A DNA stretch of 64,000 nucleotides. Origin: a virus. Each line of letters begins with the position of its first letter. Position 1 is the stretch's first letter. The translations under genes and the position numbers were made by a program. The stretch is from positions 19,409 to 83,408 of the IMG/VR virus record IMGVR_UViG_3300020183_004379. One strand, given 5' to 3'. Positions 1-64,000 of the stretch are shown here, piece after piece. A model generated the notes under the pieces. That model was not told where the DNA came from and did not search any database. It worked only from the letters and a program-made list of their open reading frames with translations.

Positions 1-626
1 ATGAATATAGTTTCTCGGGTCCGTACAGGCCAACACCAGCTGACATCTATATCATAGCTGATACGATTACTAACACCTGCAAACCACACACGATCAAACT
101 GTGTGCCGTTGCTTAGATGCCAGCCATGGGCAGAGGTTACTGTCATGTTGGGCGAGCTAAAACTTTGCACAATGCTTATGTCGTGTGCAGCCAAACTCAG
201 CACAGGTGTGGTTCTTGTTTGATATATGCCCCAGTTGAGTCTGCGACTGGTAATGTGTTGCAGTGTTCCAATGCTGTTTTTATCAAGACAGTTTTTTATC
301 AATTGCAATTGAGGATGGTGCAAAAATATATGGCCAACCATGAACAATTGATTTGGCTGTAGTATTAACTGCATTTTGGCCACTTGCACAGCAGATTCAG
401 CAGCTGGTTTTTCAACATAAACATCATGCCCACGAGACAGTAAATGCACGCATTGATCATAATGATTCCATAATGGCGTGGCCAAAATTACTGGATCAAG
501 AGTATCGATGTCGTTGATGCTTTGATTATTTTTTATGTCAATGATCTTGGCATCAACTCCCAGTTGAGAGAGACTATGATGAAGCTTTGTACCCCAATAG
601 CCTGCACCTACCAACCACATGTTCAT
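1..626 (-). CDS. Gfo/Idh/MocA-family NAD-dependent oxidoreductase (runs off window edge; not in ORF track)
   Basis: Manual translation from ATG at 626: MNMWLVGAGYWG (Rossmann motif)...ILATP...HDVYVEKP...MVGH; ATG overlaps the stop of the DegT gene. Confidence 0.85.
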   Translation of the reverse strand, partial: MNMWLVGAGYWGTKLHHSLSQLGVDAKIIDIKNNQSINDIDTLDPVILATPLWNHYDQCVHLLSRGHDVYVEKPAAESAVQVAKMQLILQPNQLFMVGHIFLHHPQLQLIKNCLDKNSIGTLQHITSRRLNWGIYQTRTTPVLSLAAHDISIVQSFSSPNMTVTSAHGWHLSNGTQFDRVWFAGVSNRISYDIDVSWCWPVRTRETIF

Positions 627-1720
627 TGCGCGAATGCCTTGATTTGATCTACTATGTAACTGATTTGATCTTCAGTCATGCTATACCAACAGGGCAAGCT
701 CAATATCTCGTTCACTGTTTTTTCTGCCACAGGGCAGGGTGTGTACCACTGAGAGAAGGCAGGCTGGTTGTGAACAGTGGTGGCATAATGAACATTAGTG
801 CCGATGCCCATGTTCTGAAGGTGTCGTTTGAGTTCATCTCTTTTGGGAGTTTGAATAACATACACATAGTAACTGTGTGTGTTGCCAAGTTCAATACGAG
901 GAATTTGAACATAATTCCTCAACTGGTCAGAATAAAAATTGCACAATCTGCGTTTGCGTTGCAACCAATCTTTAAGATGTGGCAGTTTTGCCATCACAAT
1001 GTTGGCCTGCATGTTGTCTATGCGAGCGTTATAACCAATTTCTTTTATTTCATAACGACCGGTTCTACCATGATCTCTATACACACGCACTCGGTCCATC
1101 AATTCTTTGTTGCCTGTGCAAGCCCCGGCATCGCCCATGGCGCCTAGATTTTTAACTGGGTTAAAACTAAAACAAGTTATATCTGCCATGCTGCCAACTT
1201 TTTCCTGTTTCCAAAAGTTTCCAATACTGTGTGCAGCGTCTTCAACAAGGTAAAGATTGTGCGTTGTGCAAATCTCTCTCAAACGGTCCATGTTAGGACA
1301 TTGACCATAAATGTCAACACTGAGCACTGCCTTGGTCGTGGGCGAAATTTTAGAAACCAATTGGTCTAGATCTATTAGATGTGTAAGTGGATCAATGTCA
1401 ACAAACACGGGAGTAGCGCCAACACTCACAATGGCTTCGGTGGTGGCAACAAAAGTATGTGGAGTGGTCAATACTTCGTGACCTGGTCCTATGCCAAGAG
1501 CCCGCATGGCACATAGTAGAGCAGTTGTGCCTGATCCAGTGGCTGCGCAATCTTCAGCACCAACATATTTTGCAAATGCAGTTTCAAATTTGGTTGTGTC
1601 TGGACCTGTGATAAAGCTGCTGTTAACCACACTGTCAGCAATGGCCTGATTGATATCTACTGCACAATCAAGATACTGTTGATATAGATTAGTAAAAGGC
1701 ACATTCATTTTTTTAACCAA
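623..1720 (-). CDS. DegT/DnrJ/EryC1/StrS PLP-dependent sugar aminotransferase
   Basis: SGTTAL, VEDAAHS and FSFNPVKNLGAMGDAG (PLP lysine) motifs; GYNARID. Confidence 0.95.
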   Translation of the reverse strand: MVKKMNVPFTNLYQQYLDCAVDINQAIADSVVNSSFITGPDTTKFETAFAKYVGAEDCAATGSGTTALLCAMRALGIGPGHEVLTTPHTFVATTEAIVSVGATPVFVDIDPLTHLIDLDQLVSKISPTTKAVLSVDIYGQCPNMDRLREICTTHNLYLVEDAAHSIGNFWKQEKVGSMADITCFSFNPVKNLGAMGDAGACTGNKELMDRVRVYRDHGRTGRYEIKEIGYNARIDNMQANIVMAKLPHLKDWLQRKRRLCNFYSDQLRNYVQIPRIELGNTHSYYVYVIQTPKRDELKRHLQNMGIGTNVHYATTVHNQPAFSQWYTPCPVAEKTVNEILSLPCWYSMTEDQISYIVDQIKAFAQ

Positions 1721-2646
1721 TCATAATACCTGCGAAAGCCTTCTTCAATATCTATTTTAGGATCAAACCCAAAATCTCTTCGAGCAGCATCTATATTCAA
1801 TGCGCCCCTGCTGGGAAAGTCTGCATCTTTATCTTGGACTTGTATGCTACCTTGCCCCACTATGTTTACTGCCAATTCAGCTGCTCGTAGTAAACTATGA
1901 CTATGACTCTTGGTAATATTGTAAGTTTTATTGTTTGTATAGGCACTACAGGCAGCGGCAACTATACCGTCAGCAGCGTCGTCAACATAGGTAAAGTCAA
2001 GCGTTTCATCAGCTCCATTTACCTTGAGTACTTCGCCTCGCATGGCGCTAAGAATAAACTTGCTGATCACACGATCCTCAACATCTAATTCGCCGTACAC
2101 CGCACTAGGACGGATAATGGTATGGCTTATGCCATAACGACGAGTGTAATCTTTAAGCAACCACTCGCCTGCTAGTTTCATTATGCCGTATTGCCCTTGT
2201 GGATTGCACACAGCATCTTCAGTCACTTGATCGTCAAAGTCTCCGTATACCATGCTAGAACTGATGTACACAAATTTGCCCACTTGATGTTTGACTGATA
2301 ATTCCAACAGGTTAAGCAGGCCCTCGCTCATAACTCGCGATCCTAGTCGTGGATTTACATTCACAATCTTTTGTCTGGGAAAGCTGGCTAAGTGGATCAC
2401 AGTGTCTGGTTTGTGCTTGTCAAACATCCAGTCCATGCCTTGATTGTCTGCTATGTCAACACCGTAGATACGCGATGTTTTCACAATCTTTTGGATGCGC
2501 TGAGGCATAATTATGTCAAGTTCTGCCTGCGGAATCAAACCATAAGTGGTGCGTGTGTCTGTTACAAAAATGTCATGCTGCTGTTCTAATCGCTGCACAA
2601 CATTGTGACCAATAAGTCCAAGACCGCCTGTAACAAGAATTTTCAT
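1705..2646 (-). CDS. NAD-dependent NDP-sugar epimerase/dehydratase
   Basis: TGGLGLIG, SSSMVYG and YGIMK (YxxxK) extended-SDR motifs. Confidence 0.92.
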   Translation of the reverse strand: MKILVTGGLGLIGHNVVQRLEQQHDIFVTDTRTTYGLIPQAELDIIMPQRIQKIVKTSRIYGVDIADNQGMDWMFDKHKPDTVIHLASFPRQKIVNVNPRLGSRVMSEGLLNLLELSVKHQVGKFVYISSSMVYGDFDDQVTEDAVCNPQGQYGIMKLAGEWLLKDYTRRYGISHTIIRPSAVYGELDVEDRVISKFILSAMRGEVLKVNGADETLDFTYVDDAADGIVAAACSAYTNNKTYNITKSHSHSLLRAAELAVNIVGQGSIQVQDKDADFPSRGALNIDAARRDFGFDPKIDIEEGFRRYYDWLKK

Positions 2647-2876
2647 GTGTACTTCAACCTGTATATGATTTCATCGCATTCGTTAAGTTCACCGTAAATG
2701 GCGCATTTCCATCCATAGGTTTCTAGACTAGGCATTATCCTAAAACTAGGCGTCTCAATCGCATGCTCCATGACCCATCTTCCTTGATCACTGTTTTGCC
2801 AATTAATGATAGGTTGGGCGGCATAAAGTTCTGGATCTTCAACATCGCCCATATAGAATTCTTTGAACACAATCAT
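2643..2876 (-). CDS. phage hypothetical protein
   Basis: Packed ORF; TATAAT at 2883-2888 immediately upstream. Confidence 0.7.
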   Translation of the reverse strand: MIVFKEFYMGDVEDPELYAAQPIINWQNSDQGRWVMEHAIETPSFRIMPSLETYGWKCAIYGELNECDEIIYRLKYT

Positions 2877-2883
2877 AACTGTA

Positions 2884-3795
2884 TTATACAGCCATGTCTG
2901 CAGAAATGCTAGAGTGACTCTGGTAGTTTTCTAACCGGATGTCTTCAATTCGAAACTGAGTAATATCTTTTATGTCAGGATTGAGCCAAAGTCGTGGAGC
3001 AGGGAATGGTTCACGTTGCATTTGTTCGTTTACCTGCTCTATATGATTCAGATATATGTGTGCATCGCCGAGTACATGAACAAACTCACCTACTTGCAAG
3101 CCACACACATGAGCAATCATGTGTGTGAGCAAACTATAGCTCGCGATGTTAAAGGGAACACCCAAAAACATATCGCAGGATCTTTGATACATCTGACACG
3201 ACAGCCGGCCATCGGCTACATAAAATTGTGCAAAACAGTGACACGGGGGCAAGGCCATGACTTCTAATTCGCCTGGATTCCATGCAGTTAATATATGTCT
3301 TCGTCCGTATGGGTCTGTTTTGATACCCTTAATTAACTTTTTAAGCTGATCAACTTCTTTTATACTCACTCCGCCTTTGATGGTGTATGTATGGCCAAAT
3401 TCATTGGTAAAACTACCACCAATAACTTTTTCTGCTGTTCGCCAGTGTCGCCATTGCACGCCATACACCCTACCTAGGTCACCTGCATACTCTGCCTTGT
3501 GTTGCCAATAGGTTGCCGTGGCATTGTCGGTCCAGATGGTTGCTTTGGTTAGGTCTCGCGTACCATGGAGAATTTCCGCCAAGCGTCTCTCGTCCCCTGA
3601 CCCTTCAATGAACCACAGCAACTCTGACACCACTGACTTCCAAGCCAGCTTCTTTGTAGTAACAGCAGGAAATCCTGCACTCAGGTCATAGCGTTGCTGC
3701 ATACCAAACATGCTCAAAGTGCCTACACCGGTGCGGTCTGAGCGTACTTTGCCTTGCTCCAGCACAGTACGCAATGCGTCATGATACTGTTTCAT
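2884..3795 (-). CDS. thyA: thymidylate synthase
   Basis: DRTGVGT, ALPPCH and YQRSCDMFLGVPFNIASY (Asn = dUMP specificity), DAHIY. Confidence 0.97.
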   Translation of the reverse strand: MKQYHDALRTVLEQGKVRSDRTGVGTLSMFGMQQRYDLSAGFPAVTTKKLAWKSVVSELLWFIEGSGDERRLAEILHGTRDLTKATIWTDNATATYWQHKAEYAGDLGRVYGVQWRHWRTAEKVIGGSFTNEFGHTYTIKGGVSIKEVDQLKKLIKGIKTDPYGRRHILTAWNPGELEVMALPPCHCFAQFYVADGRLSCQMYQRSCDMFLGVPFNIASYSLLTHMIAHVCGLQVGEFVHVLGDAHIYLNHIEQVNEQMQREPFPAPRLWLNPDIKDITQFRIEDIRLENYQSHSSISADMAV

Positions 3796-4289
3796 TTTAG
3801 TCTAAAAAAATGTTTGTACACACACCAATTGATAGTTCTTGCTTGGTTTGGCATGCTACTGGTTATTCTTGTGCCTAAAAGATATCTGTTCATGTCTACT
3901 CGTACATCAGTGTAGTAACTGCCCTTGCGATGTGCTACCCACATTTCTTCACAGATGTCTTTGGTTTTCATCAACAGATCAGCACCGCCAATTACCCAAA
4001 TATGTTTTTGCGGATTAATTGATTGAAGCTCTTTTATTATATCAATTGTATTTCCGCGTTTGACAACAGCATGTTGGATATAAGACTTACTTGTTAGTAC
4101 CACGCAAGTGCATTTTGGCATCGGCTTGAGAAATTTTGGATCGTCCCAGGTGCGGCGCCCCATGACCACCACATGTCCTTCTGTGGCTTCTCTAAACCAT
4201 GCCATATCGTCTGGGTCATTGGCCCAGGGCAGGGTGCCTTTGTTGCCAAGGCCTCCCCGCTGGTCTACTGAAAATATACTTCTAATCAT
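3792..4289 (-). CDS. folA: dihydrofolate reductase
   Basis: GNKGTLPW..D, VVMGRRTW, VIGGA; adjacent to thyA. Confidence 0.93.
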   Translation of the reverse strand: MIRSIFSVDQRGGLGNKGTLPWANDPDDMAWFREATEGHVVVMGRRTWDDPKFLKPMPKCTCVVLTSKSYIQHAVVKRGNTIDIIKELQSINPQKHIWVIGGADLLMKTKDICEEMWVAHRKGSYYTDVRVDMNRYLLGTRITSSMPNQARTINWCVYKHFFRLK

Positions 4290-4612
4290 GAAAGGTGTTT
4301 TAAGATGTCGTCTGTGATTGGTTGAACAGTTTTTGCTACAGTTTCTATACTGATAAAAAAGTCTACATCCTTGATAATCTCATCCATTTTACGCAACTTA
4401 TCATTGAGTTCGTCTTTGATTTCGTCTGGGTTCTGGCCTTCGGCTAATAATTGCAAAATATCAACTTCGACCATGGTTCCATCAATGAGATTTACATGCA
4501 CCTTTTCTAATAGGTTAATTGGCACTTCGTCCTTAGATACTGTTTTAAGAATCTGTTTCCAACGGTCACGAGCATCTACATTAATTCGCCTTGACTTTGG
4601 TTTTCGCGCCAT
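4286..4612 (-). CDS. phage hypothetical protein
   Basis: Packed ORF with overlapping stop/start junctions. Confidence 0.7.
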   Translation of the reverse strand: MARKPKSRRINVDARDRWKQILKTVSKDEVPINLLEKVHVNLIDGTMVEVDILQLLAEGQNPDEIKDELNDKLRKMDEIIKDVDFFISIETVAKTVQPITDDILKHLS

Positions 4613-5273
4613 TTGTTTTCTTAACCTTTACACCAGGGGTTAGTGAAGCTGCTTCTTCGGTCAGCCTTTTTACTTCTGCCATAAGACTCTCAGCATCACG
4701 CTGCATACGCCGAGCTTGAGCCAGTAAATTCTGTGCGATATCTGAATCAGATAATATACCGTCGGCAGCAGGTACTTCTACTGGTTTGGCAGCATTTGGT
4801 GGCGCACCAACCTCACGACCTTCTACTACTTTGTCTTTTGGCTTGGCAGCTTCGCGTTCTTGCATGCCTGGTTTCCAACCAGTCACTTTGGTATCAAGTT
4901 CTGCCAGGCGTTGTACAGCTTCTTGGCCCTTAGCCATTTCGTCTAGAATGTCATTGAGTTCATCTAGTCGCACAGTACTCTTGGCATTGGCTTGAACAAT
5001 AACCTGATTGGTAGGAACTTTTTGTATCATACCTTCTGAATGCAATACCTGAAGGGTGTTTCGTCCGTCAGGCATAATGTTGCGAAACAAGGCATCGGCT
5101 AAATCGCTTGCCTGTTGACCCGGAGCACTTTCTAATACCTTCATAATTTCGTCATGAATCATTCTGGGCAGCAGATCGCTGTAAACCAAAAGACACATAT
5201 GATCTTCACCGGGCACTCTGCGATACAACAGTGCAGCTCGGCGATTATTGTGTTTTACCACGTGCTTTAGCAT
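4581..5273 (-). CDS. phage hypothetical protein with C-terminal coiled coil (start moved to MLKHV)
   Basis: AGGAG SD upstream of ATG at 5273. Confidence 0.7.
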   Translation of the reverse strand: MLKHVVKHNNRRAALLYRRVPGEDHMCLLVYSDLLPRMIHDEIMKVLESAPGQQASDLADALFRNIMPDGRNTLQVLHSEGMIQKVPTNQVIVQANAKSTVRLDELNDILDEMAKGQEAVQRLAELDTKVTGWKPGMQEREAAKPKDKVVEGREVGAPPNAAKPVEVPAADGILSDSDIAQNLLAQARRMQRDAESLMAEVKRLTEEAASLTPGVKVKKTNGAKTKVKAN

Positions 5274-5517
5274 TTTTTTTCTCCTTTGGTTCCGCTGCTG
5301 TTTCTGTTGACGGTGCGGTATCGTCAGCCGTAGTTCTAGTAACAGCACCAGCTGCTTCTAGAAATGCGATCAATTTGTCATAGGTATTGCCAACTGTGCT
5401 AAGTTCTTCGGTTTTCCAGCTGCCTCTGCTGGTAGCCAATTGTATAATCTGGGCAATGTTCACCAAATCGTTTACGCCAAGCGTAGGACGCGGTTCGGGT
5501 GATTCCACTGTACTCAT
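5245..5517 (-). CDS. small phage hypothetical protein (late)
   Basis: GGAG SD; TAAATA at 5546-5551. Confidence 0.7.
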   Translation of the reverse strand: MSTVESPEPRPTLGVNDLVNIAQIIQLATSRGSWKTEELSTVGNTYDKLIAFLEAAGAVTRTTADDTAPSTETAAEPKEKKNAKARGKTQ

Positions 5518-5580
5518 AAATTCTCCATTTGAATTACTGCTATTTTATTTACGGCAATACTGCCAGCCAATATTTTTTCT

Positions 5581-5874
5581 TTACCAAATACTATCATTGT
5601 TTGAGTTATTGATTTGATCAAGGAACAGCCCCAAGTATGTGCTTTCGCTATGATTCTCAAATGCCAAAAGTTTGCACATGATTCTCTTGCCTGTGCTGTC
5701 AATGCTGATATAATCTCCAAAATAAAACCGACCATACAAATTTGTATAGACCCAATCTAAAATGTTTTGTTCATTTACACACAAGTCAAAAGGCACACGA
5801 ACAAAATGCGGAGGACAAAAGTCCATGCGTCTGAGACCGTGTACATTAAGAGGATTGATTTCTGGAAATAACAT
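5581..5874 (-). CDS. phage hypothetical protein
   Basis: Packed ORF. Confidence 0.6.
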   Translation of the reverse strand: MLFPEINPLNVHGLRRMDFCPPHFVRVPFDLCVNEQNILDWVYTNLYGRFYFGDYISIDSTGKRIMCKLLAFENHSESTYLGLFLDQINNSNNDSIW

Positions 5875-6040
5875 GTTTCTTTAAGATGAATACATCGTTG
5901 TGTATGGTTACCAATTCGTACCCGCTTTGCCCCAAAGCGTTTAACAGTTCTAAATAATCTGTTGGATTGGTAGTGGTTTCGTTACTGGCCAACACCATCG
6001 GGAGCATGGTGTATTGATAAGTGTGTTTTTCATCCGCCAT
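5846..6040 (-). CDS. small hypothetical protein (LNALGQSGYELV, DUF4177-like)
   Basis: Motif resemblance; TTTACA-17-TATAAT promoter at 6046-6074. Confidence 0.55.
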   Translation of the reverse strand: MADEKHTYQYTMLPMVLASNETTTNPTDYLELLNALGQSGYELVTIHNDVFILKKHVISRNQSS

Positions 6041-6056
6041 ACTGTATTATAACGAA

Positions 6057-6695
6057 TTACAGTTTGTTTGTAAACAAAATTATGGCTCGTTTGTTTTTCA
6101 AACGACTGCGATAATCGTCACTGGCATGCCATTGTTTTCTATCAAACAACACCAGGTCGCCGCGTTGCCATTCATACACTTTGTGTATGCTGAGAAAGAA
6201 TCTATCCAGGGCTCTACAATGTCCAAGCATGTTGTTCCATTCAGTATGAGGCACATGATTGGGGATAGGTCCGTGTTCTTGTTTATAGCGGCCAAAGTCT
6301 TTATATGCAGCCCACTGATCAAAAAACACTGTGCGGGTAGACACAGTTTCTAATGGTATCATCACAGCATAATAAGGTTCTATGTCGGTGTGTTTGCATT
6401 CGATAATGTAGTCATTGTGAACATCCCATGGCAATTGACTTTCAAGTATATAACTAGCCATGCTTATATAATTGCCTAGTAAAGGATGTAAGATTTCGTC
6501 CAAGGCAGATTTGACATCTGCATTGTCCGGGTTATCCCAATCCCAGATATGATGATTGGCCACTAGCCCTTGATTGATCCAAACACCTTTAGAGTCTTGA
6601 TAAGGAACCAATTGACTCTTTGAGAGAATCAATTGTTCAAGTTCATCAAGTGTGCTGTTGTCGAGTTTTTGCGGGTGTATTTGCAATGGTAGCAT
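6057..6695 (-). CDS. putative 2OG-Fe(II) dioxygenase-fold protein
   Basis: HND...GDLVLFD..QWHAS...KRAI (HxD...H...R arrangement). Confidence 0.6.
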   Translation of the reverse strand: MLPLQIHPQKLDNSTLDELEQLILSKSQLVPYQDSKGVWINQGLVANHHIWDWDNPDNADVKSALDEILHPLLGNYISMASYILESQLPWDVHNDYIIECKHTDIEPYYAVMIPLETVSTRTVFFDQWAAYKDFGRYKQEHGPIPNHVPHTEWNNMLGHCRALDRFFLSIHKVYEWQRGDLVLFDRKQWHASDDYRSRLKNKRAIILFTNKL

Positions 6696-6708
6696 GCAAA
6701 TATTTATT

Positions 6709-6912
6709 TTACTTGGACTTGTATTTTTGCATTTCTTTTAGATAGTGAGCACAGTCAGCTCGCTGTTGATCAGTAATTTTATTGCGCTCAACCATAATAC
6801 CGCAATCTCTACGCAAAGCAGAGGCCTCGCGGTCTGCACGGGTAAAATAATAGACTATAAAAAAAACAGCGACTAACAAAGTAGTCGCTCTAATTAACTC
6901 TTGATGTATCAT
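6709..6912 (-). CDS. small membrane protein
   Basis: N-terminal hydrophobic helix. Confidence 0.6.
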   Translation of the reverse strand: MIHQELIRATTLLVAVFFIVYYFTRADREASALRRDCGIMVERNKITDQQRADCAHYLKEMQKYKSK

Positions 6913-6914
6913 TT

Positions 6915-7172
6915 CTACTTGGAATCTTTAATTATCTTAACAATTTCTTCCTGTTCTTCATTGTACTTATTCCAGGCATTTTTGATACCATCATACAATA
7001 TCCATTTAGCAACATAGCCAAGTATAATCACTGCGGCAGGAACTGCAAAAAACTGTTTGTACGCATCAGGAGCAGTTAAAGCACAACCAAAAAGAAACAT
7101 GGCCAACAGCCAGAACCGTTGCCATGTTTCAAACTGCCGCCATCGCCATTGTAAAAAGTACCAAATCTTCAT
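6915..7172 (-). CDS. two-TM membrane protein (start at MKIWY)
   Basis: ATGA overlap with vWA gene stop; two hydrophobic segments. Confidence 0.6.
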   Translation of the reverse strand: MKIWYFLQWRWRQFETWQRFWLLAMFLFGCALTAPDAYKQFFAVPAAVIILGYVAKWILYDGIKNAWNKYNEEQEEIVKIIKDSK

Positions 7173-8452
7173 TTGCTTTTTGCCGCCTCCTCGTAATGAG
7201 CCCACACACCAAATGGTGGTTGACAACCAGGATTACCTTTGATGATCCAGCACACATCGCAGTAGGCTTCTTCACCCCACTCGCCAAACGGCATACCGTC
7301 AGTAAACATTACAAACTTCTTGGGCTGAATATCGTTGGCCTTCATCCATTCGTAGTTTGCCATAAAGTCTGTACCGCCGCCACCAGCTGGTTGGTAGTTG
7401 GCAATGTCTTCTAAGTTTTCACTAGTAAACACCTGCGGATTGTAAATCTCAGTGTCAAAGCACCACACATGAATCTTGTATTCATCGTAGGCTTCCATGA
7501 TGCCTTTGATCTCGGCCATGAAGTCTTTGATGTCGCGCTCGCTGATTGAACCCGAAGTGTCAATTGCTACACAAATATCAATCTGTGTGCCAGGCAGCAT
7601 GCCAGGCATGATAGCATCCATGTGCCATCCTTTGCGACTAGGCTTCATCCAAGTAAAGTCACTCTTGATTGTGCTCTGAATTTGCTGTTCCAACAATGAG
7701 CGCCAATCAATCACACTTTCAGTCAAATCCTTGATCAGACGCTTGACACCTGCAGGCAAGTTGCCTGCACCTGACTGCTGAGCGGCATTCAGTACTGCTT
7801 CGCGAATCTCGTCACGAATCTGCTGTTTTTCTTCTTCGCTCAAACGCGGACGACCTTTACCATCCTTGTCACTTTCGCCGTCGCCTTCTCCGTCCTCCCC
7901 GTTGCCGTCCAAGTGTTCATCTAACAATTGTTCAACCAACTGTTCCAGAGATATTTTTTTGGCATTTTTCATGAGATCGTCGTAGATCTCTTCTGAACTC
8001 ATACCGCGATATTTTGAATCGTACAGCATGGGCACAACATTGATGCGCTCACCAACTTTTTGATCAACCAAATCGCTGTTCACAGCAAAGTCATTGGCCA
8101 CATTAAAAATCATAGGATCACGGTCGCCTCGGCGACTCATGTGATCATATACTGCATGTAACACTTCATGTCCGACCAAGAACTCTAACTGCTTGGGCGG
8201 GAGCTTCTCAACGAATACAGTATTGTAATAAAAGTTACGGCCGTCCGTGGCTGCAGTAGGACACCAGTCATCGGCATTGATCAACTTCATGCGAGTTGCA
8301 AGATTGCCAAAGAACGGCGCCTTGAGTAACAGTGCAATACGAGCAGTGATTAGTTTTTCGCGGACGGCATTGTCGCGCTTCTGATCAAACTCAATCTTGG
8401 GTAAATCTTTTTTCTTAACTTTTTCGTTAAGTGTTGTGCTGGCTGTTGACAT
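7169..8452 (-). CDS. DUF2201-type metallopeptidase + vWA domain protein
   Basis: TAATDG, HEVLH zincin motif, DTSGS MIDAS, GGGGTDF, FTDG. Confidence 0.9.
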   Translation of the reverse strand: MSTASTTLNEKVKKKDLPKIEFDQKRDNAVREKLITARIALLLKAPFFGNLATRMKLINADDWCPTAATDGRNFYYNTVFVEKLPPKQLEFLVGHEVLHAVYDHMSRRGDRDPMIFNVANDFAVNSDLVDQKVGERINVVPMLYDSKYRGMSSEEIYDDLMKNAKKISLEQLVEQLLDEHLDGNGEDGEGDGESDKDGKGRPRLSEEEKQQIRDEIREAVLNAAQQSGAGNLPAGVKRLIKDLTESVIDWRSLLEQQIQSTIKSDFTWMKPSRKGWHMDAIMPGMLPGTQIDICVAIDTSGSISERDIKDFMAEIKGIMEAYDEYKIHVWCFDTEIYNPQVFTSENLEDIANYQPAGGGGTDFMANYEWMKANDIQPKKFVMFTDGMPFGEWGEEAYCDVCWIIKGNPGCQPPFGVWAHYEEAAKSK

Positions 8453-8475
8453 GCAGGCTCCTTGTGTGAGTATGT

Positions 8476-8504
8476 ATTATAAAACAGAGCGGGTTTATGG
8501 TCAA
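8476..8504 (-). promoter_or_regulatory. sigma70-type promoter nested in terminator hairpin
   Basis: TTGACC-17 bp-TATAAT on minus strand. Confidence 0.75.
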
Positions 8505-8516
8505 ACCCACTCTGTT
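8483..8516 (-). terminator. intrinsic terminator after MoxR gene
   Basis: AACAGAGTGGGTTT-GACCAT-AAACCCGCTCTGTT followed by TT. Confidence 0.6.
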
Positions 8517-8520
8517 CATT

Positions 8521-9642
8521 TTAGGATTTCTCGCGAGCACTTGCAGCCAAGATGTACTTGCCAAATCTCTTGTGGAACTCGTCAAAGTTCTTGAGCTTGT
8601 TGGGGATCAACGGCAGGTTGTAGGTGGTGAGTGCAATACGCGAACCCATGACCACCAACTCAGTGTTGAAATTGTCCATCATATACTTGAGGAACCTGTC
8701 GGCCAACGGGTGCCATGCATCCATTTTGGCCTTGTCGCCTTGTACTTCCTGAAACTTCTCTTGCAGGCTGTAGCACAAGCTCACTGCCAGCGAGTACTGA
8801 GCACTAATTTCTTTGGTGTCAAGAGTAGTAACTTTGCCGCTGAGCACATCGTCGGGCTTGGGCATCTTGCCTGCAACCTTGCGGTGTGCCATAAACTTGA
8901 TGGCAATACCTTCGCCAACTGTACCTGCAATCAGGTTAGTTAACTCTGCGTCAGTTGTATCTTCGTCTTCACAAAACTGGCTCACGAAACTCCAGGTGCG
9001 TGGAGAAGCAAACGCACGGCTGGGACTGCGAGAGTCAAAGTCAAACAAGTCTTGTTTAGCGAAGCCAATATAACCGACCACATCTTTGTGGATTTTATTG
9101 TTCACTGCCCACTGTTCCCAGGCGCCGTGATCCACACGCAATTCCTGGTGAACAAAGCGGTTGGCAAGAGGGGTCGGCATGCGGAATGTAACACCCTTGT
9201 CGCTTTCGCGGTTACCGGCGGCAACCATAACCACATTGTCGGGTAGTACATATTTGCCCACACGCCGATTTAGAATCAGCTGATACGCCGCACTTTGCAC
9301 AGCCGGCGCCGCTGAGTTAAGTTCGTCCAAGAATAGAACGATAATAGGATACTGGCTAGCCAGTTCTTGATCAGGCAAGTCAACAGGCGGAGCCCAATCC
9401 ATCTTGCCCAGATCTTTGTTGTAAAACGGAATGCCTCGAATGTCAGTGGGCTCCATTTGACCTAGTCGCAAGTCGATCATGAAACCTTCAAGTTCGCCAG
9501 TGATTCCTGCCACAAGCTCGGATTTACCGATGCCTGGAGGGCCCCAAAGAAATACAGGACGCTGTTTCTTAAAGCATCGCATGATAGTCTTGCGAGCTTC
9601 AATTGCTGTGAGAGTACGATTTTCGCTTGTCTGTGCCGCCAT
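8521..9642 (-). CDS. MoxR-like AAA+ ATPase
   Basis: GPPGIGKS Walker A, LFLDELN Walker B, AAGNR, LANRF. Confidence 0.92.
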   Translation of the reverse strand: MAAQTSENRTLTAIEARKTIMRCFKKQRPVFLWGPPGIGKSELVAGITGELEGFMIDLRLGQMEPTDIRGIPFYNKDLGKMDWAPPVDLPDQELASQYPIIVLFLDELNSAAPAVQSAAYQLILNRRVGKYVLPDNVVMVAAGNRESDKGVTFRMPTPLANRFVHQELRVDHGAWEQWAVNNKIHKDVVGYIGFAKQDLFDFDSRSPSRAFASPRTWSFVSQFCEDEDTTDAELTNLIAGTVGEGIAIKFMAHRKVAGKMPKPDDVLSGKVTTLDTKEISAQYSLAVSLCYSLQEKFQEVQGDKAKMDAWHPLADRFLKYMMDNFNTELVVMGSRIALTTYNLPLIPNKLKNFDEFHKRFGKYILAASAREKS

Positions 9643-9674
9643 CTTAAACTCCTAAAAATGTGATTTGCAGGACT

Positions 9675-9703
9675 AGTATATTGCAGATGTGAATTTGTGT
9701 CAA
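9675..9703 (-). promoter_or_regulatory. sigma70-type early promoter
   Basis: TTGACA-17 bp-TATACT. Confidence 0.8.
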
Positions 9704-9725
9704 CAAAGTTTTGTTGCTGTAGTTT

Positions 9726-9992
9726 TTAAGCAACATCAAATAAATGTCCAAAAACTTTGGCATGGATTGATAAACTTACCCTGGCAGTGTTAGACCATGT
9801 TTGGAAATTGTGTACTTTAGCATGAATCTGATCTAGCGTGGTTACTTGCAAAGGAAGCTCGGTATAATAAGGTGCGTTGGCTTTGGTAAAGTTTGGTGCG
9901 GTACTAGCACATATTACAATACTAAAAACATTTTGGCTGTATGGTTGCTTTTTTAGCAACACTTTTGCATAAAGTGTGTTTGCTGGTTGCAT
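9726..9992 (-). CDS. early hypothetical protein
   Basis: AGGAG SD; own promoter. Confidence 0.65.
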   Translation of the reverse strand: MQPANTLYAKVLLKKQPYSQNVFSIVICASTAPNFTKANAPYYTELPLQVTTLDQIHAKVHNFQTWSNTARVSLSIHAKVFGHLFDVA

Positions 9993-10018
9993 TTTGGCTC
10001 CTTTTTTACTCTAGCACA

Positions 10019-10048
10019 AGTATAGCAAAATGGAGCCTTTTTGGTCAA
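10019..10048 (-). promoter_or_regulatory. sigma70-type early promoter with extended -10
   Basis: TTGACC-18 bp-TATACT, with TG upstream of -10. Confidence 0.7.
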
Positions 10049-10156
10049 CCGCTAAAAATCCAGCACAAGATGCCCGTGATGCCAATCCAGCAAGGTTGAA
10101 TAGATCAATCGTTGGCGCCAACCCACTCGACCCAGTTCATATTAAATTGATTTCTG

Positions 10157-10552
10157 TCATGTAATCACCATGCTGTTTTTTGGTAAACGATTACTAAACA
10201 GTTTGTTACCTCGTTCGCGTATTAAATCTGCCGCTTGTTGGGGGCTATCGTTAAATAACTGCCACATGTGCTGTTCTGTTATACTTGGGTCTACCTGTAT
10301 GGTGTACACTTCGTAAAATCTCTGACTGTTTACCCTAGCTCGCAACAAGATACATTGAATAGTTCTATTCAATGCTGCGCCAGTTCGATCGCCAGGATCC
10401 TTAGCCTCTGGATGGCTTAATATGGCCAACAATCGCATCTGCTCTTCTTGAACACGCAAAGACTCTAGCGTGGTAAGATCTATCAGGCTTTCAAGTCCGT
10501 GGATGTCCCAGCTGAGCAGAAACAATCGATTTTGTTTTATACGCTTTGCCAT
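10157..10552 (-). CDS. phage hypothetical protein
   Basis: Packed ORF. Confidence 0.65.
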   Translation of the reverse strand: MAKRIKQNRLFLLSWDIHGLESLIDLTTLESLRVQEEQMRLLAILSHPEAKDPGDRTGAALNRTIQCILLRARVNSQRFYEVYTIQVDPSITEQHMWQLFNDSPQQAADLIRERGNKLFSNRLPKNSMVIT

Positions 10553-10712
10553 GTCGCTGTTGATGCCTGTATTCGCGTTTGAGCCAATATTTATATCTGT
10601 GCCAATATTCTTTCAAAGAGTAAGGTAGTTCGTGAAACTCTTCGTGCTCACGACAGTTTTCTAGCCAGATGTTACGCAGCCAGTTTCTAAAATATTCTTT
10701 ATTTTTAGTCAC
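10491..10712 (-). CDS. small phage hypothetical protein
   Basis: GTGA overlap with upstream stop. Confidence 0.55.
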   Translation of the reverse strand: MTKNKEYFRNWLRNIWLENCREHEEFHELPYSLKEYWHRYKYWLKREYRHQQRHGKAYKTKSIVSAQLGHPRT

Positions 10713-11206
10713 ACCATGTGCCTTATGAGTAGGTCAATAGCTTTCTTTTGATCTTTAGTTTCTTCTGCAGTCAGTTCGTGCTGCACAAGTTTTTCGCTGT
10801 GTCTGTACACGCTTTCTTCGCCGTGTTCTGGCAGTTGTTCAGTAAGACCAATTAGCATGCGATAACTTTCCCATGCATGCCTAACACCTTCGTTTTGCAG
10901 CTCGGCCACGGTAGGAAAAAGATCCATCCAAACATACTCACGCGGAACCTTCATCACACCAATGCCGTTGGCACGAGGCTCAAGTATTTTTCCATTGTGA
11001 AACAATTCTAGAGCCACTGTTTCGCATGTGTGTTTGTCTAAACCATACAAATAGGTAGGTTCAGCCAGGTAACTGCCAACCACAGTTTTTACATGATCAT
11101 CTGTTAGCATGTGTGTTCTAGCGATAATGCAAAGAACATCTTCTTGTTGGACAATGCCCTTCACAAGGTCGCGCACACATCGGCCAAAACTGAATCCAAT
11201 TTTCAT
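10709..11206 (-). CDS. phage hypothetical protein
   Basis: AGGAG SD; promoter TTGACA-18-TATACT at 11230-11259. Confidence 0.75.
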   Translation of the reverse strand: MKIGFSFGRCVRDLVKGIVQQEDVLCIIARTHMLTDDHVKTVVGSYLAEPTYLYGLDKHTCETVALELFHNGKILEPRANGIGVMKVPREYVWMDLFPTVAELQNEGVRHAWESYRMLIGLTEQLPEHGEESVYRHSEKLVQHELTAEETKDQKKAIDLLIRHMV

Positions 11207-11260
11207 GACATCTCCTAGAATTTACCTGTAGTATAAAACAGTAGTGGCGTTTTTGTCAAC

Positions 11261-11539
11261 CTAGGCCACAAGCCAAGCATCGTTACGAGAAAATGGTAAA
11301 AAGATGTCTGGCACAAACACTCTTATTACCTCGAGGCCCTGAAACCATTCTACTACAAAGTGGTCGCCTGGTACTAGCCATTCTACTATTAGTTCAGGCG
11401 GAGCAGTAGGGTCTTGATTCAAAACTTTTTGCACTAGGTCTGGGTCAAACAATTTGGTTTGATCTTGATGTACGGTATACCATCCGGTTGTTGGGTTGGT
11501 CAACACAGCCACCCTGTTGTTTTTAACAAATTTATTCAT
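11261..11539 (-). CDS. phage hypothetical protein
   Basis: Packed ORF. Confidence 0.6.
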   Translation of the reverse strand: MNKFVKNNRVAVLTNPTTGWYTVHQDQTKLFDPDLVQKVLNQDPTAPPELIVEWLVPGDHFVVEWFQGLEVIRVFVPDIFLPFSRNDAWLVA

Positions 11540-11882
11540 CGCCGAGGTTATCTAAATATTGTTTGAGATTACTAGCATGCAACTCCAGCATGATAGCATC
11601 CTGTTCACCCATTAGTTCAATGTGTTTTCTATCACGAACAAAATACGGACTTGCTAATAATCTGTCCAATTGAAGCAATTGAAGATTGGTAATGCTGTCC
11701 AGTTGAAATTTATAAAATTTTATTTGATTTTGCAACAGCAGACGATGCGCTGCCAGAGTAAGTCTAAGACTATTTGGGTTTAGAACATTACGCCAAATTT
11801 GGTCCGAAGGCATTTTGCCATTGGCAAACAATTGTTGTTCCCATTGTCTTTGCCTTCCAGGTTTATGGATAGATTTGATCAC
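11532..11882 (-). CDS. phage hypothetical protein
   Basis: Packed ORF. Confidence 0.6.
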   Translation of the reverse strand: MIKSIHKPGRQRQWEQQLFANGKMPSDQIWRNVLNPNSLRLTLAAHRLLLQNQIKFYKFQLDSITNLQLLQLDRLLASPYFVRDRKHIELMGEQDAIMLELHASNLKQYLDNLGDE

Positions 11883-12150
11883 CTTGCTTGAGCAGTACCA
11901 CCGAAAACTTATCAGTCTTGAAAAGGCTGTTTAATTTTTTTGCGAGATTGATGGCATGTCCGGGATTACTGAAACTGACTTTTTTATACTTTGGCCCTGG
12001 ATAGGCTATAAGAATATTATGATTCTTAAGATTGATTGGTTTGCTGTCGTAGAATACCGCCCAGATGCCTTCACTGTTTAGCACTTGGTCGCTTTTGAAT
12101 GTGGTCTTGTTCACATGCTCCAACAACACAACCGGTTTAGGTCTACTCAT
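11863..12150 (-). CDS. phage hypothetical protein (late)
   Basis: AGGA SD; TAAATA at 12170-12175. Confidence 0.75.
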   Translation of the reverse strand: MSRPKPVVLLEHVNKTTFKSDQVLNSEGIWAVFYDSKPINLKNHNILIAYPGPKYKKVSFSNPGHAINLAKKLNSLFKTDKFSVVLLKQGDQIYP

Positions 12151-12196
12151 TTTAATTTCCTAGTAATATTATTTATCACAGAAATCTGGGCATATA

Positions 12197-12415
12197 TTAG
12201 AACTTGCCCCCATCTAGTTGTACTTCAATTGTCTGGTTAGAATTATTTTGCAATTGAAGATGAAGCCTGGCTATTTCAGCCAGCATGGTGGTTATGTCAG
12301 CATGTAGATTATTTGCCTCCGCTGCGGTCAGACGCAGTTCAGGGGTACGCAATTGATTCAATGCACGAATTCTGTCGGAAAAATTCACAATATGCATGGT
12401 AGGTTTATAGTCCAT
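12197..12415 (-). CDS. small hypothetical protein (start probably MDYKP)
   Basis: C-terminal part of ORF 12197..12475. Confidence 0.55.
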   Translation of the reverse strand: MDYKPTMHIVNFSDRIRALNQLRTPELRLTAAEANNLHADITTMLAEIARLHLQLQNNSNQTIEVQLDGGKF

Positions 12416-12875
12416 AACACTTCCTTGCAGCCTGCAATTGTTCGTCGGCGGTGCGCCACGGTCCTTGAAAATCATATCTTTGCAAAGTTATTAATTTAGG
12501 ATTGTATGCCTTGGTCCAGTTATGATTCAACTTCACAAGGTAATAACCGGCACAGTAAAAACTTTTGCTTTTATTGTTTTTGGTGTAAATTGGTAACCGT
12601 TTACTCACATCATATAATGCATTGTAAGGTTTGCCTACAGAAGGAAATCCATTTACTTCAGCAGCAGGTTTCTCTTTCTTTTTAGCAGTGGGTTTCACAA
12701 ATTCCACATTGTGTTTGTTGGCCAACATCTTGATTGTGGGATACTTTTCTCTGCTGGCCGAGTCTACCCATACAATGCCATCGTTGGTGGTTTGGATAGT
12801 GGCCACTTTTTCACCATCCTTTTCCACAATCCAAAATTTATTTTTTACCACAGGGGTTGCTTTGAGTTCGGTCAT
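12405..12875 (-). CDS. phage hypothetical protein (start MTELK)
   Basis: AAGG SD upstream; packed. Confidence 0.7.
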   Translation of the reverse strand: MTELKATPVVKNKFWIVEKDGEKVATIQTTNDGIVWVDSASREKYPTIKMLANKHNVEFVKPTAKKKEKPAAEVNGFPSVGKPYNALYDVSKRLPIYTKNNKSKSFYCAGYYLVKLNHNWTKAYNPKLITLQRYDFQGPWRTADEQLQAARKCYGL

Positions 12876-12882
12876 GCTGGTT

Positions 12883-13083
12883 TTACCTTGCTTTCTGTTT
12901 GTCATTTTCTGGTTCAAATTCAATGGTAAAATTAAAACTCAGTTTTCCATCTTCTACCTTGAGAGCAAATGTTTCTTGATCATTGAAATGATTAATCATT
13001 TCATACATCTGTGTTATTTGGCCACGAGTGAGCTGTATGGTGGTAGGCTCATAGCCAAACTTTTCTTTTTTGAATTCAGTCAT
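12883..13083 (-). CDS. small hypothetical protein
   Basis: GGAG SD. Confidence 0.6.
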   Translation of the reverse strand: MTEFKKEKFGYEPTTIQLTRGQITQMYEMINHFNDQETFALKVEDGKLSFNFTIEFEPENDKQKAR

Positions 13084-13084
13084 G

Positions 13085-13621
13085 TCAATCTCCCTTATCT
13101 TCTTTGCATACCCAGCCTAGCTTGTATAGGTCATCGGCAATTTCTTCTGTGACTTCGCCTTCACCCACATAAGTTTTAGTGGGGTCATTACCGTGACCGT
13201 TGCCATTTCCGTCAGGACCCATGCCCGAACAATACCAGTCTATATAGTCCCCTTGCTCACGCATGTCTGCGATAATGCCGCCAGCATAGCGCCAGGAGCA
13301 GGACCAATATTCGTCTCGTAGTATGGGCATGACTTCGCGCTTTTGCCACTCTGTGTTGCACATGGCTGCGTAGAGATTCTGCGCATACGCATCGCTTTCT
13401 CGTACCTTGGTCAAGATCCAGTCAGTGGTCAGGAGATCATACTCAAGGTTGTTTTCTCGGCTGGCGGGATCGTCAAACTTGTGTTTGTGATCTTCGAGTA
13501 TGCGAGCAAACATGTTTATATAGTCTTCGTTGGGAGTTTCACCTTTTTCTTCCATGCGTTTCACATAGCCTTCTCGTTGAAAACTGTGTCGATCAGGACT
13601 TGAGGCCGGTTTAGTCATCAT
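13085..13621 (-). CDS. phage hypothetical protein (YAQNLYAAMCN...SWRYAGG)
   Basis: Start trimmed to MMTKP. Confidence 0.7.
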   Translation of the reverse strand: MMTKPASSPDRHSFQREGYVKRMEEKGETPNEDYINMFARILEDHKHKFDDPASRENNLEYDLLTTDWILTKVRESDAYAQNLYAAMCNTEWQKREVMPILRDEYWSCSWRYAGGIIADMREQGDYIDWYCSGMGPDGNGNGHGNDPTKTYVGEGEVTEEIADDLYKLGWVCKEDKGD

Positions 13622-14237
13622 TTTTCTTTTTCTTTTTCTTTTTCTTGCTTTTATCGCCATCCTCGACCCAATATCCATCACCATCGGGGTATTGGCTGTC
13701 TAGTGGACCGACACCGGTCCAGTCATTTAGCATTTCCGCTTGATCTATGGCATCTCGTATGATGCGCTCTATCAGCTGATTCAGCGTGATGTCCTGTTGA
13801 TGTGCTACCTTCATCAGCTCGAACAAAACTGTTTCATCCAAGTCCAGGGGCACTTCTACTCGGGTGTCATAGTCCTCACCTGCGCGGATGGCCAGAGCCT
13901 TCTGGATAAAGTCGTCGTCGGTTTCTAGGTCCACATAGTTAACATCATCCCAGGCCTGTTTGGGATCGACCTTGCGATCGAGAGCTTCATCGTCGTGCGC
14001 TGCCTTGTAATCGGGATTGATCATGCGATAGGCACGCTGATTTTTGAAATCACAGGCTTCAACAGTGTAGACCACCTGTGTGTTGGAATCAAACACGATG
14101 TTAAAACTACAGCCATCGTGGTCTCCGTTCCAAGAACTGAGGCCGAAGGCGTTATCTCCAAAACACTGCCACAGGTAATTGTCGCCTTCAGTGATGCGAT
14201 ATTCTACCAGTTCCATCCATTCTTTGAGAGTGATCAT
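13611..14237 (-). CDS. phage hypothetical protein with C-terminal ribbon-helix-helix-like segment
   Basis: Start MITLK; ...LMKVAHQQDITLNQLIERII. Confidence 0.65.
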   Translation of the reverse strand: MITLKEWMELVEYRITEGDNYLWQCFGDNAFGLSSWNGDHDGCSFNIVFDSNTQVVYTVEACDFKNQRAYRMINPDYKAAHDDEALDRKVDPKQAWDDVNYVDLETDDDFIQKALAIRAGEDYDTRVEVPLDLDETVLFELMKVAHQQDITLNQLIERIIRDAIDQAEMLNDWTGVGPLDSQYPDGDGYWVEDGDKSKKKKKKKKNDD

Positions 14238-14458
14238 TGCAAGTACCTTCCTTTGGAGTCTAGTGCGTTGACGAGTTTTTCTGCTTGGTCGGGCTCCAGA
14301 TCGTCCCAATCCACCGGTTGGCTCATGGCCCGGATCTCCTCGGCTGTTTTACCTTCAAACATCTGCACGATTTCTTCCATGGCTTGATCCAACTCTTCCT
14401 GAGTACCTTCAAAGTTTTCAAAAAACGCAGGATCAAAAACGATTTTAGGTGTGCTCAT
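14234..14458 (-). CDS. small acidic hypothetical protein
   Basis: ATGA-coupled. Confidence 0.6.
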   Translation of the reverse strand: MSTPKIVFDPAFFENFEGTQEELDQAMEEIVQMFEGKTAEEIRAMSQPVDWDDLEPDQAEKLVNALDSKGRYLQ

Positions 14459-14682
14459 TCTTCAACTCCCATTTGTGCCCTAATGCGATTATATGCCATT
14501 GCTATTCCTGCTTGAAATCCTTTATCAAAATCATCTTCGTTACCTAACCCATCCCCTTGTTTGATAATTGACATACATTCCCTAACAATCAACTCGGCGA
14601 ACTTTTCTGAGTTAAACCAAGAAGGGCCATACTGTCGAGGTTCCCAACATTGGGATTCAAGTTCTTTAATTCGTTCGTTCAT
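14455..14682 (-). CDS. small hypothetical protein (EKFAELIVxEC family)
   Basis: Paralogous to neighbour 14679..14882. Confidence 0.65.
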   Translation of the reverse strand: MNERIKELESQCWEPRQYGPSWFNSEKFAELIVRECMSIIKQGDGLGNEDDFDKGFQAGIAMAYNRIRAQMGVEE

Positions 14683-14882
14683 TCTTCAACTCCGAAATGT
14701 TGTTTGATCTTGTCGCTGGGGTAGTTCTCACCATTGTCTTCGTTATTCACCCAATCATCGGCGATCCTAGAACACTCCCCGACGATCAACTCGGCAAACT
14801 TTTCTTGTATTTGCGGATTGATATCAGGATAGTGTGATCCACCTGCTTGTAACTGTAATTTTCTCAACAACTCTTTGTTCAT
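14679..14882 (-). CDS. small hypothetical protein (EKFAELIVxEC family)
   Basis: Shares EKFAELIV.EC and terminal GVEE with 14455..14682. Confidence 0.65.
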   Translation of the reverse strand: MNKELLRKLQLQAGGSHYPDINPQIQEKFAELIVGECSRIADDWVNNEDNGENYPSDKIKQHFGVEE

Positions 14883-15874
14883 GTTTTCTCCGGATAGCCA
14901 GCATTCAAAAAGTCTACATACCGCTGTGCCTGGTCACCAATTTTTACAAGATTGTGTTTACCGCAAAACTTCATGAACTTAACTCCAATCTGTGGAATAG
15001 TTTTTGTCACAGAATTGATAGCAATGGTTTCTGCCATCCAACTCTTCACATGATTAGGTTGCGCAGTAAGATCAATCAAGGTGCGATTGCGTTCGTAATC
15101 ATCCAACACGCGATGTTCAATTTCATTATGGTCAACCCAGCGTTGCAACATGAGATTGTTCCAATTGAAACCTTTACGGTCCATGTCGGCAAATGCTTCT
15201 TGCAGGCCTACTTTGTTCTTGCTGCCTTTTACTCGCACACCTGGATAGGCCGAAAACACATTGTCACTCACATCACCACGCATGCACTTCTCAAACAGCA
15301 GCCATTTTGGATCAGGAATAACCTTGGGTTCCTTGGTCTTCTTGTCTATCACACGCCGGCCTTTGTAGTCAAAGATGCCTTCCGGTGTGTGAAGTTCGTC
15401 CGACACTCCATTGTACTGTGTGACATTGTCTGCTAACAGTTGATAGTAGTCTGTGTCGCTGCTCACAATCACATGATTGTCTGCGGGATGACTTTGTATC
15501 CAGCCTGCCACAAGATCATCTGCTTCAAGGTTCTCGTGACGCAAGACTGTGCAGTTGGACTTTTCGTAGAAGAATGTTTTGAGATCGTCAAAGGCCTGCC
15601 AAAATGCACGATCTTCTTCTAGTTCGGCATCGGTGAGTGCCGCACGAGCCACAGCACGATTTTTCTTGTAGGGAGTGTAGTAGTCCTTGCGCCAGCTTCT
15701 ACCCTCAAGGCAGATAACCACATGATTGGCCTTTTGATCACGCCAGGCCTTGTAGATACTGGATAAAGTCACATGAATAGCAAAGCCTACTTTTTCTTCC
15801 AGTGTGCTGGCTCTATGGGCTGCATGGCGAGCCCGAAAGAATGTGTTAGCAGTATCGACAATCAAGTAGTTCAT
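14879..15874 (-). CDS. rnh: T4-type RNase H / 5'-3' exonuclease (FEN family)
   Basis: LIVD..N, SWRK, YKKNR, EADD, VSSDTDYYQL, RGDVSDN. Confidence 0.9.
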   Translation of the reverse strand: MNYLIVDTANTFFRARHAAHRASTLEEKVGFAIHVTLSSIYKAWRDQKANHVVICLEGRSWRKDYYTPYKKNRAVARAALTDAELEEDRAFWQAFDDLKTFFYEKSNCTVLRHENLEADDLVAGWIQSHPADNHVIVSSDTDYYQLLADNVTQYNGVSDELHTPEGIFDYKGRRVIDKKTKEPKVIPDPKWLLFEKCMRGDVSDNVFSAYPGVRVKGSKNKVGLQEAFADMDRKGFNWNNLMLQRWVDHNEIEHRVLDDYERNRTLIDLTAQPNHVKSWMAETIAINSVTKTIPQIGVKFMKFCGKHNLVKIGDQAQRYVDFLNAGYPEKT

Positions 15875-15880
15875 GGAGTA

Positions 15881-15909
15881 ATAATAGCACTTTATTTATT
15901 CCATGTCAA
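15881..15909 (-). promoter_or_regulatory. composite sigma70 + late promoter for rnh
   Basis: TTGACA-17-TATTAT with TAAATA (15893-15898) in the spacer. Confidence 0.7.
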
Positions 15910-15924
15910 CCACTAAATTTGGAG

Positions 15925-16338
15925 TCAGCTCACTTCGGTCCTGCCGTTGCCCAAATCTTTGCGTTGCAGTGTGAGTCTATCTTCTCTGGGCTGATTGGCT
16001 TCCCACTGTTCGAAATTTTCCATGACCACATTTCGGCAAATGTCCTGGAACCAGCGGTCCACAATTTGGGCATCATCGTTGCCTGTGTAACCTGCTCTTA
16101 CAAGTTTAGCAACAAAATATTCGTTCCAGTCCAGTTCAAATGCTCCGTTGCCGGGATTGGTGTCGTCCAATTCAACACCAATCACAGCCACATAAGGCTC
16201 TTTCTTTCTTGTGGCCACAGCCTTGGGATCTCTGGCTTTGGCCGTTACCTTGAGTGGAATAGTTTTGGCAACAACTTTCTTGGTATCTTTTTTGGGTGCT
16301 GCTTTTTTTGCAGCACCTGTTTTCTTAGCAGTGGCCAT
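15925..16338 (-). CDS. phage hypothetical protein with Lys/Ala-rich N-terminus
   Basis: Start MATAKK; FELDWN...VDRWF. Confidence 0.7.
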   Translation of the reverse strand: MATAKKTGAAKKAAPKKDTKKVVAKTIPLKVTAKARDPKAVATRKKEPYVAVIGVELDDTNPGNGAFELDWNEYFVAKLVRAGYTGNDDAQIVDRWFQDICRNVVMENFEQWEANQPREDRLTLQRKDLGNGRTEVS

Positions 16339-16340
16339 GT

Positions 16341-17237
16341 TTATTTGCCCCAGCCATTGCCCCACAAGTCTACATGCAGACGTGGGCTGTAATTATAGCC
16401 TAGATTCAATGCAAATTCGGCAATGTCTTTTTTATGAACATCGTATAACTCGGTAGTGCCGCCAACTGGCATAATATAAACTTGTCCCATAAACCCAGCA
16501 TTACGGTACTCATTTACAGCTCGCTCAACTTCTAACATTGCGTCATGTGTGCCTACAACAAATTTTAAGTATGTCATTCCAAACTGCTGATATTCAGTGA
16601 TAATTTCTGGTTTGATAGCATCCTGCCATTTTTCACCACTACCACTTAGCTTAGGACTAACAGAAAATTGCATCTCTCTCCAACGACCAATGTATTGTTG
16701 GTGATCGTCTTCGGTGGTACCACGCCAAACAGTATGCCATTGCTCGATATATGCTTTGAACTCTTCGTCAAGATGTTGTGTTCCATTTGTTTCAAAAGTA
16801 ATATAATCTAGATCGATCATTCTAGGATGTTCTAATAGGTCTGGGTATGCACGTTGCCAACCCAGCAGTGGCTCACCGCCTGTGATCACCAGATGTACAG
16901 GATTGCCTGAATACTGATGCCAACGATTGTTTGGTGTTAGTTCCAACATTCTCTCAACAACGGCGTCGGTTTCTAGCATGGGACTGAGATCTTTGAATCG
17001 TGGATCCCAGCTGGCATAGCTATCGCAACCTGTATGCACAAGGGGCAAGCTGTTAAATGTTTTATACTTGCTGGGGTCTACGGCATCACGCTCAATACTA
17101 ATTTCTCCATGCGGCATGCCAAATCCACCGCATGTAAAGTTGCAACCAAACGTGCGTAAGAACACGCTAGGCACACCAACATAACGACCTTCGCCCTGCA
17201 GGCTATAAAATATTTCACTGATTTTGATTTTGCTCAT
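16341..17237 (-). CDS. queE: 7-carboxy-7-deazaguanine synthase (radical SAM)
   Basis: EIFYSLQGEG, FLRTFGCNFTC...GCDS, ITGGEP, FETNGT, SPK, SPRLH. Confidence 0.93.
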   Translation of the reverse strand: MSKIKISEIFYSLQGEGRYVGVPSVFLRTFGCNFTCGGFGMPHGEISIERDAVDPSKYKTFNSLPLVHTGCDSYASWDPRFKDLSPMLETDAVVERMLELTPNNRWHQYSGNPVHLVITGGEPLLGWQRAYPDLLEHPRMIDLDYITFETNGTQHLDEEFKAYIEQWHTVWRGTTEDDHQQYIGRWREMQFSVSPKLSGSGEKWQDAIKPEIITEYQQFGMTYLKFVVGTHDAMLEVERAVNEYRNAGFMGQVYIMPVGGTTELYDVHKKDIAEFALNLGYNYSPRLHVDLWGNGWGK

Positions 17238-18100
17238 TTTATTTCCTCAAGTATCTTATTATACAATGTTTCAAAGTTGGCGTCAAGCCATTGCTCTACT
17301 GACAGTGGATTCCAATCTGGTAACACTGATAATAGTTTATTTAGATTGGCACGACTCTCCCATTGATATTTTTCAATCATGTGATCTGGCATGGGAGTCA
17401 CATACACCTGCACAGATTCTATACCAAACTGCTTTTGCACCATTCGTGCTATGTCTTCGAAAGTCAGTTGTTGCCCGGTACCAATGTTATACACGCCACT
17501 CACACCAAGATCTTTGAGACGCAGCATGGCATGGATGCAATCGTCCACGCTGATAAAATCTCTTGAGCCTAGTTTGCCATTGTGATGCCAAACCATGAGT
17601 TTGCGTGTTGTGGCAGCACTTTCGATGTATCTACGCACAGGACTAGGTTGATTTTTATGCCCTTCATTGCGACCATACACATTGAAGAATCGCATGCCCT
17701 GCACAGGCACTTTGAACCGTTGCTCGGCACACCACATGTCAATGGTAATTTTGCTCACACCATAAGGATGCTGTGGTTGGAATGGTCCCCACTCAGGACT
17801 GTTGCTCCATGGACCATACACACTGGCACTTGATGCATAGGTAATGCCGCATCCATGCTGTTCAGCAAAACGAACCCAGGCCTGTGTGTCTTGGATATTT
17901 TTCCTTACCAGCGCATCCCAGTCAAACACATTGGTTTCACTGATAGCACCCATATGAAATATCCATTCAATGGGTTCGGTAGCAGTCCAGGTCTTGCCGC
18001 GGTCTGCCCAATCAAGCGAATGAACTGTGTGTCCTTGATCTATTAGATGCTTCTTTAGCTCGCTACCAATAAAGCCTCTATCGCCTGTAACAATTATCAT
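17234..18100 (-). CDS. ADP-L-glycero-D-manno-heptose 6-epimerase-like SDR
   Basis: MIIVTG..GFIGS, IFHMGAISET, YASSASVYG, YGVSK, RFFNVYG.NEGHK resemble HldD/RfaD. Confidence 0.75.
   Translation of the reverse strand: MIIVTGDRGFIGSELKKHLIDQGHTVHSLDWADRGKTWTATEPIEWIFHMGAISETNVFDWDALVRKNIQDTQAWVRFAEQHGCGITYASSASVYGPWSNSPEWGPFQPQHPYGVSKITIDMWCAEQRFKVPVQGMRFFNVYGRNEGHKNQPSPVRRYIESAATTRKLMVWHHNGKLGSRDFISVDDCIHAMLRLKDLGVSGVYNIGTGQQLTFEDIARMVQKQFGIESVQVYVTPMPDHMIEKYQWESRANLNKLLSVLPDWNPLSVEQWLDANFETLYNKILEEIK
17258..17286 (-). promoter_or_regulatory. sigma70-type promoter for queE inside the upstream gene's 3' end
   Basis: TTGACG-17-TATAAT. Confidence 0.65.
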
Positions 18101-18540
18101 CAGTCTATGTCTCCGCCTTCGCTGTCACCAACTAATGCTGCGTCTGGCGTTGGTGTCTTTCTATAGTTGCCCTTGCCCGGAATAGTATTGCGTACACCGC
18201 CCACCGGGTCCGGTACATCGCCTTTTCTACGGGGTATAAGATGGATATGAGGCCATGGCACAGTTTGTCCCGCAGCTTCGCCATAATTAAATCCAATGTT
18301 GAAACCATCCCATTCTCCTGAATCTACCATGCGTTTGCCATAATCAAATGCATCTTCAAAGGCTTCTTTGAGTATGCTGGTACTATTATACTGCGGAACA
18401 AACAGCAAGTGTCCTGGCGTACAGGGGTATTTGTCGTTGAATACTGCTATGTGGAAGTCTTTTCTTACAGTGTCATCCCATGGAGCATTGCTGTCTTCAA
18501 TATGATCTGGCCCATTAAATATGCGTTTGTATATGGTCAT
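18100..18540 (-). CDS. HIT-family nucleotide hydrolase
   Basis: DKYP..PGHLLFVP, GFNIG.N.G.AAGQTV..PHIHLIPR (first triad His replaced by Trp). Confidence 0.9.
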   Translation of the reverse strand: MTIYKRIFNGPDHIEDSNAPWDDTVRKDFHIAVFNDKYPCTPGHLLFVPQYNSTSILKEAFEDAFDYGKRMVDSGEWDGFNIGFNYGEAAGQTVPWPHIHLIPRRKGDVPDPVGGVRNTIPGKGNYRKTPTPDAALVGDSEGGDID

Positions 18541-18542
18541 GA

Positions 18543-19088
18543 TTATCCTTCGTAGATGGCACTGTTGCCAGCGTGTTCAAACACTTCAACACTAATTAAT
18601 TTAACTCTTTGGTGATCGTCGCCTAGCAAGTTTTGGTATTTGTTGGTTGGATCAGCAGCTAGCCATTGTGCAACATATTTGTAAACAAATTCTGAAAATG
18701 CCTCGCATCCCACAGCAGGAACAATTCGCAAATCAATTACACCTTGATTATGGTATGGGTTTTTCTGAACTTCATCTGGGTTGCCATCAACCTCGGCCAT
18801 GCGACTCCACCCTGCCATTTGTTTGAAACGATCCAGTAGCGGATCATCTTCAGCGATAACGGTGGTATGATCAAACTGTGTGTCCAGCCAAGTCTTGATT
18901 TCTTTGAGTCCGCCAAAGTCTTGAACCCAATTGCGTTCGTCCAGTTGTTCGGCTTCAAACACAAAACGGAAACCTAAACTGTAGCCATGCATGAGACTGC
19001 AATGGCTGTGAGTGGCCTGCCACTGTCTGAAACAGCATGAATAGCCGCGATCGTTGCCGTATGTTTTTGTTGAAAAATGTCTTGCCAT
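18543..19088 (-). CDS. queD: 6-carboxy-5,6,7,8-tetrahydropterin synthase
   Basis: SHCSLMHGY, WVQDFG.LK, FDH, VEVFE. Confidence 0.88.
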   Translation of the reverse strand: MARHFSTKTYGNDRGYSCCFRQWQATHSHCSLMHGYSLGFRFVFEAEQLDERNWVQDFGGLKEIKTWLDTQFDHTTVIAEDDPLLDRFKQMAGWSRMAEVDGNPDEVQKNPYHNQGVIDLRIVPAVGCEAFSEFVYKYVAQWLAADPTNKYQNLLGDDHQRVKLISVEVFEHAGNSAIYEG

Positions 19089-19162
19089 GGTACTTCTCCT
19101 ATGTTAAAGTTTAGCATAGGCGGCAGAGTTTGTAAAGCGGGATGACGCCGAAAGACCGCTGG
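19089..19162 (-). ncRNA. candidate cis-regulatory pseudoknot (riboswitch-like) in queD leader
   Basis: P1 AGCGG/CCGCU; loop CGGCG can pair with downstream UGCCG(CC); CCUAUG/CAUAGG hairpin covers the AGGAG SD. Confidence 0.55.
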
Positions 19163-19164
19163 TT

Positions 19165-19683
19165 TTATTTCTCGCTTGGACCTTTGCGGTCATCTGGAAT
19201 ACTGTCAAACGCTCCTTCTTTGGCCAATTTGCTTTTGATTTCTTCAGCACTGGCCACTCGTTGGCGTAATTCACTGGAACTGAAACTGTGGTCACGGCCA
19301 TTAAAGAACAAGTCAATGCCACGCTTGTGACAAATTTCTCGCCCTGTGAACTCTTTGCCTTCGTATTCTACTCCTAGAATACGCACATCAATTGGCAGTA
19401 TCAGCAGCAGATCCTCTAGATCCTTTTCAGTATTGTACACCCAAACCTCATCAACATACTTACAGGCAACAAGTTGCAGTTGCCGTTCCACAATACTCTG
19501 CACAGGTTTGTTCTTGCTAGGACGATCCAGTGTTGGATCATTCTGCAAAGCGCAGATAAGATATTCACAATGTTCTTTTGCTTCTTTCAACATAGCCACA
19601 TGCCCTGCATGTAGTAAATCAAATGTGCTTGCGGTAAATCCTATTTTTTTGCCATTAATCATTTTGCCCACCAATTCTCCCAA
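19165..19683 (-). CDS. cytidylyl/adenylyltransferase (TagD/HldC-like)
   Basis: FDLLHAGH (HxGH), ERxxxL.ACKYVDEV, RDHSFSSSELR. Confidence 0.88.
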   Translation of the reverse strand: MGELVGKMINGKKIGFTASTFDLLHAGHVAMLKEAKEHCEYLICALQNDPTLDRPSKNKPVQSIVERQLQLVACKYVDEVWVYNTEKDLEDLLLILPIDVRILGVEYEGKEFTGREICHKRGIDLFFNGRDHSFSSSELRQRVASAEEIKSKLAKEGAFDSIPDDRKGPSEK

Positions 19684-20228
19684 GGGAATTCAATCCAGCA
19701 AGGGTTTTCATGTTTGTTAATAATTAGTCCTGCAAAGTCCACGCCTTTGAATTCGCTTGAATCATTGTCTACAACGGTGGCAAATTGAACATTATGATGC
19801 CAGATATCGTTCCAGATTTCGTCGCGGGGCAAGCAACCAGACTCCCAATCGTCCTTGATCCATTGCAATGTGCGCCCAGTATCATTGATATCATCTACAA
19901 TTAAAATGTTTTTGCGAAGTTTGGGGTCAGTTACAGGTGTGTCTTGGGGTCTAGGAACAATGTCTGTAGGTACATAACCAAAGGCAGCCTCGGCCATCCA
20001 CAAGTTGCTTTCTGGTCCCATATCGTTGTCACGAAAGCTAACGTCAAGAGTATGCAGCGGTACATCCAGATATTGACTTAGCAACACAGCTGGCACAAGA
20101 CCGCCACGAGATATGCCAACAATGTAGTCAGGTTGGAAATGAAATTTGTGCATCTGTCTTATGATACTGTGGATGTAACCATTTAACTGTTCATAGCTGA
20201 TGGTAACAATTTTGTTAGGAGTTGTCAT
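19659..20228 (-). CDS. type I phosphoribosyltransferase (xanthine/guanine PRT-like)
   Basis: IVGISRGGLVPA, ILIVDDINDTGRT (PRPP loop), WIEFPWE. Confidence 0.88.
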   Translation of the reverse strand: MTTPNKIVTISYEQLNGYIHSIIRQMHKFHFQPDYIVGISRGGLVPAVLLSQYLDVPLHTLDVSFRDNDMGPESNLWMAEAAFGYVPTDIVPRPQDTPVTDPKLRKNILIVDDINDTGRTLQWIKDDWESGCLPRDEIWNDIWHHNVQFATVVDNDSSEFKGVDFAGLIINKHENPCWIEFPWENWWAK

Positions 20229-20301
20229 ATTCTGGTACCTTTATGTCGTGATTGATAATTGCCTCGTAAAATTTACACATGAGCTGGCATAGGTATGGAT
20301 C

Positions 20302-20787
20302 TTAAACGGCTTTAGTGCCCCCACGCCGGGCGAGATAACTTTCATTGTGTTCCCAATCTTTATTTGGATCTTTACCTACCAAAAATCCCCATTCTCTTTT
20401 GTGTGGACCTGGCATGAACAAGGTCCAAGCAGTTACGCCATCCTTAAGTTCAATACGATGAAAGCTACCAGCCCGGCAACGGCGGAAATGGCCAGGACCA
20501 CGCCAATGCCGTGTTTCACCGATCTTGGTACCTGAGTCATCAAACTCTGGTACCCATTCGTAATAACCTCCCGCAAGTATAAAAGTACAATACGGCCATG
20601 GGTGATCATGTACATCGTCGAGATCTCCTTTAAGGAATTTATGTAAGAAAATATTGAATGGAAAACGATTGCGTTCTTTCAAGAATAGATAATATCTTTC
20701 AAGATAGGGTTCGTCGCTAACTCTATCCATGATGATTCTCTTCCGTTTGAGTTTTTCTAGCAATTTAAGCAACATCGGATTGACCAA
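20302..20787 (-). CDS. cupin-fold metal-binding protein
   Basis: HDHPW...GGYYE...FHRIEL. Confidence 0.7.
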   Translation of the reverse strand: MVNPMLLKLLEKLKRKRIIMDRVSDEPYLERYYLFLKERNRFPFNIFLHKFLKGDLDDVHDHPWPYCTFILAGGYYEWVPEFDDSGTKIGETRHWRGPGHFRRCRAGSFHRIELKDGVTAWTLFMPGPHKREWGFLVGKDPNKDWEHNESYLARRGGTKAV

Positions 20788-21024
20788 TCAAGTGGGTTTG
20801 GGAATGTATTTCTGATCTATCCCGGGTACTTCTATGCTCACACACCAAGAATTCATGTGCAGGTGTTCTTGCAATGGCGTGCGTGAATTCATAGTGGTAT
20901 TGATGTGTTGGTAACATGTTTTTCTATCTCGAAAATAGCCTTGGTATTGTATCAGCTCACATTTTTCAGCAGGTATGCTACACACGACTATTACAGGTAT
21001 AAACAAAGTTACTAGTTCAATCAT
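20788..21024 (-). CDS. small exported Cys-containing protein
   Basis: Hydrophobic N-terminus; four Cys. Confidence 0.55.
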   Translation of the reverse strand: MIELVTLFIPVIVVCSIPAEKCELIQYQGYFRDRKTCYQHINTTMNSRTPLQEHLHMNSWCVSIEVPGIDQKYIPKPT

Positions 21025-21445
21025 CGAATACTTCTTCTTCTAGATAACGTCTCAGTTCTTTGTCTGTAGGCTCAACTGAATAGTTCTGTTTGAAGAAAAT
21101 CTCATATGAATCGGAACCATATTTGCCGATACCATACAGCATTGTAGCATCATTGCCATTCCAGGTCAAGTAGTCCTTACTCATTCTTAGCAATCTTGTG
21201 TACCGTACATTGACCATGCCCAGAGGCTGTATAATACTTTTGACAAAATCTTCGTCAGCATTAATCAACACTTTAGGCCAAGGAAACCAATACAAGAATT
21301 CGGGTAATACTTTTTTTACAGTTACGCGACTGGTTTGATTGAGCATGATAACCCCAATCATGTGTTCCCATGAGTTGCTGACCTGCTGTTGTACCATGAG
21401 ATCTGGTCTCATGGGCTGCAGACATTCAAGAAATTTTGACATCAA
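21017..21445 (-). CDS. MBD4-like HhH DNA glycosylase
   Basis: VQQ..W...VIMLNQTS, PLG, LYGIGKYGSDSYEIF, PTDKEL match the MBD4 glycosylase-domain pattern. Confidence 0.8.
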   Translation of the reverse strand: MMSKFLECLQPMRPDLMVQQQVSNSWEHMIGVIMLNQTSRVTVKKVLPEFLYWFPWPKVLINADEDFVKSIIQPLGMVNVRYTRLLRMSKDYLTWNGNDATMLYGIGKYGSDSYEIFFKQNYSVEPTDKELRRYLEEEVFDD

Positions 21446-21842
21446 CTGTGCCCACGCTAGAGCCTTTGTAGTTTGATTTTAACAGATCGTCCACTCTTTC
21501 TGCAATGGTTTCCCCTGCCGAATTAGGGGGGTCAAAAGCATAACTAGTTGTGCTTTTTGCCATAGCACTGTTTTGAGCATGAGTAGAATCTTTTGTCTCA
21601 AGTTTTTCCAACCTCAGTTGCAGGTTTTTTACATCTTCAAACAGTCTGCGCATGGGTCCTTGCCACAGCTGGTAGCGACGGTCGCCGTGTGCATTATGAT
21701 TACGGGCCAGCGAGGCAATAACCATTAGGTGTTGCAGTGCCTTTTGCACACTGGGATCGTCACTGGTTAGTGCTTCATCAAACAATTCAATGAAAGATTC
21801 TAAATCAAAATCTGCAGAGTCTTTTTCTCTTTGAGCATTCAT
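21426..21842 (-). CDS. phage hypothetical protein
   Basis: Start MNAQR, ATGA-coupled. Confidence 0.6.
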   Translation of the reverse strand: MNAQREKDSADFDLESFIELFDEALTSDDPSVQKALQHLMVIASLARNHNAHGDRRYQLWQGPMRRLFEDVKNLQLRLEKLETKDSTHAQNSAMAKSTTSYAFDPPNSAGETIAERVDDLLKSNYKGSSVGTVDVKIS

Positions 21843-22054
21843 TTTTGATTCTTCAAATTCCAATAGGTATTAAGTGTTTCAAGTTTGTCGCAATGTTCAC
21901 TCATCTTGCTCAATTCAGAATCAATGGCACTCATGATATCGGTATGGTCGTGAATAGCCATTGGGTTTTCCAACATCACTTCAATGTTGGTTTTGTGTTT
22001 TTCGATGCCTGCTTCAAGATGCGCCTGTGTTGCCTTAATAATATCTTTTTTCAT
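21839..22054 (-). CDS. small helical hypothetical protein
   Basis: GGAG SD; coupled. Confidence 0.65.
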   Translation of the reverse strand: MKKDIIKATQAHLEAGIEKHKTNIEVMLENPMAIHDHTDIMSAIDSELSKMSEHCDKLETLNTYWNLKNQK

Positions 22055-22290
22055 AAATCGTCTCCTTCTAGTTGTCTAAGCCAAGCGTCAACTTGGTTTT
22101 CTGCTTCTTCCAGAGTTATGGCATACACTGTGGCAACCATGCGTCCGCTTTTGTTGATCTTTAGATCAAATGGTACTACCCCTGCGCTTAAAATAATATC
22201 AGCATCGTCCAGCTGCCTTACAATGCGGAACTTTTGCATGGCCTTGGCTCTACTGATTAAATTTTCTGTTATTTCCTTAGCTGTTTTCAT
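22051..22290 (-). CDS. small hypothetical protein
   Basis: AGGAG SD. Confidence 0.6.
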   Translation of the reverse strand: MKTAKEITENLISRAKAMQKFRIVRQLDDADIILSAGVVPFDLKINKSGRMVATVYAITLEEAENQVDAWLRQLEGDDL

Positions 22291-22298
22291 CAATGCTC

Positions 22299-22517
22299 CT
22301 AGTTGATGCTTGGTGGCGTTATCTTTATAACTTTGCCACGCAAGTCACTAATGTTATCTACCATGTTGTTGTAATCAGTTTCATTTAACGCACTTCTGTA
22401 TAAAGAAAGGCCTGCTGTGCTCAGAACTGCTGCGATTTCAATTACTTCGTAACCTTCGCCACACAGGTTATCTATCTGTTGCCATACAATCTCATGAAGT
22501 TTATTCAAATTTTTCAT
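22299..22517 (-). CDS. small hypothetical protein
   Basis: ATGA-coupled to folE. Confidence 0.6.
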   Translation of the reverse strand: MKNLNKLHEIVWQQIDNLCGEGYEVIEIAAVLSTAGLSLYRSALNETDYNNMVDNISDLRGKVIKITPPSIN

Positions 22518-23281
22518 CGTGGAGCAAACTCCTGTTGTAGTTTGATATTGTCCATGAACTCTTTCTTAACTCCTGGATCACTTTTGAATACGCCAGTGAG
22601 CACAGTTGTTTGAGTCAATGAACTATGTGCCATGATGCCACGGTTTTCACAACATCCGTGTGTGGCTTGAATGTATACACCTACATCTCGACTTCCAGTG
22701 GCTTTCATGATCTCTCTAGCAATGTCATTGCATAACTCTTCCTGTAGTGTACCACGGCGAGCACACCATTGAGCAAGGCGAGTGTACTTAGACAGTCCAA
22801 TGAGTTTTTCGGCAGCAATGATTCCAATATATGCCACTCCATTAACTGGTTGATGATGATGACTGCACATACTGCGAAGCTCGCTGCGGACAACTAGCAT
22901 GCCGTCATAACGGTCTTGTGTATCGTTTGGAAATGCTGTGGCGCTGGGTGATGGATCATATCTGCCTGCCATAATTTCATGAAAGTACATCTTGGCCAAT
23001 CGCCGAGCTGTACCTTGACTGTTAGGATCTGTTTCTCTATCTATTAACAGTGTATCTAGTACTTGTTCAAACGCAGTTGTGGCTTCATCTATCAACTGTG
23101 TTTTCATGTAATCATCAACATATTCGCTGATATTGTCTCCGGCCCAAAATCTTTTACCATCTCGCCGCATCTTGAATGCAAGATGTTTATGTGCTTGGCC
23201 TATTTCATATCCGCCATTGCCGGGCATAGCATCTAATCCTGTTTCTGAATTATTACTAATGTGTGCTTTGTTGTAAACCAT
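22514..23281 (-). CDS. folE: GTP cyclohydrolase I
   Basis: T.RRLAKMY, SMCSHH, IGLSKYTR, LQEE, HGC...RG. Confidence 0.93.
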   Translation of the reverse strand: MVYNKAHISNNSETGLDAMPGNGGYEIGQAHKHLAFKMRRDGKRFWAGDNISEYVDDYMKTQLIDEATTAFEQVLDTLLIDRETDPNSQGTARRLAKMYFHEIMAGRYDPSPSATAFPNDTQDRYDGMLVVRSELRSMCSHHHQPVNGVAYIGIIAAEKLIGLSKYTRLAQWCARRGTLQEELCNDIAREIMKATGSRDVGVYIQATHGCCENRGIMAHSSLTQTTVLTGVFKSDPGVKKEFMDNIKLQQEFAPR

Positions 23282-23316
23282 TTATTTCTCCGAGTTATAG
23301 CCGAGGATGGCTAGCG
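23282..23316 (-). ncRNA. candidate SD-occluding pseudoknot in folE leader
   Basis: UAGCC-AUCCUC-GGCUA hairpin; loop UCC/CUC complementary to SD GGAG a few nt downstream. Confidence 0.4.
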
Positions 23317-23320
23317 TTTT

Positions 23321-23349
23321 ATTATAGATTTATTTAGATGTTGTGTCAA
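23321..23349 (-). promoter_or_regulatory. composite sigma70 + late promoter for folE
   Basis: Perfect TTGACA-17-TATAAT with TAAATA (23331-23336) in the spacer. Confidence 0.8.
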
Positions 23350-24319
23350 CTGAATTTGATGGGTTATTATACCAGTTCCAGGCTGAACGCACAATATTGC
23401 TCAGATCTGAATGTTCAGGACTCCATCCTAGAATTGTTTTTGCCAATTGATTGCTTGCAACCAATCGATCAGGATCTCCAGGCCTTCGAGGGCCAATGGC
23501 TGTGCGAATTTCTCCAATTTCTTTAGTCACGCAATCCATCACTTGCTGGTTGCTATAACCTTGTGACGATCCAAGATTAAGTGCCAAACACGATTCCATG
23601 TCGCTTAACAGATAAGAAACTGCCAGGCTATGTGCATTGGCTAGATCAGTCACATGCACATAGTCTCGTATGCAAGTGCCATCTGGTGTATTATAATCGT
23701 TGCCATTCAGAGTAAACACAGTGTCATTTCGTATGCTCTCAAGAAGTCTTGCCACTATGTGTGTGGCGTCAGGTGCTTGTCCTAATGTGCCTGATTCATC
23801 TGCACCGCAGGCGTTGAAGAAGCGCAAACTTGCACTCTTCATTCCATACGCTCTATTGAAATCTGTAAGCATGATTTCTATCATGGCCTTGCTCTGGCCA
23901 TAAGGACTTAGAGGATTGTAAGGATCTTGTTCCTGGATGTTGTCTTTGTCAGGCGCTCCATACACTGCTGCACTGCTGGAAAAAACAACCACAGGCGTAG
24001 TGTCAAGATATCTAAGTGAATTGAGTAAAGCAGCAGTCTTTGCCACATTGTTTGTGTAGTACTCGCCAGGATTGGCCACGCTTGGACCTACCAAACTGGT
24101 ACCTGCCAGATGAACTACCGCTTGGGGTGCATGCTGTACCAGTGCATCAACGCAGGTTGGGCTATGATAATCAGCTTCAATGAACTGATCCATGTGTTTC
24201 AGAGTGTGTTCTCTGCGCACACGATCAAGACCAATTACTTCATAACCATCTTCTTTTAATTTCTTACACACATGGCTACCAATGTAACCAGTTGCTCCTG
24301 TAACAAATACTTTGATCAT
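23330..24319 (-). CDS. galE: UDP-glucose 4-epimerase-like
   Basis: TGATGYIGSH, FSSSAAVYG, YGQSK, LRFFNACGA, DGTCIRDYVHVTDLA.AH, RRPGDP. Confidence 0.9.
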   Translation of the reverse strand: MIKVFVTGATGYIGSHVCKKLKEDGYEVIGLDRVRREHTLKHMDQFIEADYHSPTCVDALVQHAPQAVVHLAGTSLVGPSVANPGEYYTNNVAKTAALLNSLRYLDTTPVVVFSSSAAVYGAPDKDNIQEQDPYNPLSPYGQSKAMIEIMLTDFNRAYGMKSASLRFFNACGADESGTLGQAPDATHIVARLLESIRNDTVFTLNGNDYNTPDGTCIRDYVHVTDLANAHSLAVSYLLSDMESCLALNLGSSQGYSNQQVMDCVTKEIGEIRTAIGPRRPGDPDRLVASNQLAKTILGWSPEHSDLSNIVRSAWNWYNNPSNSVDTTSK

Positions 24320-24534
24320 TTTTTATCTCTTTTTTTAACTGCGTCTGACAACATGCTTTTAACCAGTAGAACCACTCTACCTTTTTCTTTTTCCGTTAAC
24401 ACCTGTACCAGCATCTGCTTGTCTTCGTAGCTTTTGGCATTGTCTAAAAATTCCTCAGGCACAGCTAATTTCTTTTTCTTTTTGAGGTCTTTTTTTATCT
24501 TGTCTAACTCGTCTTTGGGATCTGTATCACTCAT
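24316..24534 (-). CDS. small basic hypothetical protein
   Basis: Packed ORF. Confidence 0.55.
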   Translation of the reverse strand: MSDTDPKDELDKIKKDLKKKKKLAVPEEFLDNAKSYEDKQMLVQVLTEKEKGRVVLLVKSMLSDAVKKRDKK

Positions 24535-25021
24535 CTTCTTTGAAGTCTGTTACATTGCCATGCTCATCTGCAATGATAATACGAACTGTTTCTTCTTGCT
24601 CATTGACAATTTCAATAGGACCCCATATCCAGCATTCGGTGTCACTTAAATACCAATCTTCTTGATCCTCTAGTGCATAGAATCCTTCTTCTTCGATCAG
24701 TTCCATCAAACTATCTTGTTCTTCTTCCGACATGTCATCTGGAAAATCAATATCTTCCCAACAGCCATCCCAGGTTTCAATCAGTTCAACATTCTCAATG
24801 TTGTTGTTGTAACAGTTGTTCATGTCAATACTGTCTTTGCGACCGTCACCACCGGGTACAAAATCATATTCAAATTCCGGAGGATTGTCGTCTGTGGTAG
24901 TCACAGTCCAAGAGCCAGTACGCCAACCAATTTTGCGTGTGATTTCTTTACCGTCCTTGACAAAATGTTCATGCTCTTCAACGGTTTTTTTGTAGTAGTT
25001 CTTAACAGTCCATATAGCCAT
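24527..25021 (-). CDS. acidic hypothetical protein
   Basis: AGGAG SD. Confidence 0.7.
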   Translation of the reverse strand: MAIWTVKNYYKKTVEEHEHFVKDGKEITRKIGWRTGSWTVTTTDDNPPEFEYDFVPGGDGRKDSIDMNNCYNNNIENVELIETWDGCWEDIDFPDDMSEEEQDSLMELIEEEGFYALEDQEDWYLSDTECWIWGPIEIVNEQEETVRIIIADEHGNVTDFKEDE

Positions 25022-25030
25022 GATATCTCC

Positions 25031-26107
25031 TCAATTGATAGATTGTACAGGTTCACCACAGTCAGGGCAACACATTTGGCCATCCCAGTCATTGGTGTTG
25101 TTGGCACTACCACTCCAACCGCAGTGATCGCAATTTAATACTTCATCTTGCTCTTCAACAGCAAGTGACAAATACATTTGATACAATTCGTCACGATGAA
25201 ACTGCTCATCTGGGTCATAGGCAATCCCTCGCCATTGTTTAATTTTTAAGGGCGTTTTTGTTCCCCCCCATTCACTGTGCCAGAACTTGCCAGACCATAT
25301 GGCATAATAGATATGTCCCTGCTTGTCTTCTACTTCATACTTGCCTGCAACTACAGGTTTAGTTTTTTTAGGAAACCAATCAGTGAGCCCGTATTTGATA
25401 TCGTCCATGTCACGATATCTTGTGTACCCTTGGTCCGCAGTGTTACTGCCTGCAATGTAAAATGCAAAATCAGATCCTTTGCCATTGGTATCACCGCCAT
25501 CATTGCACAGTTCTTCACCATCGTACTCTGCACCTGTGATAATCTCATTTGAATCAAAATCATCTATGATCAAGCATAGTTTTTCTGGATCAAAAGGAGC
25601 ACTGAGTTCTATGTCTGCTGAGAAGAAAGTTCCTTTGTCAGCAGTATAACCAAAAAATACAACTGTGCCTTTGGGTTGGCTGTCAATCCAAATTTCGTCG
25701 CGAGTGGTCAACTCTACATCACACCCATCAAGTGCTTCTAAACTGCGTTCATACACTACTTCGCTATTTTCATCCAAAATCTGCATGGTGCCAGATGCTC
25801 GGTCTACTCCGTACACATGTCCCATGTTTTCGCATTCATGCCAAGATCCTGGAAAAAATGGCCACATGGATTCTGGTATATTATGTGTTTCAGCGTAATC
25901 ACTGTCCCAGGCAAAATCAGCCACACTCAGTCTGCGTTTGCGAAAGTAATCGTATATGTTTCTATCAACTGTGCCCATGGCGTACTCGCCGCCGTAGCCC
26001 CACAGCTGGATTTTATAAGTTCGCGGTGTGAACTTCAGTACTTTGATCAGATGTTCGTGGTCCGGGTTAACTGGTTCAGCAGTGTTTTGAGTTGATTTCT
26101 TCACCAT
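25031..26107 (-). CDS. hypothetical protein with C-terminal Zn ribbon
   Basis: CDHC...CPDC at C-terminus. Confidence 0.7.
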   Translation of the reverse strand: MVKKSTQNTAEPVNPDHEHLIKVLKFTPRTYKIQLWGYGGEYAMGTVDRNIYDYFRKRRLSVADFAWDSDYAETHNIPESMWPFFPGSWHECENMGHVYGVDRASGTMQILDENSEVVYERSLEALDGCDVELTTRDEIWIDSQPKGTVVFFGYTADKGTFFSADIELSAPFDPEKLCLIIDDFDSNEIITGAEYDGEELCNDGGDTNGKGSDFAFYIAGSNTADQGYTRYRDMDDIKYGLTDWFPKKTKPVVAGKYEVEDKQGHIYYAIWSGKFWHSEWGGTKTPLKIKQWRGIAYDPDEQFHRDELYQMYLSLAVEEQDEVLNCDHCGWSGSANNTNDWDGQMCCPDCGEPVQSIN

Positions 26108-26330
26108 GATAAGTTCCTTTGAGAGTTTCTAGTAGTTTATACTGTTCAAAAAGTTTTGTCATGTCCACACGCTCGGATCCAGATTGCATGAAAAATTTCT
26201 GATCATGTGCCCAAGCCACAGCACTGCGTTGCAAGATGTCGCGAGCCATGCTAGGATTGATGTCGTGCCAATACACAGTTTCAGTTAACAATTGGTGCCA
26301 CAACTCAAAGTCCATCAGGATCCTGGTCAT
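26076..26330 (-). CDS. small hypothetical protein (start uncertain)
   Basis: Packed ORF. Confidence 0.5.
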   Translation of the reverse strand: MTRILMDFELWHQLLTETVYWHDINPSMARDILQRSAVAWAHDQKFFMQSGSERVDMTKLFEQYKLLETLKGTYHGEEINSKHC

Positions 26331-26411
26331 GATGTTTGGTTTCGCTGTCAACCATGCGTATGAAAAAATACATGGCCACTACCAGAAGAATTCCGAGGAC
26401 ATAAATCATGA

Positions 26412-27602
26412 TTAGAATTTACTTTCGTGAGTGTGTTTACGATAGTCAGTGCTCATGCGTAGCCATTGCTCGCCAGAACCTTGCATGATGTCAACAATGC
26501 GATCCACGGTGCCGTTGGTCCAGTCTGAAATTTGTCCTATCCTTGGACTCTCCATGTACAAGAGTTTTTCCAGTTTTTTACAAGCGTCTTTTAATGACCA
26601 AGGAACATATAGTCTTGTATGGTCATTAGCAAAAGTTTCAGGGAAAGACCTATAAGCAGGATATAGAACATTGCACCCAAGAGTATCTGCTTCCGAGACT
26701 GTGTTGGAAACCCAATCTTGAAGGGCGCAATTAAACAGCACACGAGTATCATTGAGCAGAGCATAGTACACATTTTTTTCCAAGTCCTGATGGATCTTCA
26801 ATCTACCGTCGGCCTGCATCTGTCGTGTACGAGCCATGTAGCTGTCGTTGTTGCTACGCAATGGCGCACCAGAGAATACACAAAACTCCACTTGATTGCC
26901 AGGATTGCGTTGGTTGTACAGTTCAATCAAGTCCATGTAAAAATTTGGCTGTTTCTCTTGATCCCAACGAGCTGCAAATCCCACCCGCATGGCTCTTTCC
27001 AAGAAAGGTTTGAGTTCTCCGGGCACACGCTCGCGCACTTCTTCCTTGCCAAAGGCCAGGCCGGATATGTTGTAGATAGGACAGTCCCAACCAGCAATCT
27101 TCATGTGCATGACCATTTCTTCGTTGGTGGCTAGGATCGCACCCCCGGAGTCTCGCACCAACTCGCATACCATTTTTTCATAGATGCCCATCCACTTTGA
27201 CATGCCCCATACATGTACAAAATCATCAGGATCAATGGCTTGAGCAAGACAACGCACAAAAATCCTAGGACGCAGAGACTCAGGCACTTGATTGAGAATG
27301 TAAGGTAAGCTCTCGATACCGGGTTGAAACATGTCTTCAAAGTAGATAACGTCTTCACTTGTGACTTCTCCTTGTTGCATCAGTCGCACCAGATTCATCA
27401 ATTGGCTCATGCCAAAGTAGCTGCGGCCGTGTGCATCCAACACCTGACCAACCACGATCTTTTGCCCGTTGTCTAGTGTAAGGCCAGGAACATAACTAAC
27501 ATCTAGACCGCGCCGCTCAAACACACGCCGGTTCCACTCTGTGAGTTGTAGTGTGTAACGGGCTTTGTATGATTCAAGACCCATGTAGTAGAGTTTACGC
27601 AT
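26412..27602 (-). CDS. GT-B fold glycosyltransferase (candidate DNA/base glycosyltransferase)
   Basis: VGFAARWDQEKQP and QDWVSNTVSEA (E/D-x7-E-like), LYPAYRSFPE; sits inside the deazaguanine locus. Confidence 0.75.
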   Translation of the reverse strand: MRKLYYMGLESYKARYTLQLTEWNRRVFERRGLDVSYVPGLTLDNGQKIVVGQVLDAHGRSYFGMSQLMNLVRLMQQGEVTSEDVIYFEDMFQPGIESLPYILNQVPESLRPRIFVRCLAQAIDPDDFVHVWGMSKWMGIYEKMVCELVRDSGGAILATNEEMVMHMKIAGWDCPIYNISGLAFGKEEVRERVPGELKPFLERAMRVGFAARWDQEKQPNFYMDLIELYNQRNPGNQVEFCVFSGAPLRSNNDSYMARTRQMQADGRLKIHQDLEKNVYYALLNDTRVLFNCALQDWVSNTVSEADTLGCNVLYPAYRSFPETFANDHTRLYVPWSLKDACKKLEKLLYMESPRIGQISDWTNGTVDRIVDIMQGSGEQWLRMSTDYRKHTHESKF

Positions 27603-27906
27603 TGTTGCGATTTCCTGATCTATAGTTGTTCAACCCTCTTGGGCCACGATTGTCTCGATTGAAAGGCTTGCGTGGAGCCTCGTTTGGATCTTTGTTAGCC
27701 CAGTTCCAGTGATTTTTAGTATATCCTCGTTCTTTGAAACGCATGAAATCAGAAAAATCTTTATCGCGTTCATTGTACAATGCTGCCTCATTAAATACAC
27801 GACCGTGTGAAACACAGAACTCGCGATATTTTTCCAAGTCATCATAGATTTGATTGACTTCTGGTTTCATAACAAAGTATTTGGTAAGCCACTTTGGGTT
27901 TGCCAT
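27595..27906 (-). CDS. phage hypothetical protein (start MANPK)
   Basis: AGGAG SD. Confidence 0.7.
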   Translation of the reverse strand: MANPKWLTKYFVMKPEVNQIYDDLEKYREFCVSHGRVFNEAALYNERDKDFSDFMRFKERGYTKNHWNWANKDPNEAPRKPFNRDNRGPRGLNNYRSGNRNNA

Positions 27907-27920
27907 CTTGATTTCTCCTA

Positions 27921-28367
27921 TTATACTGGATGGTAAAAAGTTTTTTCTGGGGTGCGGGGATCTCGATAAACAATTTCGCAACCGTTTTCGTCGTCTTCGC
28001 TTACAGAGATAATAACATGTCTGCCAGGATAGCGCAAGTTGATTTGAGTGTACAAGTCGTCTGCGATCATTTCGCAGCTTTTGTAATCCAGTTCTAGAAC
28101 CGAATTGGAACCATTATACAGGCTTTCCAGCCATCGTTTGAATTGGATGAACTCGATGTCCCGATCATTGTGGAACACAGAGATTGACACCCGAAAGTGA
28201 AAGATATGGCGATGAGGGTAACCAAGAAAAGATACATCCGCAAGACGAGGATCCTCCAGTGCTGCTGGGTATTTATGTATGCCTTCTTTTTGAAATCGTA
28301 CCCAGATCATGCGATCTGCAACTTCGCTGTTAATATTTGTTTGTTCGCGTTCTGCAAAAATACTCAT
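27921..28367 (-). CDS. dpdL: DpdL-like T-fold (QueD paralogue), putative CDG decarboxylase
   Basis: FLGYPHRHIFHF = LxxxHRHxF signature; RDIEF, SCE, VSEDDENG. Confidence 0.72.
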   Translation of the reverse strand: MSIFAEREQTNINSEVADRMIWVRFQKEGIHKYPAALEDPRLADVSFLGYPHRHIFHFRVSISVFHNDRDIEFIQFKRWLESLYNGSNSVLELDYKSCEMIADDLYTQINLRYPGRHVIISVSEDDENGCEIVYRDPRTPEKTFYHPV

Positions 28368-28516
28368 TTGCCAAACCATCCTTTGATAGTGTTAATTAAT
28401 GTTAGATATCGAAAGTGATATGGAGTAAAATTCCACATGGGTGGATGCAATGGGCATCGACCTTGATTGTAGTCACAGGCCGGAGTGTACTCTTTGCCGC
28501 AAGTGTCACAGGTCAT
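28364..28516 (-). CDS. small Zn-ribbon protein (below ORF-track cutoff)
   Basis: MTCDTCGKEYTPACDYNQGRCPLH...; coupled by ATGA overlaps at both ends. Confidence 0.6.
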   Translation of the reverse strand: MTCDTCGKEYTPACDYNQGRCPLHPPMWNFTPYHFRYLTLINTIKGWFGK

Positions 28517-28716
28517 GACAGTAGCCCTTTTACCATGTTTTGTATGTGTGCATCCTCAAGGAAAAACTGATAGGTGCTGTCATTAACTATTTCACCTTGA
28601 TCATTTAGGCTTTCTCCGGTAAACTCCACGCACCAAAGATTCTCCGGGCTTAGACACTTGTTCATACGCCCTTTTAATCTAAATGCAGGTTCATCTCTAA
28701 TTAAAAATTCTTTCAT
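28513..28716 (-). CDS. small hypothetical protein
   Basis: GAGG SD; coupled. Confidence 0.6.
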   Translation of the reverse strand: MKEFLIRDEPAFRLKGRMNKCLSPENLWCVEFTGESLNDQGEIVNDSTYQFFLEDAHIQNMVKGLLS

Positions 28717-29231
28717 GTTATCACCTCGTCTTGAGAGTATTTAGACCAGTCTGTAAACACCGCACGATTTTTTAGATCATGCAAACTATGACACCAGACA
28801 CCAGGATTTGTAGCTTGAAAATCTTTGTCGTCAATTTTGATAATTGTATTGTAGTTGTACAATTTGGCATATGGTAGTTTAACACTGATCATGGGTATAA
28901 ATCTATCATGTTCGATCAAACTGCCTTCCAAAAGTCCTTCAGCTGACTTTAGATCTAGATCCAGCGTACACCATGCGCCATGCATGAGACACGCACCAAT
29001 CATGCTTTCCCAGGCATGCCATGTGTCGGCATCGTTCACAACAGGATTAGGAAAACTTTGGTTTGCACCGAAGTAGATATGCTCACAGTTGTTGCGCTGT
29101 GCAGCAGTCACAATATTCTTAGGATCCTGTACGCCAATTACGAATAATGTTTTCATGCCATAGGCAGGACTATGCTCTACTTCGGTGCCAACAAACATTT
29201 GGACTGATTCGTGGCCTGTTCTGTTCATCAT
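28713..29231 (-). CDS. hypothetical protein in the dpdA cluster
   Basis: FVGTEVEHSP..GMKTLFV, HIYFGANQSF, KIDDKDF..TNPGVWC. Confidence 0.75.
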   Translation of the reverse strand: MMNRTGHESVQMFVGTEVEHSPAYGMKTLFVIGVQDPKNIVTAAQRNNCEHIYFGANQSFPNPVVNDADTWHAWESMIGACLMHGAWCTLDLDLKSAEGLLEGSLIEHDRFIPMISVKLPYAKLYNYNTIIKIDDKDFQATNPGVWCHSLHDLKNRAVFTDWSKYSQDEVIT

Positions 29232-29258
29232 ATTTTGAGACTTTCAATGGTTAGGATA

Positions 29259-29477
29259 TTAGTGATCATTGTAATCCTCGGGTAGGCGTTCGTGTTTGTC
29301 TTCCCATTCAAGGCGTGTGAGTCTTGAAATTTCGTCCTTGTATTTTAACTTCTGTTTCTTTAATTCTGCAACCTTTTGTTCATCCACATGAGAATGTCGC
29401 TCCATTTCTGTAATTTTGAGATCAATGACTCTATGCATCTCTTCCAAATGACGGATTCTATTTTTGATGTCACCCAT
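29259..29477 (-). CDS. DUF465/YdcH-like small coiled-coil protein
   Basis: RIRHLEEMH..ID..I...LKKQKL..KDEI; GGAG SD. Confidence 0.7.
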   Translation of the reverse strand: MGDIKNRIRHLEEMHRVIDLKITEMERHSHVDEQKVAELKKQKLKYKDEISRLTRLEWEDKHERLPEDYNDH

Positions 29478-29478
29478 T

Positions 29479-31080
29479 TCATTCTCCTCCGTGATCGAGT
29501 CTAAGTATGTTTCCAAGTCTAGCTTCTGCTGCTTCTTCTGCCATTTTCTCATCGGCTTCGGTCTCCTGTGCTTCTGGTTCTACAAATTCAAATAGTACAT
29601 TAAATTGACTATGAGCATTCCGGGTCTTGTCACCTTTGAATCCACGAGTGCCCACTATGTCCATCCAGTATCTGTTGTAGTGTTCAATTATGTCTAGGCT
29701 ATCTTGTTTGGTAGGCGCAGCAAAAACTGCATCTACAATGTCTCGAAAACGAGCATGATCGCCTGTGCGACCTTTAGTGCCTTGGTTCCACATCATGGCT
29801 GGCCATGTGCCTGCATCGTACTCTTGATTGGCTCTTTGCACAGCTTCAATATGCGTCCATACATTATGACCCATCATGAGCGCATATGAAAAGCTGTCCC
29901 AAGATGTTTTGCCTTCCTTGCCAATCTTGTTTTTATCACCAGGTTTGTATATACACACATCTTTGATCTGTAGATGCCGGCTTATTGGGCTTTCATCAAA
30001 ATGTGGAAAAACATTATCCTGTAGTACAGTGTCTCGGAAACTTCTTGTGTCAACAGCATACTTCTTGTCATCCGCACTGGGCCCCATTCTATAGCACCAT
30101 TTGTCGTTGTGAGGCAGATCTATATGATGATACATTTGGCCATTTGCTGTAGCCAAGAACGGACTTGCACAATCAAAACTAATGGTAAAATTAGGATTAA
30201 CATATTTTCGCACGGCTCGTTGAATATCAGTGAGCAACAATGCCCATTCTAATTTGCTGGTACCTAAAAAGTGCATCCAGTCATGTACACCTTCTTGCAA
30301 CAGGTTGTCATGGCGTAAAGCAACCAATCTTTTTAGCACAAGATGCACATCGCACATGTTCTGTCCGCCCATGGCCCATCCATCAAAATGCTTTCCTGGA
30401 TATGCAACAGGATCACAGTACACTTTCATGGTGTCATACCATTCGTCGGCACTGGTATGATTATCGCCTTGCAACACATTCAAGAATCTAGCACCACCAT
30501 CTTTAATACCTTTGCGATTCTTGATAAAATACTCATTGTTGTACTTGGTGGCATCTACTGCTTCTTGCAGCGTGGTTATCTGACAAGCTCGTGAAGCTTT
30601 TTTGTCGTGTATGACCCAGGTAGGTATGTCAAGGATCATGCCGTAGTCAGCGATACCGTCTAGCCATTTGAGTATAGAACTGCGTTTCTTTTCTGCCTTG
30701 GCACAACCTGAATTGGCCTTCCAATCACCTTCCCACAAACCCTTGGCAATCTGGAATCCACCCGAGTCGCCTAGTATGAATGAGCCAGGTTCGCGATTAC
30801 GAACCATGTCCTCACTCCAGTCCTGTTTGTTTAGATCTAGATTAGCATGTCCACCTGAGTACAAACTCCATTTATAAGGAAACAAAGATTTTTGGCTGTT
30901 GAGCCAGTTCATCTGTTCCATATCCTGTACGCCTACTGGCATCCTGGCAAGATCAACATAAGGAGACCCAGATGTATCTCGTTGTTTGCCGATAAAAGTG
31001 GCATAGAATCCGCTGATGGCCGGCAAGAACACAGCATAGTCCTGCTGTTTGCTAGTTAGATCATCTTGACTCATGGACAT
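29479..31080 (-). CDS. dpdA: TGT-fold 7-deazaguanine transglycosylase (DpdA-like)
   Basis: GDSGGFQ, MILDIP, NVLQG, MHFLG, ISFDCAS TGT-family motifs; clustered with folE/queD/queE and replication genes. Confidence 0.8.
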   Translation of the reverse strand: MSMSQDDLTSKQQDYAVFLPAISGFYATFIGKQRDTSGSPYVDLARMPVGVQDMEQMNWLNSQKSLFPYKWSLYSGGHANLDLNKQDWSEDMVRNREPGSFILGDSGGFQIAKGLWEGDWKANSGCAKAEKKRSSILKWLDGIADYGMILDIPTWVIHDKKASRACQITTLQEAVDATKYNNEYFIKNRKGIKDGGARFLNVLQGDNHTSADEWYDTMKVYCDPVAYPGKHFDGWAMGGQNMCDVHLVLKRLVALRHDNLLQEGVHDWMHFLGTSKLEWALLLTDIQRAVRKYVNPNFTISFDCASPFLATANGQMYHHIDLPHNDKWCYRMGPSADDKKYAVDTRSFRDTVLQDNVFPHFDESPISRHLQIKDVCIYKPGDKNKIGKEGKTSWDSFSYALMMGHNVWTHIEAVQRANQEYDAGTWPAMMWNQGTKGRTGDHARFRDIVDAVFAAPTKQDSLDIIEHYNRYWMDIVGTRGFKGDKTRNAHSQFNVLFEFVEPEAQETEADEKMAEEAAEARLGNILRLDHGGE

Positions 31081-31143
31081 AGTTCATGCTGGGATTGCCG
31101 TTGTTCGCCTGTACATAACGGTTGCCGGAGTATATGGCTTTGT

Positions 31144-31872
31144 TTATTTTTGTTGAGCTGGCAGTAGATAGTTGTATTCTGCAATGCCTGAATCAACAGT
31201 GATCTGCATAACACCTTCATCGCTGATTTTCATGTTTTTGTCGCCGGACAAATTTAGAATACCAATCACGGCATTCACTGGCCAGTTCCATGGTTTGTTC
31301 AACACACCCACACCATCCTGGAAAACAAAATCGCCAGCGTGACTGCTGTGGTCACCAAAGAAAAATTTTAGTTTACCGTTGTCTGTTTTGGCGATAAAAG
31401 TAGTTTCTTCGCTGTTTGCGCTGGCTTGAAATTTAAGTCTCTGAATGTTAGAAACTGTGGGATTAAAGTCCACATTCCATTTGACCTGTTTCATTTTTAC
31501 GGCCTTGAGTTTGTCACTTATAATTTCACTTGCCATGAAACGATATTCATTCTTGAAGTCACCATTTTTGTTTTCAAAGTGTATGCCTACGGGCACCTGA
31601 TTGCCGTTGCGATCTTGACTTAGTATGGTTAGCTTTGCATCTTCTTTGTATTCGGGAATGTTAAGGATGGTGTTTAGTTTACCTAGGTTGGGCATGCCAA
31701 ACACTCCGACAAATTCTGGTACTGGATTTTTGAATCGAGCCTGCACGATCACGCTGCGATCCTCAGCGATACTGTCAATAAAGGTTTCTTGATCATTGCC
31801 GGTAATCTTTACTAGGTCAATAATACCAAGGCTGTGCGTGTGTTGCACAATGTCGTGTAAGTAGTCTTTCAT
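31144..31872 (-). CDS. DNA polymerase sliding clamp (T4 gp45-like)
   Basis: About 240 aa beta-rich protein; FG..NL..L, MKISDEG pattern; near DNA polymerase. Confidence 0.7.
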   Translation of the reverse strand: MKDYLHDIVQHTHSLGIIDLVKITGNDQETFIDSIAEDRSVIVQARFKNPVPEFVGVFGMPNLGKLNTILNIPEYKEDAKLTILSQDRNGNQVPVGIHFENKNGDFKNEYRFMASEIISDKLKAVKMKQVKWNVDFNPTVSNIQRLKFQASANSEETTFIAKTDNGKLKFFFGDHSSHAGDFVFQDGVGVLNKPWNWPVNAVIGILNLSGDKNMKISDEGVMQITVDSGIAEYNYLLPAQQK

Positions 31873-31894
31873 TGATTCTCCTTTGAGTTTATTG

Positions 31895-31923
31895 ATTATA
31901 ACATGATCTATTTAGATCGTCAA
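31895..31923 (-). promoter_or_regulatory. composite sigma70 + late promoter with palindrome
   Basis: TTGACG-17-TATAAT; spacer GATCTAAATAGATC contains TAAATA inside an inverted repeat. Confidence 0.75.
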
Positions 31924-31928
31924 CGGTA

Positions 31929-32894
31929 CTAGGACTTTTTTACTATGCCAATTGACCATTTAGTTTTGTCAGATTGTAAAACACCGGGTACGCTCAACGA
32001 TACTGAAACCAAGTCAGATCCTCGATTGACCCACATAGATACTTCCATTTCTAATTTTAGAGCCATGGCATCTATTTGTGCTCTGTTCATCCCTCCAATT
32101 TTGCCGTCGCTGATGAACGCAGCAGAATTGCTACTGTCAGCATCAAACATGTTGAAAAAAACTTGTCCTCCGGGTCGTAACAGTGGCTTTATTTGTGTTA
32201 AAAAAGTCTCAGCTGCATACAAATTGAATCTTTCAAATAGATTCCACACCACCACAAGACCCATCTGCCCTTTTGGCACTCCCCAGTGCATTTGATGTTC
32301 GTTGAAACCAATATTGGTGTCCCAATCTAAATTATTCCAATTTCGCACAGTGTGAAATTTTACTCTAGGTTGCACACTGTTCTCAATGCTATTGTATTTT
32401 TTAATTAATAGATCTCTGTCTGTATCAATCATGTACAACAGATAGTAACTGATTAATATTTTTATTACTTCGTCGTGTTGAGCATTAATCATGGCCGCAG
32501 GGTATTTCCATGGGTCGTTGGTGCGGCTCCATATCAATAACAAATCTTGAATTTGATTTGGATTGCACAGCCATTTGTCTCGCTGATGGTCAGCAATATC
32601 AAGATGCTGTTTGAACCATGCGCGGTCACTCACATGATCCAGAATCTGTTGATATTCATTTCCTACCTGTTGTTTAAGATTCATTAAACGAGAGTGGCTA
32701 GCAAACAGCATATCTTTGCACTGTGCTAGATCATCTAACTCTTTTTGGACCAATTGGTCCACATCAGGCAACAGTGCCATGAGCTCTTGAGTTTTTTCTA
32801 TCTGTGGTGTAACATCAGTTGCGTTACCAAAGTTTTTTAGTAGATTGCGTAGTTCTGCCAGTCTTGGAAACCTAGAAAGTTGTTCAGGTGTCAT
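31929..32894 (-). CDS. hypothetical protein with degenerate class I methyltransferase-like C-domain
   Basis: N-terminal coiled coil; PLLRPGGQVFFN. Confidence 0.55.
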   Translation of the reverse strand: MTPEQLSRFPRLAELRNLLKNFGNATDVTPQIEKTQELMALLPDVDQLVQKELDDLAQCKDMLFASHSRLMNLKQQVGNEYQQILDHVSDRAWFKQHLDIADHQRDKWLCNPNQIQDLLLIWSRTNDPWKYPAAMINAQHDEVIKILISYYLLYMIDTDRDLLIKKYNSIENSVQPRVKFHTVRNWNNLDWDTNIGFNEHQMHWGVPKGQMGLVVVWNLFERFNLYAAETFLTQIKPLLRPGGQVFFNMFDADSSNSAAFISDGKIGGMNRAQIDAMALKLEMEVSMWVNRGSDLVSVSLSVPGVLQSDKTKWSIGIVKKS

Positions 32895-32895
32895 G

Positions 32896-35556
32896 TTATT
32901 CAAAAGTAAACAAATTGTCAAATGTGGTTGTGATTTGAGTGTTCTCTGCTATGTTCCATTTTAGAACGCCCAAGAGATTTTCTACCTTTTGTTCCACAAT
33001 AGTTGTTTCCATGAGTGCATCGTCAAATGGCAGTTCTTTGAACCAGGTAGGAATATGCAATTCATCTGTGGGATATCCTACTGAGGTAAAGCCTAGTGGA
33101 TTATCTTTTAATTTACACACAATGGTTTTCATACCGTCCACAATGGCCATTGAGTAGTTGTCACCATGCATGCGTTTGAGATTGTTCCAGTTCATGGCTG
33201 CTCGCACATGACCTGGCATGTTGGCTCGGCCCAGTCGTTCTTCTTCACGAGTGAACTTGGTCAAGTTGTTCACACGCTTGGGTGTGCCTTTTTCCCAGGC
33301 TGGACGATCTTGAAACGCAATCTTGAACTCTCGCACTCGGTCATAAACATGTTCTTTGGCACATCCGGTTAGCACATCTTGTAGCAAACTGCTCAAGAAG
33401 TCTTGTACCACCTTGGGAGTATCGGATCGCTTTAGGTCCAGGCCCATGGCTTTGACCTTGCCTGGTTTTCCATGTGTGTCTAGTCTTGCACCTTCAAGAT
33501 CATATATCAGTACTGCATAACGCTTTTTCTTAATATATAGACCTTTTTCTGCTACAAGTTCTCGTCCACCTTTGATAAGCGACCCCATACTCCTTGGACA
33601 GTGACATGCCCGTTCCATAAACGCAGGGAAACTGGCATTGACTTGATCAGCGATGGTGTCATAGAGCTGTACACAGGTTTCTTTGTTCCACTCCATGCGT
33701 CCTGCGGCAACTTCTTCTCGTATAGCGGGCCAGGCTGTAAAATAGCAGCTATCAGTATCTCCATAGATGATACTTGCACCCACGTGATCGTACTCTCCCA
33801 TGATACACTCGTTAATATAAGCGTCCATGTGTCGCGCGATGATTCTTCCAGTGAGAGTAGTACTCTGACCAATTCGCTTGTCGAAGAAACGGCAACCTGG
33901 GTTGAGAATCGCTCCGTACAAACTGTTAAGATTAATCTTCTTGACCAACTGACGCTTGTCCCAAAAAGCAGTATCTTCAGCGGTGGTGGCTTCTCTTTTT
34001 TTAGCTTGCATCTCTTTTCGTTCTGCATACCACCTCTCTAGTAATCCAGGAATCACACCCTTCTTTTCATAAGTGAAGATTGTGCCGTTGGCACTGAGAA
34101 TCCAACTGCTGTTGCTGTCAAAGATTATGCGCCAGACTTCCGCAGCAGAATGCACGGTTGGGTCTGCACCCTCCCAGTCAATGGTAATTTCTGTGCCTGC
34201 CTGACATTCCATAACGGCTGTGTATTCCAAGGTACCAAACATGTTTTCCCATGCGTCAGCAAAACTGCTACCTGCATCCATTTTCTCCTTGATGTAACGA
34301 TCTGTCATGATTGGTCTTAGCTGACCAACAATGGTTTCTGGCCCCATGTTCAGCGCACGGATTGCACTAGGGTATAGGCTGTTGATATCAATGGCACCAA
34401 CCCAGTCATGCATGCCGGCTTTTGGAAACGCCACATAGGCCCCTGCTGCCTGTGTATCACCCTGACTGTCTCTACTGGTACGATTTGGAACTACCAGTCC
34501 CAGTTGATGTGCTTCGTTTATGATTGCCTGATCTGTTACGGCCACAGCACCCATGGTGGTTTGTAGTAGCACTGTGTTGTCATGTGCTAGTTCGTTGGCT
34601 AGATCCAGGAACCTGAGCTTCTTGTCAAGTTTGGCGACCAGCATAGCATCCTGCCGGTTGTAGTCGATGAATTTTTCAAAGTCTTTGTTGTACAGCTGAT
34701 CCAAGGTACCTTCGTAGGCAATTTTCCGTTCGTCAAGTTCGTATTCGCCAATGGCATCCAAACTGTAGGAGTGTCTTTCTTCATAAGTGTATTTCCTATA
34801 AAGTTGCATGTAATCCATATGCACACGACCGATCAAGTCGAAGGTCAGTGTCTCGGCACCAAAGCGTTCAAAGTATCTTTCCTTGGGATACTGACCCCAT
34901 AGACAAAATCTGCGAAGATCATCGCGACTGAGCACACGATTGGTACGCATCACAAGATAAGGAATATCAAATCCTTCACTGTTCCATCCGCTGAGTACAT
35001 CCGCATCATCAATGATGTCAAGAAATGTGTTTAGTAGATCAGCTTCGCGCTCAAATAAAAAACAGTTGTCGTATCTAGCTGCAATTTCTTCTGCTGTTTC
35101 CCAGCTCATGTTCTTGGGTGGAATGACCAGAGTTACCAGTTTGTTCATCCAGTCAAGGTATACTGTTACAGCGGTTATTGGATTGAAAGGATCTTCTGGT
35201 TTGGAAAAACCTCGCACTGGATCAAAGTCAACTTCAATATCAAAGAACGCAGTTTGCAGTTTGGGAGATTTAGCACCAAGGTAGTTGTGTTCGAGACAAC
35301 GAAATATAGGATTGATATCACTTTCCCACAGGCGTTTGCCTGAGTTGATCTTGATTTCTTTGTGATATTCTTTGCTGTTACGAGTGGCAAACCTGCTCAC
35401 TGGTGTGCCGTAAATTGTGCGGAACTTGCCGCGAGGATCATCGTAGTAGAAAATATATTCTGCGGGAAATTCTTTGTATTCTCTACCGCCGGCATTGCGC
35501 TCAACAACATAGATGCGATCTTTATCTCTGTCAAACAGAGCATCAACATAACTCAT
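32896..35556 (-). CDS. family B DNA polymerase (T4 gp43-like), start MSYVD
   Basis: ExoI FDIE, ExoII GWNSEGFDIPY, ExoIII YNRQD; DINSLYPS, KKINLNSLYG, YGDTDS, KKRY. Confidence 0.97.
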   Translation of the reverse strand: MSYVDALFDRDKDRIYVVERNAGGREYKEFPAEYIFYYDDPRGKFRTIYGTPVSRFATRNSKEYHKEIKINSGKRLWESDINPIFRCLEHNYLGAKSPKLQTAFFDIEVDFDPVRGFSKPEDPFNPITAVTVYLDWMNKLVTLVIPPKNMSWETAEEIAARYDNCFLFEREADLLNTFLDIIDDADVLSGWNSEGFDIPYLVMRTNRVLSRDDLRRFCLWGQYPKERYFERFGAETLTFDLIGRVHMDYMQLYRKYTYEERHSYSLDAIGEYELDERKIAYEGTLDQLYNKDFEKFIDYNRQDAMLVAKLDKKLRFLDLANELAHDNTVLLQTTMGAVAVTDQAIINEAHQLGLVVPNRTSRDSQGDTQAAGAYVAFPKAGMHDWVGAIDINSLYPSAIRALNMGPETIVGQLRPIMTDRYIKEKMDAGSSFADAWENMFGTLEYTAVMECQAGTEITIDWEGADPTVHSAAEVWRIIFDSNSSWILSANGTIFTYEKKGVIPGLLERWYAERKEMQAKKREATTAEDTAFWDKRQLVKKINLNSLYGAILNPGCRFFDKRIGQSTTLTGRIIARHMDAYINECIMGEYDHVGASIIYGDTDSCYFTAWPAIREEVAAGRMEWNKETCVQLYDTIADQVNASFPAFMERACHCPRSMGSLIKGGRELVAEKGLYIKKKRYAVLIYDLEGARLDTHGKPGKVKAMGLDLKRSDTPKVVQDFLSSLLQDVLTGCAKEHVYDRVREFKIAFQDRPAWEKGTPKRVNNLTKFTREEERLGRANMPGHVRAAMNWNNLKRMHGDNYSMAIVDGMKTIVCKLKDNPLGFTSVGYPTDELHIPTWFKELPFDDALMETTIVEQKVENLLGVLKWNIAENTQITTTFDNLFTFE

Positions 35557-35632
35557 TCTATTCTCCATGTGCAGTTTCTAGCCTGCACTTGCTCTACATG
35601 CCGTTTTGTGTCCGACGAGACAAAAATATTTA
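35557..35632 (-). promoter_or_regulatory. structured leader of DNA polymerase gene (gp43 operator-like)
   Basis: TAAATA at 35627-35632, then hairpins including GUGCAG-GCUAGAAA-CUGCAC directly 5' of the GGAG SD. Confidence 0.55.
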
Positions 35633-35758
35633 ACGAAACAAATGATCAGTTATGTATTCACATAATCTAGCAAAACACAACGCACTGTACATCATAGTCC
35701 ACATCATGATGGCCATCAGTACCCAGTAAACAATAATTTCTAGTGCTATCAGTATCAT
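35630..35758 (-). CDS. small membrane peptide (below ORF cutoff)
   Basis: MILIALEIIVYWVLMAIMMW...; ATGA-coupled. Confidence 0.45.
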   Translation of the reverse strand: MILIALEIIVYWVLMAIMMWTMMYSALCFARLCEYITDHLFR

Positions 35759-36042
35759 GTGAGCATTCGTATCAAACCAACGGTGTCAATCGTGACCAAC
35801 AATAGGTAATTGGCCAACATACCAAAGGAACCACGACTATAAGCACACCCAGCGTATATAGCACAACCTGCAATCCAGATTGGGTACAGGACAAGAAGGG
35901 GTGGATTAGGCACGGTGAGGGCCATGACGATACTACAACCAATAGATATAGCCCAAGCAAGGACCTCAAATAAAAAACGAAGTTTATTACTCGAGTAGTC
36001 TTGTCTGATCCAGTTAGCGGTTCCACTTAGTATTTCGGTCAA
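35755..36042 (-). CDS. three-TM membrane protein
   Basis: Hydrophobic segments. Confidence 0.65.
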   Translation of the reverse strand: MTEILSGTANWIRQDYSSNKLRFLFEVLAWAISIGCSIVMALTVPNPPLLVLYPIWIAGCAIYAGCAYSRGSFGMLANYLLLVTIDTVGLIRMLT

Positions 36043-36299
36043 AGTGTCTTGCCTACAGTTTGCAAAATTGTATTTAATTCTTCATTTTCTTTGTTTGTCT
36101 CACCTAGCTTGGCTTTGTGAGCAATACGAATGGCCTTGCTTAACACAGCAGGTTTAATTTCCATTTCCTCAGCAATGGCTTTGACTGTGTCTTTGAGACC
36201 TTCTTGTAGTGTTTCGACTTCTTGCATGACCTGCATGCCTTCGTTAATCAATTGTGTGAGCTTGGCCTTTTCGGCGGAACCAAACATTCTAGTTGACAT
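36039..36299 (-). CDS. T4 DsbA-like small dsDNA-binding protein
   Basis: LKDTVKAIAEEMEIKPAVLSKAIRIAHK helical pattern; AGGAG SD. Confidence 0.6.
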   Translation of the reverse strand: MSTRMFGSAEKAKLTQLINEGMQVMQEVETLQEGLKDTVKAIAEEMEIKPAVLSKAIRIAHKAKLGETNKENEELNTILQTVGKTL

Positions 36300-36364
36300 G
36301 ATATCTCCTAATTGAAAATCATATTATACACTTTACTTACACACACTGCAACACCTATGAACAA

Positions 36365-37138
36365 TTATTCACACTCGGCCCAGATCAAGTTTGTCCACTT
36401 TTTATACAGCCATGATCCTTTTGGCGGTATGCAGTTTCCTAGTTCCGGAAACCGTTCAATTCTATTTTGAACAACAATAGTAAATATTAAAACTATTCCT
36501 ACAATGAACATCAAAACCAGGCTCCAGCAGGTGATTTTATAAATGAACTTCTTGCGCTTTCGTCTGGCAATCTTATCAGTTTCCGCCTGTTTACGCATCT
36601 GTTGAGCTATGGCTAGCTTTTGCTCTTTGCCCATCACCTGCATCATGTCATTTACTTCGGTCCATAATGCGCCCAGCTCTGGAGGTGATTGGTATACCAT
36701 GATTTCTCGCAGTTCGGCGGCCATGTGCTCCAGCTGTTTTTTCATCAGCACTCGTTGCAGTGCTCTCTTGCCAATGCTGGCGTCACCAGTGTACACTTCG
36801 TTTTTGCTTCTACGCTCTTCTTCTTCAAAGATAGCAAAACACTTGTGGTAGTTGTCAAAGTATGTGCCCAGGTGATTGCCAATTTCTGTGTAGATGTTGG
36901 TGGTTTCACCGTCACGCTTGTTCAACTCAATAACGCGATTTTTTTCTGAGATATATTGATTTTTTTCTGCTACTGTGGGAGTGCGGTCTTTGAACTTGCG
37001 GTGAAATTGGTCATCAAGGTCCTTGAGAATGTCCTTGACATCTCCAGCGGCGCCTTTTATATCTTTATAAAGTTTGCACCCTTCTTTGACCAACTTGACC
37101 GCACCATTGGCCAGTGCAAACAGCGTTAACGGATCCAT
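36365..37138 (-). CDS. late membrane-anchored coiled-coil protein
   Basis: MDPLTLFALA N-terminus; C-terminal TM; TAAATA at 37209-37214. Confidence 0.75.
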   Translation of the reverse strand: MDPLTLFALANGAVKLVKEGCKLYKDIKGAAGDVKDILKDLDDQFHRKFKDRTPTVAEKNQYISEKNRVIELNKRDGETTNIYTEIGNHLGTYFDNYHKCFAIFEEEERRSKNEVYTGDASIGKRALQRVLMKKQLEHMAAELREIMVYQSPPELGALWTEVNDMMQVMGKEQKLAIAQQMRKQAETDKIARRKRKKFIYKITCWSLVLMFIVGIVLIFTIVVQNRIERFPELGNCIPPKGSWLYKKWTNLIWAECE

Positions 37139-37215
37139 TCCTCTTTGATTCCCGGTTTTTCATTTTAATTGACGGAATCAGAGTTTGTAACTTAATTGAG
37201 CTCTAGAGTATTTAT

Positions 37216-37923
37216 TTAGGATCGTAAGTGTGCAAGTCGCATGTGTTGTAATATGCGTATATAAAACCAACCAATATCAAATTCCCAAGGCTTTAACGAC
37301 AACTTTGGGTTAGCAGGGTCCAGATGATGATTATTGTGAAGCTCTTCGCCGCCAACAATAATACCCCATGGACTAATATTTCTAGATTGATCTCGTGTTT
37401 GGCCATTGCGATACCCCCAGGTGTGTGCTACGCCATTGATTACCCCTGCAGCCCAAAACGGTATCCATAGCATTTGTACCAGCCAGATGATCAAACCCAC
37501 AGGTCCAAACATCAACGAATTGATCACAGACAAAATCAACACTCCTGCCCAGGGATGAGCAGAGTAGATGTGCTGTTCTATCCAGTCGTCGGGAGTGCCT
37601 ACACCATAGTTTTCAATCATGAGTTTGTTTTTTGCAGCCTTGTTGTACAGCAGTGCCCCTCCAAACAATACTTGCCATATGCCGTATACCACGGGACTGT
37701 GGGGATCGCCTTCGCTGTCAGAGTGTTTATGATGCTTGCGATGCACAGCTACCCATTGTTTTGTGATCATGCCTGTAGTCAGCCACAGCCAAGCTCGCAT
37801 GAAGTGGACCACAATCGGATGAAATAAAACTGCACGGTGTGCCAGGCTGCGATGCAGATACAGAGTTACACACGCGATAGTGATGTGTGTGACTGTGAGT
37901 GTATATAAGATCTCGGTAATCAA
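37216..37923 (-). CDS. acyl-CoA (delta-9-type) fatty acid desaturase
   Basis: His boxes HRSLAH, HRKHH, HNNHH; DPHSP; TTGA-coupled to aceA. Confidence 0.93.
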
Positions 37924-39194
37924 TGAAACTGTTCCTCTTCTGTGCTGCCTTTCAATGCCTGTGTTGAAGCATCTTTTTCTATGGTAGTGGTCACTCTATC
38001 GAAATAACTGGTACCTACTTCTCGCTGATGCTTGACTGCTTCAAATCCTCTGTCAGCGGCAGCGAACTCTTTCTCTTGTAGTTCCACAAATGCTGGCATG
38101 CCTTCCCTAGCATAGCCATGAGCCATATCAAACATATGGTAGTTAAGATTATGAAACCCAGCGAGTGTAATGAACTGGAACCGATAACCCATTGCTCCAA
38201 GCTCACGCTGGAAACGGCTAATTGTGTCTGCATCTAGATTCTTCCTCCAATTAAATGATGGTGAACAGTTGTATGCTAACATCTTGTTCGGGAAATGTCT
38301 ATGGATTCCTTCTGCAAAACGCCGCGCGAAATCAAGATCAGGTGTTCCAGTTTCACACCAGATAAGGTCTGCGTAGGGTGCGTAGGCGATTCCTCTGGCC
38401 AGAGCTTGATCGAATCCGTTGCGGGTGCGGTAGAATCCCTCTACAGTACGCTCGCCAGTGAGAAAAGGAAGATCACGATCATCTACATCGCTAGTGACAA
38501 GATTTCCAGCTTCGGCATCTGTGCGAGCAAGAAGGATGGTAGGAACGCCCAAGACATCGGCTGCCAGGCGAGCTGCCACCAGTTTGTTGACGGCTTCTTT
38601 TGTTGGTACAAGTACCTTGCCTCCCATATGGCCGCATTTTTTTACTGACGCCAGCTGATCTTCAAAATGCACTCCGGCAGCACCTGCTTCTATCATGTGC
38701 TTCATTAGCTCAAATGCATTTAGCACGCCACCGAACCCGGCCTCGGCATCGGCCACTATGGGTGCAAAAAAATCTCTGCTGCCGGTGCCTTCCATCCACT
38801 GGATCTGGTCTGCGCGGGCGAATGTGTTGTTGATCTTTCGCACCACTGCAGGAACTGAATCTACTGGATACAGGCTCTGATCCGGATACATCTCTCCTGC
38901 TGTGTTGGCATCACCTGCCACTTGCCAGCCTGACAGATATATGGCCTTGAGACCGGCCTTGACCTGTTGCAAGGCCTGCAGGCCTGTCATGGCTCCCAAG
39001 GTGTGTACATATGGTTCAGTCTGTAACAGTTCCCACAGGCGATTGGCACCTAGCTTGGCATGCGTGTGTTCCACTTGCCGGCTGCCTTGTAGGTCTACCA
39101 CATGCTCAGCAGAGTATTCGCGGCGCACACCGGCCCATCTGGGATTGATACTCCAGTCTTGCTGCATTTTTTTTATTCTTTGATCACGATTCAC
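37920..39194 (-). CDS. aceA: isocitrate lyase
   Basis: [28 protein letters not shown] catalytic loop, [16 protein letters not shown]. Confidence 0.97.
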
Positions 39195-39225
39195 AGTTGT
39201 TCCTTTTGATAAAGCAGTATTTACA

Positions 39226-39861
39226 CTAATCGTAGGTAACTGTGTCGGAATCTCCTAGTCGCCATTTGGGGTTAGTCTCGCACACATATTTCTTTGTGCA
39301 GACCTTGAAGTCGGGAAACAGCATTTCTTTGGGGTTGCTAGCCGCGTCGAAGAACAGGCAGCGATTGTTGGGTTGCGCGGCATACTGTCCGTTGGCCAGC
39401 TGTATGAAATTAAAGCTCTTGTGGTCTTCAGGCCATTCGGAATAACTGGTGTCCAGGACATTTAGATCAGGCGCGGCATTGTCCACTGTGAACATGTAGT
39501 CGCCTGCGTACATGTTTTTGTCTTTGGCATAAAACTTGCATGTGAGATTGCGCAGGAACGCTTTCTGTATCACAGCGATGTCGTAGCTGAAACAGTCCCA
39601 TATCTGCAAGGTGTCTAAAGGTAAAAATTGCTCAGGGTCAATATCCTCTGTGCGTGACACATACGCATGCAGAGGTAGTTTGTCATAAAGTGCTCCATAG
39701 CGTGGAAGATAACTTTCTATACGAAATGCCTGGCTGCGCAGGCTCTTGATTGTGACCCAGATACAGGGTTCATACTCTCCATAGCCCTGTTTGAAATCGT
39801 ACAGGAATTCTTTTCGCACCCAGCAGTGCACCGGCGGGAGATTAGCGACCAGGAAGCTCAT
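39226..39861 (-). CDS. phage hypothetical protein
   Basis: [10 protein letters not shown]...AAQPNNR; long clean ORF. Confidence 0.8.
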
Positions 39862-40165
39862 GTTGTATTGATTTGATTTCTTTGAGATCTTGATGCGTTT
39901 GTTCCAGCAGAGTCTGCGCTGTGTCTACTCGTTGCAGGATGTCTGTCCACCAGAACACCATGTTGTACAGCGTTTTGACTACCCAGACGGTCCAAGCAGA
40001 GATGATCACAAACAAGGATCCGATGATCCACTGAGTGGTAATTCCAACAGTGCCGAGATCAAATACATGATATGCTGCCCATAGAAACAAAGTGCAAACA
40101 AATACCACAGCAGAGATTTTGTATCCCCACTGGCATTCTTTGCATGCAGTTGATGTTGGGGTCAT
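39842..40165 (-). CDS. membrane protein
   Basis: Two TM segments; ATGA-coupled to dps. Confidence 0.6.
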   Translation of the reverse strand: MTPTSTACKECQWGYKISAVVFVCTLFLWAAYHVFDLGTVGITTQWIIGSLFVIISAWTVWVVKTLYNMVFWWTDILQRVDTAQTLLEQTHQDLKEIKSIQHELPGR

Positions 40166-40596
40166 TGCAGTGTAGAGCGTAACATCCATGAATGCTTGCG
40201 ATGTGCATCCATGCGATTGGCCAGGAAATCTGCTAGGCCTTCTTCACCTAACTCTGTTGCGATGTCAAACACATACTTCAAAATCTTTACCATTTTATCA
40301 CTATCATCTAACAACTCGGCGACCATATCGCCGTCGTCAGGAATACTGGTTTCATCTTCAATTTGACTCAACATACTGAATCTTGTGTAGCTGGCAGGAA
40401 CAAAAGCTCCAGCACTGCGAATTTCTTCTGCAAACTGATCAATGCTGCCATACACTTCCTCGTATATTTTGCCAAATAGATCATGTAGTTGACTGAAAAA
40501 AGGTCCAGTCACATTCCAGTGATAATTATGCGCTTTTAGATAAAAACTAAATTCACTTGCAAAAGCTATTTTCAGTGCTTTGTGTAGTTGTTCCAT
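40162..40596 (-). CDS. dps: Dps / ferritin-like DNA starvation protein
   Basis: KAHNYHWNVTG..F..LH..F...Y...ID..AE, WML. Confidence 0.92.
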   Translation of the reverse strand: MEQLHKALKIAFASEFSFYLKAHNYHWNVTGPFFSQLHDLFGKIYEEVYGSIDQFAEEIRSAGAFVPASYTRFSMLSQIEDETSIPDDGDMVAELLDDSDKMVKILKYVFDIATELGEEGLADFLANRMDAHRKHSWMLRSTLQ

Positions 40597-40612
40597 TGTG
40601 TTGTCCTAATAA

Positions 40613-41659
40613 TCAACTATCGTCTGCAGGAGCTGCTCTGGTGCCGCCACTGCCGTATCGAAAATTTTCTGCCAACTCCGATGACGACAATGATGGTTCT
40701 TGTGTAAGCAATCGCCAGGTACTTGCTACTTTAATATAAGTTTCGTCAACTTCTATCCAATTGGATTCATCTGTTTTGATATAGGTATTGGTAACTGGCT
40801 TCCATACACCATCTACTTTTACATAAGGCATAGAAACTGGTTCCAGCGATACGATCATATGTCCAGGAGTGCCACTTGTGCCACTTGATCCAACTTTTGC
40901 TGATACTCCGCCAGTGGCGTAAGTAGGTGTCACTGTGTATTCATCAATGCTGGGAGGAGTTCTACCACTGCCTGTGTATGTGGTCGCGCTTACAACTGCG
41001 CCACCAACTGAGGCTACAAAACTTGCACCAGTTCCTCCAGCTAACGCACCTTGGTCGCCGCTGCGTAGTCCGCCGTACACACCACCAAACTTTCCACCAC
41101 CACCACCACCGCCACCGCCACCGTCGCCGTTTTTACCTTGACCGTTTTGCCCAGTGCTACTGCTATTTGCACCAGTGGAAGGCGTTGCACTTGCATTTGC
41201 GCCGGCGGTAGTGCCAACATTGCCGCCGCCGCCGCCACCTCCTCCGCCGGCTGCAATAGCAATTATGGTATCATTAAGCAACAGTACTGATGCACCTCCT
41301 CCACCTCCGCCACTGCCAGAAGTGCCTCTTGCTCCGCAAGGCCCGCCTGTGCCGCCGCCGTAACGATTATTGCTAGTATCAATGTAAGATGCACCTGCTG
41401 CGCCACCAGAAGTGCGTTTACCATTAGTGCCTGCTATTCCTTTATCGCCAATACCAAATTCTAGTACATCTCCTGCGGAAAGATTAAGGACAATTTTAAT
41501 TGCATTACCGCAGGCTCCTGCACCCCCTGCGCCAGGATTATCGTCGCCGCCTGCTCCGCCGCCGGCACCCCATAGATAAACAGTAGCTTGTGGCTGAAAC
41601 CCAGCTGGTATTGTGATTCGTTGTGCGCGAGAAACAAATTGAAAATTGTACAAAGGCAT
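40613..41659 (-). CDS. glycine-rich virion (tail fibre-associated) protein
   Basis: WGAGGGAGG, GGGGGAS, IAAGGGGGGG; C-terminal YVKVDGVWK repeats. Confidence 0.75.
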   Translation of the reverse strand: MPLYNFQFVSRAQRITIPAGFQPQATVYLWGAGGGAGGDDNPGAGGAGACGNAIKIVLNLSAGDVLEFGIGDKGIAGTNGKRTSGGAAGASYIDTSNNRYGGGTGGPCGARGTSGSGGGGGGASVLLLNDTIIAIAAGGGGGGGGGNVGTTAGANASATPSTGANSSSTGQNGQGKNGDGGGGGGGGGGKFGGVYGGLRSGDQGALAGGTGASFVASVGGAVVSATTYTGSGRTPPSIDEYTVTPTYATGGVSAKVGSSGTSGTPGHMIVSLEPVSMPYVKVDGVWKPVTNTYIKTDESNWIEVDETYIKVASTWRLLTQEPSLSSSELAENFRYGSGGTRAAPADDS

Positions 41660-41661
41660 AG

Positions 41662-41940
41662 TTATTTTTTCGCAGTCTTGGCAGCATCTCGCCAGGCCTG
41701 TGCAGTTGGCGCTTTGGGATGATCTTTGTCTCTGCTGGTGCCTGCTTTCTTGCGTTTGTTCACATTGTAGTACAGGCCTTTGTTTTCTTCAGATTCCTCC
41801 ACTGGCACACAGTTGTTCACACGCACGCCGCCCTTCATCTTGGTGCCTTGTTTTTTGTAACCAGTCCAGCACTTGGGATCTAAACGCTGTTTGTCTTCAT
41901 TTTTTGCATCCAATGCTTCAAACAATTCGTATATTAACAT
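41662..41940 (-). CDS. small putative internal head protein with two modules
   Basis: MLIYELFE leader; CWTGYK...NNCVP module, then EE-linked GLYYNVNKRKKAG module. Confidence 0.65.
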   Translation of the reverse strand: MLIYELFEALDAKNEDKQRLDPKCWTGYKKQGTKMKGGVRVNNCVPVEESEENKGLYYNVNKRKKAGTSRDKDHPKAPTAQAWRDAAKTAKK

Positions 41941-42653
41941 TATTGTATTCCTTTTGTTGCTATGCGCTTAAGATTGCTGGTCATAGTTTGAGCAGCTTGA
42001 TTGTTTTTCAAAATTGGTTCTATGGCATTAACCACATGTGCCAATTGTTCTGCATCAGCAGCAGTGGTATGCTGGGGATCTTTTTCTATAGCATCAACAG
42101 TTTTTTGTATGTTCAATGAAGGGTCAAGTTTTTTTAGACCTGTAATATTCTTGGTGAGATCTGCGGTTTGTTTAAGTTTTAATGCTGCCTGTTGGCTGTC
42201 TATTTGTTGTCCAGGTTGACCAGTTTGACCAGTTTGACCAGTTTGACCAGGTTGGTCAGGTTGACCAGGTTGAACGGGTTGATCATTGGCTTTGCTGGCC
42301 AAACTAGATTTTTGATCGCCTTGTGCTTGTAAAGCAGGATTAGTGTTGGCTGTGCCCACACCCGGTGGATTGATCTGTGCCACAGGACTGTTAGGTTGAT
42401 CTGGGTTGGATTTATTCTGCGCAAGATTACCAACTTCAAACATTTTATATTCCAACATGAGACTTTCTACTAGATCTTGATCATAGTATTCTTCTTTGCT
42501 TTCATTGGCCCCAACCAGGCGTCCTGCAAAAGGATGTTTTTTACTGATGCCCCTGGTGGCCTTCTCATGACCGCGTACTTGGTCTCCAGCCTTTTGTTTT
42601 GGCTCTCCAGCAAATTTATCAATGCTCTCTAAGAGCTTGCGCATATCGCTCAT
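41940..42653 (-). CDS. putative internal head protein, Gln/Pro/Gly-rich
   Basis: MSDMRKLLE leader; QPG/QTG repeats. Confidence 0.65.
   Translation of the reverse strand: MSDMRKLLESIDKFAGEPKQKAGDQVRGHEKATRGISKKHPFAGRLVGANESKEEYYDQDLVESLMLEYKMFEVGNLAQNKSNPDQPNSPVAQINPPGVGTANTNPALQAQGDQKSSLASKANDQPVQPGQPDQPGQTGQTGQTGQPGQQIDSQQAALKLKQTADLTKNITGLKKLDPSLNIQKTVDAIEKDPQHTTAADAEQLAHVVNAIEPILKNNQAAQTMTSNLKRIATKGIQ
42211..42280. repeat. 9-bp tandem repeat (GACCAGTTT-like) encoding QPG/QTG
   Basis: ccaggttgaccagtttgaccagtttgaccagtttgaccaggttggtcaggttgaccaggttg. Confidence 0.8.
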
Positions 42654-42829
42654 TTTTTCTTCCTTGGTTTTTTGACCGGCTGCTGAAAAGGGTTATCTCT
42701 CTGTTGATAATCTCCGCCAAACAAAGTGCCTGCACCTGGCTTTATAAAACTGGCCATGCCACCAGCACTAGAACTTCCGCTGCTGGCAAATTCTTGCAAA
42801 TGTTTTGAAACTATTTCTTTTATTTTCAT
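42650..42829 (-). CDS. small putative internal head protein (59 aa, below cutoff)
   Basis: MKIKEIVSKHLQE-FASSGSSSAGGMAS...; TAAATA 5 nt upstream; ATGA-coupled downstream. Confidence 0.7.
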   Translation of the reverse strand: MKIKEIVSKHLQEFASSGSSSAGGMASFIKPGAGTLFGGDYQQRDNPFQQPVKKPRKKK

Positions 42830-42837
42830 TATAGTAT

Positions 42838-43164
42838 TTACTCAAGTAAAAACTGTGCCTGAGGTATGCTCACAGTGTTAAGTTTAATATTTTTTAATGA
42901 CACATTCAGCCAACCACTTGGGTCCTGGATTGTCAATTTATAATTGCCGTGGTCAAGACTCAGGTAGTGTGTTTCGTGTATATAAAATGGATTGAAAATA
43001 TCAAACATTCTATCACTTAATAGTTCATTGCTAGGCTCTAGGTAGATCCGATAAGGCACCTGTTTTCCAAGCGCACGCAGCCCTCTACCCATTGGATCTT
43101 TGAGCATTTTTTCTGTGTTCAAAGTCCAATGAACTTCGTACTCTAGTTTTACAGGTTGTTTCAT
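42838..43164 (-). CDS. phage hypothetical protein
   Basis: ATGA-coupled. Confidence 0.6.
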   Translation of the reverse strand: MKQPVKLEYEVHWTLNTEKMLKDPMGRGLRALGKQVPYRIYLEPSNELLSDRMFDIFNPFYIHETHYLSLDHGNYKLTIQDPSGWLNVSLKNIKLNTVSIPQAQFLLE

Positions 43165-45071
43165 TTCTTAAATGCTCTAGATCTAATTCCGCCTTGTCTG
43201 CGAATGCGTTCTAACTCTTGGTGCGCCAGTTCTATTTCTTGTGCAATAGGATCAAGGTTCAAGTTTTTTAATTTCTTGTACACATGCTCCCACATGGCAG
43301 CATTGTCAAGATGTTCACCGTTCCGCTCTAGCTCGGCGGCAAATTCTTTTACTCTGCGAATCATACTCTGTTTCCAGCCGCGTAAGGTCATGCGACCCAT
43401 GCCCACATCAGGTGCAAATTCGCTGTTGTAGGGATCTGCCTTGTCATATTGATACAGGCTTTCTTCAACATCGTCTTCTGGCAGTTGATGTGTCTTTTTC
43501 AAGGTTTTGAACCTGTTTTTTTTGTAGTCCAAGCCTAGATGTTTGGAGTGGTCGTCTGCTTCCTGCACAGCCACACACGCAACAGGCACACTGATTTTGT
43601 CTTGATTGTGTATGTCAACAACCACAAATTTGCCTGCATAACCAAATGATTCAACGATTCCTGACAAGTTGGTCATAGGTCCTGCTGTGACCGTTACTAT
43701 GTCTCCGATAGCAATCTGAGACTCTGTGGCCAGCATGCGCTTGATATTTCCTATTCTTGCAGCAATATCTCTGTGCTTGGTCCAAACTCTGTGATCATCA
43801 CTGTACTCATAGTCTCTGTCAAACACACGTTCTAGATCTGCCAGTTGTTGTTCTAACTCTTGACGTTTTTCTGGAGACAAAGGCTCAGGTTTGGTCACAG
43901 GCATTTCTCTGCGCAGTGGCTCTTCATTGGTTTTTTCTTTAGAATTTTTTGGATAGCCATGTCGAATTTCTAATGCATATCCTGATAATCCTTGTTTGTT
44001 TAATACATTAGTGATAAATTTTTCTGCTTCTCGAGCATTGCTAAATTTATCACCAAGATTATATTGTCTTACTTCGCCGTCTATTATCACAGTAGCGATT
44101 GTAATTGGTTTAACAGGTTCAGAAGCCTGTGCAGGTGCTCCTAATAAATTAGCAGCGGCTAGTGCAGCTCCGGCTGCTTTACTTTTCCATCCTTCTTCAA
44201 CATCGTCTTCTGGCAGTTGATGTGTCTTTTTCATGGCTTTGAACCTGTTCTTCTTGTAGTGTAGGTGCAGATTTTCATAACTATCCTCATCAAACTCGTC
44301 TTCTGCCAATTGTGCATCGTTGTTGGGCACAGCATCCTGTTTGGGAGTTTTAGATTTCTTGGTCTGGTTGGTAGATACTTTTACAAGATCTTTTTTTGCA
44401 TTTTTCATTTTAGCCGCAGGAGGCTCAACAGGTTCCGGAGTGCCATGCGGAATTTTGTCAAGTATATGCCCTAGCTCTGGGTCAGTGCGCCCGTACAGTT
44501 GTTGTAAAAATTCTTTGCGTTGTTCTGGATTGTCACGCACTTGATTCCATAATTCTCGAGTTTGAGTTCCGTGACTGGCGTCGTAACTCTGGCCACCTAT
44601 GTTAATGCTCTGCGGATATTCAGGTGCAATGATCACATACCCGTGCTCATCGGCAGTTTTGAAATCTTTGCTGTCATTTGGTACTGGTTGGAAAAACCCC
44701 GGGCTACCATCTTTTTTTACACGCCCTGGCTGAAGTCTTTTTTCGTCTGGTTGTCCTATTGCAGTAATGAAAATTATTTGATCTTTGATTGATTCAAATT
44801 GCGCAGGCAAATCATATACTTTGCTGCTTTCAATCACTTGATTGTCAGGAACCCCCATGGCATGCATGAAGCGTATTTTATCACCAAAGTTGAATGGACT
44901 TTTTACACCGTCGGTGTTATTACTAGTGATAATAAAAACATTGTCGCTACCAAATTTGCGTTGCAAACTAGCAAAAACTTCACGGTGCCCTTTGTGGAAA
45001 GGTTGAAAACGCCCAGGATATGTTACAATAATCCTTTTGGCTTTATTTTCAAACAAGTGCGCAATAAACAT
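43161..45071 (-). CDS. multi-module late protein: N-terminal cytidyltransferase-like domain plus KOW and other modules
   Basis: YPGRFQPFHKGH (HxGH), SPF.F..K; KOW IGDIVTVTAGPMTNLSGIVE; duplicated linker. Confidence 0.8.
   Translation of the reverse strand: MFIAHLFENKAKRIIVTYPGRFQPFHKGHREVFASLQRKFGSDNVFIITSNNTDGVKSPFNFGDKIRFMHAMGVPDNQVIESSKVYDLPAQFESIKDQIIFITAIGQPDEKRLQPGRVKKDGSPGFFQPVPNDSKDFKTADEHGYVIIAPEYPQSINIGGQSYDASHGTQTRELWNQVRDNPEQRKEFLQQLYGRTDPELGHILDKIPHGTPEPVEPPAAKMKNAKKDLVKVSTNQTKKSKTPKQDAVPNNDAQLAEDEFDEDSYENLHLHYKKNRFKAMKKTHQLPEDDVEEGWKSKAAGAALAAANLLGAPAQASEPVKPITIATVIIDGEVRQYNLGDKFSNAREAEKFITNVLNKQGLSGYALEIRHGYPKNSKEKTNEEPLRREMPVTKPEPLSPEKRQELEQQLADLERVFDRDYEYSDDHRVWTKHRDIAARIGNIKRMLATESQIAIGDIVTVTAGPMTNLSGIVESFGYAGKFVVVDIHNQDKISVPVACVAVQEADDHSKHLGLDYKKNRFKTLKKTHQLPEDDVEESLYQYDKADPYNSEFAPDVGMGRMTLRGWKQSMIRRVKEFAAELERNGEHLDNAAMWEHVYKKLKNLNLDPIAQEIELAHQELERIRRQGGIRSRAFKK
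43461..44233. repeat. 41-bp exact direct repeat (43461-43501 and 44193-44233) within a longer imperfect repeat
   Basis: ttcttcaacatcgtcttctggcagttgatgtgtctttttca twice; encodes YKKNRFKxxKKTHQLPEDDVEE. Confidence 0.9.
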
Positions 45072-45112
45072 AGTAATCTTTACTCCAGATCACTTATTTA
45101 TGCTGGTTTAGA

Positions 45113-45637
45113 CTACAGGCGTTCCAGTAACCAAATGTAAAAAGGTGTGCTAAAACGCAGCTTGTACACGCCGTTGAACCCAAGATTTACACAGCGTTCT
45201 AACATCTGTAGTTCTGTTCCGTTGATTTGTGCAGGAGAATCAAGCTCGTATATTGACTCTTCGTATATCAAGTTTTCAAGATTCATGCTGTCAATTTTGA
45301 CTTGTTCAATGTTTAGTAACACATCTCTTGTGTAAGCACCGTCGTCATTGAATCCGCAGGTGTCAGTTGGCAGTTTATTTTTGAGCCGTATGCCCAGCAC
45401 ATGCTGCCCCGGTCCTAGATCTATGCTGAATTTTTCAGTGTGTAAAGTTTGCAGCACCTGAGTAGCTGTCATGAAATCCTGTCCAGGGATTCCTTTCTTA
45501 CTAGGAGGTGCTGCAATAACACTGTCAACAACGATTTGATCATTGACCAGTATTTCAAACGCTGGATTGCGATTACCCCAGTAGGTGCCACTTAGGGTAA
45601 TCTCAAAGTCTAATTTTTGAATACTATCGTTGCTCAC
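45113..45637 (-). CDS. hypothetical beta-sandwich protein (probable GTG start)
   Basis: C-terminal FSTPFYIWLLERL; packed. Confidence 0.65.
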   Translation of the reverse strand: MSNDSIQKLDFEITLSGTYWGNRNPAFEILVNDQIVVDSVIAAPPSKKGIPGQDFMTATQVLQTLHTEKFSIDLGPGQHVLGIRLKNKLPTDTCGFNDDGAYTRDVLLNIEQVKIDSMNLENLIYEESIYELDSPAQINGTELQMLERCVNLGFNGVYKLRFSTPFYIWLLERL

Positions 45638-46562
45638 TTGGTGTAGGATTGGTCTGAGCATGGGCCTGTTGGGCCATGGTAGTAATATCCAGTTTTGCAA
45701 TATCACCCTGGAATTCATAATGTCCAATGTGATTCAACAGAGTTTTACTATGCGCCCAGATCTCGCCACCTAATGTTTGCCAGCGACGGCAGAAAGTCCA
45801 GTCTTCGCTCAAGTAATGACCGCGATGATCAATTTCAGTATCAAAAATAGCATACATCATGGGTTCGTATTGTTTGCCTAGACCAATGTCGTCTACATAC
45901 TTGGTCTCTGGATGAGCCTTGATCAACTTTTCGTATACCTGGCGCTTGAACAACAGGAAGCCTGTGCCCATGGTATCCACTGTGTAAATATCACCTTGTA
46001 CAGTAACCTGTGGCTTTAGGTTAATAACATAGTTGATAGGCAGACTTTTCTTTGGATACAATCCGCCGATCACTTCTTTATCATAAGCCATCATTTGCAA
46101 AATGCTTTCAGGTTGAAAACGAATGTCTGCATCAATAAACATAAAATGTGTGGCACTTTGATTAGTCATCATCTTGGCCATCAAATTGTTACGACCACGA
46201 GGAATCAGACTTTCATTTACCATGGTGTCTAGGCTCCAGTTCAGACCCACTTGCTGTGCTATCAGCACAAAGCGCAAGAAACTGGTCATTGTGGGTTCAC
46301 TGACCATGCCACCATAGCAGGGAATACCAATATGTAAATGGCATTTCGAAAAATCATACGGTGTGCCTTGTTGTTGCGCAGTGGTTTGCTGTTGCTGAAC
46401 TTTGGCAATCTCGTCCAGCACACGGCGTTGTTCAGCAGCACCAGGCGCGCCAGTCATTGGTTGACCGGGTGGGGTGCCGCCGCCAGGCGCAGCAGGTTGG
46501 GCTGTTGTAGGTCCAGGGATAACTATTTTTTTTCCCTTGCGGGGTGCGTTTTGATCTGACAT
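45624..46562 (-). CDS. GT-A-type glycosyltransferase-like late protein
   Basis: IGIPCYGG, NESLIPRGRN, FMFIDADI (DxD), GTGFLL, LSEDWTFC; TAAATA at 46590-46595. Confidence 0.75.
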   Translation of the reverse strand: MSDQNAPRKGKKIVIPGPTTAQPAAPGGGTPPGQPMTGAPGAAEQRRVLDEIAKVQQQQTTAQQQGTPYDFSKCHLHIGIPCYGGMVSEPTMTSFLRFVLIAQQVGLNWSLDTMVNESLIPRGRNNLMAKMMTNQSATHFMFIDADIRFQPESILQMMAYDKEVIGGLYPKKSLPINYVINLKPQVTVQGDIYTVDTMGTGFLLFKRQVYEKLIKAHPETKYVDDIGLGKQYEPMMYAIFDTEIDHRGHYLSEDWTFCRRWQTLGGEIWAHSKTLLNHIGHYEFQGDIAKLDITTMAQQAHAQTNPTPSEQR

Positions 46563-46617
46563 TTAGGTCCTCTTTGAAAAACAGTTCTGTATTTACTTTG
46601 GCATGGCAGATGCCGTT

Positions 46618-46785
46618 TTATTTTGCTTCTTCGACTTCAACAATTACACCTTCGCCTACTAGTTCTTGTGTTACTTGTTCTAACGCGATAGCTGTATCAG
46701 CAGTGATCAATTGGGGCGTACTGCTATTGTCCTTAACCAATTTACTTACTTTAATGATTAATACTTCTTCATGAATTGTGGCCAT
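46618..46785 (-). CDS. small hypothetical protein (55 aa, below cutoff)
   Basis: MATIHEEVLIIKVSKLVK...; AGGAG SD; TAAATA at 46810-46815. Confidence 0.7.
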   Translation of the reverse strand: MATIHEEVLIIKVSKLVKDNSSTPQLITADTAIALEQVTQELVGEGVIVEVEEAK

Positions 46786-46812
46786 TTTGAGCTCCTGACA
46801 TAATATATGTAT

Positions 46813-47538
46813 TTATTGTGTTTTAGAGCTTATTCTAAATTCTTCTAGTCGACCAACCATATTGGCATCTATCATGCTAAACATAGTGGTTATTTGTTTA
46901 TCTTTGACATAAATGTAACCTCCCCAAATCCAGCCACCTCTTTCCAATTGTTCCCAAAGACTTCGAGGAACCTTAACTTCGTCGCCTAGTTGTAACAGAT
47001 AATTTTTTAAGTTTGTTTTTGAATCTATATTATATCGCCCGTCACGGATAATAAGTCTATAGGGCCAATCAATCTTTTTCTTTTTAAGCACAAATCCTTG
47101 TTTCAATAGGTCTGCGTTCTGTTGGTTTTCTGGACACATTACACTTACAAAGTGACTGTTGTCAGTGTGTCTCAGCTTCAGAGAAAGATCTTTTAATGTT
47201 GTAACGTCACTGCTGTAGAATTGAATATGAGGATCTTCAATTCTAACTTTTAAGTTTCCGAGGCGGCTGGTATCTTCTGCGTAGACTATATTCTTAATAA
47301 GTTTCAACAGGTGAACATCCTCATCAGTCAACTGTCTTGTTTGCCGCCAACTGCCTCCGTAACTGTAGGCTCGTTGATTGTAATGGGTGATTTCATAATC
47401 CAATTTTGCTGGGTCACGCAATAATCTACTGCCAAAGCTCAACATGCTCAAACGGTACATGTACTGACCGTGAAGCAGTTTCTTGGTAACCAAAATTTGG
47501 ATACTAGGATTTAATGCCGTCCAGAACGATGTATCCAT
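46813..47538 (-). CDS. phage hypothetical protein
   Basis: Long packed ORF. Confidence 0.7.
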   Translation of the reverse strand: MDTSFWTALNPSIQILVTKKLLHGQYMYRLSMLSFGSRLLRDPAKLDYEITHYNQRAYSYGGSWRQTRQLTDEDVHLLKLIKNIVYAEDTSRLGNLKVRIEDPHIQFYSSDVTTLKDLSLKLRHTDNSHFVSVMCPENQQNADLLKQGFVLKKKKIDWPYRLIIRDGRYNIDSKTNLKNYLLQLGDEVKVPRSLWEQLERGGWIWGGYIYVKDKQITTMFSMIDANMVGRLEEFRISSKTQ

Positions 47539-49804
47539 TGCTGTCTATTGAAGGAATTACTGCCAAATTGGTTGTGGTGATATCAAATTCTAACTTGTCG
47601 TTACGATAGTCTACTGAAACTGTGTTGTTTGCCCCTAAACGATCAAAAAGAATTTTACGGCTCAGCGGAACTTTTACTAGATCATTAATTTTACGACTCA
47701 ACGGACGAGCACCCATCTTAGGATCAAACCCTTGGTCGATAATATGTTCAACCGCCGACTCTGATAATTTTACCCTAATGCCCTTGTCAATCAGCAACTC
47801 GTTCATTTCATTAATGAACTTGTTCACAATAAGGCGCATACTGCTCTTTTCTAATTTGTTAAACTTGCATATTGCGTCTAGTCTATTTCTAAACTCTGGT
47901 CTAAAATAATTTTTTACTGCCTTATCATCTTCGTCAGTTTTTTGTAAATCTCTGCCAAAGCCAATATTGTTTCTTTCGCTGTCTGCTGCACCAAGATTAC
48001 TGGTCATTATCACAATACAGTTACGGCAATCTGCTTTCTTGCCATTGCTGCTAGTAACAATGCCTTCATCCATGACAGTGAGCATGATGTTGCTAACATC
48101 AGGGTGAGCCTTTTCAATTTCGTCAAAAAGAATAATAGCATTAGGATTCTTTTCAATGTCACTAATCAACAAGCCGCCGCCCAGGTTACTGTCATCGTAT
48201 CCAACATAACCAGGTGGTGCGCCAATTAGCTTGGCTACACTGTGCTTTTCTTGATACTCACTCATGTCATAGCGTAACAATTTCATGCCTAAGAACTCAG
48301 CTAGCAATTTGGCAAGTTCAGTCTTACCAGTACCAGTAGGACCAGTAAACAAGAATGTACCAACTGGTTTATTCAATGGCTTTAACCCTGCTCGACTTAC
48401 ATAAATCTTTTCAAGCACCATTTCAACTGCATTATCTTGCCCATACAGTCTGCTCTTTACTTTTGATTCAAGATTTTGAATGTTGCTACTGTCGCTTTCA
48501 GCATCGCTGGTAAGTTGCTCAACTGGAATTTTTGTAAACTTGCTCAAACATTCAATGATGTTTTTTCGATCTACTGTCCAATTTGTTTGATAAATCTTGG
48601 CTTTGGCACAAGCAGTATCAATTAAATCAATTGCCTTGTCAGGCAATTTTTTATCGCTTTGATAACGCACACTCAGATCCACAGCACTTTCAATTGCATC
48701 GTCTGAAATATTGCCGCCGTGAAATTCTTCAAAGTGACCACGCAACCCGCGCAAGATATCTTTGGCCACAGCAGAAGTAGGCTCGTCAACAGTGAGTCTA
48801 TAGAATCGACGCATGAGCGCACGATCTTTTTCAAATGACTGCGTATATTCTTCCCATGTTGTTGACGCAATAACTTTAATGCGCCCTTTGGTCAGAGCTG
48901 GTTTAATCATGTTAGCAAAGTCAACGTTGCTACCTGATCCGGATCCTGCACCACGCATCTGGTGGGCTTCATCAATGAACAAAATTGTTTTGCCACGAAT
49001 ATTCAAAGCCTTGATAACATCTTTGAGTTTTTCTTCAAATTCTCCGCGATACTTACTGCCTGCGAGTAAACTACCAATATCAAGATTGTAAACTGTGTAG
49101 TCTTTTAGATAGTCAGGAACATCGCCCTCAATAATGCGTCGAGCTAGCCCTTCAGCGATAGCGGTCTTGCCAACACCTGCGTCGCCTACCATGAGAATGT
49201 TGCTTTTATTTCGCTTGGCAAGTACATGTGCTATTTCATCAAGCTCATGTTCGCGACCGATTACAGGGTCAATCTTGCCCTTGTCGGCTAACTCGTTGAG
49301 ATCGTCACAGTATTCTTTGAGCACTTCAATTGCTCGCTGCTTTGAGGCATTTTTTCTACTGTTGCCTTCTTTGTAGTTTTCGTTATAGAATTCAATTATC
49401 TTGGCCCGGTCGATGCCGTGTTTAATAATGAAATAAGCAGCATGACTGTTTTGTTCGCCTGTGATACTTAAAAATAAATCCATTACCTGCATGTGGTTAC
49501 GACCACTGAACAGCACCTGTGTGAGACTACGATTGAACACACGCTCTAATGCATGAGTTTTCTTTGGCTGCAGGTCCTCATCGTCGGTTAGATTACCATT
49601 GTCAAATCTACTGTTGAAACTGTCAATATCGCTTAGGATTGCATCAACATCTGTACCAAAGTTTTTAAGAAGGTCACCAAATGGACGATAATTGAGTATA
49701 GCGTACAATAGGTGTTCTAAAGTCACATATTCGTGTTTGTACCTTTTGGCATTATCGCCAGCAGCAGAAATAATTAGTTCAATTTCAGGATTAGCCTGTA
49801 TCAT
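47504..49804 (-). CDS. clpA: ClpA-like AAA+ unfoldase
   Basis: Clp-[27 protein letters not shown] (ClpP-docking) loop, [15 protein letters not shown]; no ClpB middle domain. Confidence 0.92.
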
Positions 49805-49827
49805 GCTTTGCCTTTAGATACAAATAT

Positions 49828-50661
49828 TTATAGAACTTGCTTTAATTGTTCAATTAGGTTAGCTGCCTGCGGATTGTTAACAATTGGCACAGTAAGCGAA
49901 ACCTCTACTATTAGATTACCACGACGCATGGTATTGATGTCATATAAACCTTGATTGGGTAGTCTCAGTCTTGCTCCAGGCTTGGTCCCAGCTGGTATAG
50001 AAAGCCTAAACACTTTGTTTTCAATGTTAGGCACATCCATGTCTGTACCGGTCATTGCATCCAAACAGTTTACATTGACTTTGTATATCAGGTCAATACC
50101 TTCTAGCTTAAATCTAGGGTCCTCTCTAACCAAAAAATTTATATATAAATCACCTCTTGGTATAGTGGCAAACATATTGTCACCTAAACCAGCATAACGC
50201 ATTTGGTGACCTGATGCTATACCACGAGGTATCTTTACTTCAACCGTTTGTCTTTCGCCGGTGGTGGTTTGCACACTGATAGTTTTGGTTTGATCATTGA
50301 GAGTGCTTTCTAGCTCTAGTTCAATTTGAATTCTAAGATCTTTATTTTTCCGATGCTGTTGCCGCATGTGGGCAAATGGGTCTGGGCCACCGCCGCCAAA
50401 ACCAAAAGAAGCAAAAATTTCATCAAGAGGATTGCCTTGACCAAAATGGAAATGAAAACCTTGATGTTGCGGTTGCGGATGATCGTACTCGTGGCGTTTT
50501 TGTGGATCGCCTAGGGTAGCATAGGCTTCTTGGATTTTTTGAAATTGGTTTTGATCGCCGCCGCGATCCGGATGATGCTCCATCGCCAGTTTGCGATAAG
50601 CTCTTTTGATATCTTCTTCGGATGCTCTCTTGGGAACACCTAGTACTGAGTAGTAGTCCAT
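49828..50661 (-). CDS. DnaJ/CbpA-type co-chaperone (no Zn finger)
   Basis: [10 protein letters not shown]-domain with HHPD; C-terminal DnaJ domain. Confidence 0.93.
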
Positions 50662-50696
50662 GCGCATATTTTACATGTTAATATAACCATGTGTCA

Positions 50697-50727
50697 AGTG
50701 GAAATCCCTCGTAAGGCGATTTCCACT
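50697..50727 (-). terminator. stem-loop between holin-like gene and dnaJ promoter
   Basis: agtggaaatc...gatttccact 10-bp inverted repeat. Confidence 0.5.
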
Positions 50728-50755
50728 GACTGTTTATGCAATTACTTATAGGCTT

Positions 50756-51238
50756 TTAGGCCGAACCTGATACTTTTTCTTTGGTACGCCCATAAGCCGC
50801 AATACCAAGAACAGCACCCATGGCTATGTGGTATAAGCCTGCACCTTGCAAGGTGAGTGGTTGCCATTGGCTAGTAACTTGACCGCCTTGCAGTGTTTGC
50901 AAAATACTCCAGAGAATTGGGAATATCACAAAGTCAAATGTACAAGTGGTCATGTACAACCAACCCATGGCAGGACGCCATTTGTTGTTGATCCAGTCTG
51001 TGTTTGTGTTTGCCACTGTGCTTTCTGCTCCACCTGCTACTGCGGCAGCGGCACCTGCTGTACGATCAGGTGCATAACCTTGTGATGTGGCTTGAGTTGC
51101 TGGTGCAGCCTGAGCACTTGCTCCAAACCCGGGTGTTACTGCACCAAATCCTGCACTGGGTAACCCAGCTGGAATTCTGCTGTCGGCGTCGCCTGTGTCG
51201 CCTAGATCGCCAATTGGCGTTTTTCCAAATGCTGCCAT
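50756..51238 (-). CDS. holin-like protein (GTA 3TM holin family resemblance)
   Basis: KWRPAMGWLY, VLGIAAYGRTKEK; TM segments. Confidence 0.65.
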   Translation of the reverse strand: MAAFGKTPIGDLGDTGDADSRIPAGLPSAGFGAVTPGFGASAQAAPATQATSQGYAPDRTAGAAAAVAGGAESTVANTNTDWINNKWRPAMGWLYMTTCTFDFVIFPILWSILQTLQGGQVTSQWQPLTLQGAGLYHIAMGAVLGIAAYGRTKEKVSGSA

Positions 51239-51251
51239 TTTGATTGCTCCT

Positions 51252-51368
51252 TTATGTTTTCTTGAATGCTGCTAAAATTTTTGCCTGTATAGTTTTGGCA
51301 AATTCAGGCTGGGGGAAATTCCAACCAATGAATGCGCCAATTGCTAACCAAAATAATGTTTCAAGCAT
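51252..51368 (-). CDS. small membrane peptide (below cutoff)
   Basis: MLETLFWLAIGAFIGWNFPQP...; AGGAG SD. Confidence 0.6.
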   Translation of the reverse strand: MLETLFWLAIGAFIGWNFPQPEFAKTIQAKILAAFKKT

Positions 51369-51380
51369 GGTACTACTCCT

Positions 51381-51944
51381 TTATAGAAATAAAAACACAC
51401 CCTGGGCACTTAAAACCAACCCAGCTGCGGCCACCACAAAACTGCCCCAGAACATGGGCATGCTGACAGCCAAGATGCTGGCAGACAGCACCACGATGGC
51501 CAACTGGTATGCAGTGCTGGCATAGCCAATCCAGGGAGATCCTTTCTTAGCTTCATCACGCAGTCGCTCCATCTCACGAGCTTTTTCCATGATTTCTTTT
51601 TTGTCTGCATCCATGCGCTCTTTTTCAGCCCAGAATTCTTTTTTGAGTTTTGGATCGTTTATAGTTTTGGAAGCGATTTCATAGCTTACACCACGACCAT
51701 TTTTTGCTTGATAATAGGACCATAAATTGTTGGCGCCCAAGGTGTTGTTTAGCACTGTAGAACTTAACTTACCACCGTACCAGGCGTTCACTGCCAGCAG
51801 CAGTGCGAACACAGAAATCACCATGCCTGCCTTGTCTTTGATTTTGGCTTCACGCTCACTACGGCTGCCAGGAGCCGGTTTTGGTGCGCTGTCGTCTTTG
51901 GGTTCTTTGTTAATTAATTTGAGAATAGAATCTTGTATTGCCAT
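51381..51944 (-). CDS. DUF4337-like membrane protein
   Basis: WSYYQAK, QLAIVVLSASIL; 3 TM segments. Confidence 0.7.
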   Translation of the reverse strand: MAIQDSILKLINKEPKDDSAPKPAPGSRSEREAKIKDKAGMVISVFALLLAVNAWYGGKLSSTVLNNTLGANNLWSYYQAKNGRGVSYEIASKTINDPKLKKEFWAEKERMDADKKEIMEKAREMERLRDEAKKGSPWIGYASTAYQLAIVVLSASILAVSMPMFWGSFVVAAAGLVLSAQGVFLFL

Positions 51945-51955
51945 TGTTATACTCC

Positions 51956-52210
51956 CTAAACTGTTTGTGCTTCTGCTATGATAGCAGACAATACACCATT
52001 AAGATCATCCTTTTTTAGAATTTCGTCTGGCGTGGCTGTTACGCTGGTCATTTTCATCATTTCTGTGAACATGTGTGTAAGTGCTGGCTCGGGCATTTCT
52101 TTGCTTTCAAAAAGACGCACAAGATTCTTTGCCTTGAATGCAATGTCGCCTAACCACCCGCCCATGTTGTAGTACATGTCTAGGTTGTCTTTGTGAGATG
52201 ATGTAATCAT
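51956..52210 (-). CDS. small hypothetical protein
   Basis: Packed ORF. Confidence 0.6.
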   Translation of the reverse strand: MITSSHKDNLDMYYNMGGWLGDIAFKAKNLVRLFESKEMPEPALTHMFTEMMKMTSVTATPDEILKKDDLNGVLSAIIAEAQTV

Positions 52211-52222
52211 AATTATTTTACC

Positions 52223-52486
52223 TTATACGCTGGATAGTAAGCTGGCTGCGTTTAACACAGCAGAACAAATACTATTTAATCTTTCTTTGGCAGCCAAATC
52301 ATCGCACTGTGCGTTGATCAAGTTTTCTACCTGCAGGTCAGCAACTAATTCTTGGTATTCGTCGCTACTCATTCTACCTGCCTGAAACTCCATGGTATAC
52401 TCGGATAGCATGCTAGCAGCCTGCGCCATACGAGGATCCTGTGTTTCAGTACCATGCACACTGTCTAGTATGTCTTGTGCTTTCAT
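52223..52486 (-). CDS. small helical hypothetical protein
   Basis: ATGA-coupled. Confidence 0.65.
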   Translation of the reverse strand: MKAQDILDSVHGTETQDPRMAQAASMLSEYTMEFQAGRMSSDEYQELVADLQVENLINAQCDDLAAKERLNSICSAVLNAASLLSSV

Positions 52487-52893
52487 CTTGGCTTTGCTCC
52501 TATTACTTTTTGTATGTTTTCTGCGCTGCGTTCAATGGCTGCAAATTTTGCCTTGCAGTAAACAGCACCAGGCGGTTTGTCGCCTTGATATCTTTTATAA
52601 AACTCGTTGGTAATTGTTGTCAAGGTACTGGCCAATTGAAAACTGTTTTCATTGCGTGGAATCATTTCTGCATAATTCTTGTACTCTTGAGACACCACAT
52701 GAATATATTTAACATGTTCTACAACATCATCTGTGCCGCACTTGGGAGTACCCAACTGTGCATGAGTGCGAATGCGAGTGATATATTGATATTCGTTAAC
52801 ATCAAATTTGGCCATGAAATAGCTGTCCCACACATTTTTAACTGTGGAACAGCCAGTGAGCATGACCAATGACAACACTATTAGTATTCTCAT
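52483..52893 (-). CDS. lipoprotein
   Basis: Lipobox MLTGC. Confidence 0.75.
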   Translation of the reverse strand: MRILIVLSLVMLTGCSTVKNVWDSYFMAKFDVNEYQYITRIRTHAQLGTPKCGTDDVVEHVKYIHVVSQEYKNYAEMIPRNENSFQLASTLTTITNEFYKRYQGDKPPGAVYCKAKFAAIERSAENIQKVIGAKPR

Positions 52894-53153
52894 TTCACAC
52901 TCTCATAGATTTGTTTTTGTGTTTTATGCCATTCGATCCATCCATCTGTTTTGACTTTGCACTCGTGATACTTGCTGTAGTTTTTGACCACCACTTCAAG
53001 AATTTTACTCAACTGTGTGGTGCCTTCAGTTGTTTGTTCTAACTCAGCACAAGTTGTAGTAAGTTCTGCCGGTGCATCAGGAAACTTCATTACCACTGGC
53101 ACAGTGGTTGAACATCCTGTTAACAACAACAAAGGTAGCAGTAGGTATTTCAT
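52890..53153 (-). CDS. o-spanin (Rz1-like) lipoprotein
   Basis: Lipobox LLTGC, Pro-rich segment, two further Cys; follows i-spanin candidate. Confidence 0.7.
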   Translation of the reverse strand: MKYLLLPLLLLTGCSTTVPVVMKFPDAPAELTTTCAELEQTTEGTTQLSKILEVVVKNYSKYHECKVKTDGWIEWHKTQKQIYESVK

Positions 53154-53623
53154 TTGTCCTCCTCCTTGGTATGATCAGTAGCTGCTTTGTTTAGTATGTC
53201 AATGGCTTCAGAATCAACTTCGCACTTGGCATCAATTATTTTTTCTACTTCCTTGATACGATCAATGTATTCAATTTCTTTTTGCTTGATCACCTTGGTC
53301 TTGTACACAATCTTTTCTTGTATGACAGTGTTTACTTGCGCACTCTTGGCTTCAGCTTCTTGAACTTTCTTTTCAAGTTCGGCCACACGCTCGCGCCAGC
53401 CTAGTTCCGTACCTAGTCCACCAATCAAGAAAGCACCGGCGCCATAAGCCAGTATACCAACCACTTGAGTAGGAAAACGATATTTACTGATAAATGGTAT
53501 GAAACTTACAAACCAGCTGATTAATATCAGAGCAACGCCTGCAAAGAAACAGCCGTAAAAAATTAGCATGAGCAGACTATCAGGTAACCAGCTGACCATC
53601 CAACTTATAGTTGACCAACTCAT
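53150..53623 (-). CDS. i-spanin (Rz-like)
   Basis: N-terminal TMs, periplasmic coiled coil, C-terminal Cys; directly after endolysin. Confidence 0.65.
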   Translation of the reverse strand: MSWSTISWMVSWLPDSLLMLIFYGCFFAGVALILISWFVSFIPFISKYRFPTQVVGILAYGAGAFLIGGLGTELGWRERVAELEKKVQEAEAKSAQVNTVIQEKIVYKTKVIKQKEIEYIDRIKEVEKIIDAKCEVDSEAIDILNKAATDHTKEEDK

Positions 53624-53624
53624 A

Positions 53625-54254
53625 TTAATGGCCTTTCAGAACATGCATGGCGTGAGTGATATGTTTGATTCTATCCTCAAGACCAATGTATCCACCATTT
53701 ATTTTTTTGGTCAAAAGTTTGACATCCATCTTGTCTGCTTGAGCATTTAGGTTGTTAGCTTCCCAGAACCAGCAGGCACTTTGTACAGCACCTTCATATG
53801 TTTCCAAGAACTTGACAGTTTCATCTACAGTTTCTTCGATGCTCATGGCAAAGTTTTCATAGTTGTTTTTACCAGTGAGCTGGATCAAGCCACGACCGCG
53901 ATATTTCCATCCATCACCGGACGCTTCATCACTGTTGCCCATGCGACTGGCGTACACTCGATTGGCAATTTTTTCTGGGTTACGAGCATAGGGTTTGGCC
54001 GATTCAACAGTAGGAAAGTATTTCTTGAATATTTTGTTCAAGCCGTCTGCGGAATAGTTTAGATTCTCACGCAGGAATCTGTAGTTGCCACTTTCGTGTG
54101 CTGTTTGCCCTAACCAGCAAGCCACACGCTCGGGTGTGTCAATTTCATAGTCGGGTAGAATGGCGCGAATGGCCAAAAACCATTGATCCACATGTGGGGC
54201 TCTGACCAGTATCTGTCTAAGTTTTGCTTCAGTGAATTCAAATTTGAAACTCAT
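53625..54254 (-). CDS. GH19 (chitinase-like) endolysin
   Basis: QTAHESG, ENLNYS, YRGRGLIQLTGK.NY, INGG..GLEDR. Confidence 0.92.
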   Translation of the reverse strand: MSFKFEFTEAKLRQILVRAPHVDQWFLAIRAILPDYEIDTPERVACWLGQTAHESGNYRFLRENLNYSADGLNKIFKKYFPTVESAKPYARNPEKIANRVYASRMGNSDEASGDGWKYRGRGLIQLTGKNNYENFAMSIEETVDETVKFLETYEGAVQSACWFWEANNLNAQADKMDVKLLTKKINGGYIGLEDRIKHITHAMHVLKGH

Positions 54255-54263
54255 AATTGCTCC

Positions 54264-54794
54264 TTAAAGTATGCCTGCTGCTACTCGCAGGCTTTCGGTA
54301 AAATCGTTTTTAGGTGCCTTGGTGTCGACATTCAGGCCAGCAGCAGTTTTCAGCTGATCAATTTCTTGCTTGCCATACATGCGTTTGTATTCTTCAACGC
54401 TATGCGGAATAACTCTCTTGAGTGTTTCTAGTTCTAGAGGATGCTCTATAGATTGTCGACGATATTTCACTCTGTAATCCTCCAACTTTTGTTCAGTTAG
54501 ATTCATGAGATCAGTCATAAGTTGTAAGATGTTATCCGCACAGTTGTTGTCTCTTGGAAGTTCTACAAACACTATAAAGTCGCCATCTGCCATTTCTCCA
54601 GGACTTACATCTGCGTCAAGCACCCAGTCATATCCTTTTTCTATAAACGCACAAATATCTTGGCCAGGTTCTTTGCCTGCTACCTTGAGGCTTACCACTA
54701 CCACATCCTCATTATTGCCTAGTTTGCTTGAAAACTCGTCAATGTGTAGCTCGTCGTGTACCAATCGTTTTAGATCGCCGTATTCGAGGCTCAT
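54264..54794 (-). CDS. phage hypothetical protein
   Basis: Packed ORF with GGAGG SD. Confidence 0.75.
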   Translation of the reverse strand: MSLEYGDLKRLVHDELHIDEFSSKLGNNEDVVVVSLKVAGKEPGQDICAFIEKGYDWVLDADVSPGEMADGDFIVFVELPRDNNCADNILQLMTDLMNLTEQKLEDYRVKYRRQSIEHPLELETLKRVIPHSVEEYKRMYGKQEIDQLKTAAGLNVDTKAPKNDFTESLRVAAGIL

Positions 54795-55339
54795 ACTTGA
54801 CCTCCAGTAACTGGTTGTTCTGCACTGTTCTGATTTTCTTCTGTCCGATTAACATCATCGTCGGCACCTGCTTCGTAGGCCTGATCAATATCTTGCATGT
54901 CAATCACATCATCTTCTAGTTCCAAACTGCCTTGATTTATTTCTGTAATCAGGCGTTTGGGCATGACTAGTTCAACTAACCAAATTGGTTTGCTATCCAT
55001 GCGTGGATATTTGGTACCAGGCTCGTAGTCGTCTGGACTTTCTACTCGACGAGGAGATTCTAATCTATCACGCTTGTAACGGATTTCGATATCGTATTCT
55101 GTCAATCGCTCAGCTCCGCGAGGATCTGGCATGAGTTTGTAAGGCCACATAAAAATGCAAGTTACAAAATATTTTTCAATGGTAGGACCTTCTACCAGCT
55201 CGCCCTTTTTCCAGTTGCGAAATGCATATAAATCTAATTCATCAAGCACACGCTCAAAGTCCAACAAGGTATTAAGGACACTATCTGTCATATAGATGTC
55301 CTTGGTATTTTCAATGATGTCCTTGAGTGAAGCTGGCAT
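54791..55339 (-). CDS. phage hypothetical protein (late)
   Basis: LLDFERVLDELDLY; TAAATA at 55355-55360. Confidence 0.75.
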   Translation of the reverse strand: MPASLKDIIENTKDIYMTDSVLNTLLDFERVLDELDLYAFRNWKKGELVEGPTIEKYFVTCIFMWPYKLMPDPRGAERLTEYDIEIRYKRDRLESPRRVESPDDYEPGTKYPRMDSKPIWLVELVMPKRLITEINQGSLELEDDVIDMQDIDQAYEAGADDDVNRTEENQNSAEQPVTGGQV

Positions 55340-55357
55340 TTTATCTCCGTAGTGTAT

Positions 55358-56113
55358 TTATTTTGTTTTATTGATGATGCTCAAACGCTTCATCAATTGG
55401 CGCCAGCTGTTTGTTACAACTTCGTTGCTGCGTGAAACTTCACTGCCTAGGAAATCTATAACTTTAACAATGGCAGCGTCGGTATTGCCATGCTCTGGAA
55501 TGCATAGTTCTTTGAAATCAATTGGGATGAATGATTGACTTGCAGGTTCAAATACTTCTTTATGATGATAATAACTGATATCATAGGGCCACACATTGTG
55601 CCCTCTGCTCAACAGGTTTAGTAGCAAAGTAAGTCTAGGATCTGAATAACTTTGAGGGTCTTTAAGCAGCTCCATAAAATCCAAATCTGGATCATTATGC
55701 ACATTTTTCACAAAGTTAATGAAATAATCATCCACGAACAAGTGGCCCATACTTTTGAATTGGTCTTCATACACATGATTCCAGGCCATTTGCAAATAGT
55801 CTTGTCTGTTGCAAACTACCTGTATGATTTTGCAGTTGCTAAATTTTTGTCTGATTGTTTCTGCTGACAAGCTGGAAAATCTAACTGGTATATCAGACTC
55901 TGCTTGTGGTAATCCAAGTAATTGTTTTACATCCAATGCACCCTGAGCAAATAAAACATCCTGTTTGTTGGCGTAATCTGGCACCACTGGAGTAGCCCAG
56001 TCTGGTGTTTCAGATGCAGGATTTACTGCGTAATCAATCAACAGACTTAATTGTTTTGCCAGTCCGCCGGGCGGTGCACAAACTATGATATGGTACTTGC
56101 TGTTAGGTGTCAT
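55358..56113 (-). CDS. hypothetical protein, possibly degenerate P-loop/sulfotransferase fold
   Basis: IIVCAPPGG near N-terminus; TAAATA at 56132-56137. Confidence 0.55.
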   Translation of the reverse strand: MTPNSKYHIIVCAPPGGLAKQLSLLIDYAVNPASETPDWATPVVPDYANKQDVLFAQGALDVKQLLGLPQAESDIPVRFSSLSAETIRQKFSNCKIIQVVCNRQDYLQMAWNHVYEDQFKSMGHLFVDDYFINFVKNVHNDPDLDFMELLKDPQSYSDPRLTLLLNLLSRGHNVWPYDISYYHHKEVFEPASQSFIPIDFKELCIPEHGNTDAAIVKVIDFLGSEVSRSNEVVTNSWRQLMKRLSIINKTK

Positions 56114-56331
56114 GATAAAGCCCTCTACGGGTATTTATCAACGAACACAGTTGTTGTTGGATCTACTAAAACCTTAGTGGTAGCCTAATACTTAGCTTGA
56201 TTTTACCTAAAGAAACAGTACACTTATCTAGTAGCAAGTATGTCCGTAAATATTTGTGTAGACTTGTGTGGCAAGTCTAGCTTGCTAATATGACAAACTC
56301 TACAACAACATCAATCACAGGAGAGTTACCC

Positions 56332-57063
56332 TTGAGTAAGAGGAAAAATAGACTGGCACTTCAGCCCGTCCATGCAGATAACACAATAAGTTTCAAAGAA
56401 TACAGTTATCAAAGAAAAGACCCAGTATTAATTCCAAAAAGTCGTAATCAAGAAATCTACATTGATCTACTCAAAGACGATGAGCGTAAAATCGTGTTTG
56501 CCACAGGTCCAGCGGGTACAGGTAAAACCATGCTGGCAGTTGTAGCAGCGGTTAGGGCTCTGCGTTCAGGGCAGGTAAACAAGCTGGTAATCACTCGTCC
56601 AGCTGTGGGTGTGGATGACGAAAAACATGGTTTTTTACCTGGCGATATCAATGCTAAAATGGAACCATGGATTCGACCAATATTTGACATTTTGAAGGAG
56701 TACTACAAACCACAGGAAGTCACTCGTATGCTAGAAGATCAATTGATAGAGATTTCTCCACTGGCATACATGCGAGGGCGGACATTTAAGAACGCATGGA
56801 TCATCGCAGATGAAATGCAAAACGCCACACCAGGGCAAATGAAGATGCTGCTTACTCGTTTAGGTGAAGGTTCTAAAATAGTGGTTACCGGCGACACTCG
56901 CCAGGCCGACCGCGCTGACCCAGACAACGGATTACTGGATTTTAGGCGTTTGGTTGAGCAGTACGCTCAAAGCCAATATGTGGCCGGAATCGAACTGTCA
57001 AGCAGGGACATTCATAGACATCCTGCAGTTGTGGAGGTGTTAAAAATTTACAAAGAAATCTAA
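56332..57063 (+). CDS. phoH: PhoH-family ATPase (probable TTG start after AGGAG)
   Basis: GPAGTGKT, ITRP, GFLPGD, YMRGRTF, DEMQN, LTRLG, TGD..Q, RH. Confidence 0.95.
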   Translation: MSKRKNRLALQPVHADNTISFKEYSYQRKDPVLIPKSRNQEIYIDLLKDDERKIVFATGPAGTGKTMLAVVAAVRALRSGQVNKLVITRPAVGVDDEKHGFLPGDINAKMEPWIRPIFDILKEYYKPQEVTRMLEDQLIEISPLAYMRGRTFKNAWIIADEMQNATPGQMKMLLTRLGEGSKIVVTGDTRQADRADPDNGLLDFRRLVEQYAQSQYVAGIELSSRDIHRHPAVVEVLKIYKEI

Positions 57064-57078
57064 ATTCTTAAATACTGG

Positions 57079-58089
57079 ATGATAACAATCCAGGAGGTTA
57101 GAGAGGTACATCTAGAGCTTACTACCAATTGTAATGCTAGTTGTCCTCTTTGCCCAAGAAATTTTTTTGGATTCCCGTATAATGCAGGATATCCTATAAC
57201 CGAACTCTCGTTGGCCGATATACAGAAAATATTCAGCCCTGCTTTCATTTCTCAACTGCGCCAGGTCAAGATCAATGGCAACCTGGGCGACTTCATGCTT
57301 GCACATGATGGACTTAAAATAGTTGAATACTTTAGAGCGCAAAATCCCACAAGTCTAATTGATATCAGTACCAATGGCAGTGCAAGGAACACAACCTATT
57401 GGCAACAGTTAGCAGAGTACAAGCCGATAGTGCGATTTGCCCTGGACGGGCTCGAGGACACTCATAGCTTGTATCGCAAGGACACCAATTTTAATACCAT
57501 ACTAAAAAATGCCACTGCTTACATACAAGCAGGCGGCGATGCTGTGTGGAAGATGGTGTTGTTTGATCATAATAAACATCAAGTAGAGCAGGCCATGCAC
57601 ATGAGCAAACAACTGGGATTCGCCGATTTTGAATTGGTAAATCATGGCCGCGACCGTGGGCCAGTTTACAACAGAGAAGGTAACCTGGCTTATGTGATTG
57701 GTAAACCCTATCACGATGTACAGGAGTCCGTGATCACATTCATGGATAACACAAGATATTATAACGGTCGCTATTGGCATTATCGATCAAGATCGCCAGC
57801 CAGCAATCTCAACTGCCAGACCATGAGCAAAAGAAAAACAATCTACATAGCTGCGGATGGGTCTGTTTATCCCTGTTGCTGGACCGGATTCTATCCGCGC
57901 ACCTTTGATTCTGCTCTCATGCAGGGCAATGATCGCATAAAAGAATTGTTAGGAGATTTTAATAACAACGCTCTACAAAGACCGCTGGAAGAGTGCCTGC
58001 AATGGTTTGGACGCATTCAACAAGCATGGAAAGCAGAAACCTATGAACAAGGAAGGCCCTTTGTTTGCGATAGAGCCTGTTCAGTCTAG
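57079..58089 (+). CDS. radical SAM / SPASM-type protein
   Basis: CNASCPLC (CxxxCxxC), STNG, DG.VYPCC, C-terminal CDRAC. Confidence 0.88.
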   Translation: MITIQEVREVHLELTTNCNASCPLCPRNFFGFPYNAGYPITELSLADIQKIFSPAFISQLRQVKINGNLGDFMLAHDGLKIVEYFRAQNPTSLIDISTNGSARNTTYWQQLAEYKPIVRFALDGLEDTHSLYRKDTNFNTILKNATAYIQAGGDAVWKMVLFDHNKHQVEQAMHMSKQLGFADFELVNHGRDRGPVYNREGNLAYVIGKPYHDVQESVITFMDNTRYYNGRYWHYRSRSPASNLNCQTMSKRKTIYIAADGSVYPCCWTGFYPRTFDSALMQGNDRIKELLGDFNNNALQRPLEECLQWFGRIQQAWKAETYEQGRPFVCDRACSV

Positions 58090-58566
58090 TGCCAACAGTG
58101 TTTGTATGGTTGGTGTAACATCATACTGATGGTGTATGGCGATTCCGCCCACAGCCGCCCACTCCTCAATGTTACTACGACGATCATCAATCAAGATGTC
58201 GCCTGGTTGGCAATGCACATGTTTGTCTTTGCTGTAAGGACCAAAGTGAACAGGAATGCCAGGATAGTATTTTTCAACCCATTGAACTTTGTCATAGAAT
58301 GACCAGTGCATGTCATTGTCCTTGGGCACAGCAGTAAGAAACATCAATTGATATCCTTTGTCTGCGCAAAACTTTTTACAAGTATCTACCAAGGTATCTG
58401 CGTAGGTTGTTTTTGGCAAGTCCCTGTACAGTCTATCGTTTGAAGCAATAAGTGCCCAGTCTGCGTCTGCATAAAGACCTCCGCTAGGAGGTAAACCCGC
58501 CACAGCATGAGCATAGCTATCAAAGTCGGCAACCACGCCGTCCATGTCTAGATATAGTGTTTTCAT
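58081..58566 (-). CDS. HAD-family 5'(3')-deoxyribonucleotidase
   Basis: LDMDGVVADF, FLTA, ILIDDR..N; start trimmed to MKTLY. Confidence 0.88.
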   Translation of the reverse strand: MKTLYLDMDGVVADFDSYAHAVAGLPPSGGLYADADWALIASNDRLYRDLPKTTYADTLVDTCKKFCADKGYQLMFLTAVPKDNDMHWSFYDKVQWVEKYYPGIPVHFGPYSKDKHVHCQPGDILIDDRRSNIEEWAAVGGIAIHHQYDVTPTIQTLLALD

Positions 58567-58574
58567 GAAAATTG

Positions 58575-58594
58575 AAAAGGGGCCGAAGCCCCTT
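58575..58594 (-). terminator. intrinsic terminator after dnaK
   Basis: AAGGGGC-TTCG-GCCCCTTTT (UUCG tetraloop). Confidence 0.85.
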
Positions 58595-58597
58595 GTT

Positions 58598-60523
58598 TTA
58601 CTTTCCGTCTTTGACTTCAGCGAATTGTGCATCTACCACAGTTTCATCATTGCCGGCTTTCTTGGCTTTGACTTCTTCGGCATCAGCTGTTTGTTTTTCT
58701 ACTTCGGCCTGGCCTGCCAGATCAAACAAAGGCATGGCCTTGGGCACAAATGCTTGTAACGCTTCGGTAATTTTATCTGGATCAGTTTCTGTTTTCAACA
58801 GTTCTTTGAGATCATGCAAGCCAGTTTTGATTGCTTCGCGTTGTTCATCTTGCAGTTTATCGCCGTGCTCTTTGAGATTCTTTTCCACACCCCAGATTTG
58901 ATGCTCGGCAGCATTCTTGGTTTCTGCAAGTTCTTTGGCCTTGGCATCTGTTTCTGCATTTGCTTCGGCATCCGCAATCATCTTCTGTATTTCTTCTTCA
59001 CTCAAGCCTGAGTTGGCCTTGATTGTGATGTTGTTTTGCTTGCCTGTGTTTTTGTCCTTGGCACTTACCTTGAGAATACCATTGGCATCAATATCAAACG
59101 CCACTTCAATTTGTGGTGTACCGCGTGGTGCCGGTGGAATACCTTCTAGGTTAAACTCGCCAAGTAGCTTGTTATGCTGTGCCATTTCGCGTTCACCTTG
59201 GTATACCTTGATGGTAACAGCTGGTTGATTGTCGTCTGCAGTTGAGAACACTTGTGTCTGTTTGGTTGGAATAGTTGTATTCTTGGTAACTACCTTGGCC
59301 ATGATTCCACCTTGTGTTTCAATGCCCAGTGACAGTGGTGTGACATCTAGTAGCAGAACATCCTTCTTGTCTCCCGCCAACACAGCACCTTGAATGGCAG
59401 CACCTGCGGCAACTGCTTCGTCTGGATTCACATCTTTTCTTGGTGCCTTGCTAAAGAAACTTTCTACATAGCCTTGCACCATGGGCATGCGAGTTTGACC
59501 GCCCACAAGGATGATGTCGTCGATGTCGGCAGTAGTAAGTCCTGCATCCTTGAGGGCAGTACGACACGGCTCAATACTGCGCTCCACTAGATCTGTCACA
59601 AGACTTTCAAGTTTGCTACGACTTAGTTTAATAGCCATATGTTTTGGACCACTGGCGTCGGCAGTGATATATGGCAAATTAATCTCAGTTTGCGCACTTG
59701 ACGAAAGTTCAATTTTTGCCTTCTCAGCTGCATCCTTGAGTCGTTGTAGTGCCAAAGTATCCTTGGTAAGGTCTGTGCCTGACTCACGCTTGAATTCGTC
59801 GACCAGAAAGTCCATAATGCGTTGATCAAAGTCTTCGCCGCCTAAAAATGTATCACCATTGGTGGCAAGCACTTCAAACTGTTTGTCACCATCAATGTTG
59901 GCAATTTCGATGATTGAAATATCAAAGGTACCACCGCCTAGGTCGTACACAGCAATCTTGGCGTCTTTCTTTGTGGCCTTGTCCATGCCATAGGCCAAAG
60001 CAGCCGCAGTGGGCTCATTTATAATGCGCTTGACATCTAGGCCTGCAATCTTACCTGCATCCTTGGTTGCTTGACGCTGGCTGTCATTAAAGTAGGCCGG
60101 CACCGTGATAACAGCTTCTGTGACTTCGTGACCAAGATAGGCTTCTGCTGTTTGCTTCATCTTGCGCAGGACTTCAGCAGAAATTTGCGGTGGTGCTAGA
60201 TCTTCGTTGTTCGCATTGATCCATGCATCGCCATTCTTGGCTTCAACAATTTTGAAAGGCATCATATCGATGTCTTTTTGCACAGCCTCTTCTTTGAATT
60301 TACGACCAATCAGGCGCTTCGCAGCGTAGATGGTGTTTTTTGAATTTGTTACTGCCTGGCGCTTGGCACTGGCTCCTACCAGCACTTCATCGTTGGCATA
60401 GGCAACAATGCTAGGCGTAGTACGAGCGCCTTCTGAGTTTTCGATTACTTTGGGTTTGTCGCCTTCCATTACAGCGACGCATGAGTTGGTGGTACCTAGG
60501 TCGATACCTATGATTTTGGCCAT
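58598..60523 (-). CDS. dnaK: Hsp70 chaperone DnaK
   Basis: [40 protein letters not shown]. Confidence 0.98.
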
Positions 60524-60546
60524 TTTTTATCTCCTTAAACAAATGG

Positions 60547-60588
60547 TTTTTCATGCAGGCCCGGTGGGCACCTGCATGAAAATATTTA
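60547..60588 (-). promoter_or_regulatory. late promoter plus long 5' hairpin of dnaK leader
   Basis: TAAATA at 60583-60588, then UUUUCAUGCAGG...CCUGCAUGAAAA stem. Confidence 0.65.
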
Positions 60589-60618
60589 TGCCAATTGTAC
60601 TGGAGATTTAGAAAACAA

Positions 60619-60900
60619 TCAAGTTAATTTGATTGTATTTGTGCGTTCTGGGTGTTCTTGTATCCAGCGTATGACCTTGGCCTCGCTGCCCCAGCAGGGC
60701 TCAGGAGCACACATATATACCCAGTTCACAATGTCTTTAAGTGCTCTAGAATTAGATGCATCAGCACGAGAAACAGCACCCATAAGATCATTACTGAGCA
60801 CCGCATGCAAGAAACCACCAACTGGAATACCGCGTTCAATGTATTCAGTCAGCGAAATCTGGGTGTGTTTGGGCACATTGTAATTTGAAAAATTAAGCAT
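60619..60900 (-). CDS. phage hypothetical protein
   Basis: GGFLHAVLSNDL..A..RAD..N...CWGS. Confidence 0.7.
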   Translation of the reverse strand: MLNFSNYNVPKHTQISLTEYIERGIPVGGFLHAVLSNDLMGAVSRADASNSRALKDIVNWVYMCAPEPCWGSEAKVIRWIQEHPERTNTIKLT

Positions 60901-61279
60901 TGATAGCCTCTTTGTTCACAGTCCAACGATACATGGGTTCAACTTCTTGCAAAAATGTTTTGGTTACATCCATACTCACAAAGTCTGTGCCCTGCATACC
61001 TTGCTCGCTGTAGCTGATATCATCAATTGCCACAGGACTAAAGCCCAGCGTTTTCATCAGCGCACGGAACTCTTCGATCCAGCGTTTGTCAGTATAGATC
61101 AACCCGTCAGTGTCGCAGTCCCAGCCGTGATTAAAATATGCACGAAGCTCGCCCCATGTGCCTTCATCGTTGCAATAGGCCAGTTCCACACGGACCACTC
61201 TTACTGTTCGTTGTTTTGTGCTCCACAGACCATCACCTTGGGTGTGGATTTGCCAATTTACTTGTTTACTGAATTGCAT
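60893..61279 (-). CDS. phage hypothetical protein
   Basis: GLIYTD, YSEQGMQG. Confidence 0.7.
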   Translation of the reverse strand: MQFSKQVNWQIHTQGDGLWSTKQRTVRVVRVELAYCNDEGTWGELRAYFNHGWDCDTDGLIYTDKRWIEEFRALMKTLGFSPVAIDDISYSEQGMQGTDFVSMDVTKTFLQEVEPMYRWTVNKEAINA

Positions 61280-61280
61280 T

Positions 61281-61955
61281 TCATATTGCCTTTACATAAT
61301 TAAGGCTAGTTACCTTTGCACCATTTCGATACTGGTCCTGTTGTACTTTTTTGATCTTGCCCTGTATGCGTCCGTCCTTGGCCAACTGTTCGTGTTGGGT
61401 TAGAAATCCCACGCAATTACCGGCACCGTCGTGACCGAACACGCTCAAACAATTATACTGCTGGAGGAACCTTTTGTCAACTAGCACAAAGTCCACAGTG
61501 ATTTTTTCACCCACACGGCCTAGATATGCGCTGGTACCAGCAAGGGCAGCCACTTCGATCTGCTTGTTTTCTCTCTGAATCTGTCCTTGGAAGGTTTTGG
61601 GCAGGAATGCCATGAGCCCGCAATCGCGTTCGGTGGCAGTCTCCTGCTTGATCAGCTCGATCAAGGAATGCACAAAATCGCTCAGGCGCTGACCTTTCAG
61701 CACCCGTAGCACAGCATCGCCTTGCACTGCCGCAATGGCCTCATCAGCTTGCTCGTAGTCCTGGTCAGTAGGACGCATCTCAAGCCCAAAATTTTCGCGC
61801 ATGATATCCTTGTTGGCATGCACTTCCCGCCAGTCCTGCGACTCGGGATCAAACACACGGCTGTCGCGATGCAAGGTACCATTCATGCGCTGGGCCATGA
61901 AAGCCAGCGCGGCTAGATCACGGGTGGCTATAGTGCGAATCTCACGTTTGGGCAT
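61281..61955 (-). CDS. hypothetical protein with C-terminal OB-fold-like domain
   Basis: YLGRVGEKITV...T.LNYVK. Confidence 0.65.
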   Translation of the reverse strand: MPKREIRTIATRDLAALAFMAQRMNGTLHRDSRVFDPESQDWREVHANKDIMRENFGLEMRPTDQDYEQADEAIAAVQGDAVLRVLKGQRLSDFVHSLIELIKQETATERDCGLMAFLPKTFQGQIQRENKQIEVAALAGTSAYLGRVGEKITVDFVLVDKRFLQQYNCLSVFGHDGAGNCVGFLTQHEQLAKDGRIQGKIKKVQQDQYRNGAKVTSLNYVKAI

Positions 61956-61956
61956 G

Positions 61957-62220
61957 TCAGGCGCTCCAGTAGGTTTCTGAACTAGGTGAACAATAGTAAG
62001 GCGTGTCGTAACGCTCTTGGAACTCCTGTCCGCTCAGCAGGTTCCGGCGGGTCACAAAGGTCTCGTGGATCTCATATCGTTCGCCCCGGCTAGGACGGAT
62101 GCTGTGCTTGACTGTATGTTCCAGCATGGAAAGGTTGTCGGTATTGTAGTCTGTCTTGCTTACCAGGCGCTCGCCCGACTTTTTACGACGGTCTGCTTTG
62201 TAGATTTCGACGGTATACAT
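61957..62220 (-). CDS. early hypothetical protein
   Basis: TPYYCSPSSETYWS; GGAG SD. Confidence 0.7.
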   Translation of the reverse strand: MYTVEIYKADRRKKSGERLVSKTDYNTDNLSMLEHTVKHSIRPSRGERYEIHETFVTRRNLLSGQEFQERYDTPYYCSPSSETYWSA

Positions 62221-62501
62221 TATTTGTTCTCCATGATATAAGTGAACAGCACGAACTTGGCACGATTCAGCAGTTGACGCTGATCTTCCATGATATTGGC
62301 CAGTGTGTCAGAATCGTACGGGCCGTAGGCTACCATTTCCTGCGCATCGCTCATCATGCTGGCAGCGACCATAGCAGGACCGCTGAGCTTGAATGTGATG
62401 CTGGATTCTACCGCTTCGCGCATCTGCGCTTCGGTACATCCGTACATGCGCACTTGGCGCTTTTCTTTGTCAGTGAGTGTTTCGTAGATTGCTGTGGCCA
62501 T
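62220..62501 (-). CDS. early hypothetical protein
   Basis: AGGAG SD within repeat. Confidence 0.7.
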   Translation of the reverse strand: MATAIYETLTDKEKRQVRMYGCTEAQMREAVESSITFKLSGPAMVAASMMSDAQEMVAYGPYDSDTLANIMEDQRQLLNRAKFVLFTYIMENK

Positions 62502-62749
62502 TATCTGCTCCTTGTTGTTTACTGTAAAAGCATTAAATCAGGGTGTCGTCGTACCAGCCAGTGCCGCTGTTTTTGCCGTCATAGTCAAAAGTGCCAGCCA
62601 GCAATTTTTCCCCACTGTCGCCGTACACATAGCCCCTAAAATTTCCGTCCTCGTATTCTTCCACGTCAAACGTGTCTGCTTCAAACAAGCAAAAAAAGTC
62701 TACGTCGTTGCTGTAGTGCTGTTCCATTATCTGCTCCTTGTTGTTTACT
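62498..62749. repeat. 26-bp direct repeat of RBS+start (62498-62523 and 62724-62749)
   Basis: ccattatctgctccttgttgtttact twice. Confidence 0.9.
62533..62727 (-). CDS. small acidic early protein
   Basis: First gene after promoter at 62758-62786. Confidence 0.65.
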   Translation of the reverse strand: MEQHYSNDVDFFCLFEADTFDVEEYEDGNFRGYVYGDSGEKLLAGTFDYDGKNSGTGWYDDTLI

Positions 62750-62757
62750 ATTCCATT

Positions 62758-62826
62758 AGTATAGCAAAAGAGCCCAATACGGTCAACCGTTTTTACAGCA
62801 GATTTAGGTGCTATAAGTCATTGATT
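62758..62826 (-). promoter_or_regulatory. early promoter with upstream IHF-consensus site
   Basis: TTGACC-17-TATACT; AATCAATGACTTA (WATCAANNNNTTR) at 62814-62826. Confidence 0.7.
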
Positions 62827-62874
62827 TTTAAGGAGTTTTTGGCTTGAAATACTTGCAAAAATGCTAATTTTTGC

Positions 62875-63114
62875 CTATTTTTTCAGCAGACCGCTGTTGT
62901 GTAGGGCGGACAAGTAGTTGGTTTGGGCACGAAGTTTGCTTTCTAATCTGCGTACCTGATCCTGCAATTGTGCAATTTGATGCGACACTGTTTCATTGTT
63001 GCTTTTGATGCCGCGTATTTCTTTATCATGCGAAAACAAATTTGGGCGTGGTATGTTTGGATCCACTGCCCGTTTTTTCTTTTGGCGCATGCTTTTGAGA
63101 AACTTTGGGTTCAT
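62875..63114 (-). CDS. small coiled-coil protein (late)
   Basis: TAAATA at 63121-63126. Confidence 0.6.
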   Translation of the reverse strand: MNPKFLKSMRQKKKRAVDPNIPRPNLFSHDKEIRGIKSNNETVSHQIAQLQDQVRRLESKLRAQTNYLSALHNSGLLKK

Positions 63115-63431
63115 AGTAAATATTTATCGTTGGGCGCACTAGGAATCTTTACAGCCACGGTGTCTGTTTCTTCCAGGAATTCAATTTGGCACAGATCTCC
63201 TGGTTCGAACATAAAAATATCTCCGGCTGCATATATTTCGCCGTTGACCAACATGCGACCACGAGTGACCAGCTGTATTTCATGCACTATTTTGTGATAG
63301 TGGCTGATACTATGACCACGAGCATTGGTTTGCCAATTTACTTCAAAATCTCGGGTGCGCCAGACAGCTTCGGGAAAGTCGCCTATAAACCAGCCCCTGG
63401 CGCCGGTTTCACTTAGCCGCCACTTCTTCAT
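63111..63431 (-). CDS. cupin-fold protein
   Basis: GWFIGDF, HYHK..HE...GDIF. Confidence 0.7.
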   Translation of the reverse strand: MKKWRLSETGARGWFIGDFPEAVWRTRDFEVNWQTNARGHSISHYHKIVHEIQLVTRGRMLVNGEIYAAGDIFMFEPGDLCQIEFLEETDTVAVKIPSAPNDKYLL

Positions 63432-63813
63432 ATTCTGCTTCCACGCTGGTTGGGTCTGAGGGTATAGCGGTTATTTCTTCTTCAATTTCTTTGGCCAACT
63501 TATCAAGATAATCAGGATGCAGTTGCCCCATCACAGGAATAAGGTACTTGTTATAGTTATTAAAGTAATAACGGAACAGCTCGTCAAAACTACGATCGGT
63601 TTGGAATGTATTGCGATTGATTGCCAATTGACTTAGGTCCAAGATAACATTAGCAGAACTTGCATCACGATTTTTAAGACCTTTGGTAATTTCTACTTTT
63701 TCATCATAGCGAATATTGGCTGGGTCATCCTTCCACCCCTTTCTACTGGTGTTAACATGATCCTTGGGTTTCATGATATAAGTCGCTACTAGATAAATGG
63801 ATTTTTGTTTCAT
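63409..63813 (-). CDS. phage hypothetical protein
   Basis: AGGAG SD. Confidence 0.7.
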   Translation of the reverse strand: MKQKSIYLVATYIMKPKDHVNTSRKGWKDDPANIRYDEKVEITKGLKNRDASSANVILDLSQLAINRNTFQTDRSFDELFRYYFNNYNKYLIPVMGQLHPDYLDKLAKEIEEEITAIPSDPTSVEAEYEEVAAK

Positions 63814-64000
63814 TAAGAACTCCTTTGATATTTGGTCATGATTCTTTGATAGGTTTCCAAATCTTGTGCTTTAGGGGCGCACAGTCCACACCAGCAACTG
63901 TGTTTTTTGCACTGTATAATAGGCAGGCTATTTTGCTCCAGCTGACTCTTTAATTTATTCAAAAGCTGTGCGCTGTCAGAAAGATTTCCAATTGGACCTA
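63813..64000 (-). CDS. C-terminal end of a Cys-rich protein, possibly radical SAM (partial)
   Basis: ...PIGNLSD...IIQCKKHSCWCGLCAPKA...stop TAA at 63813-63815. Confidence 0.5.
   Translation of the reverse strand, partial: GPIGNLSDSAQLLNKLKSQLEQNSLPIIQCKKHSCWCGLCAPKAQDLETYQRIMTKYQRSS

Follow-up and report, generated by a model that had tools for sequence, protein, structure and literature searches.

A conserved H-type pseudoknot in the leader of phage queD-type genes, a candidate translational ON riboswitch

Introduction

The known preQ1 riboswitch classes are bacterial OFF switches. The adenine (add) riboswitch acts on translation as an ON switch by means of a sequestor and an anti-sequestor, and substrate induction is a known logic for it. 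Pseudoknots in mRNA leaders can also be bound by proteins: the operator of T4 gene 32 is a phage pseudoknot of this kind, and the E. coli rpsO operator, bound by S15, is another example.

For preQ1-I, PMC11625349 describes a specificity C that follows U in type I and A in types II and III, and a conserved, ligand-contacting U of L1 atop the 5′ strand of P1 (U6; UU in types I and III). According to sections of PMC11625349 and PMC10622847, four to five conserved adenines stand directly before the 3′ strand of P2, with a variable linker between them and P1, and P2 or the pocket occludes the Shine-Dalgarno (SD) sequence, so that the ligand represses.

Riboswitches are rarely reported in phages, according to PMC9004378. 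A phage 7-deazaguanine DNA-modification pathway with FolE-QueD-QueE is laid out in sections of PMC10516641. Our search of article text turned up no account of a riboswitch in a queD leader or of a phage riboswitch for deazaguanines. The main text of PMC5737381 makes no mention of queD, PTPS or folE, and the words "phage", "queD" and "on-switch" are absent from the covered portion of the review PMC11625349.

Here, we analyse the leader of a queD-type gene in a 64,000-nt stretch of viral DNA (the window; positions 19,409–83,408 of IMG/VR record IMGVR_UViG_3300020183_004379). The source is an uncultured lake phage, and 24 of the 24 sequencing runs listed for the locus are lake or freshwater DNA metagenomes. 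We estimate a probability of roughly 0.6 that this leader, a cis-acting H-type pseudoknot, is a translational ON riboswitch for the phage QueD; what we infer here is that a ligand binds, which ligand it is and which way the switch turns.

Results

Locus and gene context

The leader is a 76-base spacer on the minus strand (19089–19164), bounded by the TAA of an upstream nucleotidyltransferase-like ORF (19167–19165) and the ATG of a PTPS/QueD-family ORF (19088–19086). An initial, sequence-only reading had described the operon as otherwise gap-free, which holds for the six genes at 16341–20228: the queD leader is the sole spacer longer than 2 nt among them. Further spacers in the window measure 73 nt (20229–20301) and then 48 nt (23282–23329).

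The gene downstream of the leader (18543–19088, minus strand) encodes a 181-aa T-fold protein of the PTPS/QueD family with the signature CxxxHGY (PF01242, 7.6e-15). The protein matches the QueD-like phrog_2389 at 2.1e-38; its NCBIfam QueD score of 30.3 bits is under the cut-off of 89.25 bits, and a PDB sequence search returned no match at E ≤ 0.001. The same signature occurs in the QueD of cultured phages with QueE-QueC-QueD-FolE-TGT clusters. The genes 3′ of queD are HIT, epimerase and QueE-like (the last at 16341–17237; phrog_2076, 1e-50), and FolE is encoded at 22514–23281. FolE, a QueD-type T-fold protein and a QueE-like protein thus co-occur in the window, and four of five near-complete carrier genomes contain FolE, one PTPS-family gene and a QueE-like gene.

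No QueC was found in the 83-kb record, which is only 23% complete, so that pathway genes missing there prove little. In the five near-complete carrier genomes, the QueC family gave weak, short and partial matches only, and preQ0 and preQ1 are therefore probably not made by the phages. The TGT family PF01702 (DpdA-type transglycosylase) had no match at E ≤ 0.1 in the 83-kb record and the five large carrier genomes; the relevant section of PMC10516641 gives DpdA3 and DpdA4 as detectable by HHpred only.

Pseudoknot in the queD leader

The 5-bp P1, the loop ending in C, the A-rich linker and the SD hairpin noted in the sequence-only reading are all present in the leader. On the minus strand, the P1 5′ strand AGCGG (19156–19160) pairs with the 3′ strand CCGCU (19136–19140). 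The 15-nt P1 loop, whose last base is C (19141), is made up of L1 (UCUUUC, 19150–19155), the P2 5′ strand (GGCG, 19146–19149) and L2 (UCAUC, 19141–19145); the terminal C, immediately 5′ of the P1 3′ strand, is a candidate specificity base. L3 (UUACAAACUCUGC, 13 nt, 19123–19135) has an A-rich half adjoining P1 and a conserved UCUGC adjoining P2. It leads into the P2 3′ strand (CGCC, 19119–19122), which pairs with GGCG in the P1 loop and is common to the structures that sequester the ribosome-binding site (RBS). The aptamer measures ~45 nt (19114–19161 region).

The final two bases of the P2 3′ strand are the opening two C of the SD-sequestering hairpin (19098–19120), in which CCUAUG (19120–19115) and CAUAGG (19103–19098) enclose an 11-nt loop. 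The CAUAGG strand overlaps the Shine-Dalgarno sequence AGGAG (19096–19100), and the start codon and codon 2, AUGGCA, occupy 19083–19088. In the minimum free energy (MFE) structure of the window, UGGCA of the start region (19087–19083) is paired with UGCCG (19125–19121). The single-sequence nested MFE of the leader is −17 kcal/mol (z = −0.40; 65 of 200 shuffles fold as well or better), a comparison that is uninformative because nested folding cannot represent a pseudoknot. A terminator was considered and rejected: the minus strand has no terminator-like site at 18000–20500, and P1 with its UUU is not strong enough.

Conservation and covariation

Two independent leader sets were compared, one of 46 distinct sequences collected through the protein and one of 95 distinct sequences collected through a DNA pattern. 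P1 is paired in 100% and 98.5% of cases, respectively, with compensatory changes at three of its five pairs. P2 is paired in 89.9% and 87.1%, with compensatory changes at 4/5 and 5/5 pairs, which brings the two helices together to 7/10 pairs in the first set and 8/10 in the second. The covariation scores, 0.541 and 0.497, exceed those of shuffles (0.149 and 0.154) and are equalled by none of 500 shuffles, a count that is not a probability because the sequences of the family are related; slid registers score at most 0.084. Covariation among related queD leaders, one of the checks that the sequence-only reading had named for its proposal, is seen in both helices and both sets. That reading had offered two registers for P2, of which GGCG/CGCC is the conserved one; CGGCG/UGCCG (slide −3) has only 36.8% and 41.7% of cells paired. 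Because a covariance model had fitted the underlying alignments to P2, the pair counts are biased toward pairing; the slide controls reduce this bias, as do the fixed anchors in L2 and L3, but they do not remove it. These anchored column counts supersede an early cross-partner control of P2 (mean 4.6 bp with own partners, 3.9 bp with foreign ones), which was non-discriminating because many clades have wobble-compatible P2 strands in common. Model R2, built solely from the pattern-found set with the window excluded, scores the window element at 65.3 bits (E = 3.3e-13), and the runner-up in the 64 kb reaches 11.8 bits.

The unpaired loops match the helices in their degree of conservation. Among the 44 protein-found leaders, window included, the C at the second base of L1, the terminal C of L2 and five L3 positions are invariant, the third base of L1 is nearly always U, and L3 is 13 nt long in 44/44 parsed leaders. 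The first base of L1 is variable (U 52, A 45 and C 40 of 137 unique aptamers). The L2 terminal C is found in 137/137 unique aptamers, although the collection pattern fixed it for part of these and the 44-leader count is the unbiased one; the base before it is U in 101, C in 23, A in 12 and G in 1. L3 positions 4 and 6 covary with P1 pair 3, which docking of L3 on P1 would predict. Where this pair is C-G, position 4 is not A in 91/93 aptamers and position 6 is A in 93/93; where it is A-U or U-A, position 4 is A in 44/44 and position 6 is not A in 39/44. L3 thus probably lies along P1. Loop conservation of this degree is typical of a binding pocket, and we regard the loops as a candidate pocket. 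Judged by these sequence comparisons, the queD-leader element is real in both its fold and its conservation.

Distribution

No fewer than 120 uncultured viral contigs carry the motif; in the genomes of 185,579 species, it occurs on six MAG contigs only and in no isolate. In 195 of 205 copies, a phage-type QueD, that is, a CxxxHGY T-fold ORF, lies within 80 nt of the motif. The remaining ten comprise one CxxxHGH QueD, two copies followed first by another ORF (with the T-fold ORF 0.4–0.8 kb downstream), three cut by contig ends and four chance pattern matches. A blastn search with two leaders against 50,697 GenBank phage records returned either nothing or chance matches (E ≥ 2, inside unrelated coding genes). 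Four of 108 cultured-phage records with QueD homologues were searched with model R1, filters off, and contained no carrier (≤ 8.3 bits); in 4/4 of these records queD adjoins or overlaps the preceding gene.

Expression platform

The P2 3′ strand (12 nt from its start) can form a helix of 6 bp or more with the RBS region (−18 to +9) in 140 of 147 unique leaders, compared with 19.7% of shuffles. The helix lies over the start codon in 81 of the 140 and over the SD region in 59. The nucleotide immediately before the start codon (−1) covaries with the base it pairs with (C-G 18, U-A 13, A-U 3), and the codon 2 variants GCA, GUA and ACU track changes in P2. The SD hairpin of the window recurs in 52 of 137 unique aptamers, which make up the window's subclass (class A). 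Its stem lacks covariation there because it is almost invariant, and P2 overlaps the hairpin by just 2 nt.

When the P2 strands were blocked in modelling, RBS accessibility increased from 0.42 to 0.55 outside class A (up in 91% of 87 leaders) and from 0.53 to 0.57 within class A (up in 56% of 55 leaders). In the window itself, the modelled values changed from 0.37 to 0.51 for the SD and from 0.39 to 0.48 for the AUG. The idea that a shifted register would break the SD hairpin is therefore upheld in part: the conserved register does conflict with the hairpin, but the modelled gain in accessibility is small in the window's subclass. Because the SD-conflicting register is the conserved one, knot formation should loosen the hairpin, which is ON logic. 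Across the leaders, the P2 and RBS-burying pairings are mutually exclusive, and the double role of the P2 3′ strand as an RBS-pairing strand suggests an ON switch, most weakly in class A. The element combines two general marks of a riboswitch, a conserved aptamer in an mRNA leader and mutually exclusive platform pairings.

Promoters in and around the leader

A sigma-70-like promoter is embedded in the leader (19108–19136, minus strand; TTTACA, 17 nt, TGc-TAAACT with an extended −10; 9/12 match with the TG) and shares bases with the end of P1, with L3, with the P2 3′ strand and with the hairpin loop. In class A, where the extended −10 lies in the hairpin loop and a −35-like hexamer in L3, TGnTAnnnT is kept at this site in 54 of 58 leaders (TATAAT in 35), and an upstream promoter is missing from 54 of 58. 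Outside class A, TTGAC-N17-TATAAT is found just upstream of the motif in 50 of 97 leaders, which places the motif in the 5′ UTR in many relatives. Judging from its sequence, the embedded site could yield aptamer-less transcripts. The other spacers of the window carry plain sigma-70 promoters.

Comparison with known RNA families

No Rfam 15 family matched the aptamer in the searched regions (window 19085–19170, 18500–19800 and 10 diverse carrier loci). RF00522 (preQ1-I) gave no match even at E ≤ 10 in 86 nt of the window, 18500–19800 and 10 diverse loci, in agreement with the initial impression that the architecture recalls preQ1-I and the sequence does not match it. Chance-level Rfam matches, which we set aside, were to unrelated families and fell outside 19114–19161; the nearest, mgtC_leader (18999–19111), extends into the SD hairpin.

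With preQ1-I, the queD leader shares the H-type pseudoknot, both helices of which are backed here by compensatory changes, a 5-bp P1 and a P2 5′ strand placed in the P1 loop. It also shares the cytosine at the "specificity base" position immediately 5′ of the P1 3′ strand, usually after U or A, an A-rich L3 probably running along P1, a 7-deazaguanine pathway gene downstream, and translation initiation as the putative level of control. Unlike preQ1-I, the queD leader has a variable first L1 base followed by C-U, in place of the conserved U. Its L3 is fixed at 13 nt, with the A-rich part at P1 and UCUGC at P2. The SD is not inside P2 but 19–35 nt downstream of it (19 nt in the window). Given that the P2 3′ strand can pair with the RBS, the knot should expose the RBS (ON, not OFF), and the element was found in uncultured phages only.

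The queD leader resembles the add riboswitch in that one strand is common to the putative ligand-stabilised aptamer helix and the RBS-sequestering helix, and differs from it in having a pseudoknot instead of a three-way junction. The rpsO/S15 and T4 gene 32 operators are likewise small 5′ leader pseudoknots that alternate with a hairpin to control translation, and include a phage precedent. These operators are repressed by their own gene products and, unlike the queD leader, lack conserved loop bases of the preQ1-I kind.

Discussion

What stands of the initial interpretation is the conserved H-type knot, the RBS-sequestering platform, the phage queD-type gene and the preQ1-I-like layout; the CGGCG/UGCCG register does not. 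As for the ligand, that reading had suggested that CDG, 7-deazaguanine or preQ0 may be sensed. The leader RNA folds compactly, with a 5-bp P1 and a 4-bp P2 joining the P1 loop to the tail. Without the knot, the P2 3′ strand of the window would help to bury the RBS, through the CCUAUG/CAUAGG hairpin and the pairing of UGCCG with UGGCA over the start codon; in most relatives, a helix that covers the start codon would do the burying. A small, guanine-faced ligand (a 7-deazaguanine, a pterin or guanine) may stabilise the knot, which would pull the P2 3′ strand from the RBS and allow QueD to be translated, and the HIT, epimerase and QueE-like genes would follow queD through coupling. An ON switch for a biosynthetic gene is unusual and has no obvious ligand logic, which weighs against this proposal.

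At somewhat less than even odds, and hence tentatively, the element may represent a phage-only class, descended from or convergent with preQ1-I, that senses a guanine-faced metabolite other than preQ1 and turns ON a QueD-type enzyme. Candidate ligands would include, for example, 7-carboxy-7-deazaguanine, 7-deazaguanine, a FolE-derived pterin or free guanine, the last arising from DNA base exchange or host DNA breakdown. The enzyme so switched ON would commit GTP to 7-deazaguanine DNA hypermodification.

The alternative that survives best, although unlikely, is a translational operator of queD bound by a protein (the QueD-type enzyme, a pathway protein or ribosomal protein S1), with no sensing of small molecules. 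The fold and its strict tie to one gene family would suit autoregulation equally well, the motif is essentially confined to phages, and small protein-bound pseudoknot operators have the precedents in phages and bacteria named above. However, the invariant unpaired bases (the C 5′ of the P1 3′ strand and the A-rich L3) match places where preQ1-I contacts its ligand, the size and architecture of the aptamer are typical of metabolite-binding H-type knots, and we know of no T-fold enzyme that acts as an RNA binder.

Quite unlikely is a ligand-independent leader that sets a fixed or kinetically timed level of translation, or acts as a thermometer or mRNA stabiliser, with class A serving mainly as an internal promoter. 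The modest modelled shift in accessibility in class A, the retention there of the extended −10 together with the lack of an upstream promoter, and the plain sigma-70 promoters in the other window spacers all fit such a leader. Yet a promoter accounts neither for the compensatory changes of the two helices nor for the same RNA in classes with their own upstream promoter, and loop conservation of this kind would be needless in a simple stability or standby element.

A divergent but ordinary preQ1-I, with preQ1 or preQ0 as its ligand and repression of queD as its effect, is very improbable, even though the topology, the terminal C, the A-rich L3 and a queuosine-pathway gene downstream are the same. 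Against it stand the unmatched RF00522 and the unconserved L1 U, the adenines away from P2, the SD outside P2 and the RBS-complementary P2 3′ strand, which amount to inverted logic, and the merely partial QueC matches of the five near-complete carriers. Chance complementarity in an intergenic spacer, with which a nested MFE no better than that of shuffles would agree, is refuted by the comparative data, namely hundreds of copies, compensatory changes and a 65-bit match from a window-free model.

If the riboswitch reading is true, the element would widen the range of ligands and logic of one of the smallest riboswitch folds. Its ~45-nt aptamer would be easily tested and might serve as a compact ON-type engineering part, and the family supplies 137 or more distinct natural variants for studies of structure and function. 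Phages would, on the same condition, time or gate DNA hypermodification, a strategy against restriction, through direct metabolite sensing at the QueD step; to our knowledge, this would be the first ligand-sensing RNA over a phage DNA-modification pathway.

Conservation of the pseudoknot

The leader fills a 76-nt spacer (19164–19089, minus strand) between the TAA of a nucleotidyltransferase-like ORF (HldE-domain-II-like; 19165–19683, minus strand) and the ATG of a PTPS/QueD-family ORF (18543–19088, minus strand; PF01242, 7.6e-15; phrog_2389, 'QueD-like'). All elements listed in the sequence-only reading are present in the minus-strand sequence: P1 (AGCGG 19160–19156 with CCGCU 19140–19136), a 15-nt P1 loop whose last base is C (19141), an A-rich linker, L3 (19135–19123), P2 (GGCG 19149–19146 with CGCC 19122–19119), and a hairpin (CCUAUG 19120–19115 with CAUAGG 19103–19098) that overlaps the Shine–Dalgarno (SD) sequence AGGAG (19100–19096). 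As a single sequence the leader folds ordinarily (nested MFE −17 kcal/mol, z = −0.40).

Comparative support came from two sets of leaders. The first was found through the protein, in 80 viral contigs encoding QueD-like relatives (52–94% identity; the best 80 of 294 confirmed). The motif lies directly upstream of the gene in 72 of the 80, in 43 distinct versions. A covariance model seeded with 12 leaders (R1) detects the motif once in the window and once per locus in 76 of the 80 loci, including L004–L007, where the copy lies 630–750 nt upstream, ahead of the first T-fold paralogue; R1 finds no copy in the other four (L050, L053, L064 and L071). Across 46 distinct aligned sequences, pairing is complete in P1 (100%), where three of the five pairs show compensatory changes and the other two, both G-C, are invariant, and reaches 89.9% in P2, where four of five pairs show such changes. 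The covariation score for these sequences is 0.541, compared with 0.149 after shuffling (reached in 0 of 500 shuffles) and at most 0.082 with the 3′ partner slid by 1–3 columns.

The second set was collected by a DNA-pattern scan over L1, L2, L3 and the invariant GG/CC only, and 95 new distinct sequences, among the pattern matches listed, were aligned (A4). Here 92.9% of cells are paired, compensatory changes occur at 8 of 10 pairs, and the score is 0.497 (0.154 shuffled, 0 of 500; slides at most 0.084). Because the sequences are related, the shuffle counts in either set are not probabilities. A covariance model built from these 95 sequences only, with the window left out (R2), recovers 19114–19161 at 65.3 bits (E = 3.3e-13), the runner-up in the 64 kb scoring 11.8 bits. 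The covariation proposed as a check on the original claim is seen in both helices and both sets. Of the two P2 registers then offered, the 'shifted' GGCG/CGCC is the conserved one; the first-listed CGGCG/UGCCG, equivalent to a slide of −3, was not borne out, pairing only 36.8% and 41.7% of cells. The model had fitted both alignments to P2, a caveat on the pairing figures of either set. Against a bias from this fitting, both P2 strands adjoin fixed anchors (UCAYC in L2 and ...UCUGC in L3), and L3 is 13 nt long in 44 of 44 parsed leaders.

In an alignment of 44 protein-found leaders free of any DNA-pattern constraint and including the window (A1), the positions that never vary are GG/CC in P1, the C at L1 position 2, the L2-terminal C and five places in L3. 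P1 pair 3 (19158/19138 in the window, minus strand) covaries with L3 positions 4 and 6 (19132 and 19130) in 137 unique aptamers, among the matches listed and uncorrected for phylogeny. When pair 3 is C-G, L3 position 4 is non-A in 91 of 93 and position 6 is A in 93 of 93; when it is A-U or U-A, position 4 is A in 44 of 44 and position 6 non-A in 39 of 44. This three-way covariation, to which shared ancestry could contribute, is the pattern expected of L3 docked on P1 and points to a base triple or to docking in the minor groove.

Predicted expression platform

Pairing over at least 6 contiguous bp is possible between the 12 nt headed by the P2 3′ strand and the −18 to +9 region in 140 of 147 unique leaders (among the matches listed), and in only 19.7% of shuffles. 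Of these 140 helices, 138 begin 0–3 nt from where the P2 3′ strand starts; 81 target the start codon and 59 the SD region. In A1 the anti-start helix is 79.1% paired, compared with 29–59% when slid; the pair at −1 is C-G in 18, U-A in 13 and A-U in 3, and codon 2 (GCA, GUA or ACU) changes in step with P2. Therefore, the P2 5′ strand mimics the start region, and the P2 3′ strand is able to pair with just one of the two at any time. Such mutually exclusive pairing is the predicted wiring of an ON switch.

In a thermodynamic model, blocking the P2 strands raises ribosome-binding-site accessibility in 91% of 87 leaders outside class A, the class that shares the CCUAUG/CAUAGG hairpin of the window (from 0.42 to 0.55), and in 56% of 55 class A leaders (from 0.53 to 0.57). 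In the window, modelled accessibility goes from 0.37 to 0.51 at the SD and from 0.39 to 0.48 at the AUG, and fold energy from −16.1 to −10.4 kcal/mol. Because of these modelled values, the switching direction is the least secure step for the window.

A promoter scan places a sigma-70-like, extended −10 promoter inside the leader (TTTACA-17-TAAACT with an upstream TG; 19136–19108, minus strand). In class A, TGnTAnnnT is kept in the hairpin loop of 54 of 58 leaders (TATAAT in 35), L3 supplies a −35-like hexamer, and 54 of 58 have no promoter in the 70 nt upstream; outside class A, a promoter lies just upstream of the motif in 50 of 97. Judged from these sequences, class A phages may make two mRNAs, a read-through transcript under control of the RNA and a short one starting after the aptamer. 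Clear TTGACA-N17-TATAAT promoters occur in other spacers of the window, and near-consensus sigma-70 promoters lie at 9643–9725, 11207–11260, 15875–15918, 31873–31928, 36300–36364 and 50668–50755. The spacer 8453–8520 (minus strand) resembles a compact terminator–promoter combination: its long inverted repeat leads into a T run and overlaps a TTGACC-N-TATAAT promoter.

Distribution and the QueD-type protein

At least 120 IMG/VR contigs contain the pattern. Among 185,579 prokaryote species, at one genome each, it matched 12 times and no isolate genome carried the motif; six matches are genuine and come exclusively from MAG contigs (L082, L084, L085, L088, L089 and L092), and the other six are chance matches with neither a proper P1 nor a T-fold gene.

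Among the matches listed, 205 copies were defined by regular expression with at least four of five P1 pairs. A T-fold ORF with the signature CxxxHGY follows within 80 nt in 195 of these; one (L189) precedes a CxxxHGH QueD that is itself followed by another T-fold ORF, two (L178 and L190) precede another ORF with the T-fold ORF 0.4–0.8 kb downstream, three are cut by contig ends and four are chance matches. Two tandem CxxxHGY paralogues stand behind one motif in L004, L005 and L007 (about 2320–3550). The genes after queD vary among carriers (L018, L027; L014, L056; L055, L073) and include a KdsA-like DAHP-synthase-family enzyme, UvdE endonuclease, Fe/Mn superoxide dismutase, a glycosyltransferase, methyltransferases and a B12-binding radical SAM enzyme. 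Since downstream genes differ this widely, the RNA tracks queD itself and no fixed operon.

CxxxHGY differs from the signatures given for QueD (CxxxHGH) and DpdL (LxxxHRHxF) in PMC10516641, and the window protein scores below the NCBIfam QueD cut-off (30.3 vs 89.25 bits). The QueD of all four cultured phages examined is also CxxxHGY, and two of them, Acinetobacter phage HD01 and Microcystis phage Me-ZS1, have annotated QueE-QueC-QueD-FolE-TGT clusters. Because QueD in such deazaguanine clusters shares it, CxxxHGY is, by gene context, the usual phage form of QueD.

Pathway neighbourhood

The source record is an 83-kb viral contig from lake water, estimated to be 23% complete. On the minus strand around queD it encodes FolE (22514–23281), a xanthine/guanine-type purine PRTase (19659–20228), a HIT protein (18100–18540), a sugar-nucleotide epimerase or dehydratase (17234–18100) and a QueE-like radical SAM protein (16341–17237; phrog_2076, 1e-50); QueC and the Pfam TGT were not found in this 23%-complete record. 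The same neighbourhood (16341–23281, minus strand) holds a cupin (20302–20787) and an HhH-GPD glycosylase-like ORF (21017–21445), and a second sugar-nucleotide epimerase/dehydratase lies nearby (23330–24319). Five radical-SAM-domain ORFs stand in a row upstream of the window (open frames of 405–458 aa, plus strand, record positions 10669–16388), and a further, SPASM-type one lies at 57079–58089.

Five carrier genomes of 300–382 kb, 83–100% complete, contain exactly one PTPS-family gene apiece. FolE and a QueE-like gene are present in four of the five; QueC-family matches are short and partial in all five, and TGT has no match in any. FolE, QueD-type and QueE-like genes with no full QueC match make a gene set resembling that of the QueC-free 7-deazaguanine DNA route which PMC10516641 describes for Cellulophaga phage phiST. 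The gene mix around queD in the window, with QueC not found, points to a 7-deazaguanine route that is sugar-decorated or runs at the nucleotide level.

Relation to preQ1-I and putative ligand

The nearest known system is preQ1-I. The two have in common the H-type topology, a C immediately 5′ of the P1 3′ strand, adenine enrichment in L3 and an associated pathway gene (preQ1-I features from PMC11625349). Unlike preQ1-I, in which 4–5 adenines directly precede P2 (PMC10622847, section 4), the motif has its adenines next to P1 and a conserved UCUGC next to P2; its L1 lacks the conserved U, the SD lies outside P2 and the predicted ON logic is inverted. The aptamer matched no Rfam 15 family at E ≤ 10 (queries of 1.3 kb and of 86 nt spanning the spacer), the preQ1-I covariance model included. 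The sequence-only description, an architecture recalling preQ1-I in an unlike sequence, is supported. Because four tested features fail, the motif is not filed as a preQ1-I member; we regard it as a candidate that would work like a small pseudoknot riboswitch. We found no description of it in the literature, supplementary files and McCown et al. 2014 lying outside the scope of the search.

The invariant C suggests a putative ligand with a 2-amino-4-oxo face, common to GTP, guanine, the FolE and QueD pterins, CDG, 7-deazaguanine, preQ0 and preQ1. For ON logic acting on the second enzyme of the pathway, induction by an upstream metabolite or free guanine would fit better, if only loosely, than end-product feedback.
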